Positions 1-40,868 of a DNA stretch of 40,868 nucleotides are shown in pieces. Source of the stretch: Candidatus Segetimicrobium genomatis (GTDB lineage Bacteria; Sysuimicrobiota; Sysuimicrobiia; Sysuimicrobiales; Kaftiobacteriaceae). How positions within the stretch are numbered: position 1 is the stretch's first letter; each line of letters starts with the position of its first letter. The stretch lies in assembly GCA_005888595.1 (NCBI GenBank), contig VBAL01000111.1:9450-50317 (forward strand), read 5' to 3'. The translations under genes were made by a program, and so were the position numbers. The notes beneath the pieces are model-generated. The model was not told where the DNA came from. It worked only from the letters and a program-made list of their open reading frames with translations, and made no database searches.

Positions 1-1199
<1,199 letters not shown>

Positions 1200-1216
1200 T
1201 CACCTCCACGCGAATA

Positions 1217-1291
1217 CGGGGTCAGGGAATCGGGATCAGGGGTCCGAACCAGACTCCGTATCGGCTCCCGGATCCCGGCTCCCGCGTCCCG
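1217..1291. repeat. Inverted pair of degenerate heptamer arrays (GGGRTC-like / GGMTCCC)
   Basis: cggggtc agggaat cgggatc aggggtc ... ggctccc ggatccc ggctccc gcgtccc, between groES and groEL. Confidence 0.7.
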
Positions 1292-1297
1292 CTGTTG

Positions 1298-1615
1298 CTA
1301 CTTCTTGCCGGCCGTCACGGGCTCGCGCTCAAAGACAGCCAGAATGTCGCTGTGCCGCAGGATCAGGTGTTCAACTGTATCGATCTTGAATTCGGTCCCG
1401 GAATACTTCGCATAGAGGACCTGATCGCCCACCTTGACGTCCAGGGGCAGTCGCTTCTCGCCCTCCTCGTCCCACTCTCCCGGACCGACGGCTACGATCT
1501 CACCGCGCTGGGGCTTCTCCTTAGCGGTGTCGGGCAGCACAATCCCGCTCTTGGTCCGGTCCTCGTCCTCCATGGGCTTGACCAGCACGCGGTCTCCAAG
1601 GGGCCGCAACTTCAT
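1298..1615 (-). CDS. groES: Co-chaperonin GroES
   Basis: [13 protein letters not shown]...[23 protein letters not shown]; GAGGA RBS upstream. Confidence 0.98.
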
Positions 1616-1640
1616 AGGTATTCCTCCTCTACGGCACGGA

Positions 1641-1667
1641 TTAGCACTCGAGGCTTGTGAGTGCTAG
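1641..1667. promoter_or_regulatory. CIRCE element (HrcA operator)
   Basis: TTAGCACTC-gaggcttgt-GAGTGCTAG: one mismatch to TTAGCACTC-N9-GAGTGCTAA, located just upstream of groES. Confidence 0.95.
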
Positions 1668-1675
1668 GCACCACT

Positions 1676-1704
1676 ATCTTAGAGGGGTCTTGCCTCTCGT
1701 TCAA
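1676..1704 (-). promoter_or_regulatory. SigA-type promoter of groESL
   Basis: Minus strand TTGAAC-17 nt-TAAGAT immediately upstream of the CIRCE element. Confidence 0.75.
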
Positions 1705-1867
1705 GCCCATTCGGCGTGATCATCTCCCAAGTGTGGGGATCGTCCCCGGGGCCGCTTGGGCCCTCCTGGAGGTTACCGGCCCTTGCGTTCGCGCCACGAG
1801 CGTCTGCAGGTGTAAGCCGTCCGGGGCGGGGGCATGCAGAGAGTACCCACGGTTCCGGAGGCGCTGG

Positions 1868-4084
1868 ATGGTGGACACGGCCGGCGAGCAGGCGGGCGCC
1901 GGGCTTCAGATCGTCGCGGGGCTATTGGCCCTCGGTATGGTCGCCGGGCTGGCCGCCCGATTGATCCCCGCAATCATCGCAGTGCCGGCCGTCGCCGGGG
2001 CTGCGCTCTTACTAGCTGCGCGAGCCATCATGCGGTCGCGTGCAGCGGCCGCTTCGTCCACCGAGGCACACTCCATCCGCAAAGCCGTTGCCGCCAGTGG
2101 CACGCTCCTTCGCACCCTGGACGAGACCCGGGTGCTGCGGGCCGCGGCGGAAGCCGGCGCGCGATTGAGTGCGCACGCCGGCGGCAGCCTAGTCTATCTG
2201 ATCGGGGATGGAGGCAGTGCCGCTCTCAAGAGCACATGGGGGTTGGACGGACCGATGCAGGAACAGGCAGAACTCCCGCCGCTGGACGCCGACGTGGCTG
2301 AGGCCGCCTCGACGCGGAAGACGTTCATCATTTCCCTGCACGGGGCCGGCGGCGCATACCGGTCAGCCTGCATGCTCCCACTGCAAGGCAAATCTGCGCT
2401 GCTGGGGGTGCTCGTGCTGCTGAGCCAGAAAACCCCCTCCGCCTTCCGGCCGGAGATCCCGATGCTGGAATACTTCGCGGCGCAGACGGCGTTGGCCATC
2501 GACAACGCGCGACTGTATGGGCAGGTGCAGGACATGTTTATCTCTTCGATCACCGCCCTGGCAGCGGCGGTCGACGCTAAAGATGCCTACACCCACGGGC
2601 ACTCCGAAGACATCGCCGACCTGGCTACGATGATCGCCCGCGAACTCCAGCTGTCGCTGCAGGAAATCGAGAAAGTGCGGCTGGCCGGCCTCCTACACGA
2701 CGTGGGCAAGATTGGCGTTCCCGATGCCATCTTGCGCAAACCAGGAAAACTCGATCCGGCAGAGAGGGCCGTCATGATGACCCATGTGACACTGGGCGCC
2801 TCCATCATCGATAAGCCCGGTCCGCTCCGAGACCTCGTGGCCATCGTGCGCCACCACCATGAACACTTTGATGGCCACGGCTATCCCGACGGCCTCCGCG
2901 GCAGCGAAATTCCCATCGGATCTGCGATCCTGGCGGTGGCGGATGCCTTCGACGAGATGACCAGCCACCGTGCCTACCATACCGCCCGACCTGTCGCTGC
3001 AGCCTTGGTGGAACTGGAGCACCATGCAGGAACGCAGTTCCACCCGCAGGTCGTGGACGCGCTGGCCCGCATCGTGGCCAGGGAACGCGAAACTGGGTCG
3101 AACTGGATCCGGGCCTTGGAAACTCGGATCATCAATCCACCCACGATCCCGGCATCGGGTGACCGGCCCCCGGCGGAGTCAGGAGACGCCGCCCTGGTCT
3201 GGCAGCTGAGCCAGCAGTTACGCGATGCCGACGACCTGCCGCAGTTGTTAACTTCCCTCACCGCTACGACTGCGAAGCTGCTTCCGTGTGCGCGCTGCGC
3301 GGTACTGCTGCTGGATGAACGGGGCGCGACCCTGTCGGTCGAAGCAGCGACGTCGGAGGATCCTGCGCCAGGAACGGTGTTTCCTCGGAGCCGGTCGCCA
3401 CTGTGGCAAGCGGTGGAGCAACACGCGGCTCAACGGACAGGCGAGCACTCCGAGGTATACATGCCGCTGATGTCGGGAGGGCAGCCTGTGGGCGTCCTGC
3501 AGGCCGGAGAGGTCGACCGAGATGCAGAGCGGTTGCTGGCCGTCATCGCTGAAACCGCAGCGCCGGTGGTGCAGGCCGCTCTCTTGCGGGATCGGGCTGA
3601 GCGATCGGCCGCCGCCGACGAACTCACGGGTCTTCTCAATCGCCGCGCGCTCGTGGCCCGTCTCTACCAAGAGGCGGCGCGGCACAAGCGATACGGGACC
3701 CGCTTTACGCTGGTCCTGGCGGATATCATCGGCCTGGCACCGTTCAATGCGCAGCACGGCTACGACGCCGGGGACGATCTCGTCCGCCGCACGGCGGAGC
3801 TCCTGGCGGCTAACATCCGCCAGGTCGATTTTCCGGCTCGGCTGCAGGGCGGAACGCTGGCCTTGTTTATGCCTGAACTTGATCGCACGGAGGCGGAGCG
3901 TGCCGTTCGCCGTCTACAGGCCATGGTAAACGAGCGAGAGGTCACAATCCTGGGACGGTTCATGCGCGCCCAACCACTGCGCTGGGCGATCGCCGGCTGC
4001 CCGCAGGACGGGACCGATGCCGACGCTCTCCTGGCGGTCGCAGAGCGCCGTCTTCGCGCAGAACCCGAACCATCTCCCCACTGA
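1868..4084 (+). CDS. Membrane-anchored GAF / HD-GYP / GAF / degenerate GGDEF c-di-GMP signalling protein
   Basis: Two N-terminal hydrophobic helices; GAF end (ALAIDNARLY); HD-GYP motifs HDVGK and HHEHFDGHGYPDGL; C-terminal DELTGLLNRR and NAQHGYDAGD, but QGGTL in place of GGDEF. ATG 1868 has a GGAGG RBS. Confidence 0.9.
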   Translation: MVDTAGEQAGAGLQIVAGLLALGMVAGLAARLIPAIIAVPAVAGAALLLAARAIMRSRAAAASSTEAHSIRKAVAASGTLLRTLDETRVLRAAAEAGARLSAHAGGSLVYLIGDGGSAALKSTWGLDGPMQEQAELPPLDADVAEAASTRKTFIISLHGAGGAYRSACMLPLQGKSALLGVLVLLSQKTPSAFRPEIPMLEYFAAQTALAIDNARLYGQVQDMFISSITALAAAVDAKDAYTHGHSEDIADLATMIARELQLSLQEIEKVRLAGLLHDVGKIGVPDAILRKPGKLDPAERAVMMTHVTLGASIIDKPGPLRDLVAIVRHHHEHFDGHGYPDGLRGSEIPIGSAILAVADAFDEMTSHRAYHTARPVAAALVELEHHAGTQFHPQVVDALARIVARERETGSNWIRALETRIINPPTIPASGDRPPAESGDAALVWQLSQQLRDADDLPQLLTSLTATTAKLLPCARCAVLLLDERGATLSVEAATSEDPAPGTVFPRSRSPLWQAVEQHAAQRTGEHSEVYMPLMSGGQPVGVLQAGEVDRDAERLLAVIAETAAPVVQAALLRDRAERSAAADELTGLLNRRALVARLYQEAARHKRYGTRFTLVLADIIGLAPFNAQHGYDAGDDLVRRTAELLAANIRQVDFPARLQGGTLALFMPELDRTEAERAVRRLQAMVNEREVTILGRFMRAQPLRWAIAGCPQDGTDADALLAVAERRLRAEPEPSPH

Positions 4085-4153
4085 CGAACGTCCCGGCTAC
4101 CGCCACGATCACTCCAGGAGAACTCCGGACCACGCAAGCCATTGTAGGAAGCC

Positions 4154-4198
4154 TTACGCACAGAGTTATACACATTATCCACAGGCCCGTTGTCCCCA
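4154..4198 (+). promoter_or_regulatory. Cluster of co-oriented DnaA-box-like 9-mers
   Basis: TTACGCACA (4154), TTATACACA (4166), TTATCCACA (4175, perfect) and TTGTCCCCA (4190). Confidence 0.65.
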
Positions 4199-4230
4199 CC
4201 AACGCCGGCATAAATCCGAACTGATAGGAA

Positions 4231-5277
4231 TCAGGGTGAAGAATTGTTCGGGGTTTGCTCCAACGAAAGGTCGCTGTAGGCGCCCAACCCCAGGTCGGAC
4301 CGGTAACCGCGGGTGAGACGGTAATATCCTGCGGCAGCGATCATGACGGCGTTGTCGGTGCACAGCAGTGGGGGAGGCACCACCAGCCGGTATCCCGCGG
4401 CGGCGCACGCGCGCTCTACTTCGGCCCGGAGCAGGGTGTTCGCTGCTACTCCACCGACGACGATCACGGTCTTGACCCCCAGCGACCGGGCCGCCCGCAT
4501 CGTCTTATCCACGAGCACTTCGACCACGACCCGTTGAAAACCCGCAGCGAGATTGGCCTTGAACTGACCGTCTCCGGCGGCCGCGGCGTACAGCCTTCGC
4601 AGCGCCGCCGTTTTGATCCCGCTGAAGGAGAACTCCAGGGAGTCGTCTACCCGGCCTGAGCTGCGTCGAAAGGCCATCGGCGCCGGCAGCGGGACGGCGC
4701 GCGGATCTCCCATGCGGGCCAGCCGATCGATCTCGGGCCCGCCGGGATATCCCAGACCCATGGCGCGAGCGATCTTGTCAAATGCCTCGCCGGCGGCGTC
4801 GTCCCGGGTCCTGCCAAGAACGTGGTACTGTCCGTGGTCGGGCATGCCGACGAGATCGGTATGAGCTCCGGACACGACAAGGGCCAGGGCTGGAAACGGC
4901 AGGTCCGGGTCGGTGAGGAACGCCGCGTAGATATGCCCCTCCAGGTGGTTCACGCCAACAAGTGGCCGATCGAGGCTCAGGGCGAGGGACTTCGCCGCGG
5001 CCACCCCCACGGCCAGCGCGCCAACCAACCCTGGGCCGTACGTGACCGCGACGGCGTCAAGGTCCCGGAGCGCAACGCCGGACTGCTCCAGGGCTTCGTC
5101 GATTACGGGGAGCAGGCGTTCGATGTGCTTGCGGGACGCGAGTTCGGGCACCACACCGCCAAACCGGCGATGGAGGTCGGCCTGCGAGGCGATGACGTTG
5201 CTCTCGATGATCCGGCCATCCCTGACCACGGCGGCCGCGGTCTCATCGCACGAGGTTTCGATGCCGAGAATGAGCAT
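4231..5277 (-). CDS. tsaD: tRNA N6-adenosine threonylcarbamoyltransferase TsaD
   Basis: ILGIETSCDET, GGVVPELASRKH, HLEGH, DDAAGEAFDK and TDNAVMIA motifs. Confidence 0.98.
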   Translation of the reverse strand: MLILGIETSCDETAAAVVRDGRIIESNVIASQADLHRRFGGVVPELASRKHIERLLPVIDEALEQSGVALRDLDAVAVTYGPGLVGALAVGVAAAKSLALSLDRPLVGVNHLEGHIYAAFLTDPDLPFPALALVVSGAHTDLVGMPDHGQYHVLGRTRDDAAGEAFDKIARAMGLGYPGGPEIDRLARMGDPRAVPLPAPMAFRRSSGRVDDSLEFSFSGIKTAALRRLYAAAAGDGQFKANLAAGFQRVVVEVLVDKTMRAARSLGVKTVIVVGGVAANTLLRAEVERACAAAGYRLVVPPPLLCTDNAVMIAAAGYYRLTRGYRSDLGLGAYSDLSLEQTPNNSSP

Positions 5278-5281
5278 AAGT

Positions 5282-5400
5282 TAGTGAATAGTGAATCGTG
5301 AATAGTGAATAGGTTAGGACCTATCCGTTCCCCCGGCCGGCCTCGGATCCTCGGCAGCCGTTAGCTATTCACTATTCACCATTCACCATTCACTATTCAC
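5282..5400. repeat. Inverted heptamer arrays (TAGTGAA)n ... (CTATTCA)n
   Basis: tagtgaa tagtgaa tcgtgaa tagtgaa ... ctattca ctattca ccattca ccattca ctattca. The rimI stop lies in the right arm. Confidence 0.9.
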
Positions 5401-5914
5401 TGTTCTGTTCGAGTTCCGCCCGCATCTTGGCCAGTTTCTGTTGATACTCCCGTTCCTGCAAATTTCCACTCCACATTACAATGGCGTCCTCGCGGTTGTC
5501 GCTGTAGTACCCTTTCCGGACGCCGATCTCTCGGAAGCCGTATTTCTTGTACAGCGTCTGCGCCGTGGCGTTCGACTGGCGCACTTCCAGAGTCATCCAG
5601 CGTGCGCCGCGTCCAAGGGCGGCGTCGATCAACCCCACCAACAGCCGTTCACCGACGTGCTGCCCGCGAAATGCGGGGTCCACCGCGATCGTGGTGATGT
5701 GCGCTTCATCGAGGATCACCCACATCCCGGCATAGCCCACGATCTCCGCGTCCGCCCGGGCGACGATGTATGCCGCCAGCCGGTTCTCGGTGAGTTCGTG
5801 CGTATAGGCGTCCCGTGGCCACGGCGTGCGGAACGACTCCCGCTCGATCTCCACCACGCGGGGAACGTCTTCCAACCGCATCGCTTCCAATGACACCCGT
5901 GTAATCTGCTTCAT
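5393..5914 (-). CDS. rimI: Ribosomal-protein-alanine N-acetyltransferase RimI
   Basis: EAHITTIAV, TLEVRQSN and RKGYYSDNREDAIVM motifs; tsaB-rimI-tsaD synteny. Confidence 0.95.
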   Translation of the reverse strand: MKQITRVSLEAMRLEDVPRVVEIERESFRTPWPRDAYTHELTENRLAAYIVARADAEIVGYAGMWVILDEAHITTIAVDPAFRGQHVGERLLVGLIDAALGRGARWMTLEVRQSNATAQTLYKKYGFREIGVRKGYYSDNREDAIVMWSGNLQEREYQQKLAKMRAELEQNSE

Positions 5915-5917
5915 CGG

Positions 5918-6583
5918 CTAGGCTTGATCTACCGGCGCCCGCGCGTATATGGGCCAGAGCCGGTACAGATCATCCTGTTCGCCGCGGGCCAGCCGGTCCC
6001 ATCCTAGGCGTCCGACCGAGACCGCCGTCGGAGACCACTGCGCGCGCGGGGCCAGCACGGCATCGGGTCGCATCGCGGTGACCGCGTCCGCATACCTCGC
6101 CAGCGCGTCCCCGCTGAACGTCAGCGGCCCTGCCGGAAGCCGCTCCACGACGTGCGCGACCGGTCCGACGATGTCGTCCATGATCCTGTGGATCGAACCG
6201 TCGCGCGTATAGAGCGCACCCGCCACCTCCCCGCGGCGCACATCCAGCATCGCACACACCAGGCCGGCCGCGTGGGTGCCGAGGGCGACGGCGTCAAGCG
6301 TCGGGACGCCAGCCGCAGGAATCCCCTTCGCCCGGGCCCACGTGATCGCTGTGGCAATGCCGATGCGCAAACTCGTAAAGGATCCGGGACCCGTTGAGAC
6401 CGCCACTGCTTCCACCTGGGCCACTGTCCATCCGGTGGTCTCGAGTAGCTGCCGGAGCGCCGGGGCCAGCCACTCCAGGTGCCGCCGGGGGACGAACTCG
6501 GTGATCACAGCGACGGGATCGCCGTCCTGCAATAGCGCGACGCTGCCCAGGCTCGTCGCGGTCTCTATCGCGAGGATCCTCAT
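5918..6583 (-). CDS. tsaB: t6A biosynthesis protein TsaB
   Basis: MRILAIETAT...GPGSFTSLRIG...LDVRRGEV; start placed at ATG 6583. Confidence 0.95.
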   Translation of the reverse strand: MRILAIETATSLGSVALLQDGDPVAVITEFVPRRHLEWLAPALRQLLETTGWTVAQVEAVAVSTGPGSFTSLRIGIATAITWARAKGIPAAGVPTLDAVALGTHAAGLVCAMLDVRRGEVAGALYTRDGSIHRIMDDIVGPVAHVVERLPAGPLTFSGDALARYADAVTAMRPDAVLAPRAQWSPTAVSVGRLGWDRLARGEQDDLYRLWPIYARAPVDQA

Positions 6584-6595
6584 TGATCTGCACGA

Positions 6596-6665
6596 CGTGA
6601 TTGGTGATTCGTCGATCTCCGGACTTTCGTGGGTTCGAATCACGAATCACAAATCACGAATCACG
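6596..6665. repeat. Inverted heptamer arrays (GTGATTC)n ... (GAATCAC)n
   Basis: gtgattg gtgattc ... gaatcac gaatcac aaatcac gaatcac; contains the tsaE stop. Confidence 0.85.
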
Positions 6666-7239
6666 CTTTTGTCAGTTTCTCGATAATCTCGACGTAGCGC
6701 GCTCCCTTCGGCGAAAAGGCCAGCTCGCGCGTGTCCTCACCGTTCATAAACCGAATGGTGATCCATAGATGTTCCGGGGGGAGCAGCGGTCGGGCTTTTT
6801 CCGCCCACTCCAGCACGACGATCCCGTTGCCGTCCAGAATCTCATCCAGCCCGAGGTCCTCGAGCTGCTGGGGACGGTCGAGCCGGTACAGGTCGGCGTG
6901 GTAGATGGTCACTGGACCGTGATATTCGCGCAGAAACGTGAACGTGGGGCTGGCGACATGACCGGCCGCACCGGCCCCCGCCGCAATCCCGCGGGCCAGA
7001 ACGGTCTTCCCGGCGCCGAGGTCTCCTGACAGCGCGATCACATCCCCGGCCCGCAGCAGGCCGCCCAGGCGGCGGCCCAGGGCCTCGGTTTCTTCAGGGG
7101 TCGCCGTGTGCAGGCGTAGTTCTAATGCGCGGCCCGAGACCGATTCGCGATCCGGGGTTCGAGGTTCGGGGTTCGGCAAAATCAGCCCCACTCCAGAGAG
7201 GGGCCGCGACCGCGCCTCAGCGCGCCAAGGGGCGGACAC
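6661..7239 (-). CDS. tsaE: t6A biosynthesis ATPase TsaE (start uncertain)
   Basis: LSGDLGAGKT, SPTFT, HADLYRL and LEWAE motifs. The N-terminal ~40 aa are non-conserved and partly repeat-derived. Confidence 0.93.
   Translation of the reverse strand: MSAPWRAEARSRPLSGVGLILPNPEPRTPDRESVSGRALELRLHTATPEETEALGRRLGGLLRAGDVIALSGDLGAGKTVLARGIAAGAGAAGHVASPTFTFLREYHGPVTIYHADLYRLDRPQQLEDLGLDEILDGNGIVVLEWAEKARPLLPPEHLWITIRFMNGEDTRELAFSPKGARYVEIIEKLTKA
7142..7176. repeat. Single-arm heptamer array (GGTTCGR)n
   Basis: gattcgc gatccgg ggttcga ggttcgg ggttcgg. Confidence 0.6.
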
Positions 7240-8557
7240 GAAGGCGCAGACCCTCCACGCCGACGACCGTGACGCGATCGCCCTGCCGGATCGTCGCCTT
7301 ATCTTCTGCCTCAGCCGTCCACATCTCGCCCTGCGCGTAGACTATCCCCTCAGGATTCAAGTCAGTCCGGGCCACGCCGCTTGCGCCCGCCAAACCTTCC
7401 CGGCCGCTGCGGACCTTCGCGCGCTGCGCGCGCACGCCGGCGCCCACCGCGAACAGGAAGAACGCGCCCGTGAGCAGGGCCGTGAACGCGGCCAGCTTCA
7501 GCGACACCTGCAGGAACGGCGATTGCCGTTCGGTCAGCAGCAGCGCGCCAAAGAAAAACGCCAGGATGCCGCCGATGGTGAGCACCCCATGCCCCGGCAC
7601 CTTGAGATCAGCGATGAAAAACAGGACCGACAATGCGATCAGGGCCAGCCCCGCCACGTTGACCTGCAGGATGGCAAACGAAGCCAGCGCTAGAATCAAC
7701 GCGATCGCGCCGACCACCCCCGGCAGGATGGCGCCGGGATTGCCGAGCTCGAAGATAATCCCGTAGATGGCGATGGTCATCAAGATCAGCCCGACGTTGG
7801 GGTCACTGAGCAGGTCGAGCAAGCGCTCGCCGGGATCCATCGCGATGTTGCGCAGGACCGCGTGGCCGGTCGCCAGGCGCACCGGACCGGTTTCGGTCTC
7901 TACTTCACGGCCGTCAATCTTTCTGAGCAGATCCGGCACGTCCACCGCCACGAGATCGACGACGTTCAGCCTCACCGCCTCTTCTTCGTCGATGGACACG
8001 CTCTCGCGCACCGCCTTCTCGGCCCAGTCCGCATTCCGGCTGCGCCGGCGCGCGATGGCCCGAATGTTGGCCACGGCGTCGTTCGTGACCTTCTCCATCA
8101 TCGTCTGGTCCTGCTGGCCGCCCTGGCCCACGGACACAGGATGGGCCGCGCCCAGGTGCGTCGCCGGCGCCATCGCCGCAACGTGGGCCGCGTAGGTGAC
8201 AAAGACGCCTGCCGACGCCGCTCGCGCCCCTTTGGGGCTGATGTAGACGATGACCGGCACCCGGGCATTGAGCATGGCCTTCGTAATGTCATCCATGGAC
8301 TTGAGCAGCCCCCCGGGGGTGTCCAGCTCGATCAGCAACGCGGCGGCGTTCGACTCCTCGGCCTCGCGGATCGCGCGCTGGATGAAGCGGGCACTACTGG
8401 GCGCAATGATGCCCTCGACGCGAATACGAAACACCGTCGCCGCCTCGCCCGCTGCGGCGGCTGCGTCTCGGGCCAGCAGCGGGGCGGCACAGGCGACCAC
8501 CAGTGCGGCAAGGACCGCCGCGCCTCTCCACCACGGATTGTTACTGAATCTGGTCAT
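7217..8557 (-). CDS. nfeD: Long-form NfeD membrane-bound serine protease (ClpP-class)
   Basis: Signal peptide; LDTPGG, AASAG and GAAHPV motifs; transmembrane region; C-terminal OB-fold (GEMWTA). Confidence 0.92.
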   Translation of the reverse strand: MTRFSNNPWWRGAAVLAALVVACAAPLLARDAAAAAGEAATVFRIRVEGIIAPSSARFIQRAIREAEESNAAALLIELDTPGGLLKSMDDITKAMLNARVPVIVYISPKGARAASAGVFVTYAAHVAAMAPATHLGAAHPVSVGQGGQQDQTMMEKVTNDAVANIRAIARRRSRNADWAEKAVRESVSIDEEEAVRLNVVDLVAVDVPDLLRKIDGREVETETGPVRLATGHAVLRNIAMDPGERLLDLLSDPNVGLILMTIAIYGIIFELGNPGAILPGVVGAIALILALASFAILQVNVAGLALIALSVLFFIADLKVPGHGVLTIGGILAFFFGALLLTERQSPFLQVSLKLAAFTALLTGAFFLFAVGAGVRAQRAKVRSGREGLAGASGVARTDLNPEGIVYAQGEMWTAEAEDKATIRQGDRVTVVGVEGLRLRVRPLAR

Positions 8558-10268
8558 GCTTGATCTGACCTCTTCCCCGGCTCGCAATCAACTTTGGCGA
8601 GCTACCTCCCCGACTGGATCCCTGATGCTCGTAGATGCGCGCAACGTCTTCCAGGGTGTTGATTTCGTCGGGCGTCTTGTCGTCACGGATGCGTTTGATC
8701 CGCGGAAACCGCAGCGCATAACCGCTGGGATGCCGCGGGCTGCGGGTGATGGCATCGAACGCAACCTCGAGTACGATCTTGGGCTCCACAAGTTTCACGC
8801 GACCACGATCCACCACCGTGTGCGCGCGAAACCACTCGGTCAGCGAGGCGATCTCCGCATCCGTCAACCCGCTGTAGGCCTTGCCGATGGGCGCCAGCGT
8901 CTCGCCGTTGCGCACGGCGAACGTCACATCGCTGAGCACTCCGGCCCGCTTGCCATGCCCCTGCTCTGCGGCAACCACCACGACGTCCAGCGTGGCCAGT
9001 TCTTCCTTCAACTTCATCCACTGCCGCCCCCGCTTGCCGGGCTGATAGCGGCTCTCGGGCCGCTTGATGACCAGTCCCTCGTTCCCGCGATCCCGGGCTT
9101 CACGGAAGCGGACCTCCAGGTCCTGAGGGGTGGTGGCGACCGTTGAGTTTGCCTGCTGCACCGACGCCCCCAGCCGCAGGGCGCGTAGCCTGCGCTGACG
9201 ATCCGCCAGTGGGACGTCGAGCACATCCTCGCCGTCTACGTGCAGCAGGTCGAAGGCGAACAGCATCACAGGAACCTCAGCGATCAGTTCGCTGGGGTCT
9301 TTTCGGCGTAATCGCTGCTGCAATTGCGTGAAGGGGATGGCCCGGCCGTCCCGCCAGGCCACGATCTCTCCATCGAGGATATAGCGGCCGGCCAGCGCGC
9401 GCAGATCGCCGTGCAGCTCCGGAAACGATGGGGTGATCTCATCCAGCGTGCGGCTGAAGATGGCCAGGCGCGTGCCATCGTAGTGCGCCTGGGCGCGCAC
9501 GCCATCGTACTTGTCCTCGACCAGCAGCGCCTCCGGCGGGCCTCCTCCGTCGCTGTCGCCCCGGACGGGCTCAAACGCCTCCGCGGGTGTAAAGATTGGG
9601 TCGGCTAGCATGAACCGAAAGGGGCGGAACAACTGCAGCCGGGCTTCGCCGAGGCGGCCATGCCGCGCCAGGACCGCGACGGCACCAATATCGCTGATCA
9701 GCATGTTCGCGCGGCGCACGTCATCGAGGGACCGGCCGAACGCTTTCGCCACGGCTTCCTCCAGGAGCCCCTCCTTCAGCCCGACCCGCATGTCTGAGGT
9801 GATGATGCGGACGAGATACTTCGCCTCGAGCGGATCGGCATTCTCAAACAACGACCGCATGGCTTCGAGCTTGATCTGACGGGATCCTTTGCCCGCAGAA
9901 GCGGCCAGCCGGGAGAAGATTTCGTTGACCGTGGTGAGGGTCAGCGGAGTGGGAAAGAGCGGTGCCCGCACCTTTCGCGTGAGCAGCTCGGCGGCCACCG
10001 ACCCTAGGTCGCCGTGCGTGAGGTAGCTGCTGTCCAGATCGGCCCACGACGCGCCCGCGACGTCCAGCAACGCGTCGGCGATCGCCGACCAGCCCACGTT
10101 GAGTGCCCGCCCATCGCCGGCCGGAAACGGCGAACCGGTCAGGTAGGTGCAGGCGATCTGCAACTCGCCGTCGCTGAGAGACTGCAGGTAGGCCGCCAGC
10201 AGATCAATTTTCTGGAGTTTGCTCGTCGTCCCAGAGACCGCCTCCAGGACTTCGGCGAGTGGGCGCAT
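8541..10268 (-). CDS. ATP-dependent DNA ligase with N-terminal DNA-binding domain
   Basis: EDKYDGVR (KxDG motif I), LDGEIV, FDLL, EGLVIK, WMKLK and ALRFPRI. Confidence 0.95.
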   Translation of the reverse strand: MRPLAEVLEAVSGTTSKLQKIDLLAAYLQSLSDGELQIACTYLTGSPFPAGDGRALNVGWSAIADALLDVAGASWADLDSSYLTHGDLGSVAAELLTRKVRAPLFPTPLTLTTVNEIFSRLAASAGKGSRQIKLEAMRSLFENADPLEAKYLVRIITSDMRVGLKEGLLEEAVAKAFGRSLDDVRRANMLISDIGAVAVLARHGRLGEARLQLFRPFRFMLADPIFTPAEAFEPVRGDSDGGGPPEALLVEDKYDGVRAQAHYDGTRLAIFSRTLDEITPSFPELHGDLRALAGRYILDGEIVAWRDGRAIPFTQLQQRLRRKDPSELIAEVPVMLFAFDLLHVDGEDVLDVPLADRQRRLRALRLGASVQQANSTVATTPQDLEVRFREARDRGNEGLVIKRPESRYQPGKRGRQWMKLKEELATLDVVVVAAEQGHGKRAGVLSDVTFAVRNGETLAPIGKAYSGLTDAEIASLTEWFRAHTVVDRGRVKLVEPKIVLEVAFDAITRSPRHPSGYALRFPRIKRIRDDKTPDEINTLEDVARIYEHQGSSRGGSSPKLIASRGRGQIKHDQIQ

Positions 10269-10319
10269 CCGTTTCCCCCTCTATGTGCCTGTTCATTCTA
10301 GCACGACCATTCGGGGGAG

Positions 10320-10403
10320 GATTCGAACTGCGTGATTCGTGATTCGACAAAACCACACTCTGCATTGCGAATCACGAATCACGAACCACGAGTCACGAAT
10401 CAC
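10320..10403. repeat. Inverted heptamer arrays (GTGATTC)n ... (GAATCAC)n
   Basis: gtgattc gtgattc ... gaatcac gaatcac gaaccac gagtcac gaatcac; contains the stop of the C26 peptidase gene. Confidence 0.88.
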
Positions 10404-11128
10404 CGTCGCTTGCGCGCGGCCGCGACGAGGGCTTGGAAGAGCTTTCGCTGGCCGGCGTGATGGTCGACCATGCGCTCGGGGTGCCACTGCACACCCATCA
10501 CAAACGGACGTGCGGGATGTTCAATGGTTTCGATAATTCCGTCAGGCGCACGCGCCGTCACCACGAATCCCGGTGCGACGTCCTTCACCGCCTGATGGTG
10601 AAAGCTGTTTACCTCCGCCGCCGGACCGCCCAGTTGAGAGGCGACCTGGCTGCCGCGCTTGACGGCGACCGGATGCGCGGGCTTCCACGCCGGGGTTCCC
10701 TTATCTTGCACATGCGCGTCCGGGGCCAAACCCAGCAGCGTCAGGTCCTGATGCAGCGAGCCGCCGGCGGCGACATTGAGGGTCTGGATGCCGCGGCAAA
10801 TCCCCAGAATGGGCATCTCCGCCGCGAGGGCGGCGCGGGCGATCAGCAACTCCGCGGTGTCGCGCGGCGCGTCGATCTTCACGCCGGCGTCAGGCAGGAT
10901 CGTCTCACCGTAATGCCGGGGATCGATATCTTCCCCACCGCTGAGGAGCAGGGCATCAAGCCCAGCGAGCACACTGCCGGGATCTTGGGCGCGGAGCACG
11001 TCCGCGGGCTCCAGCCACACTGGCTCCCCACCGGCCGCGGCGACCGCGTCGGCGTAGCGCCGGCTGTTGGACGAGGTCGATCCGCCGGTGGTCGCCGTGA
11101 TGCCGATCCGGGGTCGAGAACGCTTCAC
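10400..11128 (-). CDS. Gamma-glutamyl-gamma-aminobutyrate hydrolase family protein (peptidase C26, PuuD-like)
   Basis: LLLSGGEDIDP, LGICRG, NSFHHQAV and GVQWHPE motifs. GTG start overlaps the upstream TGA. Confidence 0.92.
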   Translation of the reverse strand: MKRSRPRIGITATTGGSTSSNSRRYADAVAAAGGEPVWLEPADVLRAQDPGSVLAGLDALLLSGGEDIDPRHYGETILPDAGVKIDAPRDTAELLIARAALAAEMPILGICRGIQTLNVAAGGSLHQDLTLLGLAPDAHVQDKGTPAWKPAHPVAVKRGSQVASQLGGPAAEVNSFHHQAVKDVAPGFVVTARAPDGIIETIEHPARPFVMGVQWHPERMVDHHAGQRKLFQALVAAARKRR

Positions 11129-11859
11129 GGCTTGCTCGTCGTGCCGCCGAGCCAGGCGCAGATGCTGCACGGCGCAAGCGCGTCGGCCTGCGATGACAGA
11201 ATAAATCCGTCCGTGGTCATCTGCAGCGACCGGATTGGAAAGTTCACCGGCCAGTCCTTCTGGCTCATCACGGGGTTGATCTGCGATTCCATAAGACGGA
11301 TGATCGGGGAGAACAAGGGGAAGCCGTTGATCCGCATGTTATCGACATGAAAGTTGATCTCTTTGGTTCCTTTGACCGAAAAGCGGCCCTTCAACCAGAT
11401 CTTGATCGGCAACCCATTGAAGGGCACGGTCCCCTCGCCGTAGATGGATGTCCCATCTGACCACAGCCGGATGTCTTTGAACGCGTTGGAGGCGAGGAAA
11501 AACTCCTGCAGGCGCTGCACGCTCACCCGGCCGTGAAAAGCCGTGCCCCGGTAATCGAGAATCTTGATGTGTTCTTGCTCCAGCGCGCGGACGTCCAGGG
11601 TGATCCCAACCAACTTGAACCAGACCTCATCCACCAGCATGCCGCCGAGGTTGGCATTCTTTGCAAAGATGCTGATCCGGGCGTAGCCGCCGTCGTAGAG
11701 GTCGGGCACCAGATCGAACTGAATATCCTGCGTCCCTAAGAAGCGACTGAAGGCCCGAAGGAGGGCGGAATCGCCCTGCCCCGCAACCGACCCGGCGAGC
11801 ACGGCGAGTAAGAGGCCGACGCCTAACACGACACCTGCACTCCTCAAGGTGATGCGCAC
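11125..11859 (-). CDS. Exported protein, possibly LmeA/DUF2993-like lipid-binding
   Basis: N-terminal signal or TM segment followed by a beta-rich domain. The family call is by general resemblance only. Confidence 0.55.
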   Translation of the reverse strand: MRITLRSAGVVLGVGLLLAVLAGSVAGQGDSALLRAFSRFLGTQDIQFDLVPDLYDGGYARISIFAKNANLGGMLVDEVWFKLVGITLDVRALEQEHIKILDYRGTAFHGRVSVQRLQEFFLASNAFKDIRLWSDGTSIYGEGTVPFNGLPIKIWLKGRFSVKGTKEINFHVDNMRINGFPLFSPIIRLMESQINPVMSQKDWPVNFPIRSLQMTTDGFILSSQADALAPCSICAWLGGTTSKP

Positions 11860-11863
11860 GATC

Positions 11864-12868
11864 TTACCCTTCCTGAAAGGCGGCGGCATGCGCGAACACG
11901 GCCGGCTGCCCGCCCGTGTGCCAGAACACGACGTTCTGGTCGGGTGTGAACCGCTCCTGTGCAATCAACCCCATAAGGCCTGCCATCGCCTTCCCAGTGT
12001 ACACAGGGTCAAGCAGCACCCCCTCGGTCCGCGCGACGATGCGGATCGCATCCAGGCATTCAGGGGTCGGTACCCCATATCGTTCCCCAACATAGTCGTC
12101 GTAGACAATGAGATCGTCTGGATGCGGCCGCCAGCGTAGATCCACGAGCTCGACCAATTCACCCACGATACCCAACACGCGGGTCGTCACCACCTCACGC
12201 CGGGGGCCGGCGCTGATCCCAATCACCTGAACGCCGCTGTCGGTGAGTTTCGTCCCGGTGTACAGGCCGGACTGCGTTCCTCCGGAGGTACTGGCATGGA
12301 CCACCGCGTCCACACGGACGCCGCTGGCATTGGCCTGGGAGAGCAGTTCCAGCCACGCCCCCAGATAGCCGGCCGCGCCGGTGGCGTTGCTGCCGCCGCG
12401 CGGGATCACAAAGGGCTTGCGTCCATCCCGGCGCAACTGGCGCGCCAGGTCCTCGACGACGCCCGCCACGATGTAGTCATCATCGGTCTGGATGATGCGC
12501 ACCTCGGCACCAAAAATGCGATCCAAGAGCAGGTTCCCCTGCGCCTGATCGGGCGGCTCCCCGTTCAGCACCACGATGGGCTCGAAGCCCAACCGCCGTG
12601 CGGCCGCGGCGGTCATGCGGGCATGGTTGGATTGAACCGCCCCCACCGTAATGACCACATCGCATCCCTGCTGGCGGGCCTGCCCCAGCAGGAACTCCAA
12701 CTTGCGAGCCTTGTTGCCACCCAGGGCCAAACCGGTCAGATCGTCGCGCTTGATCCAGATGTGTGGACCGTGGAGGTAGTCGCTGAGCCTTGGCGCCTCT
12801 TCCAGTGGCGTGGGGAGATGAGCGAGCTTGATACGGGGAAGATTTCCGAGCTGCACTTTAACCCCCAA
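11864..12868 (-). CDS. D-cysteine desulfhydrase family PLP enzyme
   Basis: KRDDLTGLALGGNKARKL and QSNH motifs. DPVYTGK and HTGG (not YEGK/HLGG) argue against a true ACC deaminase. Confidence 0.9.
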   Translation of the reverse strand: MGVKVQLGNLPRIKLAHLPTPLEEAPRLSDYLHGPHIWIKRDDLTGLALGGNKARKLEFLLGQARQQGCDVVITVGAVQSNHARMTAAAARRLGFEPIVVLNGEPPDQAQGNLLLDRIFGAEVRIIQTDDDYIVAGVVEDLARQLRRDGRKPFVIPRGGSNATGAAGYLGAWLELLSQANASGVRVDAVVHASTSGGTQSGLYTGTKLTDSGVQVIGISAGPRREVVTTRVLGIVGELVELVDLRWRPHPDDLIVYDDYVGERYGVPTPECLDAIRIVARTEGVLLDPVYTGKAMAGLMGLIAQERFTPDQNVVFWHTGGQPAVFAHAAAFQEG

Positions 12869-12871
12869 ACT

Positions 12872-13009
12872 TCGTGAATAGTGAATAGTGATTAGTGAAT
12901 AGTACCACCGTCGTATGCGTCTCTTCGGTATCGGACAGTCTCGTGCGTTCCATTGAGTCCGCCGTTCCTATTCACTATTCACTATTCACTATTCACCATT
13001 CACTATTTA
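12872..13009. repeat. Inverted heptamer arrays (TAGTGAA)n ... (CTATTCA)n
   Basis: tcgtgaa tagtgaa tagtgat tagtgaa ... ctattca x4, ccattca, ctattta; contains the pxpBC stop. Confidence 0.9.
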
Positions 13010-14643
13010 CTGGACAGATCGCGCAGCGTCTCCTCCCAAGCGCGCAAAGCGTCAACGGCCTGCTCGATGGTCGCCGGCACGAACCGGATCCGTGTCCCGG
13101 GCCTGGCCTGCGCGACGATCCGCAGGTCAGCCGAGGCCACGACGCCGGGTTTCGGGTATCCGCCTGTCGTGGGCCCGTCAGGCATGATCACGATCGGCTG
13201 CCCGGCCTCCGGCACTTGCACCGCCCCGGGAAGCAACCCATCGGACAACATCTCGACCCGCCTGGCCGGAACGGCGGGCCCATTCAGGCGGACGCCTGCG
13301 CGGTCGCTCTGCACGCTAATGGAAAACGCCGCCTGCCAGAATCGCTCGCGGGATGCACTATCAAACCACGCGTCCTGCGGCCCGGGGAGGACGCGAACAA
13401 CTGCCTCCTCCACGGGGATCTCGAGCGAAATCGAGCTCGACGCCGCGAGGCGACTCGGTCCTTCTCCCCGCCCCAACGCGTCTCCTGCCCGCAGCCGTCT
13501 GCCGCCCGCCCCACCCAATCCGCCCGGCACGTAGGTCGCGGTGCTCCCGAGCACTGCCGCGACGGCGATCCCACCAGCGACCCCAACATATGCCCACATC
13601 CCCCGGCGGGGCGCTCCAAAGTAGAGCATCTGGCCGGTGCGCATCGCGATGGGGGTCCACGGCTGCAACTCGCGGCCGTCCAGCGACGCAGAGAAGTCGG
13701 CGCCGGTCACGGCAATCGTCACGTCATCCAGGGCGCGCAGCACCGGACCAGGAGCCGTGCACTCTACTGCGGCCGCAGATGGGCGATTTCCCACCAGAAG
13801 ATTCGCGAGCTGAAGGGCGGCGGGGTCCATCGCGCCGGCCGACGGCAGCCCCAGGCTGCGGGATCCTGTTCGGCCCAGATCCTGCACAGTCGTGTACAGT
13901 CCCGCATCGCGCACTTCCATGGCCGGGCGCCCCGCAGGCTCTACCAGGCCTGGCGATCCGAGCGGGATCTCGGGAAACACAGCCGACGTGACCGGCACGA
14001 ACCGAACATGGTCTCCGGGCCGGAGCAGAATGGGATCGGGATGCCGCGGATCGTAGATGATCCGCGGCGTGCGGCCGATGAGTCTCCACCCGCCGGGGGT
14101 GGACAGCGGATAGACGCCGGTGAGCGCGTCGGCAATCCCTACCGATCCCGCCGGGACGCGGGTGCGCGGCACCGACAGGCGCGGCCTGCGCAGGGAGGCC
14201 GCCACAATACCCAGATACGGAAATCCGGGAGCAAATCCCAGCATCAGCACCTGGTAGTCCTGGCGGCTATGAAGCTCGATGGCTTCGCGGGTGGTCAGAC
14301 CGCTCATCTTGGCGACGTCGGCGAGATCCGGGCCGGCGTCTCCACCATAGACGACCGGAAGCTCGATCAGCCGGCCGGCGCCGTCTTGGTCAGGAAGAAG
14401 GTTCTGGAGCAACTGCAGGGCGGTGCCGGCCAGACGGTTACGGTCCGCTGTCAAAGGATCGATGATCAGCAGCAGGGACCGCAACGTCGGCACGACCTCG
14501 ATTACGCCGGGCAGGTCGCGCAGCCGGCGACTCAACGCCCGGACGCAACCACTGATCTCTGTAGAGAGTTCGTCCGCGAACTCGACGACCAGTCCGCGGT
14601 CTCCGAACGGGAGGACCGAGGCCGTCCTGGACCCGCGTGTCAT
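13003..14643 (-). CDS. pxpB: Fused 5-oxoprolinase subunits PxpB-PxpC
   Basis: N-half GFAPGFPYL and TPGGWRLIGRT (PxpB); C-half TVQDLGR, SDRAGVRL and TTGGYPK (PxpC). Confidence 0.92.
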   Translation of the reverse strand: MTRGSRTASVLPFGDRGLVVEFADELSTEISGCVRALSRRLRDLPGVIEVVPTLRSLLLIIDPLTADRNRLAGTALQLLQNLLPDQDGAGRLIELPVVYGGDAGPDLADVAKMSGLTTREAIELHSRQDYQVLMLGFAPGFPYLGIVAASLRRPRLSVPRTRVPAGSVGIADALTGVYPLSTPGGWRLIGRTPRIIYDPRHPDPILLRPGDHVRFVPVTSAVFPEIPLGSPGLVEPAGRPAMEVRDAGLYTTVQDLGRTGSRSLGLPSAGAMDPAALQLANLLVGNRPSAAAVECTAPGPVLRALDDVTIAVTGADFSASLDGRELQPWTPIAMRTGQMLYFGAPRRGMWAYVGVAGGIAVAAVLGSTATYVPGGLGGAGGRRLRAGDALGRGEGPSRLAASSSISLEIPVEEAVVRVLPGPQDAWFDSASRERFWQAAFSISVQSDRAGVRLNGPAVPARRVEMLSDGLLPGAVQVPEAGQPIVIMPDGPTTGGYPKPGVVASADLRIVAQARPGTRIRFVPATIEQAVDALRAWEETLRDLSSK

Positions 14644-15461
14644 GGGAGGGGGGGCGGAGACTTGGGATACGAGCCAAGGATGCGCAGAAAGACCGTGACG
14701 CGTGAAAGATCCAGCAGCGCCGCGGCAGCCGGTGGGTCGTCCTGGTGGCCTTCAAAGTCCACATAAAACAAATACTCCCAGGGAACCTCACGGCGCGGCC
14801 GCGACTCCAATTTTGTGAGATTGATTGAGCGGGTGGCAAACGCGCCGAGGGCCAGATAGAGGGCGCCGGGGATGTTCTGCGTGGTGAAGACGATCGACGT
14901 TTTCGCCCCCACGATCCGCGGGGCCGGTTCTGGGGCCAGGCTGAGAAACTTCGTGTAGTTGGCCGGATTGGTCTCGATTCCCTCTGCGAGAACGGCCAAG
15001 CCGTAGATATGCGCGGCGCCTACGCTGGCGATTGCGGCTGCCCCGCGCAGGTGCCGCTCGGCCACCATCTTCGCGCTGCCGGCGGTGTCGTATGCCGGCA
15101 CCGGCTCCACCCCATGCTGACGGAGAAAGGCCTCACACTGCGCCAGGGCCTGCGGGTGTGAATATGCCCGGCGGATGGCGCGGAGCTCCTGGCCGGGCAT
15201 CGCCATCAAACAATGGCGGATGCGCAGGTCGAGCTCGCCCGTGATGAACAGGGCATGAGCGAGCAACAGGTCGTACGTCTCGTTGATCGAGCCGGCCTGG
15301 GAGTTTTCCGCGGGCACCACCGCACGATCGGCGCGCCCGGCCGTGACCGTGTCAAAGACATCACGCAACGTGGGGCGCGGGAGAGCTTCCGCCTCGCCAA
15401 AGAGCTGTGTGACGGCCTCCTCGCTGTACGCGCCTCGCTCACCCTGGAATGCGACTTTCAT
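14640..15461 (-). CDS. pheA: Prephenate dehydratase
   Basis: FQGERGAYSE, ENS, SHPQALAQC, NYTKF, and ACT-domain NLTKLESRP. Confidence 0.96.
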   Translation of the reverse strand: MKVAFQGERGAYSEEAVTQLFGEAEALPRPTLRDVFDTVTAGRADRAVVPAENSQAGSINETYDLLLAHALFITGELDLRIRHCLMAMPGQELRAIRRAYSHPQALAQCEAFLRQHGVEPVPAYDTAGSAKMVAERHLRGAAAIASVGAAHIYGLAVLAEGIETNPANYTKFLSLAPEPAPRIVGAKTSIVFTTQNIPGALYLALGAFATRSINLTKLESRPRREVPWEYLFYVDFEGHQDDPPAAAALLDLSRVTVFLRILGSYPKSPPPLP

Positions 15462-15483
15462 GGTTCACCGAGAACTGCTGTCT

Positions 15484-16635
15484 CTAGGAGACGCCGTTAT
15501 GGACGTAAATGCGGGGCACGCGCAGCCCGACCCCGCAAAGAATCTCGTAGGAAATGGTTTGCGCCCACGCCGCGACCTCGTCTGCGCTGATGGCATCTCC
15601 GAACAACTGCGCGACATCGCCCGCCGCGACCGGGTGATCACCCACATCCACCATCAGGTGGTCCATGCACACCCGGCCCGCGATGCGATGGCGCTGACCT
15701 CGGATCAGCACTTCGCCCCGCTCGCCGGCCAGCCTCGGGTAGCCGTCCGCGTACCCGCAGGCAATGGTCGCGATCGTCGTCGATGTCTTCGTGCGGTGCG
15801 CGGCTCCGTAGCTGACGGCCGTACCGGGACCCACCCGCGCCGTGCGCACGACGCGGCTGTAGAGGCGCATGGCGGGATGCAGGGATCCCAGCGACGCCAT
15901 CTGCGGCGCCGGGTACAATCCGTACATCGCCAGCCCGACCCGGACCATGTCGAAGTGCGTGTGGGGCGAGGTCAGCGCGCCGGCGCTGTTGGCAACGTGG
16001 ATCAGGGCCCGCGGCACTCGCGCGCGTATCGCCTCCAGCGCGGGCCGAAACCGCAGCAGCTGCTCCTGGGTCATCACATGGTCAGGTTCATCCGCACATG
16101 CGAGCTGGGTATAGCACCCTTCCACCGGGATGCCTTTGGCGGTCAGGCGGTCCAGCAGCACCGGGACGTCCTCAGGAAATACGCCCAGTCGGGTCATGCC
16201 GGTATCCACCTTGAGGTGGACGGGAGGGACAGCGCCGACATGGCGGAGGACGATCTCTGCCATCTCCTGCGACGTGATACTGATGCTCAGCCCGTGGGCC
16301 GTCGCATCGGCCACTTCACCTGCGGTGAGGCCGCCCAGGACCAGGACCGGCGCACTGATCTCTCCCAGCCGGAGCGCGACACCCTCGCCCAGCGTGGCGA
16401 CGCCCAGCCAGGCCGCGTCGGCGGCCAGGGCCGCCCGGCAGACGGGCACGACCCCGTGTCCGTACGCGTCCGCCTTCACCACGGCCATGAGCCGGCAGGA
16501 CCGCGACAGGAGACGGTGGACGGCCCGGATATTGCGGGCGATGGCGGCCAGATCCACTTCGGCCCACGCGCGCAGGGTCGTAGTTTCCGCCGACGGCGCC
16601 AACGGCGTGATGGCTTCGCGCGGTCGCGCCGTCAC
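15484..16635 (-). CDS. alr: Alanine racemase (start uncertain; ORF open to 16722)
   Basis: AVVKADAYGHG, HLKVDTGMTRLG, GYADG and GRVCMD motifs. Confidence 0.96.
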   Translation of the reverse strand: MTARPREAITPLAPSAETTTLRAWAEVDLAAIARNIRAVHRLLSRSCRLMAVVKADAYGHGVVPVCRAALAADAAWLGVATLGEGVALRLGEISAPVLVLGGLTAGEVADATAHGLSISITSQEMAEIVLRHVGAVPPVHLKVDTGMTRLGVFPEDVPVLLDRLTAKGIPVEGCYTQLACADEPDHVMTQEQLLRFRPALEAIRARVPRALIHVANSAGALTSPHTHFDMVRVGLAMYGLYPAPQMASLGSLHPAMRLYSRVVRTARVGPGTAVSYGAAHRTKTSTTIATIACGYADGYPRLAGERGEVLIRGQRHRIAGRVCMDHLMVDVGDHPVAAGDVAQLFGDAISADEVAAWAQTISYEILCGVGLRVPRIYVHNGVS

Positions 16636-16953
16636 GGAATCACGCTGTCGCGTCTTCGCGGGGGCGCGTCTCCTCGTATCGATACCCGCACGTTTTCGCT
16701 TGATTGTCGTCCCCCCGCCCATCGTTTCGACGGGACCTGATGGCGCGCCTACTGACCACGCCCTGCACCGCAGGGAGGAGCGCGACGCGTGTAGTAATAC
16801 TGAGTCAGAACCTCCCTATCCCGCTGGTCAGGCTTCAACCATGCTGATGAAAAGCTATCGGTCCGCGAGGGAGATCACTCTTTCCTTGCGGGCGGAAGGA
16901 GGTGTCGGGAGTCTTTCGCAGTGCTGAGGCTACTTCTCCCAAGGAGGCACAAG

Positions 16954-18210
16954 ATGGTTCGGTACATTCGAGGGCTCACCGTGTTGAGCCTGTTGCTTGT
17001 CGTGGCGCTGGTGCCTGTCAGCCTGTCCGGCGCGGCTATGGGCGGCAAGTTGGAAATCTTTAGCTGGTGGACGGCCGGAGGCGAGGCCGAGGGGCTGTCG
17101 GGGATGTTCAGCGTCTATAAGAAACTCTACCCCGGCGTGGAGATCGTCAATGCGACGGTGGCCGGCGGCGCGGGGACAAACGCCAAGGCGGTGCTGGCAA
17201 CGCGCCTCACGGGCGGCGACCCGCCGGATTCGTTCCAGGTGCATGCGGGTCTGGAAGTCCAGAAATATGACCCCGCGGGGTTCCTCGATCCTCTGGACAC
17301 GATTTTCAAGTCCGAGGGGTGGGAGAAAGTCTTTCCCACTGGGCTCCTCACCCTGCTGCGATATCAGGGGCATTACTGGTCCGTGCCCGTAAACATCCAT
17401 CGGGCGAACGTCATGTGGTACAGCAAAAAGGTCTTTACCGCCAACTACCTCACGCCGCCGGTGACGTTCGATGAGTTCTTCAAGGTTGCCGACGCTCTCA
17501 AAGCCAAAGGCATCGTGCCCTTCGTCCTGGGAGACAAAGAAGGATGGGAAGCGGGGCATGCGTTTGAGGCGGTCTTGATCGGCACGCTGGGCGCGGATGC
17601 ATACCGCGGTCTGTGGACCGGCAAGACGCAGTGGACCGATGCGCGGGTCGCTCAGGCGCTCAACACGTTCAAGAGGATGCTCACGTATACGAACAGCGAT
17701 CATGCCGCGCTCACCTGGGACGGCGCCGGCCAGTATCTGATCGACGCCAAGGGCGCTATGGAAATCATGGGCGATTGGGAGAACGGCTGGTTCCAGTCAA
17801 AGAACTATGCCGATTACGGCTGGGCGCCCCCGCCGGGCAATACGGGTGTGTTTGACGCGCTCTCCGACTCGTTCTCCTTGCCCAAGAAGGCTCCCGACCG
17901 CGAGAACGCCATGAACTGGCTCAAGGTCGCCGGGTCCAAAGCGGGGCAGGAGGCCTTCAACCCCAAGAAGGGCTCCATCTGCGCCCGCACCGATTGCAAC
18001 CAGTCCTTGTTCAACCCCTACCTTCAGTCCGCGGCCAAGGACTGGCGCAGCAATGCGCTTGTCCCCAGCGTCATTCACGGCGCCGCGGCGTTTGAGAGCT
18101 GGGCGACCCAGTACAAAGATGCCCTGGCATTGTTCGTGACCAGCGGCGACGTGGCCAAGACGCAGGCCACTCTGCAGGCCGCGTGCAAGGACGCCGGCGT
18201 CTGCAAGTAG
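16954..18210 (+). CDS. Sugar ABC transporter substrate-binding protein (glucose/galactose-binding type)
   Basis: AGGAGG RBS; signal peptide; SWWTAGGE, GGAG, FQVH, NIHR, GDW, LSDSF and IHG, resembling the Thermus glucose-binding protein family. Confidence 0.92.
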   Translation: MVRYIRGLTVLSLLLVVALVPVSLSGAAMGGKLEIFSWWTAGGEAEGLSGMFSVYKKLYPGVEIVNATVAGGAGTNAKAVLATRLTGGDPPDSFQVHAGLEVQKYDPAGFLDPLDTIFKSEGWEKVFPTGLLTLLRYQGHYWSVPVNIHRANVMWYSKKVFTANYLTPPVTFDEFFKVADALKAKGIVPFVLGDKEGWEAGHAFEAVLIGTLGADAYRGLWTGKTQWTDARVAQALNTFKRMLTYTNSDHAALTWDGAGQYLIDAKGAMEIMGDWENGWFQSKNYADYGWAPPPGNTGVFDALSDSFSLPKKAPDRENAMNWLKVAGSKAGQEAFNPKKGSICARTDCNQSLFNPYLQSAAKDWRSNALVPSVIHGAAAFESWATQYKDALALFVTSGDVAKTQATLQAACKDAGVCK

Positions 18211-18228
18211 ACTCTGTGTAACGGCCGG

Positions 18229-18264
18229 GCAGCGAGGCAGTCCGATCCTGGGCTGCCTCGCTGT
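18229..18264 (+). terminator. GC-rich stem-loop after the binding-protein gene (mRNA stabiliser or attenuator)
   Basis: gcagcgaggcagtcc-gatcct-gggctgcctcgctgt forms a 15-bp stem; no U-tract. Confidence 0.6.
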
Positions 18265-18284
18265 GCACTTGGACGGAGACCCGA

Positions 18285-19247
18285 GTGGCACGCGAGACCG
18301 TTCCAGTCCAGATTCAGTCTGTCCCGGCTCCCCGCATTGCTTCGCGGCGGTGGCCCCCCAGCGCTGACCGGATCGCATCGGTCCTGCTGATTGCACCGTC
18401 GGTGCTGGCCATCGCGGTGTTCGTCTACGGGTTCATTGCCTTCACCGGGTTTGCCTCGCTCACGAAGTGGAATACCTTAAGACCCGACTTCACCTTTATC
18501 GGCCTAGCGAACTACGCCAGGCTGTTCTCCACCGTCCGTTTTCAGATTGACCTGCATAACACCGTGACGTTCACGATCCTGTTCCTGGTGCTCTGCCTGT
18601 CGCTGGGGTTTGGACTTGCCGTGCTGCTTGACCGCGGGGTCCGCGGCGAAGGGATCTTCCGCAGCATCTTCCTGTTCCCGCTGGCCCTATCGTTCATCGT
18701 CACCGGCGTGGTCTGGCGCTGGCTGCTCAACCCCGGAAGCGTCGAGTTGGGCAGCACGGGGGTGAACCAGCTGTTCGACAGAGCCGGGCTCGGCTTCCTG
18801 AAGTCTGGCTGGTACACGGACCCCGGCATCGGCATCAAGGCCGTGGTCGTGGCGGCCACCTGGCAGCTGTCGGGTTATGTGATGGCGATGTACCTGGCAG
18901 GCCTGCGGGGCATTCCCGAGGAGCTCCGTGAAGCCGCGCTCGTGGACGGCGCCAGCGAGGTGCAAATCTATCGCCACATCATCGTGCCTCTGCTCCATCC
19001 CATCACGCTGGGCGCGATCATCATCCTGGGCCACATCTCGCTGAAGATCTTCGATCTGGTCGTGGCAATGACGGGGCCCGGCCCGGGCTTTTCCTCCGAC
19101 GTGCCGGCCTTCTTCATGTTCGATACGACGTTCCGCGGCAACTACTTTGCCCAAGGGGCAGGCATCGCGGTGATCCTCCTGATCATGGTGGCCGTGCTCA
19201 TCATTCCTTACCTGGTTTTCAACCTGCGCACGGAGACGCAGCGATAG
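18285..19247 (+). CDS. Sugar ABC transporter permease 1
   Basis: Multiple TM helices; EAA motif [12 protein letters not shown]. Confidence 0.95.
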
Positions 19248-19249
19248 CC

Positions 19250-20122
19250 GTGCGCGCTGCGGTGCCCAGGACTCGCGGGGAGGTCCCCTGGCTGCGCCTC
19301 GCATCCTACGCGGTCTTGGTCGCCGCGGCCCTGTTCTATCTCCTTCCCATCTATGTCCTGGTGATCACGGGGATGAAGAGTTTCGCCGAGGTGAACCTCT
19401 ACCGGATGTGGGACCTGCCGTCGAGATTTTCGCTGGACAGCTTCGTGAAGGCCTGGCTGGGGAGCGCGACTCAGGGGTTCCGGGGCCTGAGCAACAACTT
19501 CTGGAACAGCGTGCGCCTGGCGGTACCCGCGACCCTCCTGTCGGCCGCCCTGGGATCGATGAACGGGTACGTCCTGTCAAAGTGGAGATTCCGCGGCTCA
19601 GACAGCCTGTTTGCACTGCTCCTCTTCGGGATGTTCATCCCTTACCAGAGCATCTTGATCCCGCTCGTCCAGGTGCTGAGCCGCATCGGGCTCTATGGCT
19701 CAATTCCCGGCCTGATATTTGTCCACGTCGTGTACGGGATTCCGATCACGACGCTGATCTTCCGAAACTACTACGCCACCGTCCCCGGCGAACTCGTCGA
19801 GGCGGGGAAGATCGACGGCGCGGGCATCCTCGGCATCTACCGGTCGATCATGTTCCCGATCTCGATGCCGGCCTTCGCGGTAGTGATGATCTGGCAGTTC
19901 ACCTCGATCTGGAACGATTTCTTGTTCGGGGTCATCGTTACCCCGCGACCCGCGGTACAGCCGATCACGGTGGCCCTCAACAACCTCGCGGGTAGTTACA
20001 TCGTGGAATGGAACGTGCAGATGGCGGGCGCCCTGCTCGCCGCGCTGCCGACCATGCTGCTGTATATCGTGCTGGGCCGCTACTTCATGCGGGGGCTGCT
20101 GGCGGGATCCCTGAAAGCATAA
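19250..20122 (+). CDS. Sugar ABC transporter permease 2
   Basis: [12 protein letters not shown] and WNDFL motifs; TM helices. Confidence 0.95.
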
Positions 20123-20203
20123 CTGTGTCTACCTAGTCTTCCCAATCTACCTAGTCTTCCCGGTCTACCTAGTCTTCCTGGTCTACCTAGTCTTCCTGGT
20201 CTC
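20121..20203 (+). repeat. Left arm of a 9-mer GTCT(A/T)C-NNN array
   Basis: aactgt gtctaccta gtcttccca atctaccta gtcttcccg gtctaccta gtcttcctg gtctaccta gtcttcctg gtctcc. Confidence 0.92.
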
Positions 20204-20511
20204 CTTGCTTGATATCCATGAACCTCGATGAACTCACTGATCGTGCGCAGGCCGCGCGGATGCGCGACATCGTTCCCACCGATCGCGCATCAGCCGACGA
20301 ACACGAGGACTCGAGCGACATGCGGGCGGCTCGCGCGTAGCGCCTCGTCCGAGACCGTCGCTGCGTGCGAGGACACACTGAACCCTTGCGCCGAAGGCGC
20401 ACCACCGTACCGCGGGCCCCACCAGCCTAGCGATCCCCCGCGCACGAATCGACAGGGTCGTTAGGGCGCCGTGGTACGGCACGAATGCTACGTCAGATGG
20501 CCCGGTACGAG

Positions 20512-20562
20512 CCGTACCACCGCCTGAAGTTGGGAGGGGAACTACTTTAGGGGGTGGTACGG
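20512..20562. promoter_or_regulatory. 19-bp inverted repeat, putative operator upstream of the island genes
   Basis: ccgtaccaccgcctgaagt-13 nt-actttagggggtggtacgg (17/19 complementary). Confidence 0.55.
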
Positions 20563-20612
20563 GGCGCCTCATACGAATAGATGGAGAGACGTACGCCGCG
20601 ACTGCAGGACTA

Positions 20613-21332
20613 TTGGATCAGGCGTGGAAAATAGTTGTCGGCCACTCAACCGTTGTCGCTACCGAGGTGACGAAGATCAAATCCAAGCTTCTTCCCCGGT
20701 TAGCCGTCCTACTGGCTGTTGCGGTGGGGCTTACGGCGGTCGCAGTAACCCGCTCCATCGGACGCTTTCGGGAGCGCCCCCCCGTCACGACCCCACCCGC
20801 AACGGAGCCTCGGCAACCTCGCTCATCGAGTCAGCCTAATCCGTCTGCAGCCGCAGATCAGGCACAGCCAGCCTATACGGGAGTGCTGGGAGATTTCCTG
20901 GTGACTGCGAAGGTAGGCCAGGTTGCAGATTGGCCACCATGTCCCGAGCCGCGTAGACCGGCTCAGAATTATAAGGCCTCGGAGGTCTATTCCCCCGTCT
21001 TCGGCGATCTTGAAGTATACGAGTGTGCTGACGGCAAGATCATCGGTCTTTCGGTTTATGGGGACCCGAGCATTGGAAAACGCTACTTCGTTGGGCCAGC
21101 GAAAGTCAATTACTTCGCGCCATTAGATCGACTCGTGCTGTTGAAAGTAGCGGGTCGTCCCGCAATTGCACAACTGCCAGCACCGGGTGATCCAGAGGGC
21201 CTCCGTCTTGCGGTCATCCAACGGGTTCCCAGCAACAATCAGCCCGGCATTATGGTCTGGATTGACAACACCAGCAAAAGTGTGGCAGAAGCCGCAGCGC
21301 TGGCGGCAGAAATTATGGGGGTGCGACCATGA
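20613..21332 (+). CDS. Hypothetical membrane-anchored protein (TM helix, Pro-rich linker, small extracytoplasmic domain); alternative start GTG 20667
   Basis: 239-aa ORF with hydrophobic LAVLLAVAVGLTAVAV; ATGA overlap with the next ORF; lower GC than the flanks. Confidence 0.7.
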   Translation: MDQAWKIVVGHSTVVATEVTKIKSKLLPRLAVLLAVAVGLTAVAVTRSIGRFRERPPVTTPPATEPRQPRSSSQPNPSAAADQAQPAYTGVLGDFLVTAKVGQVADWPPCPEPRRPAQNYKASEVYSPVFGDLEVYECADGKIIGLSVYGDPSIGKRYFVGPAKVNYFAPLDRLVLLKVAGRPAIAQLPAPGDPEGLRLAVIQRVPSNNQPGIMVWIDNTSKSVAEAAALAAEIMGVRP

Positions 21333-23023
21333 AAAGATTCTTGGTACTGATGACCGCAGTGTGCAGCGGGTTATCGCTCCCTCTGTTCGATCGTCCCGAG
21401 ATAGTGCAAGCTCAGACACCGCGTACGGACACAATCTACTTCATGGGCGCCACGCGAGGTAAGGACTACAATAATACGGGCGTTCTTTCATGGTGTGTCA
21501 GTCGGAGCTGGCATGAGAGCTATCCCAATGGTCCTGCGGATGCACTCGATGAGGTTGCACAGCAACAGGCGGTCCCAACACCCCCTCCCACTGATGACCA
21601 GTGGCCGGCGATTTGTAATAGTGATCCGACAGCGATCGACGGTTCCGGAAAGGTCGATCTTACAACCTACGGCGTTACGGGTCCGCTAGATTGCAGTTCG
21701 CCCTGCATTTCTTTAACCGTGAGAGGCAGATCTTTTGAGTACGGCGACGGCTGCGATTACATCGAGGCCGACCTTTACGATTTCGTCACTATGGACGACG
21801 GGCATAAAGTCGGTGAAAAGAAAGGGAAGCAGCGCATGATACATGCACTTGCACCTAATAGTACTAATGTCCCTTATGACCTGCCTTCCATACAAGTCAC
21901 ATCAACCGGATTGTACGCTAGCAATGAGATAGGGACACTACAAAATGACACCAATTGTAAACCCAATACTAACCCGCCTGGCTTTACACCAGGTGGTTAT
22001 CACGTCCACCATGACTTCATGCCACCGACGGGATCACAGTCTTGTTCGTGGAACCAAAACACTCCGGCGAACTTTCCTAGGCATATTACGGATCGGCAAA
22101 AACAGAATCCTTCCCACTGGGTGCATTTTGTGTCCCACAAACCTGGAGTGTCATGTTTTGCGGATGGGCCGCCAAAGTTGGCCGATAACTTGTTGGCATC
22201 GGACGGTGTGTTGGATGGAGACGGGAATGGTGGTGGGACCAGGGCGTTGGCAACAGGAGCACAATCTTCGCTCACGAGCCCGCAGACGTGCATTACAGGG
22301 ACGTCCTGGTGTGGAACAATCAGTGTGACTCCGCCTGTGGTGCAGGCGGCGTTTTCCAACTATTTGGGATTGTCGCCAACTGATTACTTGAGAGCGCAGC
22401 AGAAGCGTATTCCCCCCCGGGGGAGCACAACACCATACTATTGGTACGGTCCAGACAACGGAGGGTTCTATTTCTACGTGTTTTGGTGGATGACGTATCC
22501 GGACGGTAGTGGCTATTGGGACTGTGGCATGGGAGTACCAGGAGCAGAGAGGTATTGGGCGGGGTTTTCGAGTTGGACTGGTATTTATACTTGTCAGAAC
22601 GGGTTCATAAGCCTCGGCGGCGGTGGGGGGCCGGTGACCGCCATTGAAAATGAGTGGAGTCAGTTCCGGGGCTTGAATGGCATAAATCCGACAGCGCCGC
22701 CAACACAGCAAGACGCGAATACGTGGGCTCAGACTCAGATTGACAGTGGACACTGGGCGGATGTAGTGAAACCGGCTCTAGATGCGGTGATTCGTGCGGG
22801 GACGGGCAACATGGACATGGCGACGCTGGGGATTACGGGGGATCCTCCGTTTGATGGGGACCTCGGCCAGGTTGGGCTGGCGGGTGTAATGAACAGGATG
22901 AATACTGTAGCGTCGCGGGTTATGGACCTTCCGTTGTTTGATCCGACCCGAGCCGATATGAATCGTGATTGGATAGGTTCAACTCGCCCAAGGTGGAGTT
23001 TGACGGGAAAAGCTTTGAGGTAG
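21329..23023 (+). CDS. Secreted Cys-rich hypothetical protein with possible divergent M23 (LasA-like) metallopeptidase motifs
   Basis: 564-aa ORF; signal peptide MKRFLVLMTAV...QAQ; motifs WHESYPNGPADALD, MIHAL and GGYHVHH; lower GC. Confidence 0.7.
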   Translation: MKRFLVLMTAVCSGLSLPLFDRPEIVQAQTPRTDTIYFMGATRGKDYNNTGVLSWCVSRSWHESYPNGPADALDEVAQQQAVPTPPPTDDQWPAICNSDPTAIDGSGKVDLTTYGVTGPLDCSSPCISLTVRGRSFEYGDGCDYIEADLYDFVTMDDGHKVGEKKGKQRMIHALAPNSTNVPYDLPSIQVTSTGLYASNEIGTLQNDTNCKPNTNPPGFTPGGYHVHHDFMPPTGSQSCSWNQNTPANFPRHITDRQKQNPSHWVHFVSHKPGVSCFADGPPKLADNLLASDGVLDGDGNGGGTRALATGAQSSLTSPQTCITGTSWCGTISVTPPVVQAAFSNYLGLSPTDYLRAQQKRIPPRGSTTPYYWYGPDNGGFYFYVFWWMTYPDGSGYWDCGMGVPGAERYWAGFSSWTGIYTCQNGFISLGGGGGPVTAIENEWSQFRGLNGINPTAPPTQQDANTWAQTQIDSGHWADVVKPALDAVIRAGTGNMDMATLGITGDPPFDGDLGQVGLAGVMNRMNTVASRVMDLPLFDPTRADMNRDWIGSTRPRWSLTGKALR

Positions 23024-23241
23024 TTCTCAATCATAGAAGCTAGCCATGCGAACTATTGTTGAGCCGAGATTTCCCTGTGGGTCCGGCTGCTGCCTTCTCG
23101 CTAGCACAGGTGCTTTGACGGAATTCCCTTGGACTCCTTTCCTGATTCTAGATCCTGCTGCAATGAGAGATCGGAGTCGCCCCGCGCCAGTCAGCGCCGA
23201 TGTTCCCTCTTCAGGTCTTTGCTTTTCCGAACACCGACGCC

Positions 23242-23839
23242 TCAAGGTGCTGGCGGGATGATTTTGCCACGAGGACAGCCTCGCTGTAGGTCGCCGTGAC
23301 GTAACCTCACGTCGTCATCTGGCCAAAGGCGTTGGCCGATAGCGGTGGACCTTGTCCCACCGAAGGGCCAAAAACTCGTTGCCCTCCGGGTGAGTCCGGC
23401 GAGTATAGAATCCGCCACGGACCTGCCCGCCAAGTACAACACTCCCGCCCGCTTCCAAAGCGTCAGGACCTCGGCAGGGTCTTCGATGTCGACTGACTTA
23501 AAGACGGCCTGAGCAGCGGACCGTTCCACAAGAAGGACCTCGCCGCCCTTGGAGCTGGCTTGCCAGCGGCCGTGCACCGGCGCCTCCTCATCGCGGGCCG
23601 GATGCCCGATGAAGTGAAGGCCAGCGTGTTCGAGCGCCTGCAAGAACTCAATGAACCGGAGCGGGGGCCCCGCCACCGGCTCCATGCGCAGCCCCATCGC
23701 TCTTACCGCCGGTCGGGAGATCCGGACCCCAGTCCTTGACCGCGCGTGCCGTTGACACCCGTATCTCCGACGGAGGAACTTTCACGAATAGTTCCGCGAG
23801 CAGGCGCTGGATCTCGCTGGGAAGGCGCAACGCCGCCAT
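23242..23839 (-). pseudogene. Possible frameshifted hypothetical gene (two overlapping ORFs)
   Basis: ORFs 23648-23839 and 23242-23697 join by a 1-nt shift near 23715 (WGPDL|RPAVRAMGLRMEP). No family recognised. Confidence 0.3.
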
Positions 23840-23880
23840 CTTGCTAAACAGCAGGCAGGTAATTGCGCGCCCGTTCGCAG

Positions 23881-23918
23881 GGAGACTAGGAAGACTAGAT
23901 GGACGAGGTAGACAGTTC
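23881..23918 (-). repeat. Right (inverted) arm of a 9-mer GTCTAC array
   Basis: ggagactag gaagactag atggacgag gtagacagtt, the reverse complement of the array type at 20121-20203. Confidence 0.75.
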
Positions 23919-23919
23919 T

Positions 23920-25053
23920 TCAGGCGGAGCGCGTTCCCATCAGGATCTCGAACACCAGATGGTCCAATCGCTCATAGGCGAAGGTCCGGCCGGGACCGGT
24001 CGCGGGACGTTCGTCGGACCCCGGCGGCGCATCCCACCGCCTGATCTCCGCCAGCAGCTGCTGAACTTCCGCATCCTGGTTGAACTGGTGCACCTTGTCG
24101 GCCAGGATCTCATAAGCCCGGATGCAGCCCTCCACGAATCCCCAGATCCCCCGTTCATCAGTGGTCCGGTACGGATGCGCGTCGAATGTCCGTGGTCCGG
24201 GCCACCGTTCCTCTTCCAGCAACTTCACGACAAAAAATGCATCCTTGAGATTGGCACCGCCAAACCGCAAATCCTGGTCGAAGCGCAGCGGGCGCTGGGC
24301 GTTGAGGTGGATGCCATCCAGCTTGCCGGCGTACAGGGCGTGGGCGATCTCATGGGCGGGGTTGAGCCCGGCCATGGCGGCATGAGCGAATTCCAGGACC
24401 ACCCCCACGTGCTCAGGGTGTTCCAGCGTGGCGATGAATGCCAGGGCGTGGCCGGCTGTCGAGATGTAGAGGTCTCCCCGCGGCTCGTTGGGTTTGGGTT
24501 CTACCGACAGACGCATCGGGTAGCGCTGACTGGTGATGTACGCATCGAGCTCGTTGAACCCATCCCGGAGCCGCTTTAAAGCATCGACCGGGGATCGGCT
24601 CGCATCGACCTCTGCGCCGTCGCGGCCTCCCCAGATGTTGAACAATGGTGCGTCCAGCAGGTGTCCAACATCAATCGCCGCCTTATAGCGCGCGAGCGCC
24701 ATGCGCCGGACGCGGGCTTCGTTGGACACCATGCCGCCGTCTTTGAAGACCGGCTCTGTGAACATCGACGACCCGCAGGCATCGCAGACGATCCCCGTAT
24801 CTGTCATGCGCCGCCGCGCCTCGGCGATCAGGCGGTCCCGCTCGACGGTTGAACTTCCGGGCGGGAGGAGGTCCTCCGCATGCAGCTCGAAGGCAGCCGC
24901 GCCGTGGGCGGCCAACCCGCTGATGGCCTCCAGCGGATCGAGCGCGGAGCGCGTCGCCGCGCCGAACGGATCGGCCCCCCGGTTCATGACGGTCCACAAA
25001 CCGAAGCTGTAGACTCGCGTTGCCGTTTCGCGTTTCGGCACCTTGGTACTCAA
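23920..25053 (-). CDS. Xylose isomerase family protein (divergent; substrate uncertain)
   Basis: YSFGLWTV, DPFG, VFKDGG, WGGRDG, EPKPNEPRG and FDQDLRFG motifs; TTG start at 25053 after AGGGG. Confidence 0.9.
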   Translation of the reverse strand: MSTKVPKRETATRVYSFGLWTVMNRGADPFGAATRSALDPLEAISGLAAHGAAAFELHAEDLLPPGSSTVERDRLIAEARRRMTDTGIVCDACGSSMFTEPVFKDGGMVSNEARVRRMALARYKAAIDVGHLLDAPLFNIWGGRDGAEVDASRSPVDALKRLRDGFNELDAYITSQRYPMRLSVEPKPNEPRGDLYISTAGHALAFIATLEHPEHVGVVLEFAHAAMAGLNPAHEIAHALYAGKLDGIHLNAQRPLRFDQDLRFGGANLKDAFFVVKLLEEERWPGPRTFDAHPYRTTDERGIWGFVEGCIRAYEILADKVHQFNQDAEVQQLLAEIRRWDAPPGSDERPATGPGRTFAYERLDHLVFEILMGTRSA

Positions 25054-25063
25054 CGATTCGCCC

Positions 25064-26311
25064 CTACAAGCACATTTTGTTGTCGCCGCAGGCCTTCTGC
25101 AAGGCGCGCTGCGCCGCCCCGACATCCTTATTGGATACGAAGGCATGCACGATGTCGTTGAACGCCACGGTGAACCCTGGCGGTGCCGCAGAGCCGTGCA
25201 CCTCGCTTGGAACCACCACATTTTTGGCGAAGTCCTTCGCCGCAGACTGCATATAGGTGTCGAGTTTCATCGGATCGCAATCGGTGCGCGCGCAGAGCGC
25301 CCCTTTCAGTTGGTTCAAGGCCTCTTGCCCCTCTTTTGAGCCGTTCGGCAGGCTGAATGCGGCGCTGATGACCAGGAAGGCACCAGACGTGCCGAACGCG
25401 GGCACATACCCGTAGTCCATCCCGGGTGTCCATCCCTTACCAATGAAATAGCCGGAGGCCCAGTCTCCCATCACGGTCATCGCCGCCTTGCCATCGATCA
25501 GCATCTGCGCCGCGGAGTCCCAGGTCCCACTCGCATGGTCGCTGTTCACGTACTCCAGGACCTTCGCGTATGTCTCCAGTGCCCGTTTCACAGTATCGCC
25601 GGTCCATGAGGTCTTACCGGTCCACAGTCCGCGATATCCGATAGGCCCGAGCGCGCCGAGGAGCACATCCTCCAACAGGTGGGCGGCCTCCCACTTGTTC
25701 TGGTCACCCAGCGCCAGCGGGGTGATCCCCTTGGCCCGCAGCGTATTGGCTACCTTAAAGAACTCGTCCCAGCTGGTTGGCGCCGCCAGCTTGTTATCGT
25801 CAAAGATTTTCTTGTTGTACCAGAGGACGTTCCCGCGGTGCACGCTGACCGGCACGGAGTACTGATCGCCTTGATACGTGACAATGTTCACAAGGTTCCT
25901 GGGGAAGACGGCGAGCCACCCCTCACTCTCGAACAACTGCGTGATCGGTTCCATGTGGCCGGTGACGACCCATGCGCTCGTAAGTTCCTCGCCGCCGTGC
26001 GCCTGGAAACTGTCCGGCGGATGACCCCGCTGCATGCGGGCTTTCAGGATCGCTACGGCATCTTCAGGGGTACCGCCGGCGATTGCCGCGTTGACAATCT
26101 CCACATCAGGGTACCGCTGCCTGAAAATCTCAAACACCGCATGAAGACCGTCGGCCTCACGGCCCCAGGTCCACCAGCTGAAGATCTCCAGCTTCCCGCC
26201 CATGACCGACCCGGCCTGCAACCCCGCGCGGAATGGAGATATCATCAGCGCCGTCACGATGACGAGCACGGTCCAGAACCACACGGCAGTGCGGCTCATT
26301 CTGTGCATCAT
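25064..26311 (-). CDS. Second sugar ABC substrate-binding protein, paralogue of 16954-18210
   Basis: Shares GGKLEIFSWW, PPDSFQ, GDW and CARTDC with the first binding protein. Confidence 0.9.
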   Translation of the reverse strand: MMHRMSRTAVWFWTVLVIVTALMISPFRAGLQAGSVMGGKLEIFSWWTWGREADGLHAVFEIFRQRYPDVEIVNAAIAGGTPEDAVAILKARMQRGHPPDSFQAHGGEELTSAWVVTGHMEPITQLFESEGWLAVFPRNLVNIVTYQGDQYSVPVSVHRGNVLWYNKKIFDDNKLAAPTSWDEFFKVANTLRAKGITPLALGDQNKWEAAHLLEDVLLGALGPIGYRGLWTGKTSWTGDTVKRALETYAKVLEYVNSDHASGTWDSAAQMLIDGKAAMTVMGDWASGYFIGKGWTPGMDYGYVPAFGTSGAFLVISAAFSLPNGSKEGQEALNQLKGALCARTDCDPMKLDTYMQSAAKDFAKNVVVPSEVHGSAAPPGFTVAFNDIVHAFVSNKDVGAAQRALQKACGDNKMCL

Positions 26312-26374
26312 GGATCGACCTCCACGTCTTCAACCCGGGGGCACGCGAAGTTTCTACACGGCATGCCCCACCTC

Positions 26375-26448
26375 CTAGTCCCGTACCAGCGTGACAGGCG
26401 AGAGTTCGGCAGCCGCCCACGGTGCAAGTCACGTTGGTACGGGACTAG
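26375..26448. promoter_or_regulatory. 21-bp inverted repeat in the divergent region between the second binding protein and galK
   Basis: ctagtcccgtaccagcgtgac-32 nt-gtcacgttggtacgggactag (20/21 complementary). Confidence 0.65.
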
Positions 26449-26475
26449 CGGGATGGCCTTTGGCCCGCGCCGAAC

Positions 26476-27678
26476 ATGGCCGTGATGCCCGATCCGACGC
26501 GCTGGACGGCCGCGGTGGACCTGTTCACGCGGGTGTTCGACGCCCACACCACCCTCGTCGCCGGCGCGCCCGGCCGCGTAAACCTCATCGGCGAGCACAC
26601 GGACTACAACGACGGCCTGGTGTTGCCGGCCGCGATCGACCGTCACGTGTTCATCGCCGCCCGGCGAAACGACTCAGGTCGCGTGAGATTGGCGGCGAGC
26701 GCATTCGAGGACCGGGTGGAGTTCCCCACCGACGATCCCGGCCGGCCGGCTCTGCCGGTCTGGGCCCGGTATCCACAAGGCGTCGCCGTGAAGCTACGGG
26801 CCCGCGGCATCAGCATACACGGATTCGACGCGGCCATCGCCGCCGATCTGCCGGTCGGCTCAGGGCTCAGCTCGTCCGCCGCGCTGGAGGTGGCCTCGGC
26901 TCTGGTGATGGAAGCAATCAGCGACCACGCGCTTCCTCCGAGAGAACGCGCCCTGCTGTGCCGCGCCGCGGAGGTGGAGTTCGTCGGTGTGCCCTCTGGG
27001 ATTATGGACCAGTTCGCCTCCACATTGTGCCGGCGTGGCCATGCTTTGTTCCTCGACTGCCGCTCACTGGAAACACACCACATTCCATTAGGAGCGACGC
27101 TCGCCATCGCGGTCTGCGACACCGGGATGGCGCGCGTCCTGGCGGGATCGGCGTACGCGCAGCGCAGGCAGGAGTGCGCCGATGCCGTCACCGCGCTGCG
27201 GAAGGCAGGATTGAAGATTGCGTCGCTGCGGGATCTGACGCTAGATGACGTCCCACGTGTGGAGCGCCTGCCGGAACCGCTGCGGAGGCGCGCCAGGCAT
27301 GTCCTCACCGAGGATGCGCGGGTCGTGGAAACCGCGACACTTTTGGAAAGTGGGCAGCCCGGTGGGCTGCGGGACGTGTTCTCTGCATCTCACCGCAGCC
27401 TGCGCGACGACTACGAGGTAAGTTCTCGCGAGTTGGACGCCATGGCGGAGGCGGCCCTCGACGCGCCCGGCTGCGTGGCCGCCCGGATGACCGGCGCGGG
27501 ATTCGGCGGCGCAGTCGTCGCCCTGGTGCAACGCGCGGCCGGGGACGCGTTTCTCGCCGCGGCGGCGGAGGGTTACCGGAGACGCACGGGACGTGAAGGC
27601 CGATTGTTTCTCACAGAGGCGGCGGAGGGAGCGAAACTACTTGAAGGGCGGGACTCGGGACTGGGGACTGGGGACTAG
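26476..27678 (+). CDS. galK: Galactokinase
   Basis: APGRVNLIGEHTDYN, GSGLSSSAA, GIMDQ and ARMTGAGFGG motifs. Confidence 0.96.
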   Translation: MAVMPDPTRWTAAVDLFTRVFDAHTTLVAGAPGRVNLIGEHTDYNDGLVLPAAIDRHVFIAARRNDSGRVRLAASAFEDRVEFPTDDPGRPALPVWARYPQGVAVKLRARGISIHGFDAAIAADLPVGSGLSSSAALEVASALVMEAISDHALPPRERALLCRAAEVEFVGVPSGIMDQFASTLCRRGHALFLDCRSLETHHIPLGATLAIAVCDTGMARVLAGSAYAQRRQECADAVTALRKAGLKIASLRDLTLDDVPRVERLPEPLRRRARHVLTEDARVVETATLLESGQPGGLRDVFSASHRSLRDDYEVSSRELDAMAEAALDAPGCVAARMTGAGFGGAVVALVQRAAGDAFLAAAAEGYRRRTGREGRLFLTEAAEGAKLLEGRDSGLGTGD

Positions 27679-27756
27679 AATTGTGAGGATCTTACCCGAG
27701 GTGATTGCTCGCACCAATCCCTAGTCCCAAGTCCCTAGTCCCAAGTCCCTAATCCC
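27650..27756. repeat. Inverted heptamer arrays (GGGACTN)n ... (AGTCCCW)n
   Basis: gggactc gggactg gggactg gggacta ... aatccct agtccca agtccct agtccca agtccct aatccc. The galK and nnr stops each lie in one arm. Confidence 0.9.
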
Positions 27757-29314
27757 GCAGTTCTCTTATTGGGTCCACCTGTAATCCCGCTTCAACCCTG
27801 TGGATCGCGTGAGGCAGGCGGTCGGCCACGTCAGACGCCAGCAAACCCACCTGTCCCCGCTCGTGCGCACAAAGATCTCCGGCCAGCCCGTGCAGGTACG
27901 CTGCGGCGACCGCGGCCTCAAACGGAGCCAGCCCCTGACCGATCAATGCGGCCACCGCCCCAGTGAGTACATCTCCCATCCCGCCTGAGGCCATGCCCGG
28001 GTTCCCTGTGCGGACGATGGCGGCCTCGCCGTCGGGCTTCGCTACGACGGTGTGAGCGCTCTTCAGGACCACAACACAGCGAAAACGCGCCGCGGCCGCG
28101 CGAGCAGCGCCCAGGCGGTCTTCCACGATCTTGGGGGTCGGCTGCTTGAGCAACCTGCCGAGTTCTCCCGGGTGCGGGGTGATGACCAGCGGGGGCCGCG
28201 CCTTCGCCAAGCGATCCGCCCGACCGGCCAGTACGTTGAGCCCATCGGCGTCAAGCACCAACGGCTTGTCACGCCCCAGCAACTCCTCGACCACGCGCGC
28301 GACGCCCGGCGCAGGCGATAACCCAGGACCGGCGGCCACGACGTCACAAGAGGCCAGCAGTTCATCGACCCGGGCCATCGCAGAAGGCGACAGCGCGCTC
28401 CCGTCATCAGCCAGCGGCATGGCGATCCCTTCCGTGACCTTAGATGCAACAATGGGGTAGACGCTCTGCGGAACCGCAACGGTCACCAACCCCGCACCGC
28501 TCCGCAGGGCGCCGAACGTGGATAAGACGGCCGCGCCGGTGTATCCAACGGATCCCGCGAGGATCAGCACATGCCCATACGTCCCCTTGTGAGTGTCAGG
28601 CCGGCGCCGCGGCAGCAACTCACGCACTTTCGCGGACGTCACCAGCCAGGTTGTGATCGAGGGGTCGTCCATGAGGGCCTGCGGGTACCCGATGTCGCCG
28701 ACGTAGAGGGCGCCCGCCATTTCTGCCCCTGGAAAGAGGACGACGCCCACTTTCGGCAGCCCCATCGTGACGGTGACCGAGGCGCGGACACACGGGCCGT
28801 CCCAGGTTCCGGTGTCCGCCTGCAACCCAGACGGGACATCGACTGCCAGGATGGGCTTACCGGAGCGATTGGCCGCCTCAATCAGACCGACGGCATCGCC
28901 TCGAGCCGTGCCTCGGAATCCGGTGCCGAACAGTGCGTCGATGATAAGGTCTGCCTTCGCAATCGCGTCCTCGTGCCGCGCGGCATCGCCGGCAAGGAAG
29001 GAGACGCCCGCTTCCGACGCCGCGGCCAGAGCCTGGGCTGATTCGCCGCCAAACTCCTCCTTCGGCGCTACGAACAGCGCCGCGACCTCGGCGCCCGCCG
29101 CCAGGTACCTGGCGGCAACCAGCCCGTCTCCCCCGTTGCTTCCCCTGCCGGCCATCACGACGACCCGGCGCCCTCCGTGTTCGCGCAGCATGATCTCGGC
29201 TGCCTGGGCGACGCGCCGGCCGGCCGCGTCCATGAGCTGGGCGACGGAAATCCCGTGGTCTTTGGTAGCCCGGCGATCTAGCTCCGCGATCTGCGCACTT
29301 GTCGCGACGCGCAT
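27749..29314 (-). CDS. nnr: Bifunctional NAD(P)HX epimerase/dehydratase
   Basis: GSNGGDG, DALFGTG and DVPSG (YjeF-N); HKGTYG, DADGLN, TPHPGE and GGMGDVLTG (dehydratase). ATG at 29314. Confidence 0.96.
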   Translation of the reverse strand: MRVATSAQIAELDRRATKDHGISVAQLMDAAGRRVAQAAEIMLREHGGRRVVVMAGRGSNGGDGLVAARYLAAGAEVAALFVAPKEEFGGESAQALAAASEAGVSFLAGDAARHEDAIAKADLIIDALFGTGFRGTARGDAVGLIEAANRSGKPILAVDVPSGLQADTGTWDGPCVRASVTVTMGLPKVGVVLFPGAEMAGALYVGDIGYPQALMDDPSITTWLVTSAKVRELLPRRRPDTHKGTYGHVLILAGSVGYTGAAVLSTFGALRSGAGLVTVAVPQSVYPIVASKVTEGIAMPLADDGSALSPSAMARVDELLASCDVVAAGPGLSPAPGVARVVEELLGRDKPLVLDADGLNVLAGRADRLAKARPPLVITPHPGELGRLLKQPTPKIVEDRLGAARAAAARFRCVVVLKSAHTVVAKPDGEAAIVRTGNPGMASGGMGDVLTGAVAALIGQGLAPFEAAVAAAYLHGLAGDLCAHERGQVGLLASDVADRLPHAIHRVEAGLQVDPIRELRD

Positions 29315-29358
29315 CTTAAGGTCGCCGCCTCTTTCCGCCAGGAGAATGACTCCTTCCC

Positions 29359-29504
29359 TAACTGCGTCTACAAAGTCTACCATGTCTCCTAGGTCTACAA
29401 GGTCTACTAGCATAAAGACATAAGTCGCAGTGCCTACGCGCGCGCAGAAAGGCGGGTAGACTTTGAAGACCTGGTAGACCTGGTAGACCTTGTAGACGCA
29501 GTTA
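29359..29504. repeat. Inverted 9-mer arrays (GTCTAC-NNN)n ... (GTAGAC-NNN)n with perfect 15-bp outer inverted repeat
   Basis: taactgcgtctacaa ... ttgtagacgcagtta termini; about 5 units per arm; ~45-bp spacer. Confidence 0.92.
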
Positions 29505-29509
29505 TGCAG

Positions 29510-29548
29510 TTATCCCCATCAAGCACACTGTCCACACGGTGTGAACGA
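29510..29548. promoter_or_regulatory. Degenerate DnaA-box-like array upstream of the ncRNA promoter
   Basis: TTATCCCCA, TCAAGCACA and CTGTCCACA in 9-bp tandem, then an inverted TGTGAACGA. Confidence 0.35.
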
Positions 29549-29558
29549 AAGTTCCCGA

Positions 29559-29587
29559 TTGACCCGCTGAAGCCGCGATGATAACGT
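29559..29587 (+). promoter_or_regulatory. SigA-type promoter with extended -10
   Basis: TTGACC-17 nt-TAACGT with TGn before the -10; no plus-strand ORF follows. Confidence 0.7.
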
Positions 29588-29591
29588 CATG

Positions 29592-29775
29592 GTCGAGAGA
29601 GGCGCGAGCCTAGCGGCAAAATAGCCGATTCAAAAGCCGTCGCGCGTGGAGTCTGAGAGCCAGGGGAACTTCACTTCGGGAGTAATCCCGGAGAGGGGGC
29701 TTCAGGCGGTAAGACCCGGCGGCGCGGTAGAAGACGGTGAAACGTCGCTGGATCTTGCGCCTCTTTCACTTTGAC
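29592..29775 (+). ncRNA. ssrS: Probable 6S RNA-like rod-shaped RNA
   Basis: 14-bp terminal stem gagagaggcgcgag/cttgcgcctctttc; ctagcggc/gtcgctgg; A-rich central bubble; gccgtcg/cggcggc; gtctga-g-agcc/ggct-tcaggc; apical GUAA-capped hairpin. G-U pairs favour the + strand; about 180 nt; promoter directly upstream. Confidence 0.55.
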
Positions 29776-29783
29776 AACGAAAT

Positions 29784-29873
29784 AACGCAGTCGAGCGGTC
29801 GCGGTAACTCCAAGGCGAGCGGTGCATGGCGAGACTGCGAGACTGCCCGACCGCCTGACTGCGCGACCGCGTT
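29784..29873. repeat. Inverted octamer arrays (GCRGTC-NN)n ... (GACYGC-NN)n
   Basis: aacgcagtcga gcggtcgc ... gactgcga gactgccc gaccgcct gactgcgc gaccgcgtt. Confidence 0.75.
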
Positions 29874-29875
29874 TC

Positions 29876-30775
29876 TTATCTTCCTGGCCTGACCTCCACC
29901 TTCGCTAACTCCTCGATCAGCGTCACAAGCGCAGAATGGTCTAAGTCACTCCGTTCTAGACCGCGCAGGGCCGTGAACGCTTCCTGCACCACCGCCGTGG
30001 CTGGGAGGGGGACGCCCAGCGCCTTTCCTGTCGACAGGGCGATGTTAAGGTCCTTCTGGTGGAGCCGTACGCGGAAACCGGGTTTGAAGTTCCGCTCCAG
30101 CATCCGCTGGCCATGGACATCAAGAATGCGGCTCTGCGCAAATCCGCCGAGGAGAGCCTGCCGCACTTTCGCCGGGTCCACCCCCGCTTTGGCGGCAAGG
30201 ACCAGGGCTTCGCTGACGGCCTGAATCGTGAGGGCCACCACGATCTGGTTGCACGCCTTGGCCACCTGACCGGCCCCGGCCCCGCCGATGTGCACGATGT
30301 TCTTGCCCAACGTTTCAAACACCGGACGCACGCGCGTGAAAACCGGCTCAGGACCGCCCACCATGATGGACAGGGTCGCTTCGATCGCACCCTTCTCGCC
30401 TCCACTGACCGGCGCGTCCAGCATCTGGGCACCTTTGGCCGTTACTGCGTTGGCGATCTCTTGGGTGACAAGCGGCGAGATCGTGCTCATGTCGACCAGC
30501 ACAGAACCGGGCCGGATGCCTTCCAGCACACCGTCACGCCCGAGAACAACCTGCTGGACATCCGGGGAGTCGGGGAGCATGGTGATGACGAAATCGCTTT
30601 GCTGGGCAACCCCCCGTGGCGATTTTCCATCGGCGGCGCCGGCTCCGACCAGTTCGTCCACGGGCGCACGGCTGCGGCTGTGGACGATCAGCGGATGACC
30701 CGATTTGAGCAGGTTGCGGGCCATAGGTTTGCCCATGATGCCCAGTCCGATAAAACCGATTCTTTCCTTAGCCAT
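29876..30775 (-). CDS. garR: 2-hydroxy-3-oxopropionate (tartronate semialdehyde) reductase
   Basis: GFIGLGIMGKPMA, MLPDSPDV, DAPVSGG, KACNQI and FKPGFRVRLHQKDL (GarR/GlxR-type). Confidence 0.88.
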   Translation of the reverse strand: MAKERIGFIGLGIMGKPMARNLLKSGHPLIVHSRSRAPVDELVGAGAADGKSPRGVAQQSDFVITMLPDSPDVQQVVLGRDGVLEGIRPGSVLVDMSTISPLVTQEIANAVTAKGAQMLDAPVSGGEKGAIEATLSIMVGGPEPVFTRVRPVFETLGKNIVHIGGAGAGQVAKACNQIVVALTIQAVSEALVLAAKAGVDPAKVRQALLGGFAQSRILDVHGQRMLERNFKPGFRVRLHQKDLNIALSTGKALGVPLPATAVVQEAFTALRGLERSDLDHSALVTLIEELAKVEVRPGR

Positions 30776-30797
30776 TCGGATGACCTCCTCGAACGAG

Positions 30798-30958
30798 AAC
30801 TGCGTCTACAAAGTCTACTATGTCTACTACGTCTACTACGTCTACTGCGTCTACTAGGTCTACTAGGTCTACCAGGTCTTCAAGAGTCGGCTCGTAGACA
30901 TAGTAGACTCAGAAGACGTTGTAGACTTTGTAGACATCACTTTGGATCAAGTAGACGC
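30798..30958. repeat. Inverted 9-mer arrays (GTCTAC-NNN)n ... (GTAGAC-NNN)n
   Basis: aactgc gtctacaaa gtctactat gtctactac ... gtagacata gtagactca gaagacgtt gtagacttt ...; about 9 units in the left arm. Confidence 0.93.
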
Positions 30959-30966
30959 CTTTGGGA

Positions 30967-32637
30967 TCATAGGGCAGTGGTACGTTGAAGGGAGCGCAGC
31001 GCGGTGCGTTCTCTGTCGACCACGGCCTCCCACGCCGCCCGCTGCCGCAATTTCTCCGCGCCGTCCCACCCACGCCCCGCTGACATCAGGTCAGCGACAC
31101 GCGCCGCAGCCGCCTGACCGGCATCCTCGCAGAGAATACTCAACCGCGTGCGCAAGAACATCATATCAGCGAGCGTTAACGCCATCTCGTGCCGGCAGGC
31201 GTAGACGACTTCCGCGGCCAGCACCGGCAACTCTTCGGCCAGTGGAGCCCGGAGCGCGGCGTCCCCGTTGGCGATGGCCAGGACGTCGGCCGCGGCGGCT
31301 CCATACGCGGCCAGGAGATGCTGCTGTACCTTGCGGGGAAGACCCTCACGCGCCAGCGCCTTGCGCGCGGCATCCAGACCCTCCGCATCCGCCAGCGGCA
31401 GCGTCGCAGTCCGGCACGGCCGTCGCTCCCCATCGCGCCGCGCCAGCACGTCGACGGTATCTTCGGCCATCTTGCGGTAACTGGTCAGCTTCCCTCCCAC
31501 GATGCTCACAAGTCCCCGTGGGGACTCAACGACGGCATGCTCCCGCGGTAGATCCGCCGACGACCGGCTGCCGGCTTCCACCAGCGGGCGGAGCCCAGCG
31601 TAAACCCCCAGAACATCGGCGGCCTCCACGGCCTGCCGTAACACACGGTTGGCCTGACGGAGGAGAAATGCGACGTCCGCCTCGGTCGCGGCCGGTGCGT
31701 CGATCTGGCCGTCGTAACTATCGTCGGTGGTACCGAGGATGACGCGGCCCGACCAGGGCACGAGAAAGGCCAGCCGGCCATCGTCGGTCTGCGGGATCAG
31801 CACGGCGGTCTCCGCCGGCAGCACCTCGCCCTGCAGCACCAGATGCACACCTTTGCTCGGCCGGATTCTAAACTGGGGCGGTCCATCCATCGACGCGGCC
31901 CGTTCAGCCCAGACGCCGGTGGCGTTCACGACGTGGCGGGCGCGCACGTCAACCGTTCGCCCGGTGAGCCCGTCTTCCACCCGGGCGCCCGCAACGCGAC
32001 CCTGCGCATACGCGAACGACCGGGCCAGGGCGTAATTCGCTGTCGCAGCTCCAAATCGCCGTGCCACAGCCAGAACACTCAGTGTCAGGCGGACGTCATC
32101 GGTGCGGGCGTCATGGAATAGAAACGCCGCGCGTAACCCGTCGGTCGATAGCGCCGGCACCAGCGAAGCCGCGTCCTCTGCCGTGAGCCGGCGGTGGTGC
32201 AGCGCCGGCATCCGGGCCAGACGGTCATACATCCACAGAACCGCCCTGACTCCCCAGGGGACGGCAGGCTGGAGGAACGCGGGAACGTGAACACCGAACG
32301 GCCGGGTCAGCCCGTCATAGAGCGGAATGAGAAATGGCTGCGGCCGGACCAGGTGCGGGGCGAGTCGCAGCAACCGCGCGCGTTCGCGGAGCGCCTCGCC
32401 GACGAGTTTCAGCTGACCGCGGGCCAGGTACCGGATGCCGCCGTGGATCAACTTGGTGGACCGGCTGCTGGTCCCGCTGGCGAAGTCCGCCTGCTCGACG
32501 AGCCCCACGCGGTAGCCGCGTGTGGCCGCATCCAGCGCCACCCCCGCGCCGGTGATCCCGCCGCCGATCACTAACACGTCCAACGGCCGCTCAAGGGCGG
32601 CGATCTGTTCTTCGCGGGACAGCACGACACTCTCCAA
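30967..32637 (-). CDS. glpD: FAD-dependent glycerol-3-phosphate dehydrogenase
   Basis: IGGGITGAG, GTSSRSTKLIHGGIRYL and GGKLTSYRKMAE motifs. Confidence 0.93.
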   Translation of the reverse strand: MESVVLSREEQIAALERPLDVLVIGGGITGAGVALDAATRGYRVGLVEQADFASGTSSRSTKLIHGGIRYLARGQLKLVGEALRERARLLRLAPHLVRPQPFLIPLYDGLTRPFGVHVPAFLQPAVPWGVRAVLWMYDRLARMPALHHRRLTAEDAASLVPALSTDGLRAAFLFHDARTDDVRLTLSVLAVARRFGAATANYALARSFAYAQGRVAGARVEDGLTGRTVDVRARHVVNATGVWAERAASMDGPPQFRIRPSKGVHLVLQGEVLPAETAVLIPQTDDGRLAFLVPWSGRVILGTTDDSYDGQIDAPAATEADVAFLLRQANRVLRQAVEAADVLGVYAGLRPLVEAGSRSSADLPREHAVVESPRGLVSIVGGKLTSYRKMAEDTVDVLARRDGERRPCRTATLPLADAEGLDAARKALAREGLPRKVQQHLLAAYGAAAADVLAIANGDAALRAPLAEELPVLAAEVVYACRHEMALTLADMMFLRTRLSILCEDAGQAAAARVADLMSAGRGWDGAEKLRQRAAWEAVVDRERTALRSLQRTTAL

Positions 32638-32736
32638 CTACGTCTTCTTGGTCTACTGAGTCTCCCTGGTCTACTTGGTCTCCGTAACTCTTGCGGACTA
32701 AGTAGACTAAGAAGACCAAGTAGACTAAGGAGACGT
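32636..32736. repeat. Inverted 9-mer arrays (GTCT-family)
   Basis: aactac gtcttcttg gtctactga gtctccctg gtctacttg gtctcc ... gtagactaa gaagaccaa gtagactaa ggagac; contains the stop of the first GDPD gene. Confidence 0.9.
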
Positions 32737-33459
32737 TTTTAAGCGCGCCAGCATCTTGCGAATCAATGTGGGGTCATCCGCGATGATGCCATCAACGCCG
32801 ACGCGTAATGCCTGGCGTGCTTCCTCCTCCGTACGCACGGTCCAGGTGATCACACGCAACCCGTGACTCCGGCAGGAGGCGACCACATCGGCGGTCAATG
32901 CCGTGACCTCAGGCAGATACGCGGTCGCCCGGACAGACACCGCGGCGTACGGATCTGCGGCCGACTGCAGCAACCCTGCCGGCATTTCCGGAGCCAGATC
33001 CCGGACGTGCGCCACGACCTGCGCGTCGAAGGACGAGATAAGCACTGAGTCCACCATCTGCATCTTCTTGATGAGGTCGAGGAGCGCCGCCTCGACCCCT
33101 GCGGCCTTCACCTCGACATCAACCAGCAAGCGGCCCCCCAACGCCTCAAAGACTTTGGACAGCAGCGGAATCCGCTCTCCGCGAAACGGCGGACCGAACT
33201 TCCGTCCGGCGTCGAAGCGGCGCAACTGGTCCAGCGTCAGCGCTGCAACCCTACCGGTGCCATCAGTGGTGCGATCGACCGAGGCATCGTGGATGACCAC
33301 GAGCTGACCGTCGACCGTCCGGCGGACATCGAGCTCGACAGCGTCCGCACCGAGATCGGCGGCCAGTCGGAACGCCGCCAGGGTATTCTCAGGCGCGGCG
33401 GCAGACGCACCGCGGTGCGCGATCACCAGACAGCGGTCCGATTCGAGCCACTTGTTCAT
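32725..33459 (-). CDS. Glycerophosphodiester phosphodiesterase (GlpQ/UgpQ family)
   Basis: IAHRGAS, PENTLAAF, ELDV, VIHD and WTV motifs; ATG at 33459. Confidence 0.93.
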   Translation of the reverse strand: MNKWLESDRCLVIAHRGASAAAPENTLAAFRLAADLGADAVELDVRRTVDGQLVVIHDASVDRTTDGTGRVAALTLDQLRRFDAGRKFGPPFRGERIPLLSKVFEALGGRLLVDVEVKAAGVEAALLDLIKKMQMVDSVLISSFDAQVVAHVRDLAPEMPAGLLQSAADPYAAVSVRATAYLPEVTALTADVVASCRSHGLRVITWTVRTEEEARQALRVGVDGIIADDPTLIRKMLARLKTSP

Positions 33460-33483
33460 ACTTGCACTACAGAGAGTCCTTTT

Positions 33484-33567
33484 TCCGTCATTGCGAGGAG
33501 CGAAGCGACGAAGCAATCTCCTGCAGGAAGGAGATCGCCACGCCCCTGCGGGGCTCGCGATGACGGA
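33484..33567. repeat. Palindromic REP/RPE-like element (GTCATTGCGAG ... CTCGCRATGAC type)
   Basis: tccgtcattgcgaggagcgaagcgacgaagcaatctc ... gagatcgccacgcccctgcggggctcgcgatgacgga; nested inverted repeats. Confidence 0.8.
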
Positions 33568-33590
33568 TCACCTGTTGTCTCCTGAGAACA

Positions 33591-34505
33591 TCATCCTTCG
33601 ACCAGCGCCGCCAGTTGCACCGCCGTATCGGTGGTGATCTGGTCCACGCCGGCGTGGAGCACTGCCTGCAGAGTCTCCGCCGCCCCAGACGCATCGGCGT
33701 CGAGCGTCCACGTGTCGATGAGCACACTACCGAGCTGGCGCCTGATGATCTCCACGGGATTGATCCCATCGGCGATCGCGCGGAGGATCAACTCCACGCG
33801 CAGGTAAATTTCCACGGCGCCCGGCAGCAGGCGACACAGACTCTCGATGCGATCCTCCAGGTAGGCGCGCACCGGCATGACCTGCATGTAGCCGAGAGGA
33901 TGATCGTCCAGGTACCCGTACACGTTGACGCGCAAGGGCAGTCGGGGAAACTCGGGGGCCGGCGCATCCAGATACAGAGCGAAATCGAGACCGACGGACA
34001 GGGTGGAATCGAGCCGCCGGAGCGTGCGCAGGTTCCAGTCCCCGAGGCACCCGACGACGACATTCAGTTGTGGGTTCGCGCGTAGGGGCTCAATGGCCCG
34101 CAGGAAGCGGCCGGCCTCCTCCTTGGGAAAAGGGATCTCATCTTTCAGGTCGATCTGTACCTTCAGCGGGCGGCGATGCCCTGCCAGAACCTGTGACAGG
34201 TCTGACAGGAGAGCGATAGACTCCTCAGATCCTCTCAGCCGGATGGTCTTTGCCGCCGCCCTGGTGATGTGGCGCACCGCACCGGTCCCCGTCGTCTCAC
34301 GCTCCAGGGTGTCGTCATGGATGAGCAGGTAATCCCCGCCCTCGATGGCGTGGACGTCGAACTCGATGACCTCAGCCCCGCCCTGCAGAAGCTCGCGGAG
34401 CGCGGACAGACTGTTGGGCGGAGAGGCGCCGGTCCCGGACAATAGCCGGTGATACTTCAACAGGACGCGCTGCCCGCCCGATGAGATGGCTCCGGGCAAA
34501 GTCAC
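33591..34505 (-). CDS. Divergent glycerophosphodiester phosphodiesterase family protein
   Basis: YHRL, PPNSLSAL, IEFDV, LIHDDTL, WTLD and DQITTD motifs, with a large central insertion. Confidence 0.8.
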   Translation of the reverse strand: MTLPGAISSGGQRVLLKYHRLLSGTGASPPNSLSALRELLQGGAEVIEFDVHAIEGGDYLLIHDDTLERETTGTGAVRHITRAAAKTIRLRGSEESIALLSDLSQVLAGHRRPLKVQIDLKDEIPFPKEEAGRFLRAIEPLRANPQLNVVVGCLGDWNLRTLRRLDSTLSVGLDFALYLDAPAPEFPRLPLRVNVYGYLDDHPLGYMQVMPVRAYLEDRIESLCRLLPGAVEIYLRVELILRAIADGINPVEIIRRQLGSVLIDTWTLDADASGAAETLQAVLHAGVDQITTDTAVQLAALVEG

Positions 34506-35287
34506 CGCCGAAACCCCATCATCTCAATCCAGCCGAAGGACGCATCGGTCGGTCCGGAGGGTTTGTACTCGAGCCCGACGTAGCCCTCATAGCCCATCGC
34601 GTCCAGCTGCTTAAGCACATACGGAAAGTTGATCTCGCCCGTGCCGGGTTCATGCCGGTCCGGAGAGTCGGCCACCTGCACGTGGCCGAGGCGTTCCCGC
34701 AGCCGCGCCATGGTGTGAACCAGATTTCCCTCCATGCGCTGCATGTGGTAGATGTCGTACTGAATCCGGGCGTTCGGCGCCCCGACATCATCCAGCAACC
34801 GCACCGCCTGCGCAGAGGTCGACAGGAAGAAACCCGCGATATCGTAGGTATTGATTGGCTCTACCAGCAGGGTGATCCCCTGCGACACCAATTGTCCGGC
34901 CGCGTAGCGGAGGTTGTCCACCAGGCACCGCCACTGCTCCTCGTATGCGAGGTGTTCGTCGCGCTTACCGACCAGACAGTTCACGCGCCGGCAACGGTAC
35001 CGCCGGGCCAGCTCCAGTGCCTGCCCTACTCCCCGGCGGAACTCTTCCCGGCGGCCAGGATGCACAGCCACTCCGCGATCTCCGGCCGCCCAGTCACCGG
35101 CCGGGAGGTTAAAGAGCACTTGTTCCAGCTTCAGACGATCCAGCGCCCGCGCAATGCCGTCGGTGTCTTCCTGATAGGGGAACATGTACTCCACCGCGCG
35201 GAAGCCATTGCGGGCGGCGGCGTCAAACCGCTCCAGGAAGGGCAGGTCACCGAACAGCATCGTGAGATTGGCAGCGAATTTTGGCAT
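34502..35287 (-). CDS. hyi: Hydroxypyruvate isomerase family protein
   Basis: MPKFAANLTMLF, VEPIN, YDIYHMQ, HVQVAD, RHEPGTGEIN and GLEYKP motifs. Confidence 0.9.
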   Translation of the reverse strand: MPKFAANLTMLFGDLPFLERFDAAARNGFRAVEYMFPYQEDTDGIARALDRLKLEQVLFNLPAGDWAAGDRGVAVHPGRREEFRRGVGQALELARRYRCRRVNCLVGKRDEHLAYEEQWRCLVDNLRYAAGQLVSQGITLLVEPINTYDIAGFFLSTSAQAVRLLDDVGAPNARIQYDIYHMQRMEGNLVHTMARLRERLGHVQVADSPDRHEPGTGEINFPYVLKQLDAMGYEGYVGLEYKPSGPTDASFGWIEMMGFRR

Positions 35288-35297
35288 GCACCCTCCT

Positions 35298-36497
35298 TCA
35301 GATCGGCGTCCGGGCAGCCGGCGCCAGTCGCGCGTACTGCGGCAGCGGGCCGACCAGCGGCCGGATATAGTCCATATACGCGGAGGTGACATCGTAACCG
35401 GAGGGAGCGATGAACTCCTCCGGCACGCGGCGGATGTCCCCTACCACCCGGTCCAGCGGCACCGCGCCGGTCGTACTCCGATAGACCGGACCCCGCTCGC
35501 GAACGAGCGTCATCATCGTGCCGCCGCGTCCGGCCACCGCCTCGCGCACCGCCGCCTGTCCGACCCGGTAGGCTTCCTCGGCATCCACACGAGAGGACAG
35601 GAGGGCAGAGACGCGCTGCATCGTACCGGGCTTGTCGAACCGGGCCTTGATCTGCAGATGCGTCATCACCAGATCGCACAGCACCGCGCCGACGCCGCCG
35701 AACTGTGGCCGCCCCAGCGGATCGGCTTCGACGGGTCGCTGAGATGCCGCCAGGAACTGCCCGCGCTCATCGACCAGCCCTTCGGCGGCCGCGATGAGCA
35801 CATGCCCGCGCTCGCGATGGACGCGTTCCACGTCGGCGAGGAATCGCTGCCTGACAAACGGACGCTCCGGCAGATAGATCAAGTGCGGCGCGTCACCCTC
35901 TCGCTGGCGCGCCAGCGCCGTACTGGCCGCCACCCACCCGGTGTGACGGCCCATCGTCTCGACCACCTTCACCGGATCGGCCGTGCCGATGGCTTCGGTG
36001 TCAAGCCCCGCTTCGCGGACCGATACCGCCAGCCATCGCGCCACGCTGGGATGCCCGGGGCAGTGATCAGTCTCGACCAGGTCGTTGTCGATTGTTTTGG
36101 GAATCGCGATGACCCACAGGTCGTACCGCAGGTCCGCCGCCCGGCGATGCAGCCTGAGCGCCGTCGCCGCAGACCCGTTCCCCCCGATATAAAGGAAGTA
36201 CCGGATGCCGCGGGCCTGGAAGATACGCATGATCCGGTCCACGTCGTCATCGCCCAGACCCGCCCGGGAGGTGCCTAATGCCGCCGACGGGGTGCGGCGC
36301 AGTTCCTCCAGCATTTCGGAGGACACGCGGCGCAGGTCGACCAGGTCTTCCCGTAGGAGTCCCAGCACTCCGAACCGCATGCCGTAGATCTCGCCGATCG
36401 CGTCGTGACGCAGGGCCTCCTGGATTACGGCCACCAGGCTGGCATTGACCACGGCGGTAGGACCGCCGGATTGACCGACAATAAGGTTCCCGCGCAT
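35298..36497 (-). CDS. PfkA-family sugar kinase (PPi-PFK-like clade with GGNGS)
   Basis: GQSGGPTAVVN, GGNGS, PKTIDND and MGR motifs; ATG overlaps the iolO stop. Confidence 0.88.
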   Translation of the reverse strand: MRGNLIVGQSGGPTAVVNASLVAVIQEALRHDAIGEIYGMRFGVLGLLREDLVDLRRVSSEMLEELRRTPSAALGTSRAGLGDDDVDRIMRIFQARGIRYFLYIGGNGSAATALRLHRRAADLRYDLWVIAIPKTIDNDLVETDHCPGHPSVARWLAVSVREAGLDTEAIGTADPVKVVETMGRHTGWVAASTALARQREGDAPHLIYLPERPFVRQRFLADVERVHRERGHVLIAAAEGLVDERGQFLAASQRPVEADPLGRPQFGGVGAVLCDLVMTHLQIKARFDKPGTMQRVSALLSSRVDAEEAYRVGQAAVREAVAGRGGTMMTLVRERGPVYRSTTGAVPLDRVVGDIRRVPEEFIAPSGYDVTSAYMDYIRPLVGPLPQYARLAPAARTPI

Positions 36498-37303
36498 CAC
36501 GCGCTCAACAGCGGACGCAGGTGAGCAATCGCCTGCCGGGCCGCACTTACCGGATCCGGACGCGGCAGGATTTCTGCCGACAGGTACCCCGTATATCCGA
36601 GCTCTCTCAACACGCGGACCAGCGCAGGGAAATCTAGGTGTCCCCACCCGGGGGCATGGCGATTACTGTCTGCGACATGCACATGGCGGAGGCGCGGTCG
36701 GGCGCGGCGGAGACTGCTCTCGATCGACGCCTCTTCGATGTTCATATGGAAGGTGTCCGCGAGGATCCCCAACGCTGGCGAGGCCAGCCGGTTGATGAGA
36801 TCGAGCACTTCATCCATGGTGACGAGGAAGTCGGTCTCGTACCGATTCACTGGCTCGAACACAACAGGAATCTTTTCCCGCTCGGCGAGGGGAAGGATCC
36901 GGCGCAGGGCACCGCTCAGCCGTGCCTCCGTCGCGGCGCGGTCTCCGGTGATCCGCCCCCGTAGCAGGCCCACGATCACCGCCGCGCCAAATACCGTCGC
37001 TATGCGAATGTGTGTCTCCAATCGTTCGATGGCGCGCGCACGGATGCCTTCGTCGGGGTGTGAGAGGCTCAAGCCATCTTTGAGATACGCCTGGCCCGTT
37101 CCGATGGCCGGAACCGCGAGCCCTGCGTCGCGCACCGTCCGCAGCACCGCCTCAGCGTCGACCTGCGAGGGATCGCGCACGGCCAGCTCGACCCCGTCAT
37201 AACCCAGGTCCGCCGCCGTGCGCAGGGCCTCTCGCCATGATCCGCGCATCGCCACCGCGTCGAAACCGGTCTCTTCGAGCGAGACGACGAGGCTCAGCTT
37301 CAC
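36497..37303 (-). CDS. iolO: 5-keto-L-gluconate epimerase (Thermotoga IolO-like)
   Basis: MKLSLVVS..FDAVA, ELAVRDP, AIGTGQAYLKDGLSL, EPVNRYE, DTFHMNIEE and HVADSNR; adjacent to iolN. Confidence 0.85.
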   Translation of the reverse strand: MKLSLVVSLEETGFDAVAMRGSWREALRTAADLGYDGVELAVRDPSQVDAEAVLRTVRDAGLAVPAIGTGQAYLKDGLSLSHPDEGIRARAIERLETHIRIATVFGAAVIVGLLRGRITGDRAATEARLSGALRRILPLAEREKIPVVFEPVNRYETDFLVTMDEVLDLINRLASPALGILADTFHMNIEEASIESSLRRARPRLRHVHVADSNRHAPGWGHLDFPALVRVLRELGYTGYLSAEILPRPDPVSAARQAIAHLRPLLSA

Positions 37304-37315
37304 GGAAAGCTACGC

Positions 37316-37399
37316 CACCAGGGCACCAGGGAACCAGGGGAACCATGCCTGCATGTGACTGTGGCACGCGGTACCTTGGTTCCCTGGTCCCTTGGTCCC
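37316..37399. repeat. Inverted octamer arrays (MACCAGGG)n ... (CCYTGGTY)n
   Basis: caccaggg caccaggg aaccagggg aacc ... ccttggtt ccctggtc ccttggtc. Confidence 0.8.
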
Positions 37400-37413
37400 G
37401 CCGTTGTCTTCAA

Positions 37414-38379
37414 TCAAGGTGGCCACCCCAAACTGTACAGGCTCTTGCCGCCACGGGCGGGTCCCTTCAGGACGGCCTCCAGTTCTTCCTTGTCACGCTC
37501 GGTGACCAGCTCCATCGGCGGTAGCTTCCCCGGCGGGAACGTCTTGATGACGTCGGTGACGAGCCGCTCGATGTAGTCCAGCAAAGCCTCCACCCCGGGG
37601 AGCGCCTTCTCGGCCTTCGCCAGCGACGGCTTGCCAACCACGCCTTCGATATACGCCTTGACCTCGATAGGGCCGGCTCCGATGTGGCCGTACCAGTTGA
37701 TGGGGCGGCGAAGCAGGTTGCCGGCTTTGTCCACATGGCCCTCCGGCAGGAAACCGAACGGGTTGTTGTCCACGGCCCACTCCTGTTTCATCAGCTCGGG
37801 GAACAACGCCAGGCACCAGGAGGTCTCGACCTCATCGGCATGGATGAACGGCGTCTCATACGGGCCACCCTGGGCCTTAAGTTTGAAGTGATCCTGAACG
37901 GCATGGTACCAGTTCAGGTTGATAACCAGTGCCGGCACCCGGTAGCGCTTGCCAAACTGATGGATGGCGGTGGGAATCACGTACTCCTGTCCGTGACCAT
38001 TCAGCAGGATCTGTTTCCGGAAGCCCATGTTCCAGAATCCGGCGATCATGGCCCGCAGGAAGCCCGTAAAGACCTCCTCCGGGATCACCACCGTGCTCGG
38101 CATGCCGAGATGATGATACGGATGCGATCCCCACCACAGCGGTTCGGAGACGGTACATCCCGTGCGCTCTGCCACCGCCTCCGCCATCCGCGTCACCAGG
38201 AAGATATCCTCACCAATCGGCGCATTGGGCCCATGCGCTTCCGTCGCACCGAGGGGCACGATCAGGACGTCGTTGGTTTTCAGACGTTCCTCAATGTCGC
38301 GCATCGTCATCGTTTGCAGATAGACGCCGGTGCGCTTGTCCATGTGACCGCCCTTCGGCGGCAAACTCCACTTCGCCAT
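37414..38379 (-). CDS. iolN: 3-dehydro-scyllo-inosose hydrolase (creatininase family, Thermotoga IolN-like)
   Basis: GVYLQTMT, TEAHGP, GED, NGHGQE, PFIHADEVETS and YIEGVVGK, close to the recalled T. maritima IolN sequence. Confidence 0.88.
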   Translation of the reverse strand: MAKWSLPPKGGHMDKRTGVYLQTMTMRDIEERLKTNDVLIVPLGATEAHGPNAPIGEDIFLVTRMAEAVAERTGCTVSEPLWWGSHPYHHLGMPSTVVIPEEVFTGFLRAMIAGFWNMGFRKQILLNGHGQEYVIPTAIHQFGKRYRVPALVINLNWYHAVQDHFKLKAQGGPYETPFIHADEVETSWCLALFPELMKQEWAVDNNPFGFLPEGHVDKAGNLLRRPINWYGHIGAGPIEVKAYIEGVVGKPSLAKAEKALPGVEALLDYIERLVTDVIKTFPPGKLPPMELVTERDKEELEAVLKGPARGGKSLYSLGWPP

Positions 38380-38394
38380 TGCTAACCTCCTCTG

Positions 38395-38491
38395 AGTGAT
38401 TAGTGATTCGTGATTAGTGATTCGTAAATTCGCGAAATCAAGTAACCGACGCGCCTCCCAAGATCTTGCGAATCACGAATCACTAATCACG
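38395..38491. repeat. Inverted heptamer arrays (GTGATTM)n ... (GAATCAC)n
   Basis: agtgatt agtgatt cgtgatt agtgatt ... gaatcac gaatcac taatcac; contains the ATPase stop. Confidence 0.88.
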
Positions 38492-39550
38492 TAGTATGTG
38501 AGTCCGCTCGGGCGGAATCTCAAGGAAGACATCCCCGCCATAGACCGTCTCCCCCGGGGACGGCACGTCCACAATCCAGGTCAACCCGGCGGCTTCCACC
38601 CAGTACCGGGCGAGCGTGCCCAGGAAACTGGCGGTGGTAATCCGTCCTGGAAGGACGTTATCCATCTGTGGCGGCGCGCGGTGGAGCCGGATCGCTTCCG
38701 GCCGGAGCACCAACGTGACCCGGCCTCCGGCGGTACCACCCCGCCCCATCTCGGGCGCTGCCCGGTTCAGCGGAACGCGCAACGTCACGCCGCCGATCCG
38801 CACCACGTCGGGGCCGGCCACATCTGCCTCGACGAAATTGGCCAGGCCCACGAAATCGGCCACGAAGCGGTTTGCCGGATGGTGGTAGATTTCTACCGGC
38901 GTGCCGATCTGCTGCACCCGGCCGCGGTCCATCACCGCGATACGGTCGGACACCGCGAGCGCCTCTTCCTGATCGTGGGTCACATAGAGCACGGTCTTGC
39001 CCAGCTGTCGCTGCAGCTGCCGGATCTCGGTCCGGACCCGCACGCGCAGCTTGGCGTCGAGATTCGAGAGGGGCTCATCCAGGAGCAGGACTTCGGGCTC
39101 GACGACCAGCGCGCGCGCCAGGGCGACGCGCTGCTGCTGTCCGCCCGACAGCCTGGCGGGAAAGGTCCGCTCGACTCCACTCAGTCCAACCAAGCTTAGC
39201 GCCGCCGCCACACGGCGCGCCACATCTCGCTCGCCTACGTGGCGCATGCGCAACCCATAGGCCACGTTTTCAACCACAGTCATGTGAGGGAAGAGTGCGT
39301 ATTCTTGAAAGACCATCGCCGTCTGGCGGAGGTGGGGGGGCAGATTGTTCACGCGTCTGGCCCCGATGAACACGTCTCCGCGGTCAGGCGGGTAGAACCC
39401 GGCTACAATGCGCAGCGTCGTCGTCTTCCCGCAGCCGCTTGGCCCCAGCAGCGTATAGAAGCTGCCCTCCGGCACGTCCAGCGATACACGGTCGACGGCG
39501 GGAAGTGAGCCAAACCGCTTAGACACCTCGACCAACCGTACTTCAGCCAT
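38483..39550 (-). CDS. ABC transporter ATP-binding protein (PotA/FbpC-like)
   Basis: GPSGCGKTT, LSGGQQQRV, LLLDEP and YVTHDQ motifs; C-terminal TOBE-like region. Confidence 0.95.
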   Translation of the reverse strand: MAEVRLVEVSKRFGSLPAVDRVSLDVPEGSFYTLLGPSGCGKTTTLRIVAGFYPPDRGDVFIGARRVNNLPPHLRQTAMVFQEYALFPHMTVVENVAYGLRMRHVGERDVARRVAAALSLVGLSGVERTFPARLSGGQQQRVALARALVVEPEVLLLDEPLSNLDAKLRVRVRTEIRQLQRQLGKTVLYVTHDQEEALAVSDRIAVMDRGRVQQIGTPVEIYHHPANRFVADFVGLANFVEADVAGPDVVRIGGVTLRVPLNRAAPEMGRGGTAGGRVTLVLRPEAIRLHRAPPQMDNVLPGRITTASFLGTLARYWVEAAGLTWIVDVPSPGETVYGGDVFLEIPPERTHILRD

Positions 39551-39571
39551 CGCCCATCCCAAGAATTCGCT

Positions 39572-40868
39572 TCATCCCACCGGCAGCCCGCGCAACCCGC
39601 GGGCAATAGCCAGCCGCGCTCCGCCCACGGCCACGAAGGTGATGGCGAGGAGCGCCGTCGTCAGCGCAGCTGCCGCCCCCCAGAATCCGCCGCTGATCAT
39701 GGACAAGATCGAGTAGGTGGCGACCAGGTTGCGGGGGGTGACCAGGAACACGACGATGCTGAGGTTTGTCACCGCGCGGATGAACGATGTAACAAACGAT
39801 GCCGTGAACGGTCCGCGCAGCAGCGGCAAGTAGATGTCGGTCAGGATGCGCAGCCCACTCGCACCGAGATCGGCTGCCGCCTCCTCAATGGAACGGTCGA
39901 TCTGCTTGAGCCCGGCGACGGCGGCCTGGTAACCAAACGGGATATGCCAGAACGTCAACGCCAGGATGAGGATCCAGGGCGTGCCGCCCAGCACGAGCGG
40001 CGGCTGGTTGAACGCCAGCAGGAAGCCGATCCCGATGAAGACGCCCGGCATCGCCGCGGGTAGTACGGCGAGTAAATCAAGCGCACGCTCCACACGGTAT
40101 TGCCTGCGGGAGGTGAGGAACGCGGCGACGAGCGCAATCACGCTGGTCAGCAACGCGCTGCCCGTGCCGACTTTCACACTGTTCACCAGCTGCCCGCCGC
40201 CCGCCGCCAACGCCAGTCGCCAGTGGTCCAGAGTAAGCGTCCAGTTGTATCCCCAGGTGCGGGCGAATGCGCCGGCCAGCACCGCCGCGTATACCAGCAG
40301 GACGAACAGCGCCACCACCGTGCAGATCGCGGTCAGCGGCCAGAGGAAGAACCAGGGCGTGGCCGGGCGGGCCAGCCGCGATCCACGCCCGGTGATTGCC
40401 GTATACAGGCGCCGGCTCACCCACACTCGCTCCAGGATGAACAAGCCGGCCGTGGGTACCAGGAGCAGGCTCACCACCACCGCCGCCCCGCTCAGGTCGG
40501 CCAGACCCTCAATTCGAAACCACGCTTCCGTCGCCAGGAGAGGGAGGTTGCCGGCGATGACAATGGCGTTGCCGAAGTCGGCCAGCACCGTAATCGCGAC
40601 AATGAGCATGGCCGCGGCCAGACCAGGACGGGCCAGGGGCGCCGTGACCGTGCGGAAGAGGGTCCATTCACCGGCGCCGAGGTCGCGGGCTGCATACTCG
40701 AGGGTCGGGTTGATCGCGTCCAGTACCTGACCGATGATCAACGTGGCATACGGAAAGAACGCCACGGTCTGGACCAGCCACAACCCCTGCCACCCGAAGA
40801 TGTTCACATCCAGGCCGAGCAGGGTCTTCGTGATCAGCCCCTGCCGTCCAAACATCAAGATGTAGGCA
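39572..40868 (-). CDS. FbpB-type fused ABC permease (5' end outside window), likely for inositol or inositol-phosphate compounds
   Basis: Two EAA-like motifs (LEYAARDLGA, IEEAAADLGA); many TM helices; context upstream of iolN. Confidence 0.88.
   Translation of the reverse strand, partial: AYILMFGRQGLITKTLLGLDVNIFGWQGLWLVQTVAFFPYATLIIGQVLDAINPTLEYAARDLGAGEWTLFRTVTAPLARPGLAAAMLIVAITVLADFGNAIVIAGNLPLLATEAWFRIEGLADLSGAAVVVSLLLVPTAGLFILERVWVSRRLYTAITGRGSRLARPATPWFFLWPLTAICTVVALFVLLVYAAVLAGAFARTWGYNWTLTLDHWRLALAAGGGQLVNSVKVGTGSALLTSVIALVAAFLTSRRQYRVERALDLLAVLPAAMPGVFIGIGFLLAFNQPPLVLGGTPWILILALTFWHIPFGYQAAVAGLKQIDRSIEEAAADLGASGLRILTDIYLPLLRGPFTASFVTSFIRAVTNLSIVVFLVTPRNLVATYSILSMISGGFWGAAAALTTALLAITFVAVGGARLAIARGLRGLPVG

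Follow-up and report, generated by a model that had tools for sequence, protein, structure and literature searches.

Decayed conjugative-element DNA within a split hairpin-forming mirror element of an uncultured soil lineage

Mobile elements, including IS1397, ISKpn1, IS621, ISRm22 and others, insert into extragenic palindromes of the REP/BIME class, and REPs also occur at recombination junctions, according to PMC1525189. We analyzed a comparable locus in a stretch of 40,868 nucleotides from Candidatus Segetimicrobium genomatis (contig VBAL01000111.1), referred to here as the window, in which a long insert separates the two arms of a mirror element. The mirror element was found to be multicopy, intergenic and hairpin-folding, as REP/BIME-like repeats are, and the insert, like those described in that paper, lies at or near the palindrome center with a short direct repeat. 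However, the REPs described there measure 21-65 nt, whereas the arms here are built of tandem 9-nt sub-repeats and measure 35-80 nt, and the insert contains no insertion sequence or transposase and consists instead of decayed conjugative-element DNA. An earlier note made from the sequence had inferred an integron-like capture behavior that it did not recognize as described; the insertion of mobile DNA into REP palindromes is already on record in PMC1525189, which was the only paper found on tandem-repeat-armed inverted repeats or related targets.

The element lies between two conserved convergent genes. On the left is an ABC-transporter inner-membrane permease gene (19250..20122, + strand; Pfam BPD_transp_1, E 1.5e-15) with 82-99% amino acid identity across relatives, and on the right is a sugar-isomerase-like gene (23920..25221, - strand; xylose-isomerase-like TIM barrel, E 3.8e-20). 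The left arm (20127..20204), called from TRF and repeat families, comprises approximately 8.5 nine-nt units (GTCTACCTA / GTCTTCCyr) and starts 5 nt past the permease stop; TRF reported it at 20127-20202 with a period of 18, 4.2 copies, 93% matches and a score of 124. No inverted partner was found in the following 160 nt. The right arm (23881..23913; GGAGACTAG GAAGACTAG ATGGACGAG GTAGAC), placed by TRF (23879-23898, score 33), an inverted-repeat search and alignment to the metagenome contig L077, ends 6 nt short of the isomerase stop and has one unit fewer than in L076 and L077. The full inverted repeat pairs 20172-20208 with 23877-23913 (37 nt, 84% complementary, 3668 nt apart). All six occurrences of CTAGTCTTCC in the window, allowing at most one mismatch, fall within these two arms, compared to an expected 1.21, and six was reached in 0 of 100 shuffles. 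The two arms are halves of one split GTCTAC mirror element. The earlier note had described a left arm at the permease stop without a local partner, its counterpart beside the isomerase stop, and short spacers in the other three GTCTAC elements of the window (measured here at 44, 21 and 12 nt), and on each of these points it was right. Rfam gave no match over 19900-24100 at E up to 1, and searches for tRNA genes were negative for both the window and L029.

We then compared the site with relatives that lack the island. In the metagenome contigs L077 and L069, the same permease and isomerase genes, again convergent, enclose an intact arm, a spacer of 45-47 nt and a second arm, and contigs from soil runs contain two further empty-type joints (20241 to 23879 and 20204 to 23883). 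These are the empty alleles with adjacent arms that the earlier note had proposed to look for, and they bear out its claim that the arms of a single element flank the island. When aligned to L077, the window's left arm with 37 nt of spacer, and its right arm, are colinear, and the original loop is retained at 20205..20242, with two mismatches, up to the CTGAT preceding the direct repeat; the L077 left arm has 4 units fewer than that of the window. Folding of the intact element yields a long hairpin (DNA z-score -7.9), in which the insertion point is the 3' loop/stem junction. The empty-allele lineages are approximately 10-13% diverged from the window in the isomerase gene and three empty alleles carry unrelated spacers; it was also noted that close lineages differ completely in their spacers here and, at other sites, in whole elements. 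Family-level relatives represent an older state, with the permease and isomerase genes 4-100 nt apart and no arrays; this was seen in L071 and in a set of 11 loci, of which 5 include both genes.

The insert proper (20252..23872; 3621 bp, GC 0.576) occupies the junction of the spacer with the right arm; within these limits the sequence no longer aligns with the empty alleles, and the contig joints skip the segment. A 9-nt direct repeat is placed exactly at both junctions, with the left copy GTGCGCAGG at 20243..20251 and the right copy GTTCGCAGG at 23873..23881 (both + strand; 8 of 9 positions identical), and its pattern has only 5 occurrences on the two strands of the window (2 x 40.9 kb). In the empty allele, the left copy corresponds to GTACGAGG, where the spacer meets the right arm. 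The repeat may be an att core or a target duplication; since the empty alleles read GTACGAGG and not the repeat itself, a duplication of the target is putative. The repeat search returned no terminal inverted pair at the insert ends, which by eye have only GC-rich GCGCG in common. The same island was found on the independent metagenome contigs L064 and L076, and both junctions are bridged by soil-run Logan contigs, ruling out an assembly artefact. The lower GC that the earlier note had attributed to the whole island holds for part of it: 400-nt bins across 20801-23200 range from 0.49 to 0.57 compared to a window mean of 0.64, and the two-ORF module has a GC of 0.55, but the debris on either side (0.66 and 0.615) is not low, and the flanking genes are at 0.62-0.63 and not 0.67.

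The cargo of the insert is decayed conjugative-element DNA with a nested, lower-GC module of two orphan genes, and not cassettes. At its right end, with homology starting immediately inside the right repeat copy, is the truncated and frameshifted C-terminus of a type IV secretion coupling protein (TraG/VirD4-like; 23245..23875, - strand), covering approximately residues 864-1047 of about 1054. Of its nine matches, eight carry PF10412, PF02534 and PF12696; these domains are also found in P0001, to which the remnant is 80% identical at residues 937-1015 and 72% identical at 864-927. The insert contains this conjugative transfer gene as a fragment only. Toward the left end, an intergenic remnant with GTGGTACGG hairpins (20388..20568, + strand) matches the stretch that directly follows the coupling-protein gene of a conjugative element in a relative (G003:C223; L111 at about 3087-3269), with a local score of 70 compared to a maximum of 28 in 50 shuffles and a blastn E of 2e-6. 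The match is colinear, and the neighboring genes there are VirB4/TraC-like, TrbL/VirB6, SSB and RadC; no SSB homology was found left of the remnant. Searches of G000, G001 and G002 revealed no intact donor that carries this coupling protein, and an intact coupling protein did not turn up in the genus either.

Between the two remnants lie o239 (20613..21332, + strand), an orphan membrane-anchored protein of a multicopy lineage-specific family, and o564 (21329..23023, + strand), an orphan secreted Cys/Trp-rich protein whose start overlaps the o239 stop and which forms the lowest-GC portion of the insert. In G000, o239 has six matches spread over 5 contigs, and 7 of 40 relatives contain homologs. 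Homologs of o564 (51-55% amino acid identity) occur in 3 of 40 relatives (G001:C51, G002:C267 and C189, G009:C22) and adjoin an o239 copy in all three, while a related-locus search of genome contigs with o564 gave no match. Neither gene had a usable family in PHROGs, Pfam, NCBIfam or the ESM Atlas; a Zot-like PHROG match (E 0.009) was discarded, as it spans a membrane segment only. The orphan ORFs and gene debris noticed earlier are present, and when the ORFs and debris frames were searched with Pfam, PHROGs and NCBIfam, no integrase or transposase was detected in the insert, as the earlier note had stated. G000 contains no second copy of the debris segments, which show no linkage to other o239 copies. 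Among 13 loci with other copies of the cargo genes, a GTCTAC-type array (TRF) was found near one only (G000:C244, about 1.1 kb upstream), and none was enclosed by arms.

Different cargo at the same site, another prediction of the earlier note, was seen in sister lineages, where one arm is lost and the DNA includes serine-recombinase debris and small ORFs. The G001-type allele (4.8 kb) contains two 3' remnants of a large serine recombinase, one of which keeps its natural stop approximately 45 nt from the permease stop; tRNA-like strings in G001 proved to be the tail of the serine-recombinase gene. A search of 13 genomes gave no serine recombinase that was both close and intact. The L066 fill carries different cargo, including a 450-aa frame that is a putative ATPase by inspection, and the G002-type allele has small ORFs with the left arm only. 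In G002, we also noted a cassette-like duplication of the array plus its flank, and repeat-bounded small ORFs in series. The window's o239 is 56% identical to the syntenic copy in G001 but 76% identical to a copy elsewhere in G001, which indicates that the two lineages hold different paralogs at the site.

Across the genome, 152 well-defined mirror elements were identified, of which 19 fall inside a called ORF on a crude gene map. Strict GTCTAC arrays numbered 93, compared to none in a shuffled genome; 47 were unpaired, and about 10 of these are true solo arms as judged from their flanks. Fold z-scores of mirror elements were -7.9 and -10.5. Several unrelated unit families make up the arms, and a terminal ACTGC...GCAGT motif, read by eye, recurs in many GTCTAC elements. 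The search for further long-spacer elements suggested earlier had a mixed outcome: spacers reach at most 116 nt in the 152 well-defined elements, but C279 (543 nt) and C252 (548 nt) each enclose a small gene of the 23S_rRNA_IVP four-helix-bundle family. Both of these elements are conserved in congeners and are not recent insertions. Four candidates for a second split element were rejected: the C40 pair encloses three putative housekeeping genes (judged by their first residues alone), the C174 pair has the wrong geometry, the 1.5-kb insert in C105 lies approximately 40 nt outside an intact element, and the C82 event involves a solo array only. When G000 was compared to its congener G001 (0.49 Mb aligned, with about 31 well-defined elements in the compared blocks), only 1 of 22 indels of at least 500 bp lay inside a mirror element, namely the one described here, so that no genome-wide association of inserts with these elements was seen. 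In addition, REP/BIME is associated with RAYT, whereas the two PF01797 genes (RAYT, Y1 transposase) in G000 are not flanked by mirror repeats, with no array within 2.5 kb of either.

We consider that the locus probably records the insertion of a mobile element, by its own recombinase and since decayed, at a recurrent hotspot in a pre-existing hairpin repeat. A pre-existing GTCTAC mirror element (arm, loop of about 45 nt, arm) filled the short gap between the permease and isomerase genes and was split by an insertion where its loop meets the right arm. The inserted DNA is what is left of a conjugative element, with the last ~190 codons of the coupling protein and the adjoining intergenic region, and the o239-o564 module is nested between the two. 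Most likely, an integrative conjugative or mobilisable element integrated by its own recombinase, and the 9-nt repeat at both ends would be a shared core or target duplication. Later deletions would have taken out the integrase together with almost all transfer genes. In sister lineages, the same site was independently occupied or remodelled, and it therefore behaves as an integration hotspot. Similar to the remnants of such elements at hotspots, the locus shows conjugation-gene debris, direct repeats at the ends, empty sites and alternative elements in sisters; it differs in that the window's insert lacks an integrase (serine-recombinase remnants occurring only in the G001-type allele), the attachment site is the loop of a hairpin repeat and not a tRNA or protein-coding gene, and one end abuts a truncated internal gene. 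The splitting of a single element, the limits of the insert, the direct repeat, the source of the debris and the variety of alleles are direct observations, whereas the recombinase-mediated route and later decay are inferred; the missing integrase and the lack of an intact donor in G000, G001 and G002 count against them. Moreover, the coupling-protein homology abuts the right repeat, which on this route requires that a later deletion stopped precisely at the att or target copy. Large serine recombinases exchange at a 2-nt core, and a 9-nt repeat is not expected from them; the only recombinase debris seen at the site is of this type, which counts against this route. The hairpin repeat is a tolerated target and possibly a recognised one, as REPs are for some insertion sequences, but it is not an active capture machine.

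Alternatively, the hairpin itself could have drawn in the DNA. A hairpin or cruciform cut at the loop/stem junction, with a random linear conjugative fragment end-joined and the 9-nt repeat left by fill-in of a staggered break, would suit the mid-gene right end of the insert (coupling-protein residue ~864), the position at the junction of a strongly folding hairpin, the Ku gene in the genome (181 bits), and the complete differences of spacers and elements between close lineages, which suggest frequent loop turnover. We regard this as unlikely: breakage rests on no direct observation, the recombinase debris in sister lineages points to site-specific integration, and the finding of 1 large indel of 22 in a mirror element indicates that loops are not generally fragile capture sites. 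It is likewise doubtful that loops at large are preferred points of breakage or recombination that repeatedly capture foreign DNA, with the C279 and C252 genes as older captures, a reading that draws on the three or more fills of this locus, on breakpoints that fall at arm edges and on the unrelated spacers seen between close lineages. Polarity could also be reversed, the island or a larger ancestor having been present in the ancestor of the genus and precise excision between the 9-nt repeats having produced the empty alleles. Such excision leaves exactly one copy, as in L077, and in an isomerase tree the filled B types branch first, with the empty alleles nested among filled C types. However, the tree covers 546 nt from a region with a clear recombination patch, has several open forks, and favors neither state as ancestral in the genus; the unrelated spacers of three empty alleles are hard to derive from one filled ancestor, and the A and B types carry different o239 paralogs. 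Reverse polarity seems unlikely.

The earlier note had proposed that mirror elements in general serve foreign cassettes as platforms for landing or capture, a role comparable to that of attC/attI in integrons. Integron cassettes are mostly single promoterless ORFs in one orientation, each ending in attC, and are exchanged at the attC core. The locus resembles an integron in that folded imperfect inverted repeats bound variable DNA, with at least three different fills of this one element across the genus, and the series of repeat-bounded small ORFs and array-plus-flank duplication in G002 look cassette-like; the long-spacer elements C279 and C252 could be read in the same way, but their conservation in congeners makes them not recent. 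In contrast, the insert comprises two + strand ORFs, a - strand pseudogene and non-coding debris bounded by a 9-nt duplication instead of attC core exchange, no attI was found, and the best TIGR02249 (IntI) score in G000, a MAG that is 87.8% complete, was 79.2 bits against a cut-off of 265. Together with the multi-gene conjugative debris, the 1 of 22 large indels in a mirror element where ~31 elements were compared, the short spacers of the 152 and the putative housekeeping genes enclosed by the C40 pair, this makes the platform proposal very improbable, and integron-like capture was not upheld. Solo arms do exist, but that the two arms are unrelated arrays or the island's own terminal inverted repeats is close to inconceivable, being refuted by L077 and L069, which keep both arms adjacent without the island and colinear with the window's left arm, spacer and right arm. 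An insertion sequence or transposon fits poorly, as the insert has no transposase family match or terminal inverted repeats. The coexistence of short elements and one long element with common inverted ends recalls MITEs and their full-length transposons; yet here the arms persist without cargo, derive from several unrelated unit families and have no transposase, and a cargo-carrying MITE-like element was rejected because both arms are present and adjacent at the empty sites.

The locus neatly documents, in natural sequences, a single intergenic hairpin repeat that is empty, filled or differently filled. Its allele states together fix the insertion point at the loop/stem junction and show repeated hits on the site. 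No integron-like system is present here within the data examined. These results extend the known link between palindromes and mobile DNA to an apparently undescribed repeat class, with arms of tandem 7-9-nt units, in an uncultured soil lineage. If the loop-capture reading were true, the element would represent a recombinase-independent, structure-driven site of gene capture in this lineage.

The permease gene on the left flank (a BPD_transp_1 ORF, 19250-20122) is followed, 5 nt past its stop, by a tandem array at 20127-20202/4, for which TRF reported 4.2 copies of an 18-nt period (two 9-nt half units) with a score of 124. As the earlier note had described, this left arm has no local inverted partner (none in the next 160 nt). 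Its reverse complement was located at 23881-23913, where the convergent isomerase-like gene (23920-25221) has its stop 6 nt away. A repeat search paired 20172-20208 with 23877-23913 (37 nt, 84% complementary, 3668 nt apart). All six matches to CTAGTCTTCC in the window (at most one mismatch; 1.21 expected, and none of 100 shuffles reached 6) fell within the left and right arms. The three other GTCTAC elements of the window have the short spacers claimed for them, at 44, 21 and 12 nt. The claimed lower GC was found over the two large ORFs of the insert, o239 (20613-21332, + strand) and o564 (21329-23023, + strand), at 0.55 with 400-nt bins down to 0.49, and only there; the contrast had been somewhat overstated, with the debris either side at 0.66 and 0.615, the flanking genes at 0.62-0.63 and the window mean at 0.64.

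The host genome, a 2.94-Mb MAG in 325 contigs (87.8% complete), yielded 1501 merged TRF arrays with a period of 7-9 or double that. Under strict criteria 93 GTCTAC arrays were found, compared to 0 in the shuffled genome; 46 of these form 23 tight +/- pairs, and of the 47 others most are accompanied by a degenerate partner no more than ~60 nt away, approximately 10 being true solo arms as judged from the flanks. At least 152 well-defined mirror elements, with both arms at a TRF score of at least 40, were counted; their median length is 103 nt and their median spacer 27 nt (5-95% 13-66, maximum 116), so the 3.6-kb spacer lies far beyond the family range. Mirror elements fold into long hairpins (z-scores -7.9 and -10.5), and the 152 lie a median of 14-19 nt from neighbouring ORFs on a crude greedy gene map. 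Their orientation contexts (++ 45, -- 37, +- 24, -+ 21, contig edge 6, inside a called ORF 19) resemble the background of adjacent gene pairs, genes being abutted in all orientations. Several unrelated unit families are used (TGAATAG, CGAATCA, GGGACT, GTCTACnnn, ACCAGGGA and GCAGTCGC), and mirror elements of the window were mapped at 5282-5405, 10331-10403, 12874-13011, 27649-27756, 29366-29513, 30799-30937, 32649-32734, 37317-37399 and 38395-38491. Each of the three genomes of the genus has 175-254 matches to the GTCTAC pattern, which is thus abundant there; across the family it is patchy, and 30 of the 41 genomes searched gave no match. Literature searches turned up no account of elements with inverted arrays of 7-9-nt tandem units, which is weak evidence that none exists.

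It was also noted that orthologous intergenic sites (window 27649-27756 and 29366-29513, compared with loci L029, L067, L069 and L031) carry differing mirror elements in close lineages. At one site GGGATy units stand in for GGGACT units and the spacer is unrelated; the next holds three different GTCTAC elements. The immediate flanks ACTGC ... GCAGTT are kept despite the differing elements, and this looks like element turnover or replacement.

An empty allele with the arms adjacent, which the earlier note had set as a test, was found among the genus-level sequences compared with the window and its congeners G001 (locus L029) and G002 (locus L030); a metagenome scan with the isomerase had returned 39 loci, of which the closest 18 were examined. 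In L077 and L069 the order is isomerase stop, arm, 45-47-nt spacer, arm and permease stop. Compared to L077, the window keeps the entire left arm and the spacer up to ...CTGAT, followed by GTGCGCAGG (20243-20251), where the sequences diverge; homology is back at GTTCGCAGG (23873-23881) and runs straight into the right arm, and the empty site has GTACGAGG once. From these alignment ends, the insert spans 20252-23872 (3621 bp) and interrupts the hairpin where loop meets stem on the 3' side. A 9-nt direct repeat, identical at 8 of 9 positions, flanks it; counting both strands, the 40.9-kb window has just 5 occurrences of this pattern, the two flanking copies included. Logan contigs from four soil runs bridged both junctions of the filled allele, and joints that skip the insert were also present: 20241 to 23879 with 15 letters between that match L077, 20204 to 23883 with 35 different letters, which make a third spacer, and 20123 to 23928. 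The proposal that the island split one mirror element is borne out by these empty alleles; neither independent single arrays pre-dating the island nor boundaries well away from the arms were encountered.

Eleven loci were examined for an older state (five informative; L010 is G001 itself, and five loci ended short of a permease). In the family-level relatives L011, L016, L017, L019 and L020, permease and isomerase are convergent, 4-100 nt apart and free of arrays, and metagenome locus L071 is similar to this state. The polarity of filled and empty alleles within the genus received no answer from a 546-nt isomerase tree, itself affected by recombination.

No integrase or transposase family was matched by any ORF or debris frame of the insert, in line with the earlier reading. 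On the - strand, two frames at 23245-23881 match residues 864-927 (72%) and 937-1015 (80%) of proteins of ~1050 aa carrying PF10412, PF02534 and PF12696, with a frameshift between them and homology starting directly inside the right repeat. By this homology, the debris evidently derives from a type IV secretion coupling protein. An intact homolog in G003, a family-level relative, lies in a conjugative cluster with VirB4/TraC-like, TrbL/VirB6, SSB and RadC genes, and the ~180 nt immediately following its stop can be aligned, without a change of orientation, to window 20388-20568 (score 70 compared to a maximum of 28 in 50 shuffles; blastn E 2e-6). From the coupling-protein frames and this intergenic match, a conjugative element supplied both ends of the insert, as colinear pieces. 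A GTGGTACGG / CCGTACCAC hairpin cluster at 20468-20562 is conserved in G003 (locus L111, contig C223, 3150-3330), just downstream of the coupling-protein gene; it had no Rfam match and may be a transfer-related or regulatory site.

Nested between these two pieces is the low-GC o239-o564 module (20613-23023). The o239 family is multicopy and lineage-specific, with 6 matches on 5 contigs in the host genome (G000) and members in 7 of 40 relatives; for o564 the figure is 3 of 40, with an o239 copy alongside in all three (G001:C51; G002:C267 and C189; G009:C22). Compared to the window copy of o239, the syntenic G001 copy is only 56% identical and another, non-syntenic copy in G001 76%. A GTCTAC-type array was detected by TRF near just 1 of 13 other copy-bearing loci (G000:C244, ~1.1 kb upstream), and Pfam searches at three loci placed the cargo-gene copies mostly among ordinary metabolic/transport genes, with one HTH-only protein in G009:C22. 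Confined to a few genera of the host's family, the o239 family consists of orphan membrane or secreted proteins, often with o564 next and often on short contigs; an Atlas model had a pLDDT of 0.28. Besides the window, copies lie on G000:C123, C205, C162, C244; G001:C82, C128; G002:C267, C189, C40; G009:C14, C22; and G003:C118, C197.

Differing cargo between the same flanks, also anticipated, was found in relatives, and the site has been occupied repeatedly. The 3.6-kb island lies between the stops in the window, L064 and L076 (A type); L029, L065, L066, L067 and L068 hold other content with the isomerase-side arm only (B types), and L030, L070 and L078 hold the small ORF150 with the permease-side arm only, which is not visible in L078 (C type). 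The 4.8-kb G001 fill comprises o239 and o564 homologs (the latter broken), a kelch-repeat protein and, in two places, the 3' remnant of a large serine recombinase, 86% identical to the database proteins P0010 and P0011 (PF07508, PF13408). Of the two remnants, one is cut short close to the right arm, and the other runs to its natural stop, ~45 nt away from that of the permease, on a side that lacks the left arm and spacer. L066 contains a 450-aa frame, a putative ATPase by reading, plus recombinase debris. In G002, ORF150 is accompanied by a duplicated block (60 nt, a GTCTAC array and the last 50 nt of the permease) that brackets a second small ORF (195 aa). No difference separates L076 from the window between 19822 and ~23400. 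Against window 23458-24300 it lacks 235 nt of the coupling-protein debris and shows a 450-nt patch with 46 mismatches, from the right arm into the isomerase gene. This patch is a recombination tract bounded by the arm and shows that such tracts end at the site. The sister alleles and L076 mark the site as a recurrent point of insertion and rearrangement, and the diverse fills in sister lineages bear out a hotspot at this locus.

Further traces of recombination were noted in these alleles. Direct copies (~80% identical) of the serine-recombinase 3' end at 7960-8040 and 12458-12535 of L029 (contig C51), 4.4 kb apart, bracket the G001 island, which suggests that recombinase-bearing elements integrated in tandem or one after another. 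The G002 block copies (contig C268, 1076-1237 and 2012-2115) are 93% identical, with the contig ending in the second, as if a circle with block homology had integrated by single crossover. L064 hardly differs from the window outside a 150-nt bin at ~25200-25350, near the isomerase start; with 51 mismatches, this bin is another short recombination patch.

The earlier note had extended capture to mirror elements in general, as an integron-like system, and this did not hold. For the comparison with G001, 749 kb were fetched and 493 kb aligned, with HSPs under 250 nt or 80% identity dropped and gaps over 15 kb or overlaps over 50 nt ignored. Among 22 indels of at least 500 nt (three on one contig pair overlap), the locus under study was the only one inside a mirror element, with ~31 well-defined elements in or beside aligned blocks; a 1.5-kb insert on C105 sits ~40 nt outside an intact element. 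No integron integrase in the genome was over its cut-off, and the two Y1-transposase genes have no flanking arrays. The proposed search for other long-spacer elements did return two, on C279 (543 nt) and C252 (548 nt), each enclosing a 23S_rRNA_IVP four-helix-bundle gene, but these are conserved in congeners (C279 94% in G001; C252 partly in G002). With 1 of 22 indels, no integron integrase and conserved long-spacer elements, a class-wide capture function is rejected on present evidence, from ~1/6 of the genome. Of the four PF05635 genes (23S rRNA intervening-sequence, four-helix-bundle), three were noted to sit between mirror arms or next to them (C279:2429-3037; C252:4124-4728; C261:2638-3327), two being enclosed by inverted arrays; they are reminiscent of rRNA intervening sequences, where ORFs occur in loops.

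We consider it fairly probable that an integrative conjugative or mobilisable element integrated at the mirror element and that reductive deletions would then have shrunk it. The main rival, a DNA fragment captured at a hairpin-induced break, draws on an insert end that is arbitrary and gene-internal and on the presence of Ku, and we regard it as rather unlikely. Besides integration of a conjugative or mobilisable element, comparison systems include integron attC sites and cyanobacterial STRR repeats. The closest precedent for mirror-element insertion comes from REP/BIME palindromes, which insertion sequences of five families target at the palindrome axis and with direct repeats; REPs are found at other recombination junctions too (PMC1525189). 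Rather than an integron-like system, the locus is a split mirror element and a hotspot.

Follow-up and report, generated by a model that had tools for sequence, protein, structure and literature searches.

A conserved inositol-breakdown operon with a probable keto-uronate kinase branch in Candidatus Segetimicrobium genomatis

Results

Genes of the operon

The window, i.e. the whole stretch of 40,868 nucleotides analysed here, ends where its contig ends. Its last part is an inositol-breakdown operon, whose genes overlap or nearly abut (Table 1). The initial annotation had recognised iolN, iolO, a PfkA-family kinase, hyi and garR on the minus strand, and profile matches agree for all five; it had passed over the two GDPD genes and glpD lying between hyi and garR, as well as the upstream ABC transporter (38483-40868). 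IolN passes its equivalog model NF041098 at full length (526 bits, cut-off 245, model positions 1-307) and is 85-99% identical to the IolN of relatives. IolO also passes its own model at full length (333 bits, cut-off 300). The UgpQ-like GDPD and GlpD are under the cut-offs of NF006989 (162 bits, cut-off 264) and NF008899 (327.5 bits, cut-off 360), respectively. The translational coupling reported between iolO and the kinase is indeed there, the TGA stop and the ATG start overlapping by one base (TGATG, 36495-36499). Ten nucleotides separate the kinase stop from the hyi ATG, with an AGGAGG ribosome-binding site in the gap, and the GTG start of the divergent GDPD gene overlaps the hyi stop. As previously stated, none of the window's large ORFs is a uxa or uxu gene.

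Table 1. Genes of the operon, with the positions in the window and the profile evidence for each.
Gene or product	Position	Strand	Profile evidence and remarks
Fused ABC permease, PhnU2-like	39572..40868	-	PF00528 twice; TIGR03262 positions 114-525 of 546; N-terminus lost at contig end
ABC transporter ATPase, PhnT2/UgpC-like	38483..39562	-	PF00005 and TOBE_2
iolN, 3-dehydro-scyllo-inosose hydrolase, creatininase fold	37414..38379	-	NF041098, PF02633
iolO, 5-keto-L-gluconate epimerase (product D-tagaturonate)	36497..37303	-	NF041099, PF01261
PfkA-family kinase, 399 aa, proposed 2-ketohexuronate (tagaturonate / 5-keto-L-gluconate) 1-kinase	35298..36497	-	PF00365, NF010675
hyi-like isomerase, 261 aa (hydroxypyruvate / tartronate semialdehyde)	34502..35287	-	TIGR03234; OtnI model also passed
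Divergent GDPD-family phosphodiesterase	33591..34505	-	PF03009 41 bits, residues 28-141
UgpQ-like glycerophosphodiester phosphodiesterase	32725..33516	-	PF03009 169 bits
glpD, FAD-dependent glycerol-3-phosphate dehydrogenase	30967..32637	-	PF01266 and PF16901
garR, tartronate semialdehyde (2-hydroxy-3-oxopropionate) reductase	29876..30775	-	TIGR01505

Hyi scores 362.2 on TIGR03234 (cut-off 353.45), and also passes the 2-oxo-tetronate isomerase (OtnI) model NF043033 (334.7, cut-off 325), a double match shared by two relatives. GarR passes TIGR01505 (401.7, cut-off 340.75), and stays below the cut-offs of its sister models, those of HIBADH (233 vs 292), sulfolactaldehyde reductase (194 vs 348) and L-threonate dehydrogenase (163 vs 350).

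The rest of the genome

A second contig of the same genome, C174, carries iolM (571.8 bits, cut-off 450) and an iolG-like gene of weaker assignment (TIGR04380, 158 vs a cut-off of 355), together with a second Zn-dehydrogenase, two sugar ABC systems, a Cof-type phosphatase and a PhnS2-like binding protein. In L141, from a congener, the iolG-like gene, phosphatase, SBP, permease, ATPase, iolN, iolO, pfk and hyi are found in one piece. This synteny shows that C174 joins the window contig, C174 being the upstream half of the operon and the window its downstream half. A MOFRL glycerate kinase is encoded elsewhere. In line with the initial proposal, this genome (87.8% complete) has no match for UxaE, the tagaturonate/fructuronate epimerase (PF16257), a search in which the T. 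maritima positive control was detected, and no match for altronate dehydratase. A true IolD was not found in it either.

A kinase clade confined to IolN-bearing genomes

The kinase matches PF00365 (162 bits) and the PRK14072 subfamily model NF010675 (441.6, cut-off 273), and its catalytic motifs TIDND and MGR are intact in the alignment. Its closest solved relatives, 3K2Q and 3HNO, were deposited as PPi-PFKs. In the tree it falls in a clade of 27 rows (SH-aLRT 97), separate from other PRK14072-type PFKs. It is not the glycolytic PFK of the genome: a second, canonical PfkA (TIGR02483, 441 bits, cut-off 430.55) sits on contig C136, where it adjoins a LacD-like aldolase. Members of the clade occur in 32 of the 94 genomes of the phylum, always in this cluster and always in IolN-bearing genomes (IolN is found in 32/32 of them, vs 68/94 overall).

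In E. coli PfkA, the sugar 6-phosphate is bound by R162, R243, H249 and R252. Upon alignment with the canonical PfkA of the same genome, both Arg of the R-x8-R stretch face an Arg in the window kinase, the His is replaced by Thr, and no basic residue stands at the R162 position. Arg equivalents are thus kept for two of the four ligands, but comparable variation is seen in other clades of the subfamily, some of which carry similar motifs, and this active-site comparison alone does not demonstrate a change of substrate. Concerning the phosphoryl donor, the residue equivalent to E. histolytica D175 is, according to PMC5931981, Asp in PPi-dependent and Gly in ATP-dependent PFKs. Six of the 27 rows have Gly (GGNGS or GGEGS), namely the window, its congener and genera g2 and g5, and the other 21 have Asp (GGNDS). 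The Gly suggests that the window kinase may use ATP.

Conservation of the cluster across the phylum

Neighbourhoods were compared in the 30 genomes having a close kinase homologue with readable surroundings. The hyi gene lies at most 1.4 kb from the kinase in 26 of them, a linkage far above chance, and the usual gene order is iolN, iolO, SBP, permease, ATPase, Cgl0159-like aldolase, pfk, hyi, garR. The association of pfk, hyi and garR with iolN-iolO, on which the initial annotation had built, is conserved across 10 genera, and in most genomes of the kinase clade the kinase-aldolase-hyi-garR set is only a few kb from iolN-iolO. Homologues of the divergent GDPD follow hyi in G052 and are present in the clusters of G048 and G040; IolB/KduI-like genes are found near the kinase in G038, G092, G040 and L004. 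No glycerate kinase was detected in any of the clusters.

In four genomes (G010, G019, G093, G092), the slot of the PFK-like kinase is occupied by an FGGY kinase, which implies that the enzyme required here acts on an unphosphorylated sugar acid rather than on fructose-6-P. In G093, FGGY-aldolase-hyi-garR is present and no IolN match was obtained, at 89% completeness, so that the kinase-aldolase module can exist independently of IolN. In the clusters of G040, G039 and G006, the aldolase is not flanked by a kinase; G039 and G040 encode an orthologue of the FGGY kinase elsewhere.

Strong UxaE matches (at least 443 bits) are restricted to family f4, in which the PFK-like kinase is found in 0/23 genomes; in family f1, UxaE is found in 0/21. 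Of the genomes carrying the PFK-like kinase, four (G012, G031, G032, G034) give weak UxaE-like matches (138-172 bits).

A candidate aldolase partner in relatives

The search of neighbourhoods for the aldolase that the initial annotation had called for was successful: the gene for a class I aldolase of the Cgl0159 family (PF22649) is at most 40 bp from that of the kinase in 16 of the 30 genomes, and in 5 more a single gene (about 1.4 kb) separates the two, making 21/30 in total. In all three actinobacterial plasmid records examined, a Cgl0159-like aldolase comes directly after iolC and before iolB and iolD, with a semialdehyde dehydrogenase between the aldolase and iolB in Tsukamurella. It is the place where one expects the 2-deoxy-5-keto-gluconate-6-P aldolase. 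No member of the family was found in the window's own genome, in the 2 other genomes of its genus or in the 3 genomes of genus g2; the genomes recorded as lacking it include G000, G055, G056, G037 and G038, and it is also missing from G031 and G045. The absence of a dedicated aldolase from the window's own genus is the main weakness of our reading. The LacD-like aldolase on C136 is the only candidate substitute there, and any assignment of the aldolase step for this organism is thus a guess.

Discussion

A proposed route for inositol

We propose that this is an inositol operon with a keto-uronate kinase branch, in which the second, divergent PfkA-like kinase probably phosphorylates a ring-opened keto-uronate, then split to DHAP and tartronate semialdehyde. 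We give this explanation as a whole a probability of about 0.6, on comparative genomics and not on biochemistry: the upper steps follow from homology to characterised enzymes, the kinase and aldolase part from gene context and chemistry. The feedstock is probably glycerophosphoinositol or an inositol phosphate, the former type being indicated by the GDPD-GDPD-glpD genes. The GDPD enzymes and the phosphatase would release inositol, and GlpD would convert glycerol-3-P to DHAP. The IolG-like dehydrogenase, IolM and IolN would open the ring to give 5-keto-L-gluconate, which IolO would epimerise to D-tagaturonate. The kinase would then phosphorylate the CH2OH beside the keto group of the 2-ketohexuronate, and a class I aldolase, of the Cgl0159 family in most relatives and perhaps LacD-like in this genus, would cleave the resulting phospho-ketohexuronate into DHAP and tartronate semialdehyde. 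GarR would reduce the latter to D-glycerate, Hyi would equilibrate it with hydroxypyruvate, and glycerate would enter glycolysis through the MOFRL-type kinase. The initial annotation had advanced this uronate interpretation from the window; it is now supported by comparative genomics, the computational checks that it had proposed being all favourable.

Comparison with known systems

In E. coli, the gcl-hyi-glxR and garL-garR-garK sets combine an enzyme forming tartronate semialdehyde with Hyi, with a reductase for this semialdehyde, or with both. The putative semialdehyde source is likewise encoded here with Hyi and GarR, except that aldol cleavage of a phospho-keto-uronate would replace glyoxylate carboligation or 5-keto-4-deoxyglucarate cleavage. 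The proposed steps would also be a 2-hydroxy version of the IolC/IolJ reactions of classical myo-inositol catabolism, in which a 5-keto-hexonate is phosphorylated at its CH2OH and split to DHAP and a three-carbon semialdehyde acid, in actinobacteria with a Cgl0159-family aldolase, the family that follows the kinase in relatives of our organism. The kinase is of PfkA or FGGY type, whereas IolC is of PfkB type; the 2-OH would be kept, yielding tartronate instead of malonate semialdehyde; no true IolD was found, and GarR and Hyi rather than IolA would handle the semialdehyde.

The oxidative inositol pathway of T. maritima, as summarised in PMC5931981, proceeds through IolG, IolM, IolN and IolO and continues with UxaE into the hexuronate route. 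IolM, IolN and IolO equivalogs and an iolG-like dehydrogenase are present here as well, but instead of UxaE and altronate dehydratase we find a PfkA-family kinase, Hyi and GarR, to which relatives add the class I aldolase. The T. maritima iol operon also contains an orphan PPi-dependent kinase, TM0415, for which 5-keto-L-gluconate or tagaturonate has been suggested as acceptor. The same C4 epimerisation of 5-keto-L-gluconate to D-tagaturonate figures in the Luteolibacter L-glucose/L-galactose pathway as presented in PMC12632266, where reduction of tagaturonate to altronate and dehydration of the latter give KDG, which is phosphorylated and cleaved to pyruvate and GAP, in contrast to the genome studied here, with no altronate dehydratase found.

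The precedent cited by the initial annotation, SqiK, does belong to PF00365, as given in PMC9594981, and shows that a PfkA-family enzyme can use a fructose analogue with an anionic, non-phosphate C6 group. According to the same source, both sulfo-EMP2 (SqiK, SqiA) and sulfo-EMP (YihV, YihT, YihU) use an aldolase to form DHAP and an acidic three-carbon aldehyde, reduced by a GarR-family enzyme. The C6 anion would here be a carboxylate instead of a sulfonate, and the aldolase is a class I Cgl0159-family protein in place of the class II enzyme of that account; moreover, GarR fails the sulfolactaldehyde reductase model and there are no sulfoquinovose genes. In the literature, we found no paper describing such a keto-uronate kinase or such a route.

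Other explanations

The L-threonate/D-erythronate pathway uses LtnD, OtnI, OtnK and OtnC. A similar linear route for a four-carbon acid sugar might operate here, iolN-iolO being mere neighbours: the acid would be oxidised, isomerised to a 3-oxo acid and phosphorylated, and the aldolase fold would remove CO2 to give DHAP. It would make Hyi essential, fitting its OtnI match in the window and two relatives, and G093 carries the module without IolN. We nevertheless consider it unlikely, since GarR fails the L-threonate dehydrogenase model while passing the tartronate semialdehyde reductase one, the aldolase family occupies a six-carbon keto-acid-phosphate aldolase slot in the iol clusters of actinobacteria, the kinase start overlaps the iolO stop, and IolN accompanies the kinase without exception.

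It is quite improbable that the kinase acts at another point of inositol breakdown, either on myo-inositol or a keto-inositol before opening, ring cleavage then giving a phospho-keto-uronate, or on 2-deoxy-5-keto-gluconate from an IolB-like isomerase. TM0415 makes Ins(1)P with PPi, acting weakly on myo-inositol; the IolB/KduI-like genes near the kinase, and the aldolases without adjacent kinase in three clusters, also fit. But the acceptors of PfkA- and FGGY-family kinases are generally sugars in open or furanose form and not cyclitols, nothing would feed the 2-deoxy branch in a genome where IolD was not found, and two of these three genomes have the FGGY orthologue elsewhere.

Finally, an ordinary ATP- or PPi-dependent 6-phosphofructokinase present by accident, e.g. 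balancing triose and hexose phosphate pools on inositol and glycerol-3-P, would agree with the PRK14072 match, the PPi-PFK structures and the intact catalytic motifs, but is very unlikely given the canonical PfkA next to an aldolase, the restriction of the clade to IolN-bearing genomes and this cluster, and its replacement in four genomes by FGGY kinases, whose acceptors exclude sugar phosphates.

Significance

Beyond this operon, we see an even chance of an undescribed 'uronate glycolysis', in which 2-ketohexuronates (D-tagaturonate, 5-keto-L-gluconate, perhaps fructuronate) would receive a phosphate at C1, after which a class I aldolase of the Cgl0159 family would split them into DHAP and tartronate semialdehyde. 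Recruitment of a kinase would have taken place independently from the PfkA and FGGY families, and perhaps from PfkB in Thermotoga (TM0415), with IolM/IolN/IolO and possibly IolB/KduI-like uronate isomerases as feeders. If true, inositol catabolism would gain a third ending, in addition to the IolD/IolC/IolJ and Thermotoga/UxaE routes, and hexuronate carbon would have a new way into glycolysis, both halves being conserved as trioses. Two new enzyme activities would be involved, a ketohexuronate 1-kinase and a 1-phospho-ketohexuronate aldolase, the latter giving a function to the structural-genomics orphan fold PDB 3FOK (Cgl0159), the first for its family. The unexplained kinase of the T. maritima operon would be accounted for. 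The whole PFK clade would likewise gain its first function, correcting the automatic name fructose-6-phosphate phosphotransferase, and would be the second natural PfkA scaffold, after sulfofructose kinase, to read a non-phosphate anion at C6.

An iolN-iolO operon with a coupled PfkA-family kinase

The window covers the final 40.9 kb of a 50.3-kb contig, from an assembly of 2.94 Mb in 325 contigs that is 87.8% complete. Ten closely packed genes run along its minus strand from 40868 to 29876 (see Table). One base is common to the iolO stop codon and the kinase ATG, 10 nt containing AGGAGG separate the kinase stop from the hyi ATG, and the GTG start of the divergent GDPD gene, 3' of hyi, overlaps the hyi stop. 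With gene models above cut-off and an overlapping stop and start, the five genes named in the initial annotation and the coupling of iolO to the kinase are real, but its gene list omitted the two GDPD genes, glpD and the transporter. It correctly reported no uxa or uxu gene in the window, the remainder of which holds unrelated housekeeping and sugar-transport genes. G+C content is 0.57-0.58 at 20000-24000 versus about 0.64 elsewhere, and two adjacent ORFs of this low-G+C stretch have no Pfam match.

Features of the window operon and of related loci (model scores are followed by their cut-offs)
Feature	Location	Strand	Remarks
Fused ABC permease	starts at the 40868 end	minus	truncated by contig end
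ABC ATPase		minus	after the fused permease
iolN		minus	NF041098, 526 bits (245)
iolO		minus	NF041099, 333 (300)
PfkA-family kinase	35298-36497	minus	PF00365; NF010675, 441.6 (273)
hyi		minus	TIGR03234, 362.2 (353.45); OtnI model NF043033, 334.7 (325)
Divergent GDPD	within 30967-34505	minus	next gene after hyi
UgpQ-like GDPD	within 30967-34505	minus	
glpD	within 30967-34505	minus	
garR	to 29876	minus	TIGR01505, 401.7 (340.75)
ORFs without Pfam match	20613-21332; 21329-23023		adjacent
Cof-type phosphatase	contig C174, within L092:264-2303		own genome
LacD-like aldolase	contig C136, within L091:1303-3421 (range includes PfkA)		own genome (G000), 3' of PfkA
IolB/KduI-like gene	C310:9219-9962		own genome
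IolB/KduI-like gene	L003:2401-3255		genome G038
IolB/KduI-like gene	L160:3740-4438		genome G092
IolB/KduI-like gene	L159:12162-12938		genome G040
IolB/KduI-like gene	L004:4790-5578		
Sulfatase/alkaline-phosphatase-superfamily gene	L127:8040-9428		genome G048, between aldolase and kinase
Interrupted kinase gene	L006:10001-11258; G012:C6:20680-21946		Armatimonadota-labelled MAG

The upstream half of the operon was located on contig C174 of the same genome. On a single strand, this contig carries iolM (571.8 bits, cut-off 450), a second Zn-dehydrogenase, a ribose-type ABC system, a further ABC system, an iolG-like Gfo/Idh/MocA dehydrogenase gene (158, below the cut-off of 355), a Cof-type HAD phosphatase and a PhnS2-like binding protein, and then ends. 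In a congener (G056) whose kinase is 94% identical to that of the window, one contig reads iolG-like gene, phosphatase, binding protein, permease, ATPase, iolN, iolO, kinase and hyi (L141, on C54). Because this locus carries genes of both pieces contiguously, C174 is the upstream continuation of the window operon, the assembly break lying inside the transporter. Taken together, the GDPD pair, glpD, the phosphatase and the PhnS2/T2/U2-like ABC systems suggest that glycerophosphoinositol or an inositol phosphate, not free inositol, is what actually feeds the pathway. The GDPD pair recurs in three other genomes (G048, G052 and G040).

Conservation of the cluster and identity of the kinase

Among 94 genomes of the phylum, a close kinase homologue was found in 32, distributed over 10 of 31 genera and in two families only. 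IolN was present in all 32, versus 68 of the 94 overall. Up to 20 kb around the kinase was examined in 20 of these genomes, whose genes usually run permease, ATPase, iolN, iolO, binding protein, permease, ATPase, an aldolase of the Cgl0159 family (PF22649), kinase, hyi and garR; in one family, hyi-garR and aldolase-kinase are divergently oriented. The linkage of kinase, hyi and garR to iolNO is thus conserved in relatives, as the initial annotation needed, and the aldolase it lacked adjoins the kinase in relatives, though in no member of the window's genus.

Neighbours were counted over 30 genomes, short loci and one unpublished genome included. hyi lies at most 1.4 kb from the kinase in 26, the other four being cut by contig ends, while the aldolase lies within 40 bp of the kinase in 16, one gene away in five, and was not seen in nine. 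The intervening gene is of the sulfatase family; it was confirmed by Pfam in G048 only, and is inferred in G042, G050, G051 and G053 from an equal aldolase-kinase spacing of about 1.4 kb. The phylum tallies of kinase, IolN, both aldolase types and neighbours include the unpublished genomes G025 and/or G017, and no conclusion hangs on either.

The window kinase is not the cell's phosphofructokinase, a separate canonical PfkA being encoded on contig C136 (TIGR02483, 441, cut-off 430.55). A scan with one genome per species returned 80 loci with kinase relatives. Four are 65-75% identical, and in three of these hyi is directly 3' of the kinase; the fourth (L006, which is the G012 record) has hyi about 70 bp past the end of an interrupted kinase gene. 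The other 76 are at most 46% identical and do not have such neighbours. The match to this interrupted gene falls into two HSPs of different frame, which contain one TAG and one TAA; the interruption reflects either a pseudogene or a fault of assembly. In a phylogeny, 27 kinases formed one clade (SH-aLRT 97), with a long-branched Chloroflexota sequence as sister, distinct from the subfamily's gammaproteobacterial, clostridial and spirochaetal clades.

The kinase keeps the TIDND, MGR and R-x8-R stretches, in a family whose sugar-phosphate site varies greatly. When the 27-row clade was set against 76 other PRK14072-type sequences, only six columns proved weakly clade-specific, and none of them is an obvious substrate-binding residue; the comparison group being heterogeneous, specificity residues were set aside as evidence. 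On sequence comparison alone, a new substrate for the kinase is unproven.

A second kinase family in the same slot

In genome G010, an FGGY kinase (PF00370 and PF02782; nearest model XylB, 333, cut-off 380) lies between the transporter and aldolase-hyi-garR, and homologues are directly 5' of aldolase-hyi-garR in G019 and G093. The latter has the kinase-aldolase module and no IolN match, which counts against the uronate reading. G092 reads iolN, iolO, an rbsB-like binding-protein gene, an IolB/KduI-like gene, a stretch of about 3 kb, FGGY, hyi and garR; the aldolase is on this contig too, about 12 kb upstream. No kinase adjoins the aldolase in G040, G039 and G006; in the first two, an orthologue of the FGGY kinase of the clusters is encoded at another site. 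Since two unrelated kinase families occupy one slot, we argue that the step is probably phosphorylation of a pathway intermediate, not of fructose-6-phosphate. IolB/KduI-like cupin isomerases recur near PFK-like or FGGY kinases (TIGR04378, 203 for a cut-off of 205 in G038), and could be a second feeder converting aldo-uronates to keto-uronates.

Proposed chemistry

The IolN product would be HOCH2-CO-(CHOH)3-COO-, which differs from the IolC substrate by the 2-OH only, and the sugar after IolO would have the D-tagato configuration. If its CH2OH were phosphorylated and the C3-C4 bond (numbering from the phosphate end) cleaved, the products would be DHAP and OHC-CHOH-COO-, i.e. tartronate semialdehyde, on which GarR and Hyi act. 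Reduction would give D-glycerate, because the remaining stereocentre is D. The genome encodes a MOFRL-type glycerate kinase and no GlxK-type enzyme was found in it; no glycerate kinase was found in the clusters.

The only solved relative of the aldolase is the uncharacterised Cgl0159 (3FOK), and an archaeal class I aldolase matches it distantly. Neither NCBIfam nor the Atlas gives a function for the family, and the literature found on Cgl0159/cg0198 has only "conserved hypothetical protein". Of 87 plasmid records with a family match, three were examined, all actinobacterial (Streptomyces, Clavibacter and Tsukamurella). Each has the homologue overlapping the end of iolC, with iolB and iolD after it, and in Tsukamurella a CoA-acylating semialdehyde dehydrogenase lies between aldolase and iolB. 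This is the place of the aldolase that splits 2-deoxy-5-keto-gluconate-6-phosphate into DHAP and malonate semialdehyde. Hyi could equally be an OtnI, whose model it also passes, which leaves a tetronate-type route as a less likely alternative; this actinobacterial iol context speaks against that route, as does the poor score of GarR on the L-threonate dehydrogenase model. Cgl0159-family aldolases of family f4 (L146, L149 and L150) are found in a different context, without hyi or garR: L146 and L150 have a short-chain dehydrogenase and a luciferase-like monooxygenase as neighbours, with a Pfam-confirmed Zn-dehydrogenase in L150 only, and L149 has only an adh2-like tblastn match.

Known exits from tagaturonate

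A described route runs from 5-keto-L-gluconate through tagaturonate and altronate to KDG (PMC12632266). UxaE and altronate dehydratase, the presence of which would have weakened the proposal, were not found in the 87.8% complete genome, nor was a true IolD (best match 266, cut-off 715). Strong UxaE matches (at least 443 bits) occur in nine phylum genomes, all of family f4; of the 23 genomes of that family, 20 have IolN and none has the PFK-like kinase. In family f1, the kinase is present in 15 of 21 and UxaE in 0 of 21. Weak UxaE-like matches (138-177 bits) were seen in eight genomes of family f2, four with the kinase.

PMC5931981 gives the intermediates of the T. maritima operon and suggests that the real substrate of the orphan PPi-kinase TM0415 may be 5-keto-L-gluconate or D-tagaturonate. 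The precedent invoked initially, SqiK, is indeed a PfkA-family sulfofructose kinase (PMC9594981). Searches of a largely open-access literature on tagaturonate or fructuronate kinase, the 1-phosphates, IolN with inositol and IolM/IolN intermediates found no published description of this branch. Combining tartronate semialdehyde, inositol, aldolase and phosphofructokinase likewise gave none, the matches being judged unrelated by title and abstract opening.

Aldolase gap and phosphate donor in the window's genus

The Cgl0159-family gene is absent from the three genomes of the window's genus (g1) and the three of the neighbouring genus g2, in which iolO or a transporter directly abuts the kinase. 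In G031, the place expected for the aldolase holds prephenate dehydratase and phosphate-transporter fragments, which give no clue to the aldolase. The divergent GDPD was rejected as a stand-in: it keeps GDPD motifs and co-occurs with the Cgl0159-family aldolase in G048 and G040. A class II aldolase search of the own genome gave no match, and a class I FBA search (PF00274) matched in no control genome and was uninformative. On C136, a LacD-like class I "tagatose-bisphosphate" aldolase (PRK12858 subfamily, 324, cut-off 184) lies directly beside the canonical PfkA. It is the only class I aldolase and the only FBP-aldolase candidate found in this genome, from a family patchy in the phylum (37 of 94 genomes). 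Orthologues with at least 53% identity occur in six of seven kinase-bearing genomes without Cgl0159 and four of 25 with it. Replacement of the Cgl0159-family aldolase by the LacD-like one is suggestive only, resting on about three genus-level events.

An Asp at the donor-site position blocks ATP in PPi-dependent phosphofructokinases (PMC5931981). This Asp (GGNDS) is found in 21 of the 27 clade members, and Gly (GGNGS or GGEGS) only in the window, its congener, and genera g2 and g5, which form one subclade (SH-aLRT 99). From this position, we infer that the window enzyme may use ATP and most other members PPi, and the Asp-to-Gly change may mark a PPi-to-ATP switch. The subclade includes g1 and g2, the two genera wholly without the Cgl0159-family aldolase; in g5, one of two genomes has it, on a different contig from the kinase. 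The subclade largely corresponds to the group having lost the adjacent aldolase.

The uronate interpretation is weakest for the window's own genome, because the dedicated aldolase is absent there. Overall, a kinase acting on a uronate is supported by all comparative tests run, yet unproven; IolC/IolJ and sulfoglycolysis likewise split an acidic hexulose with a kinase and an aldolase.
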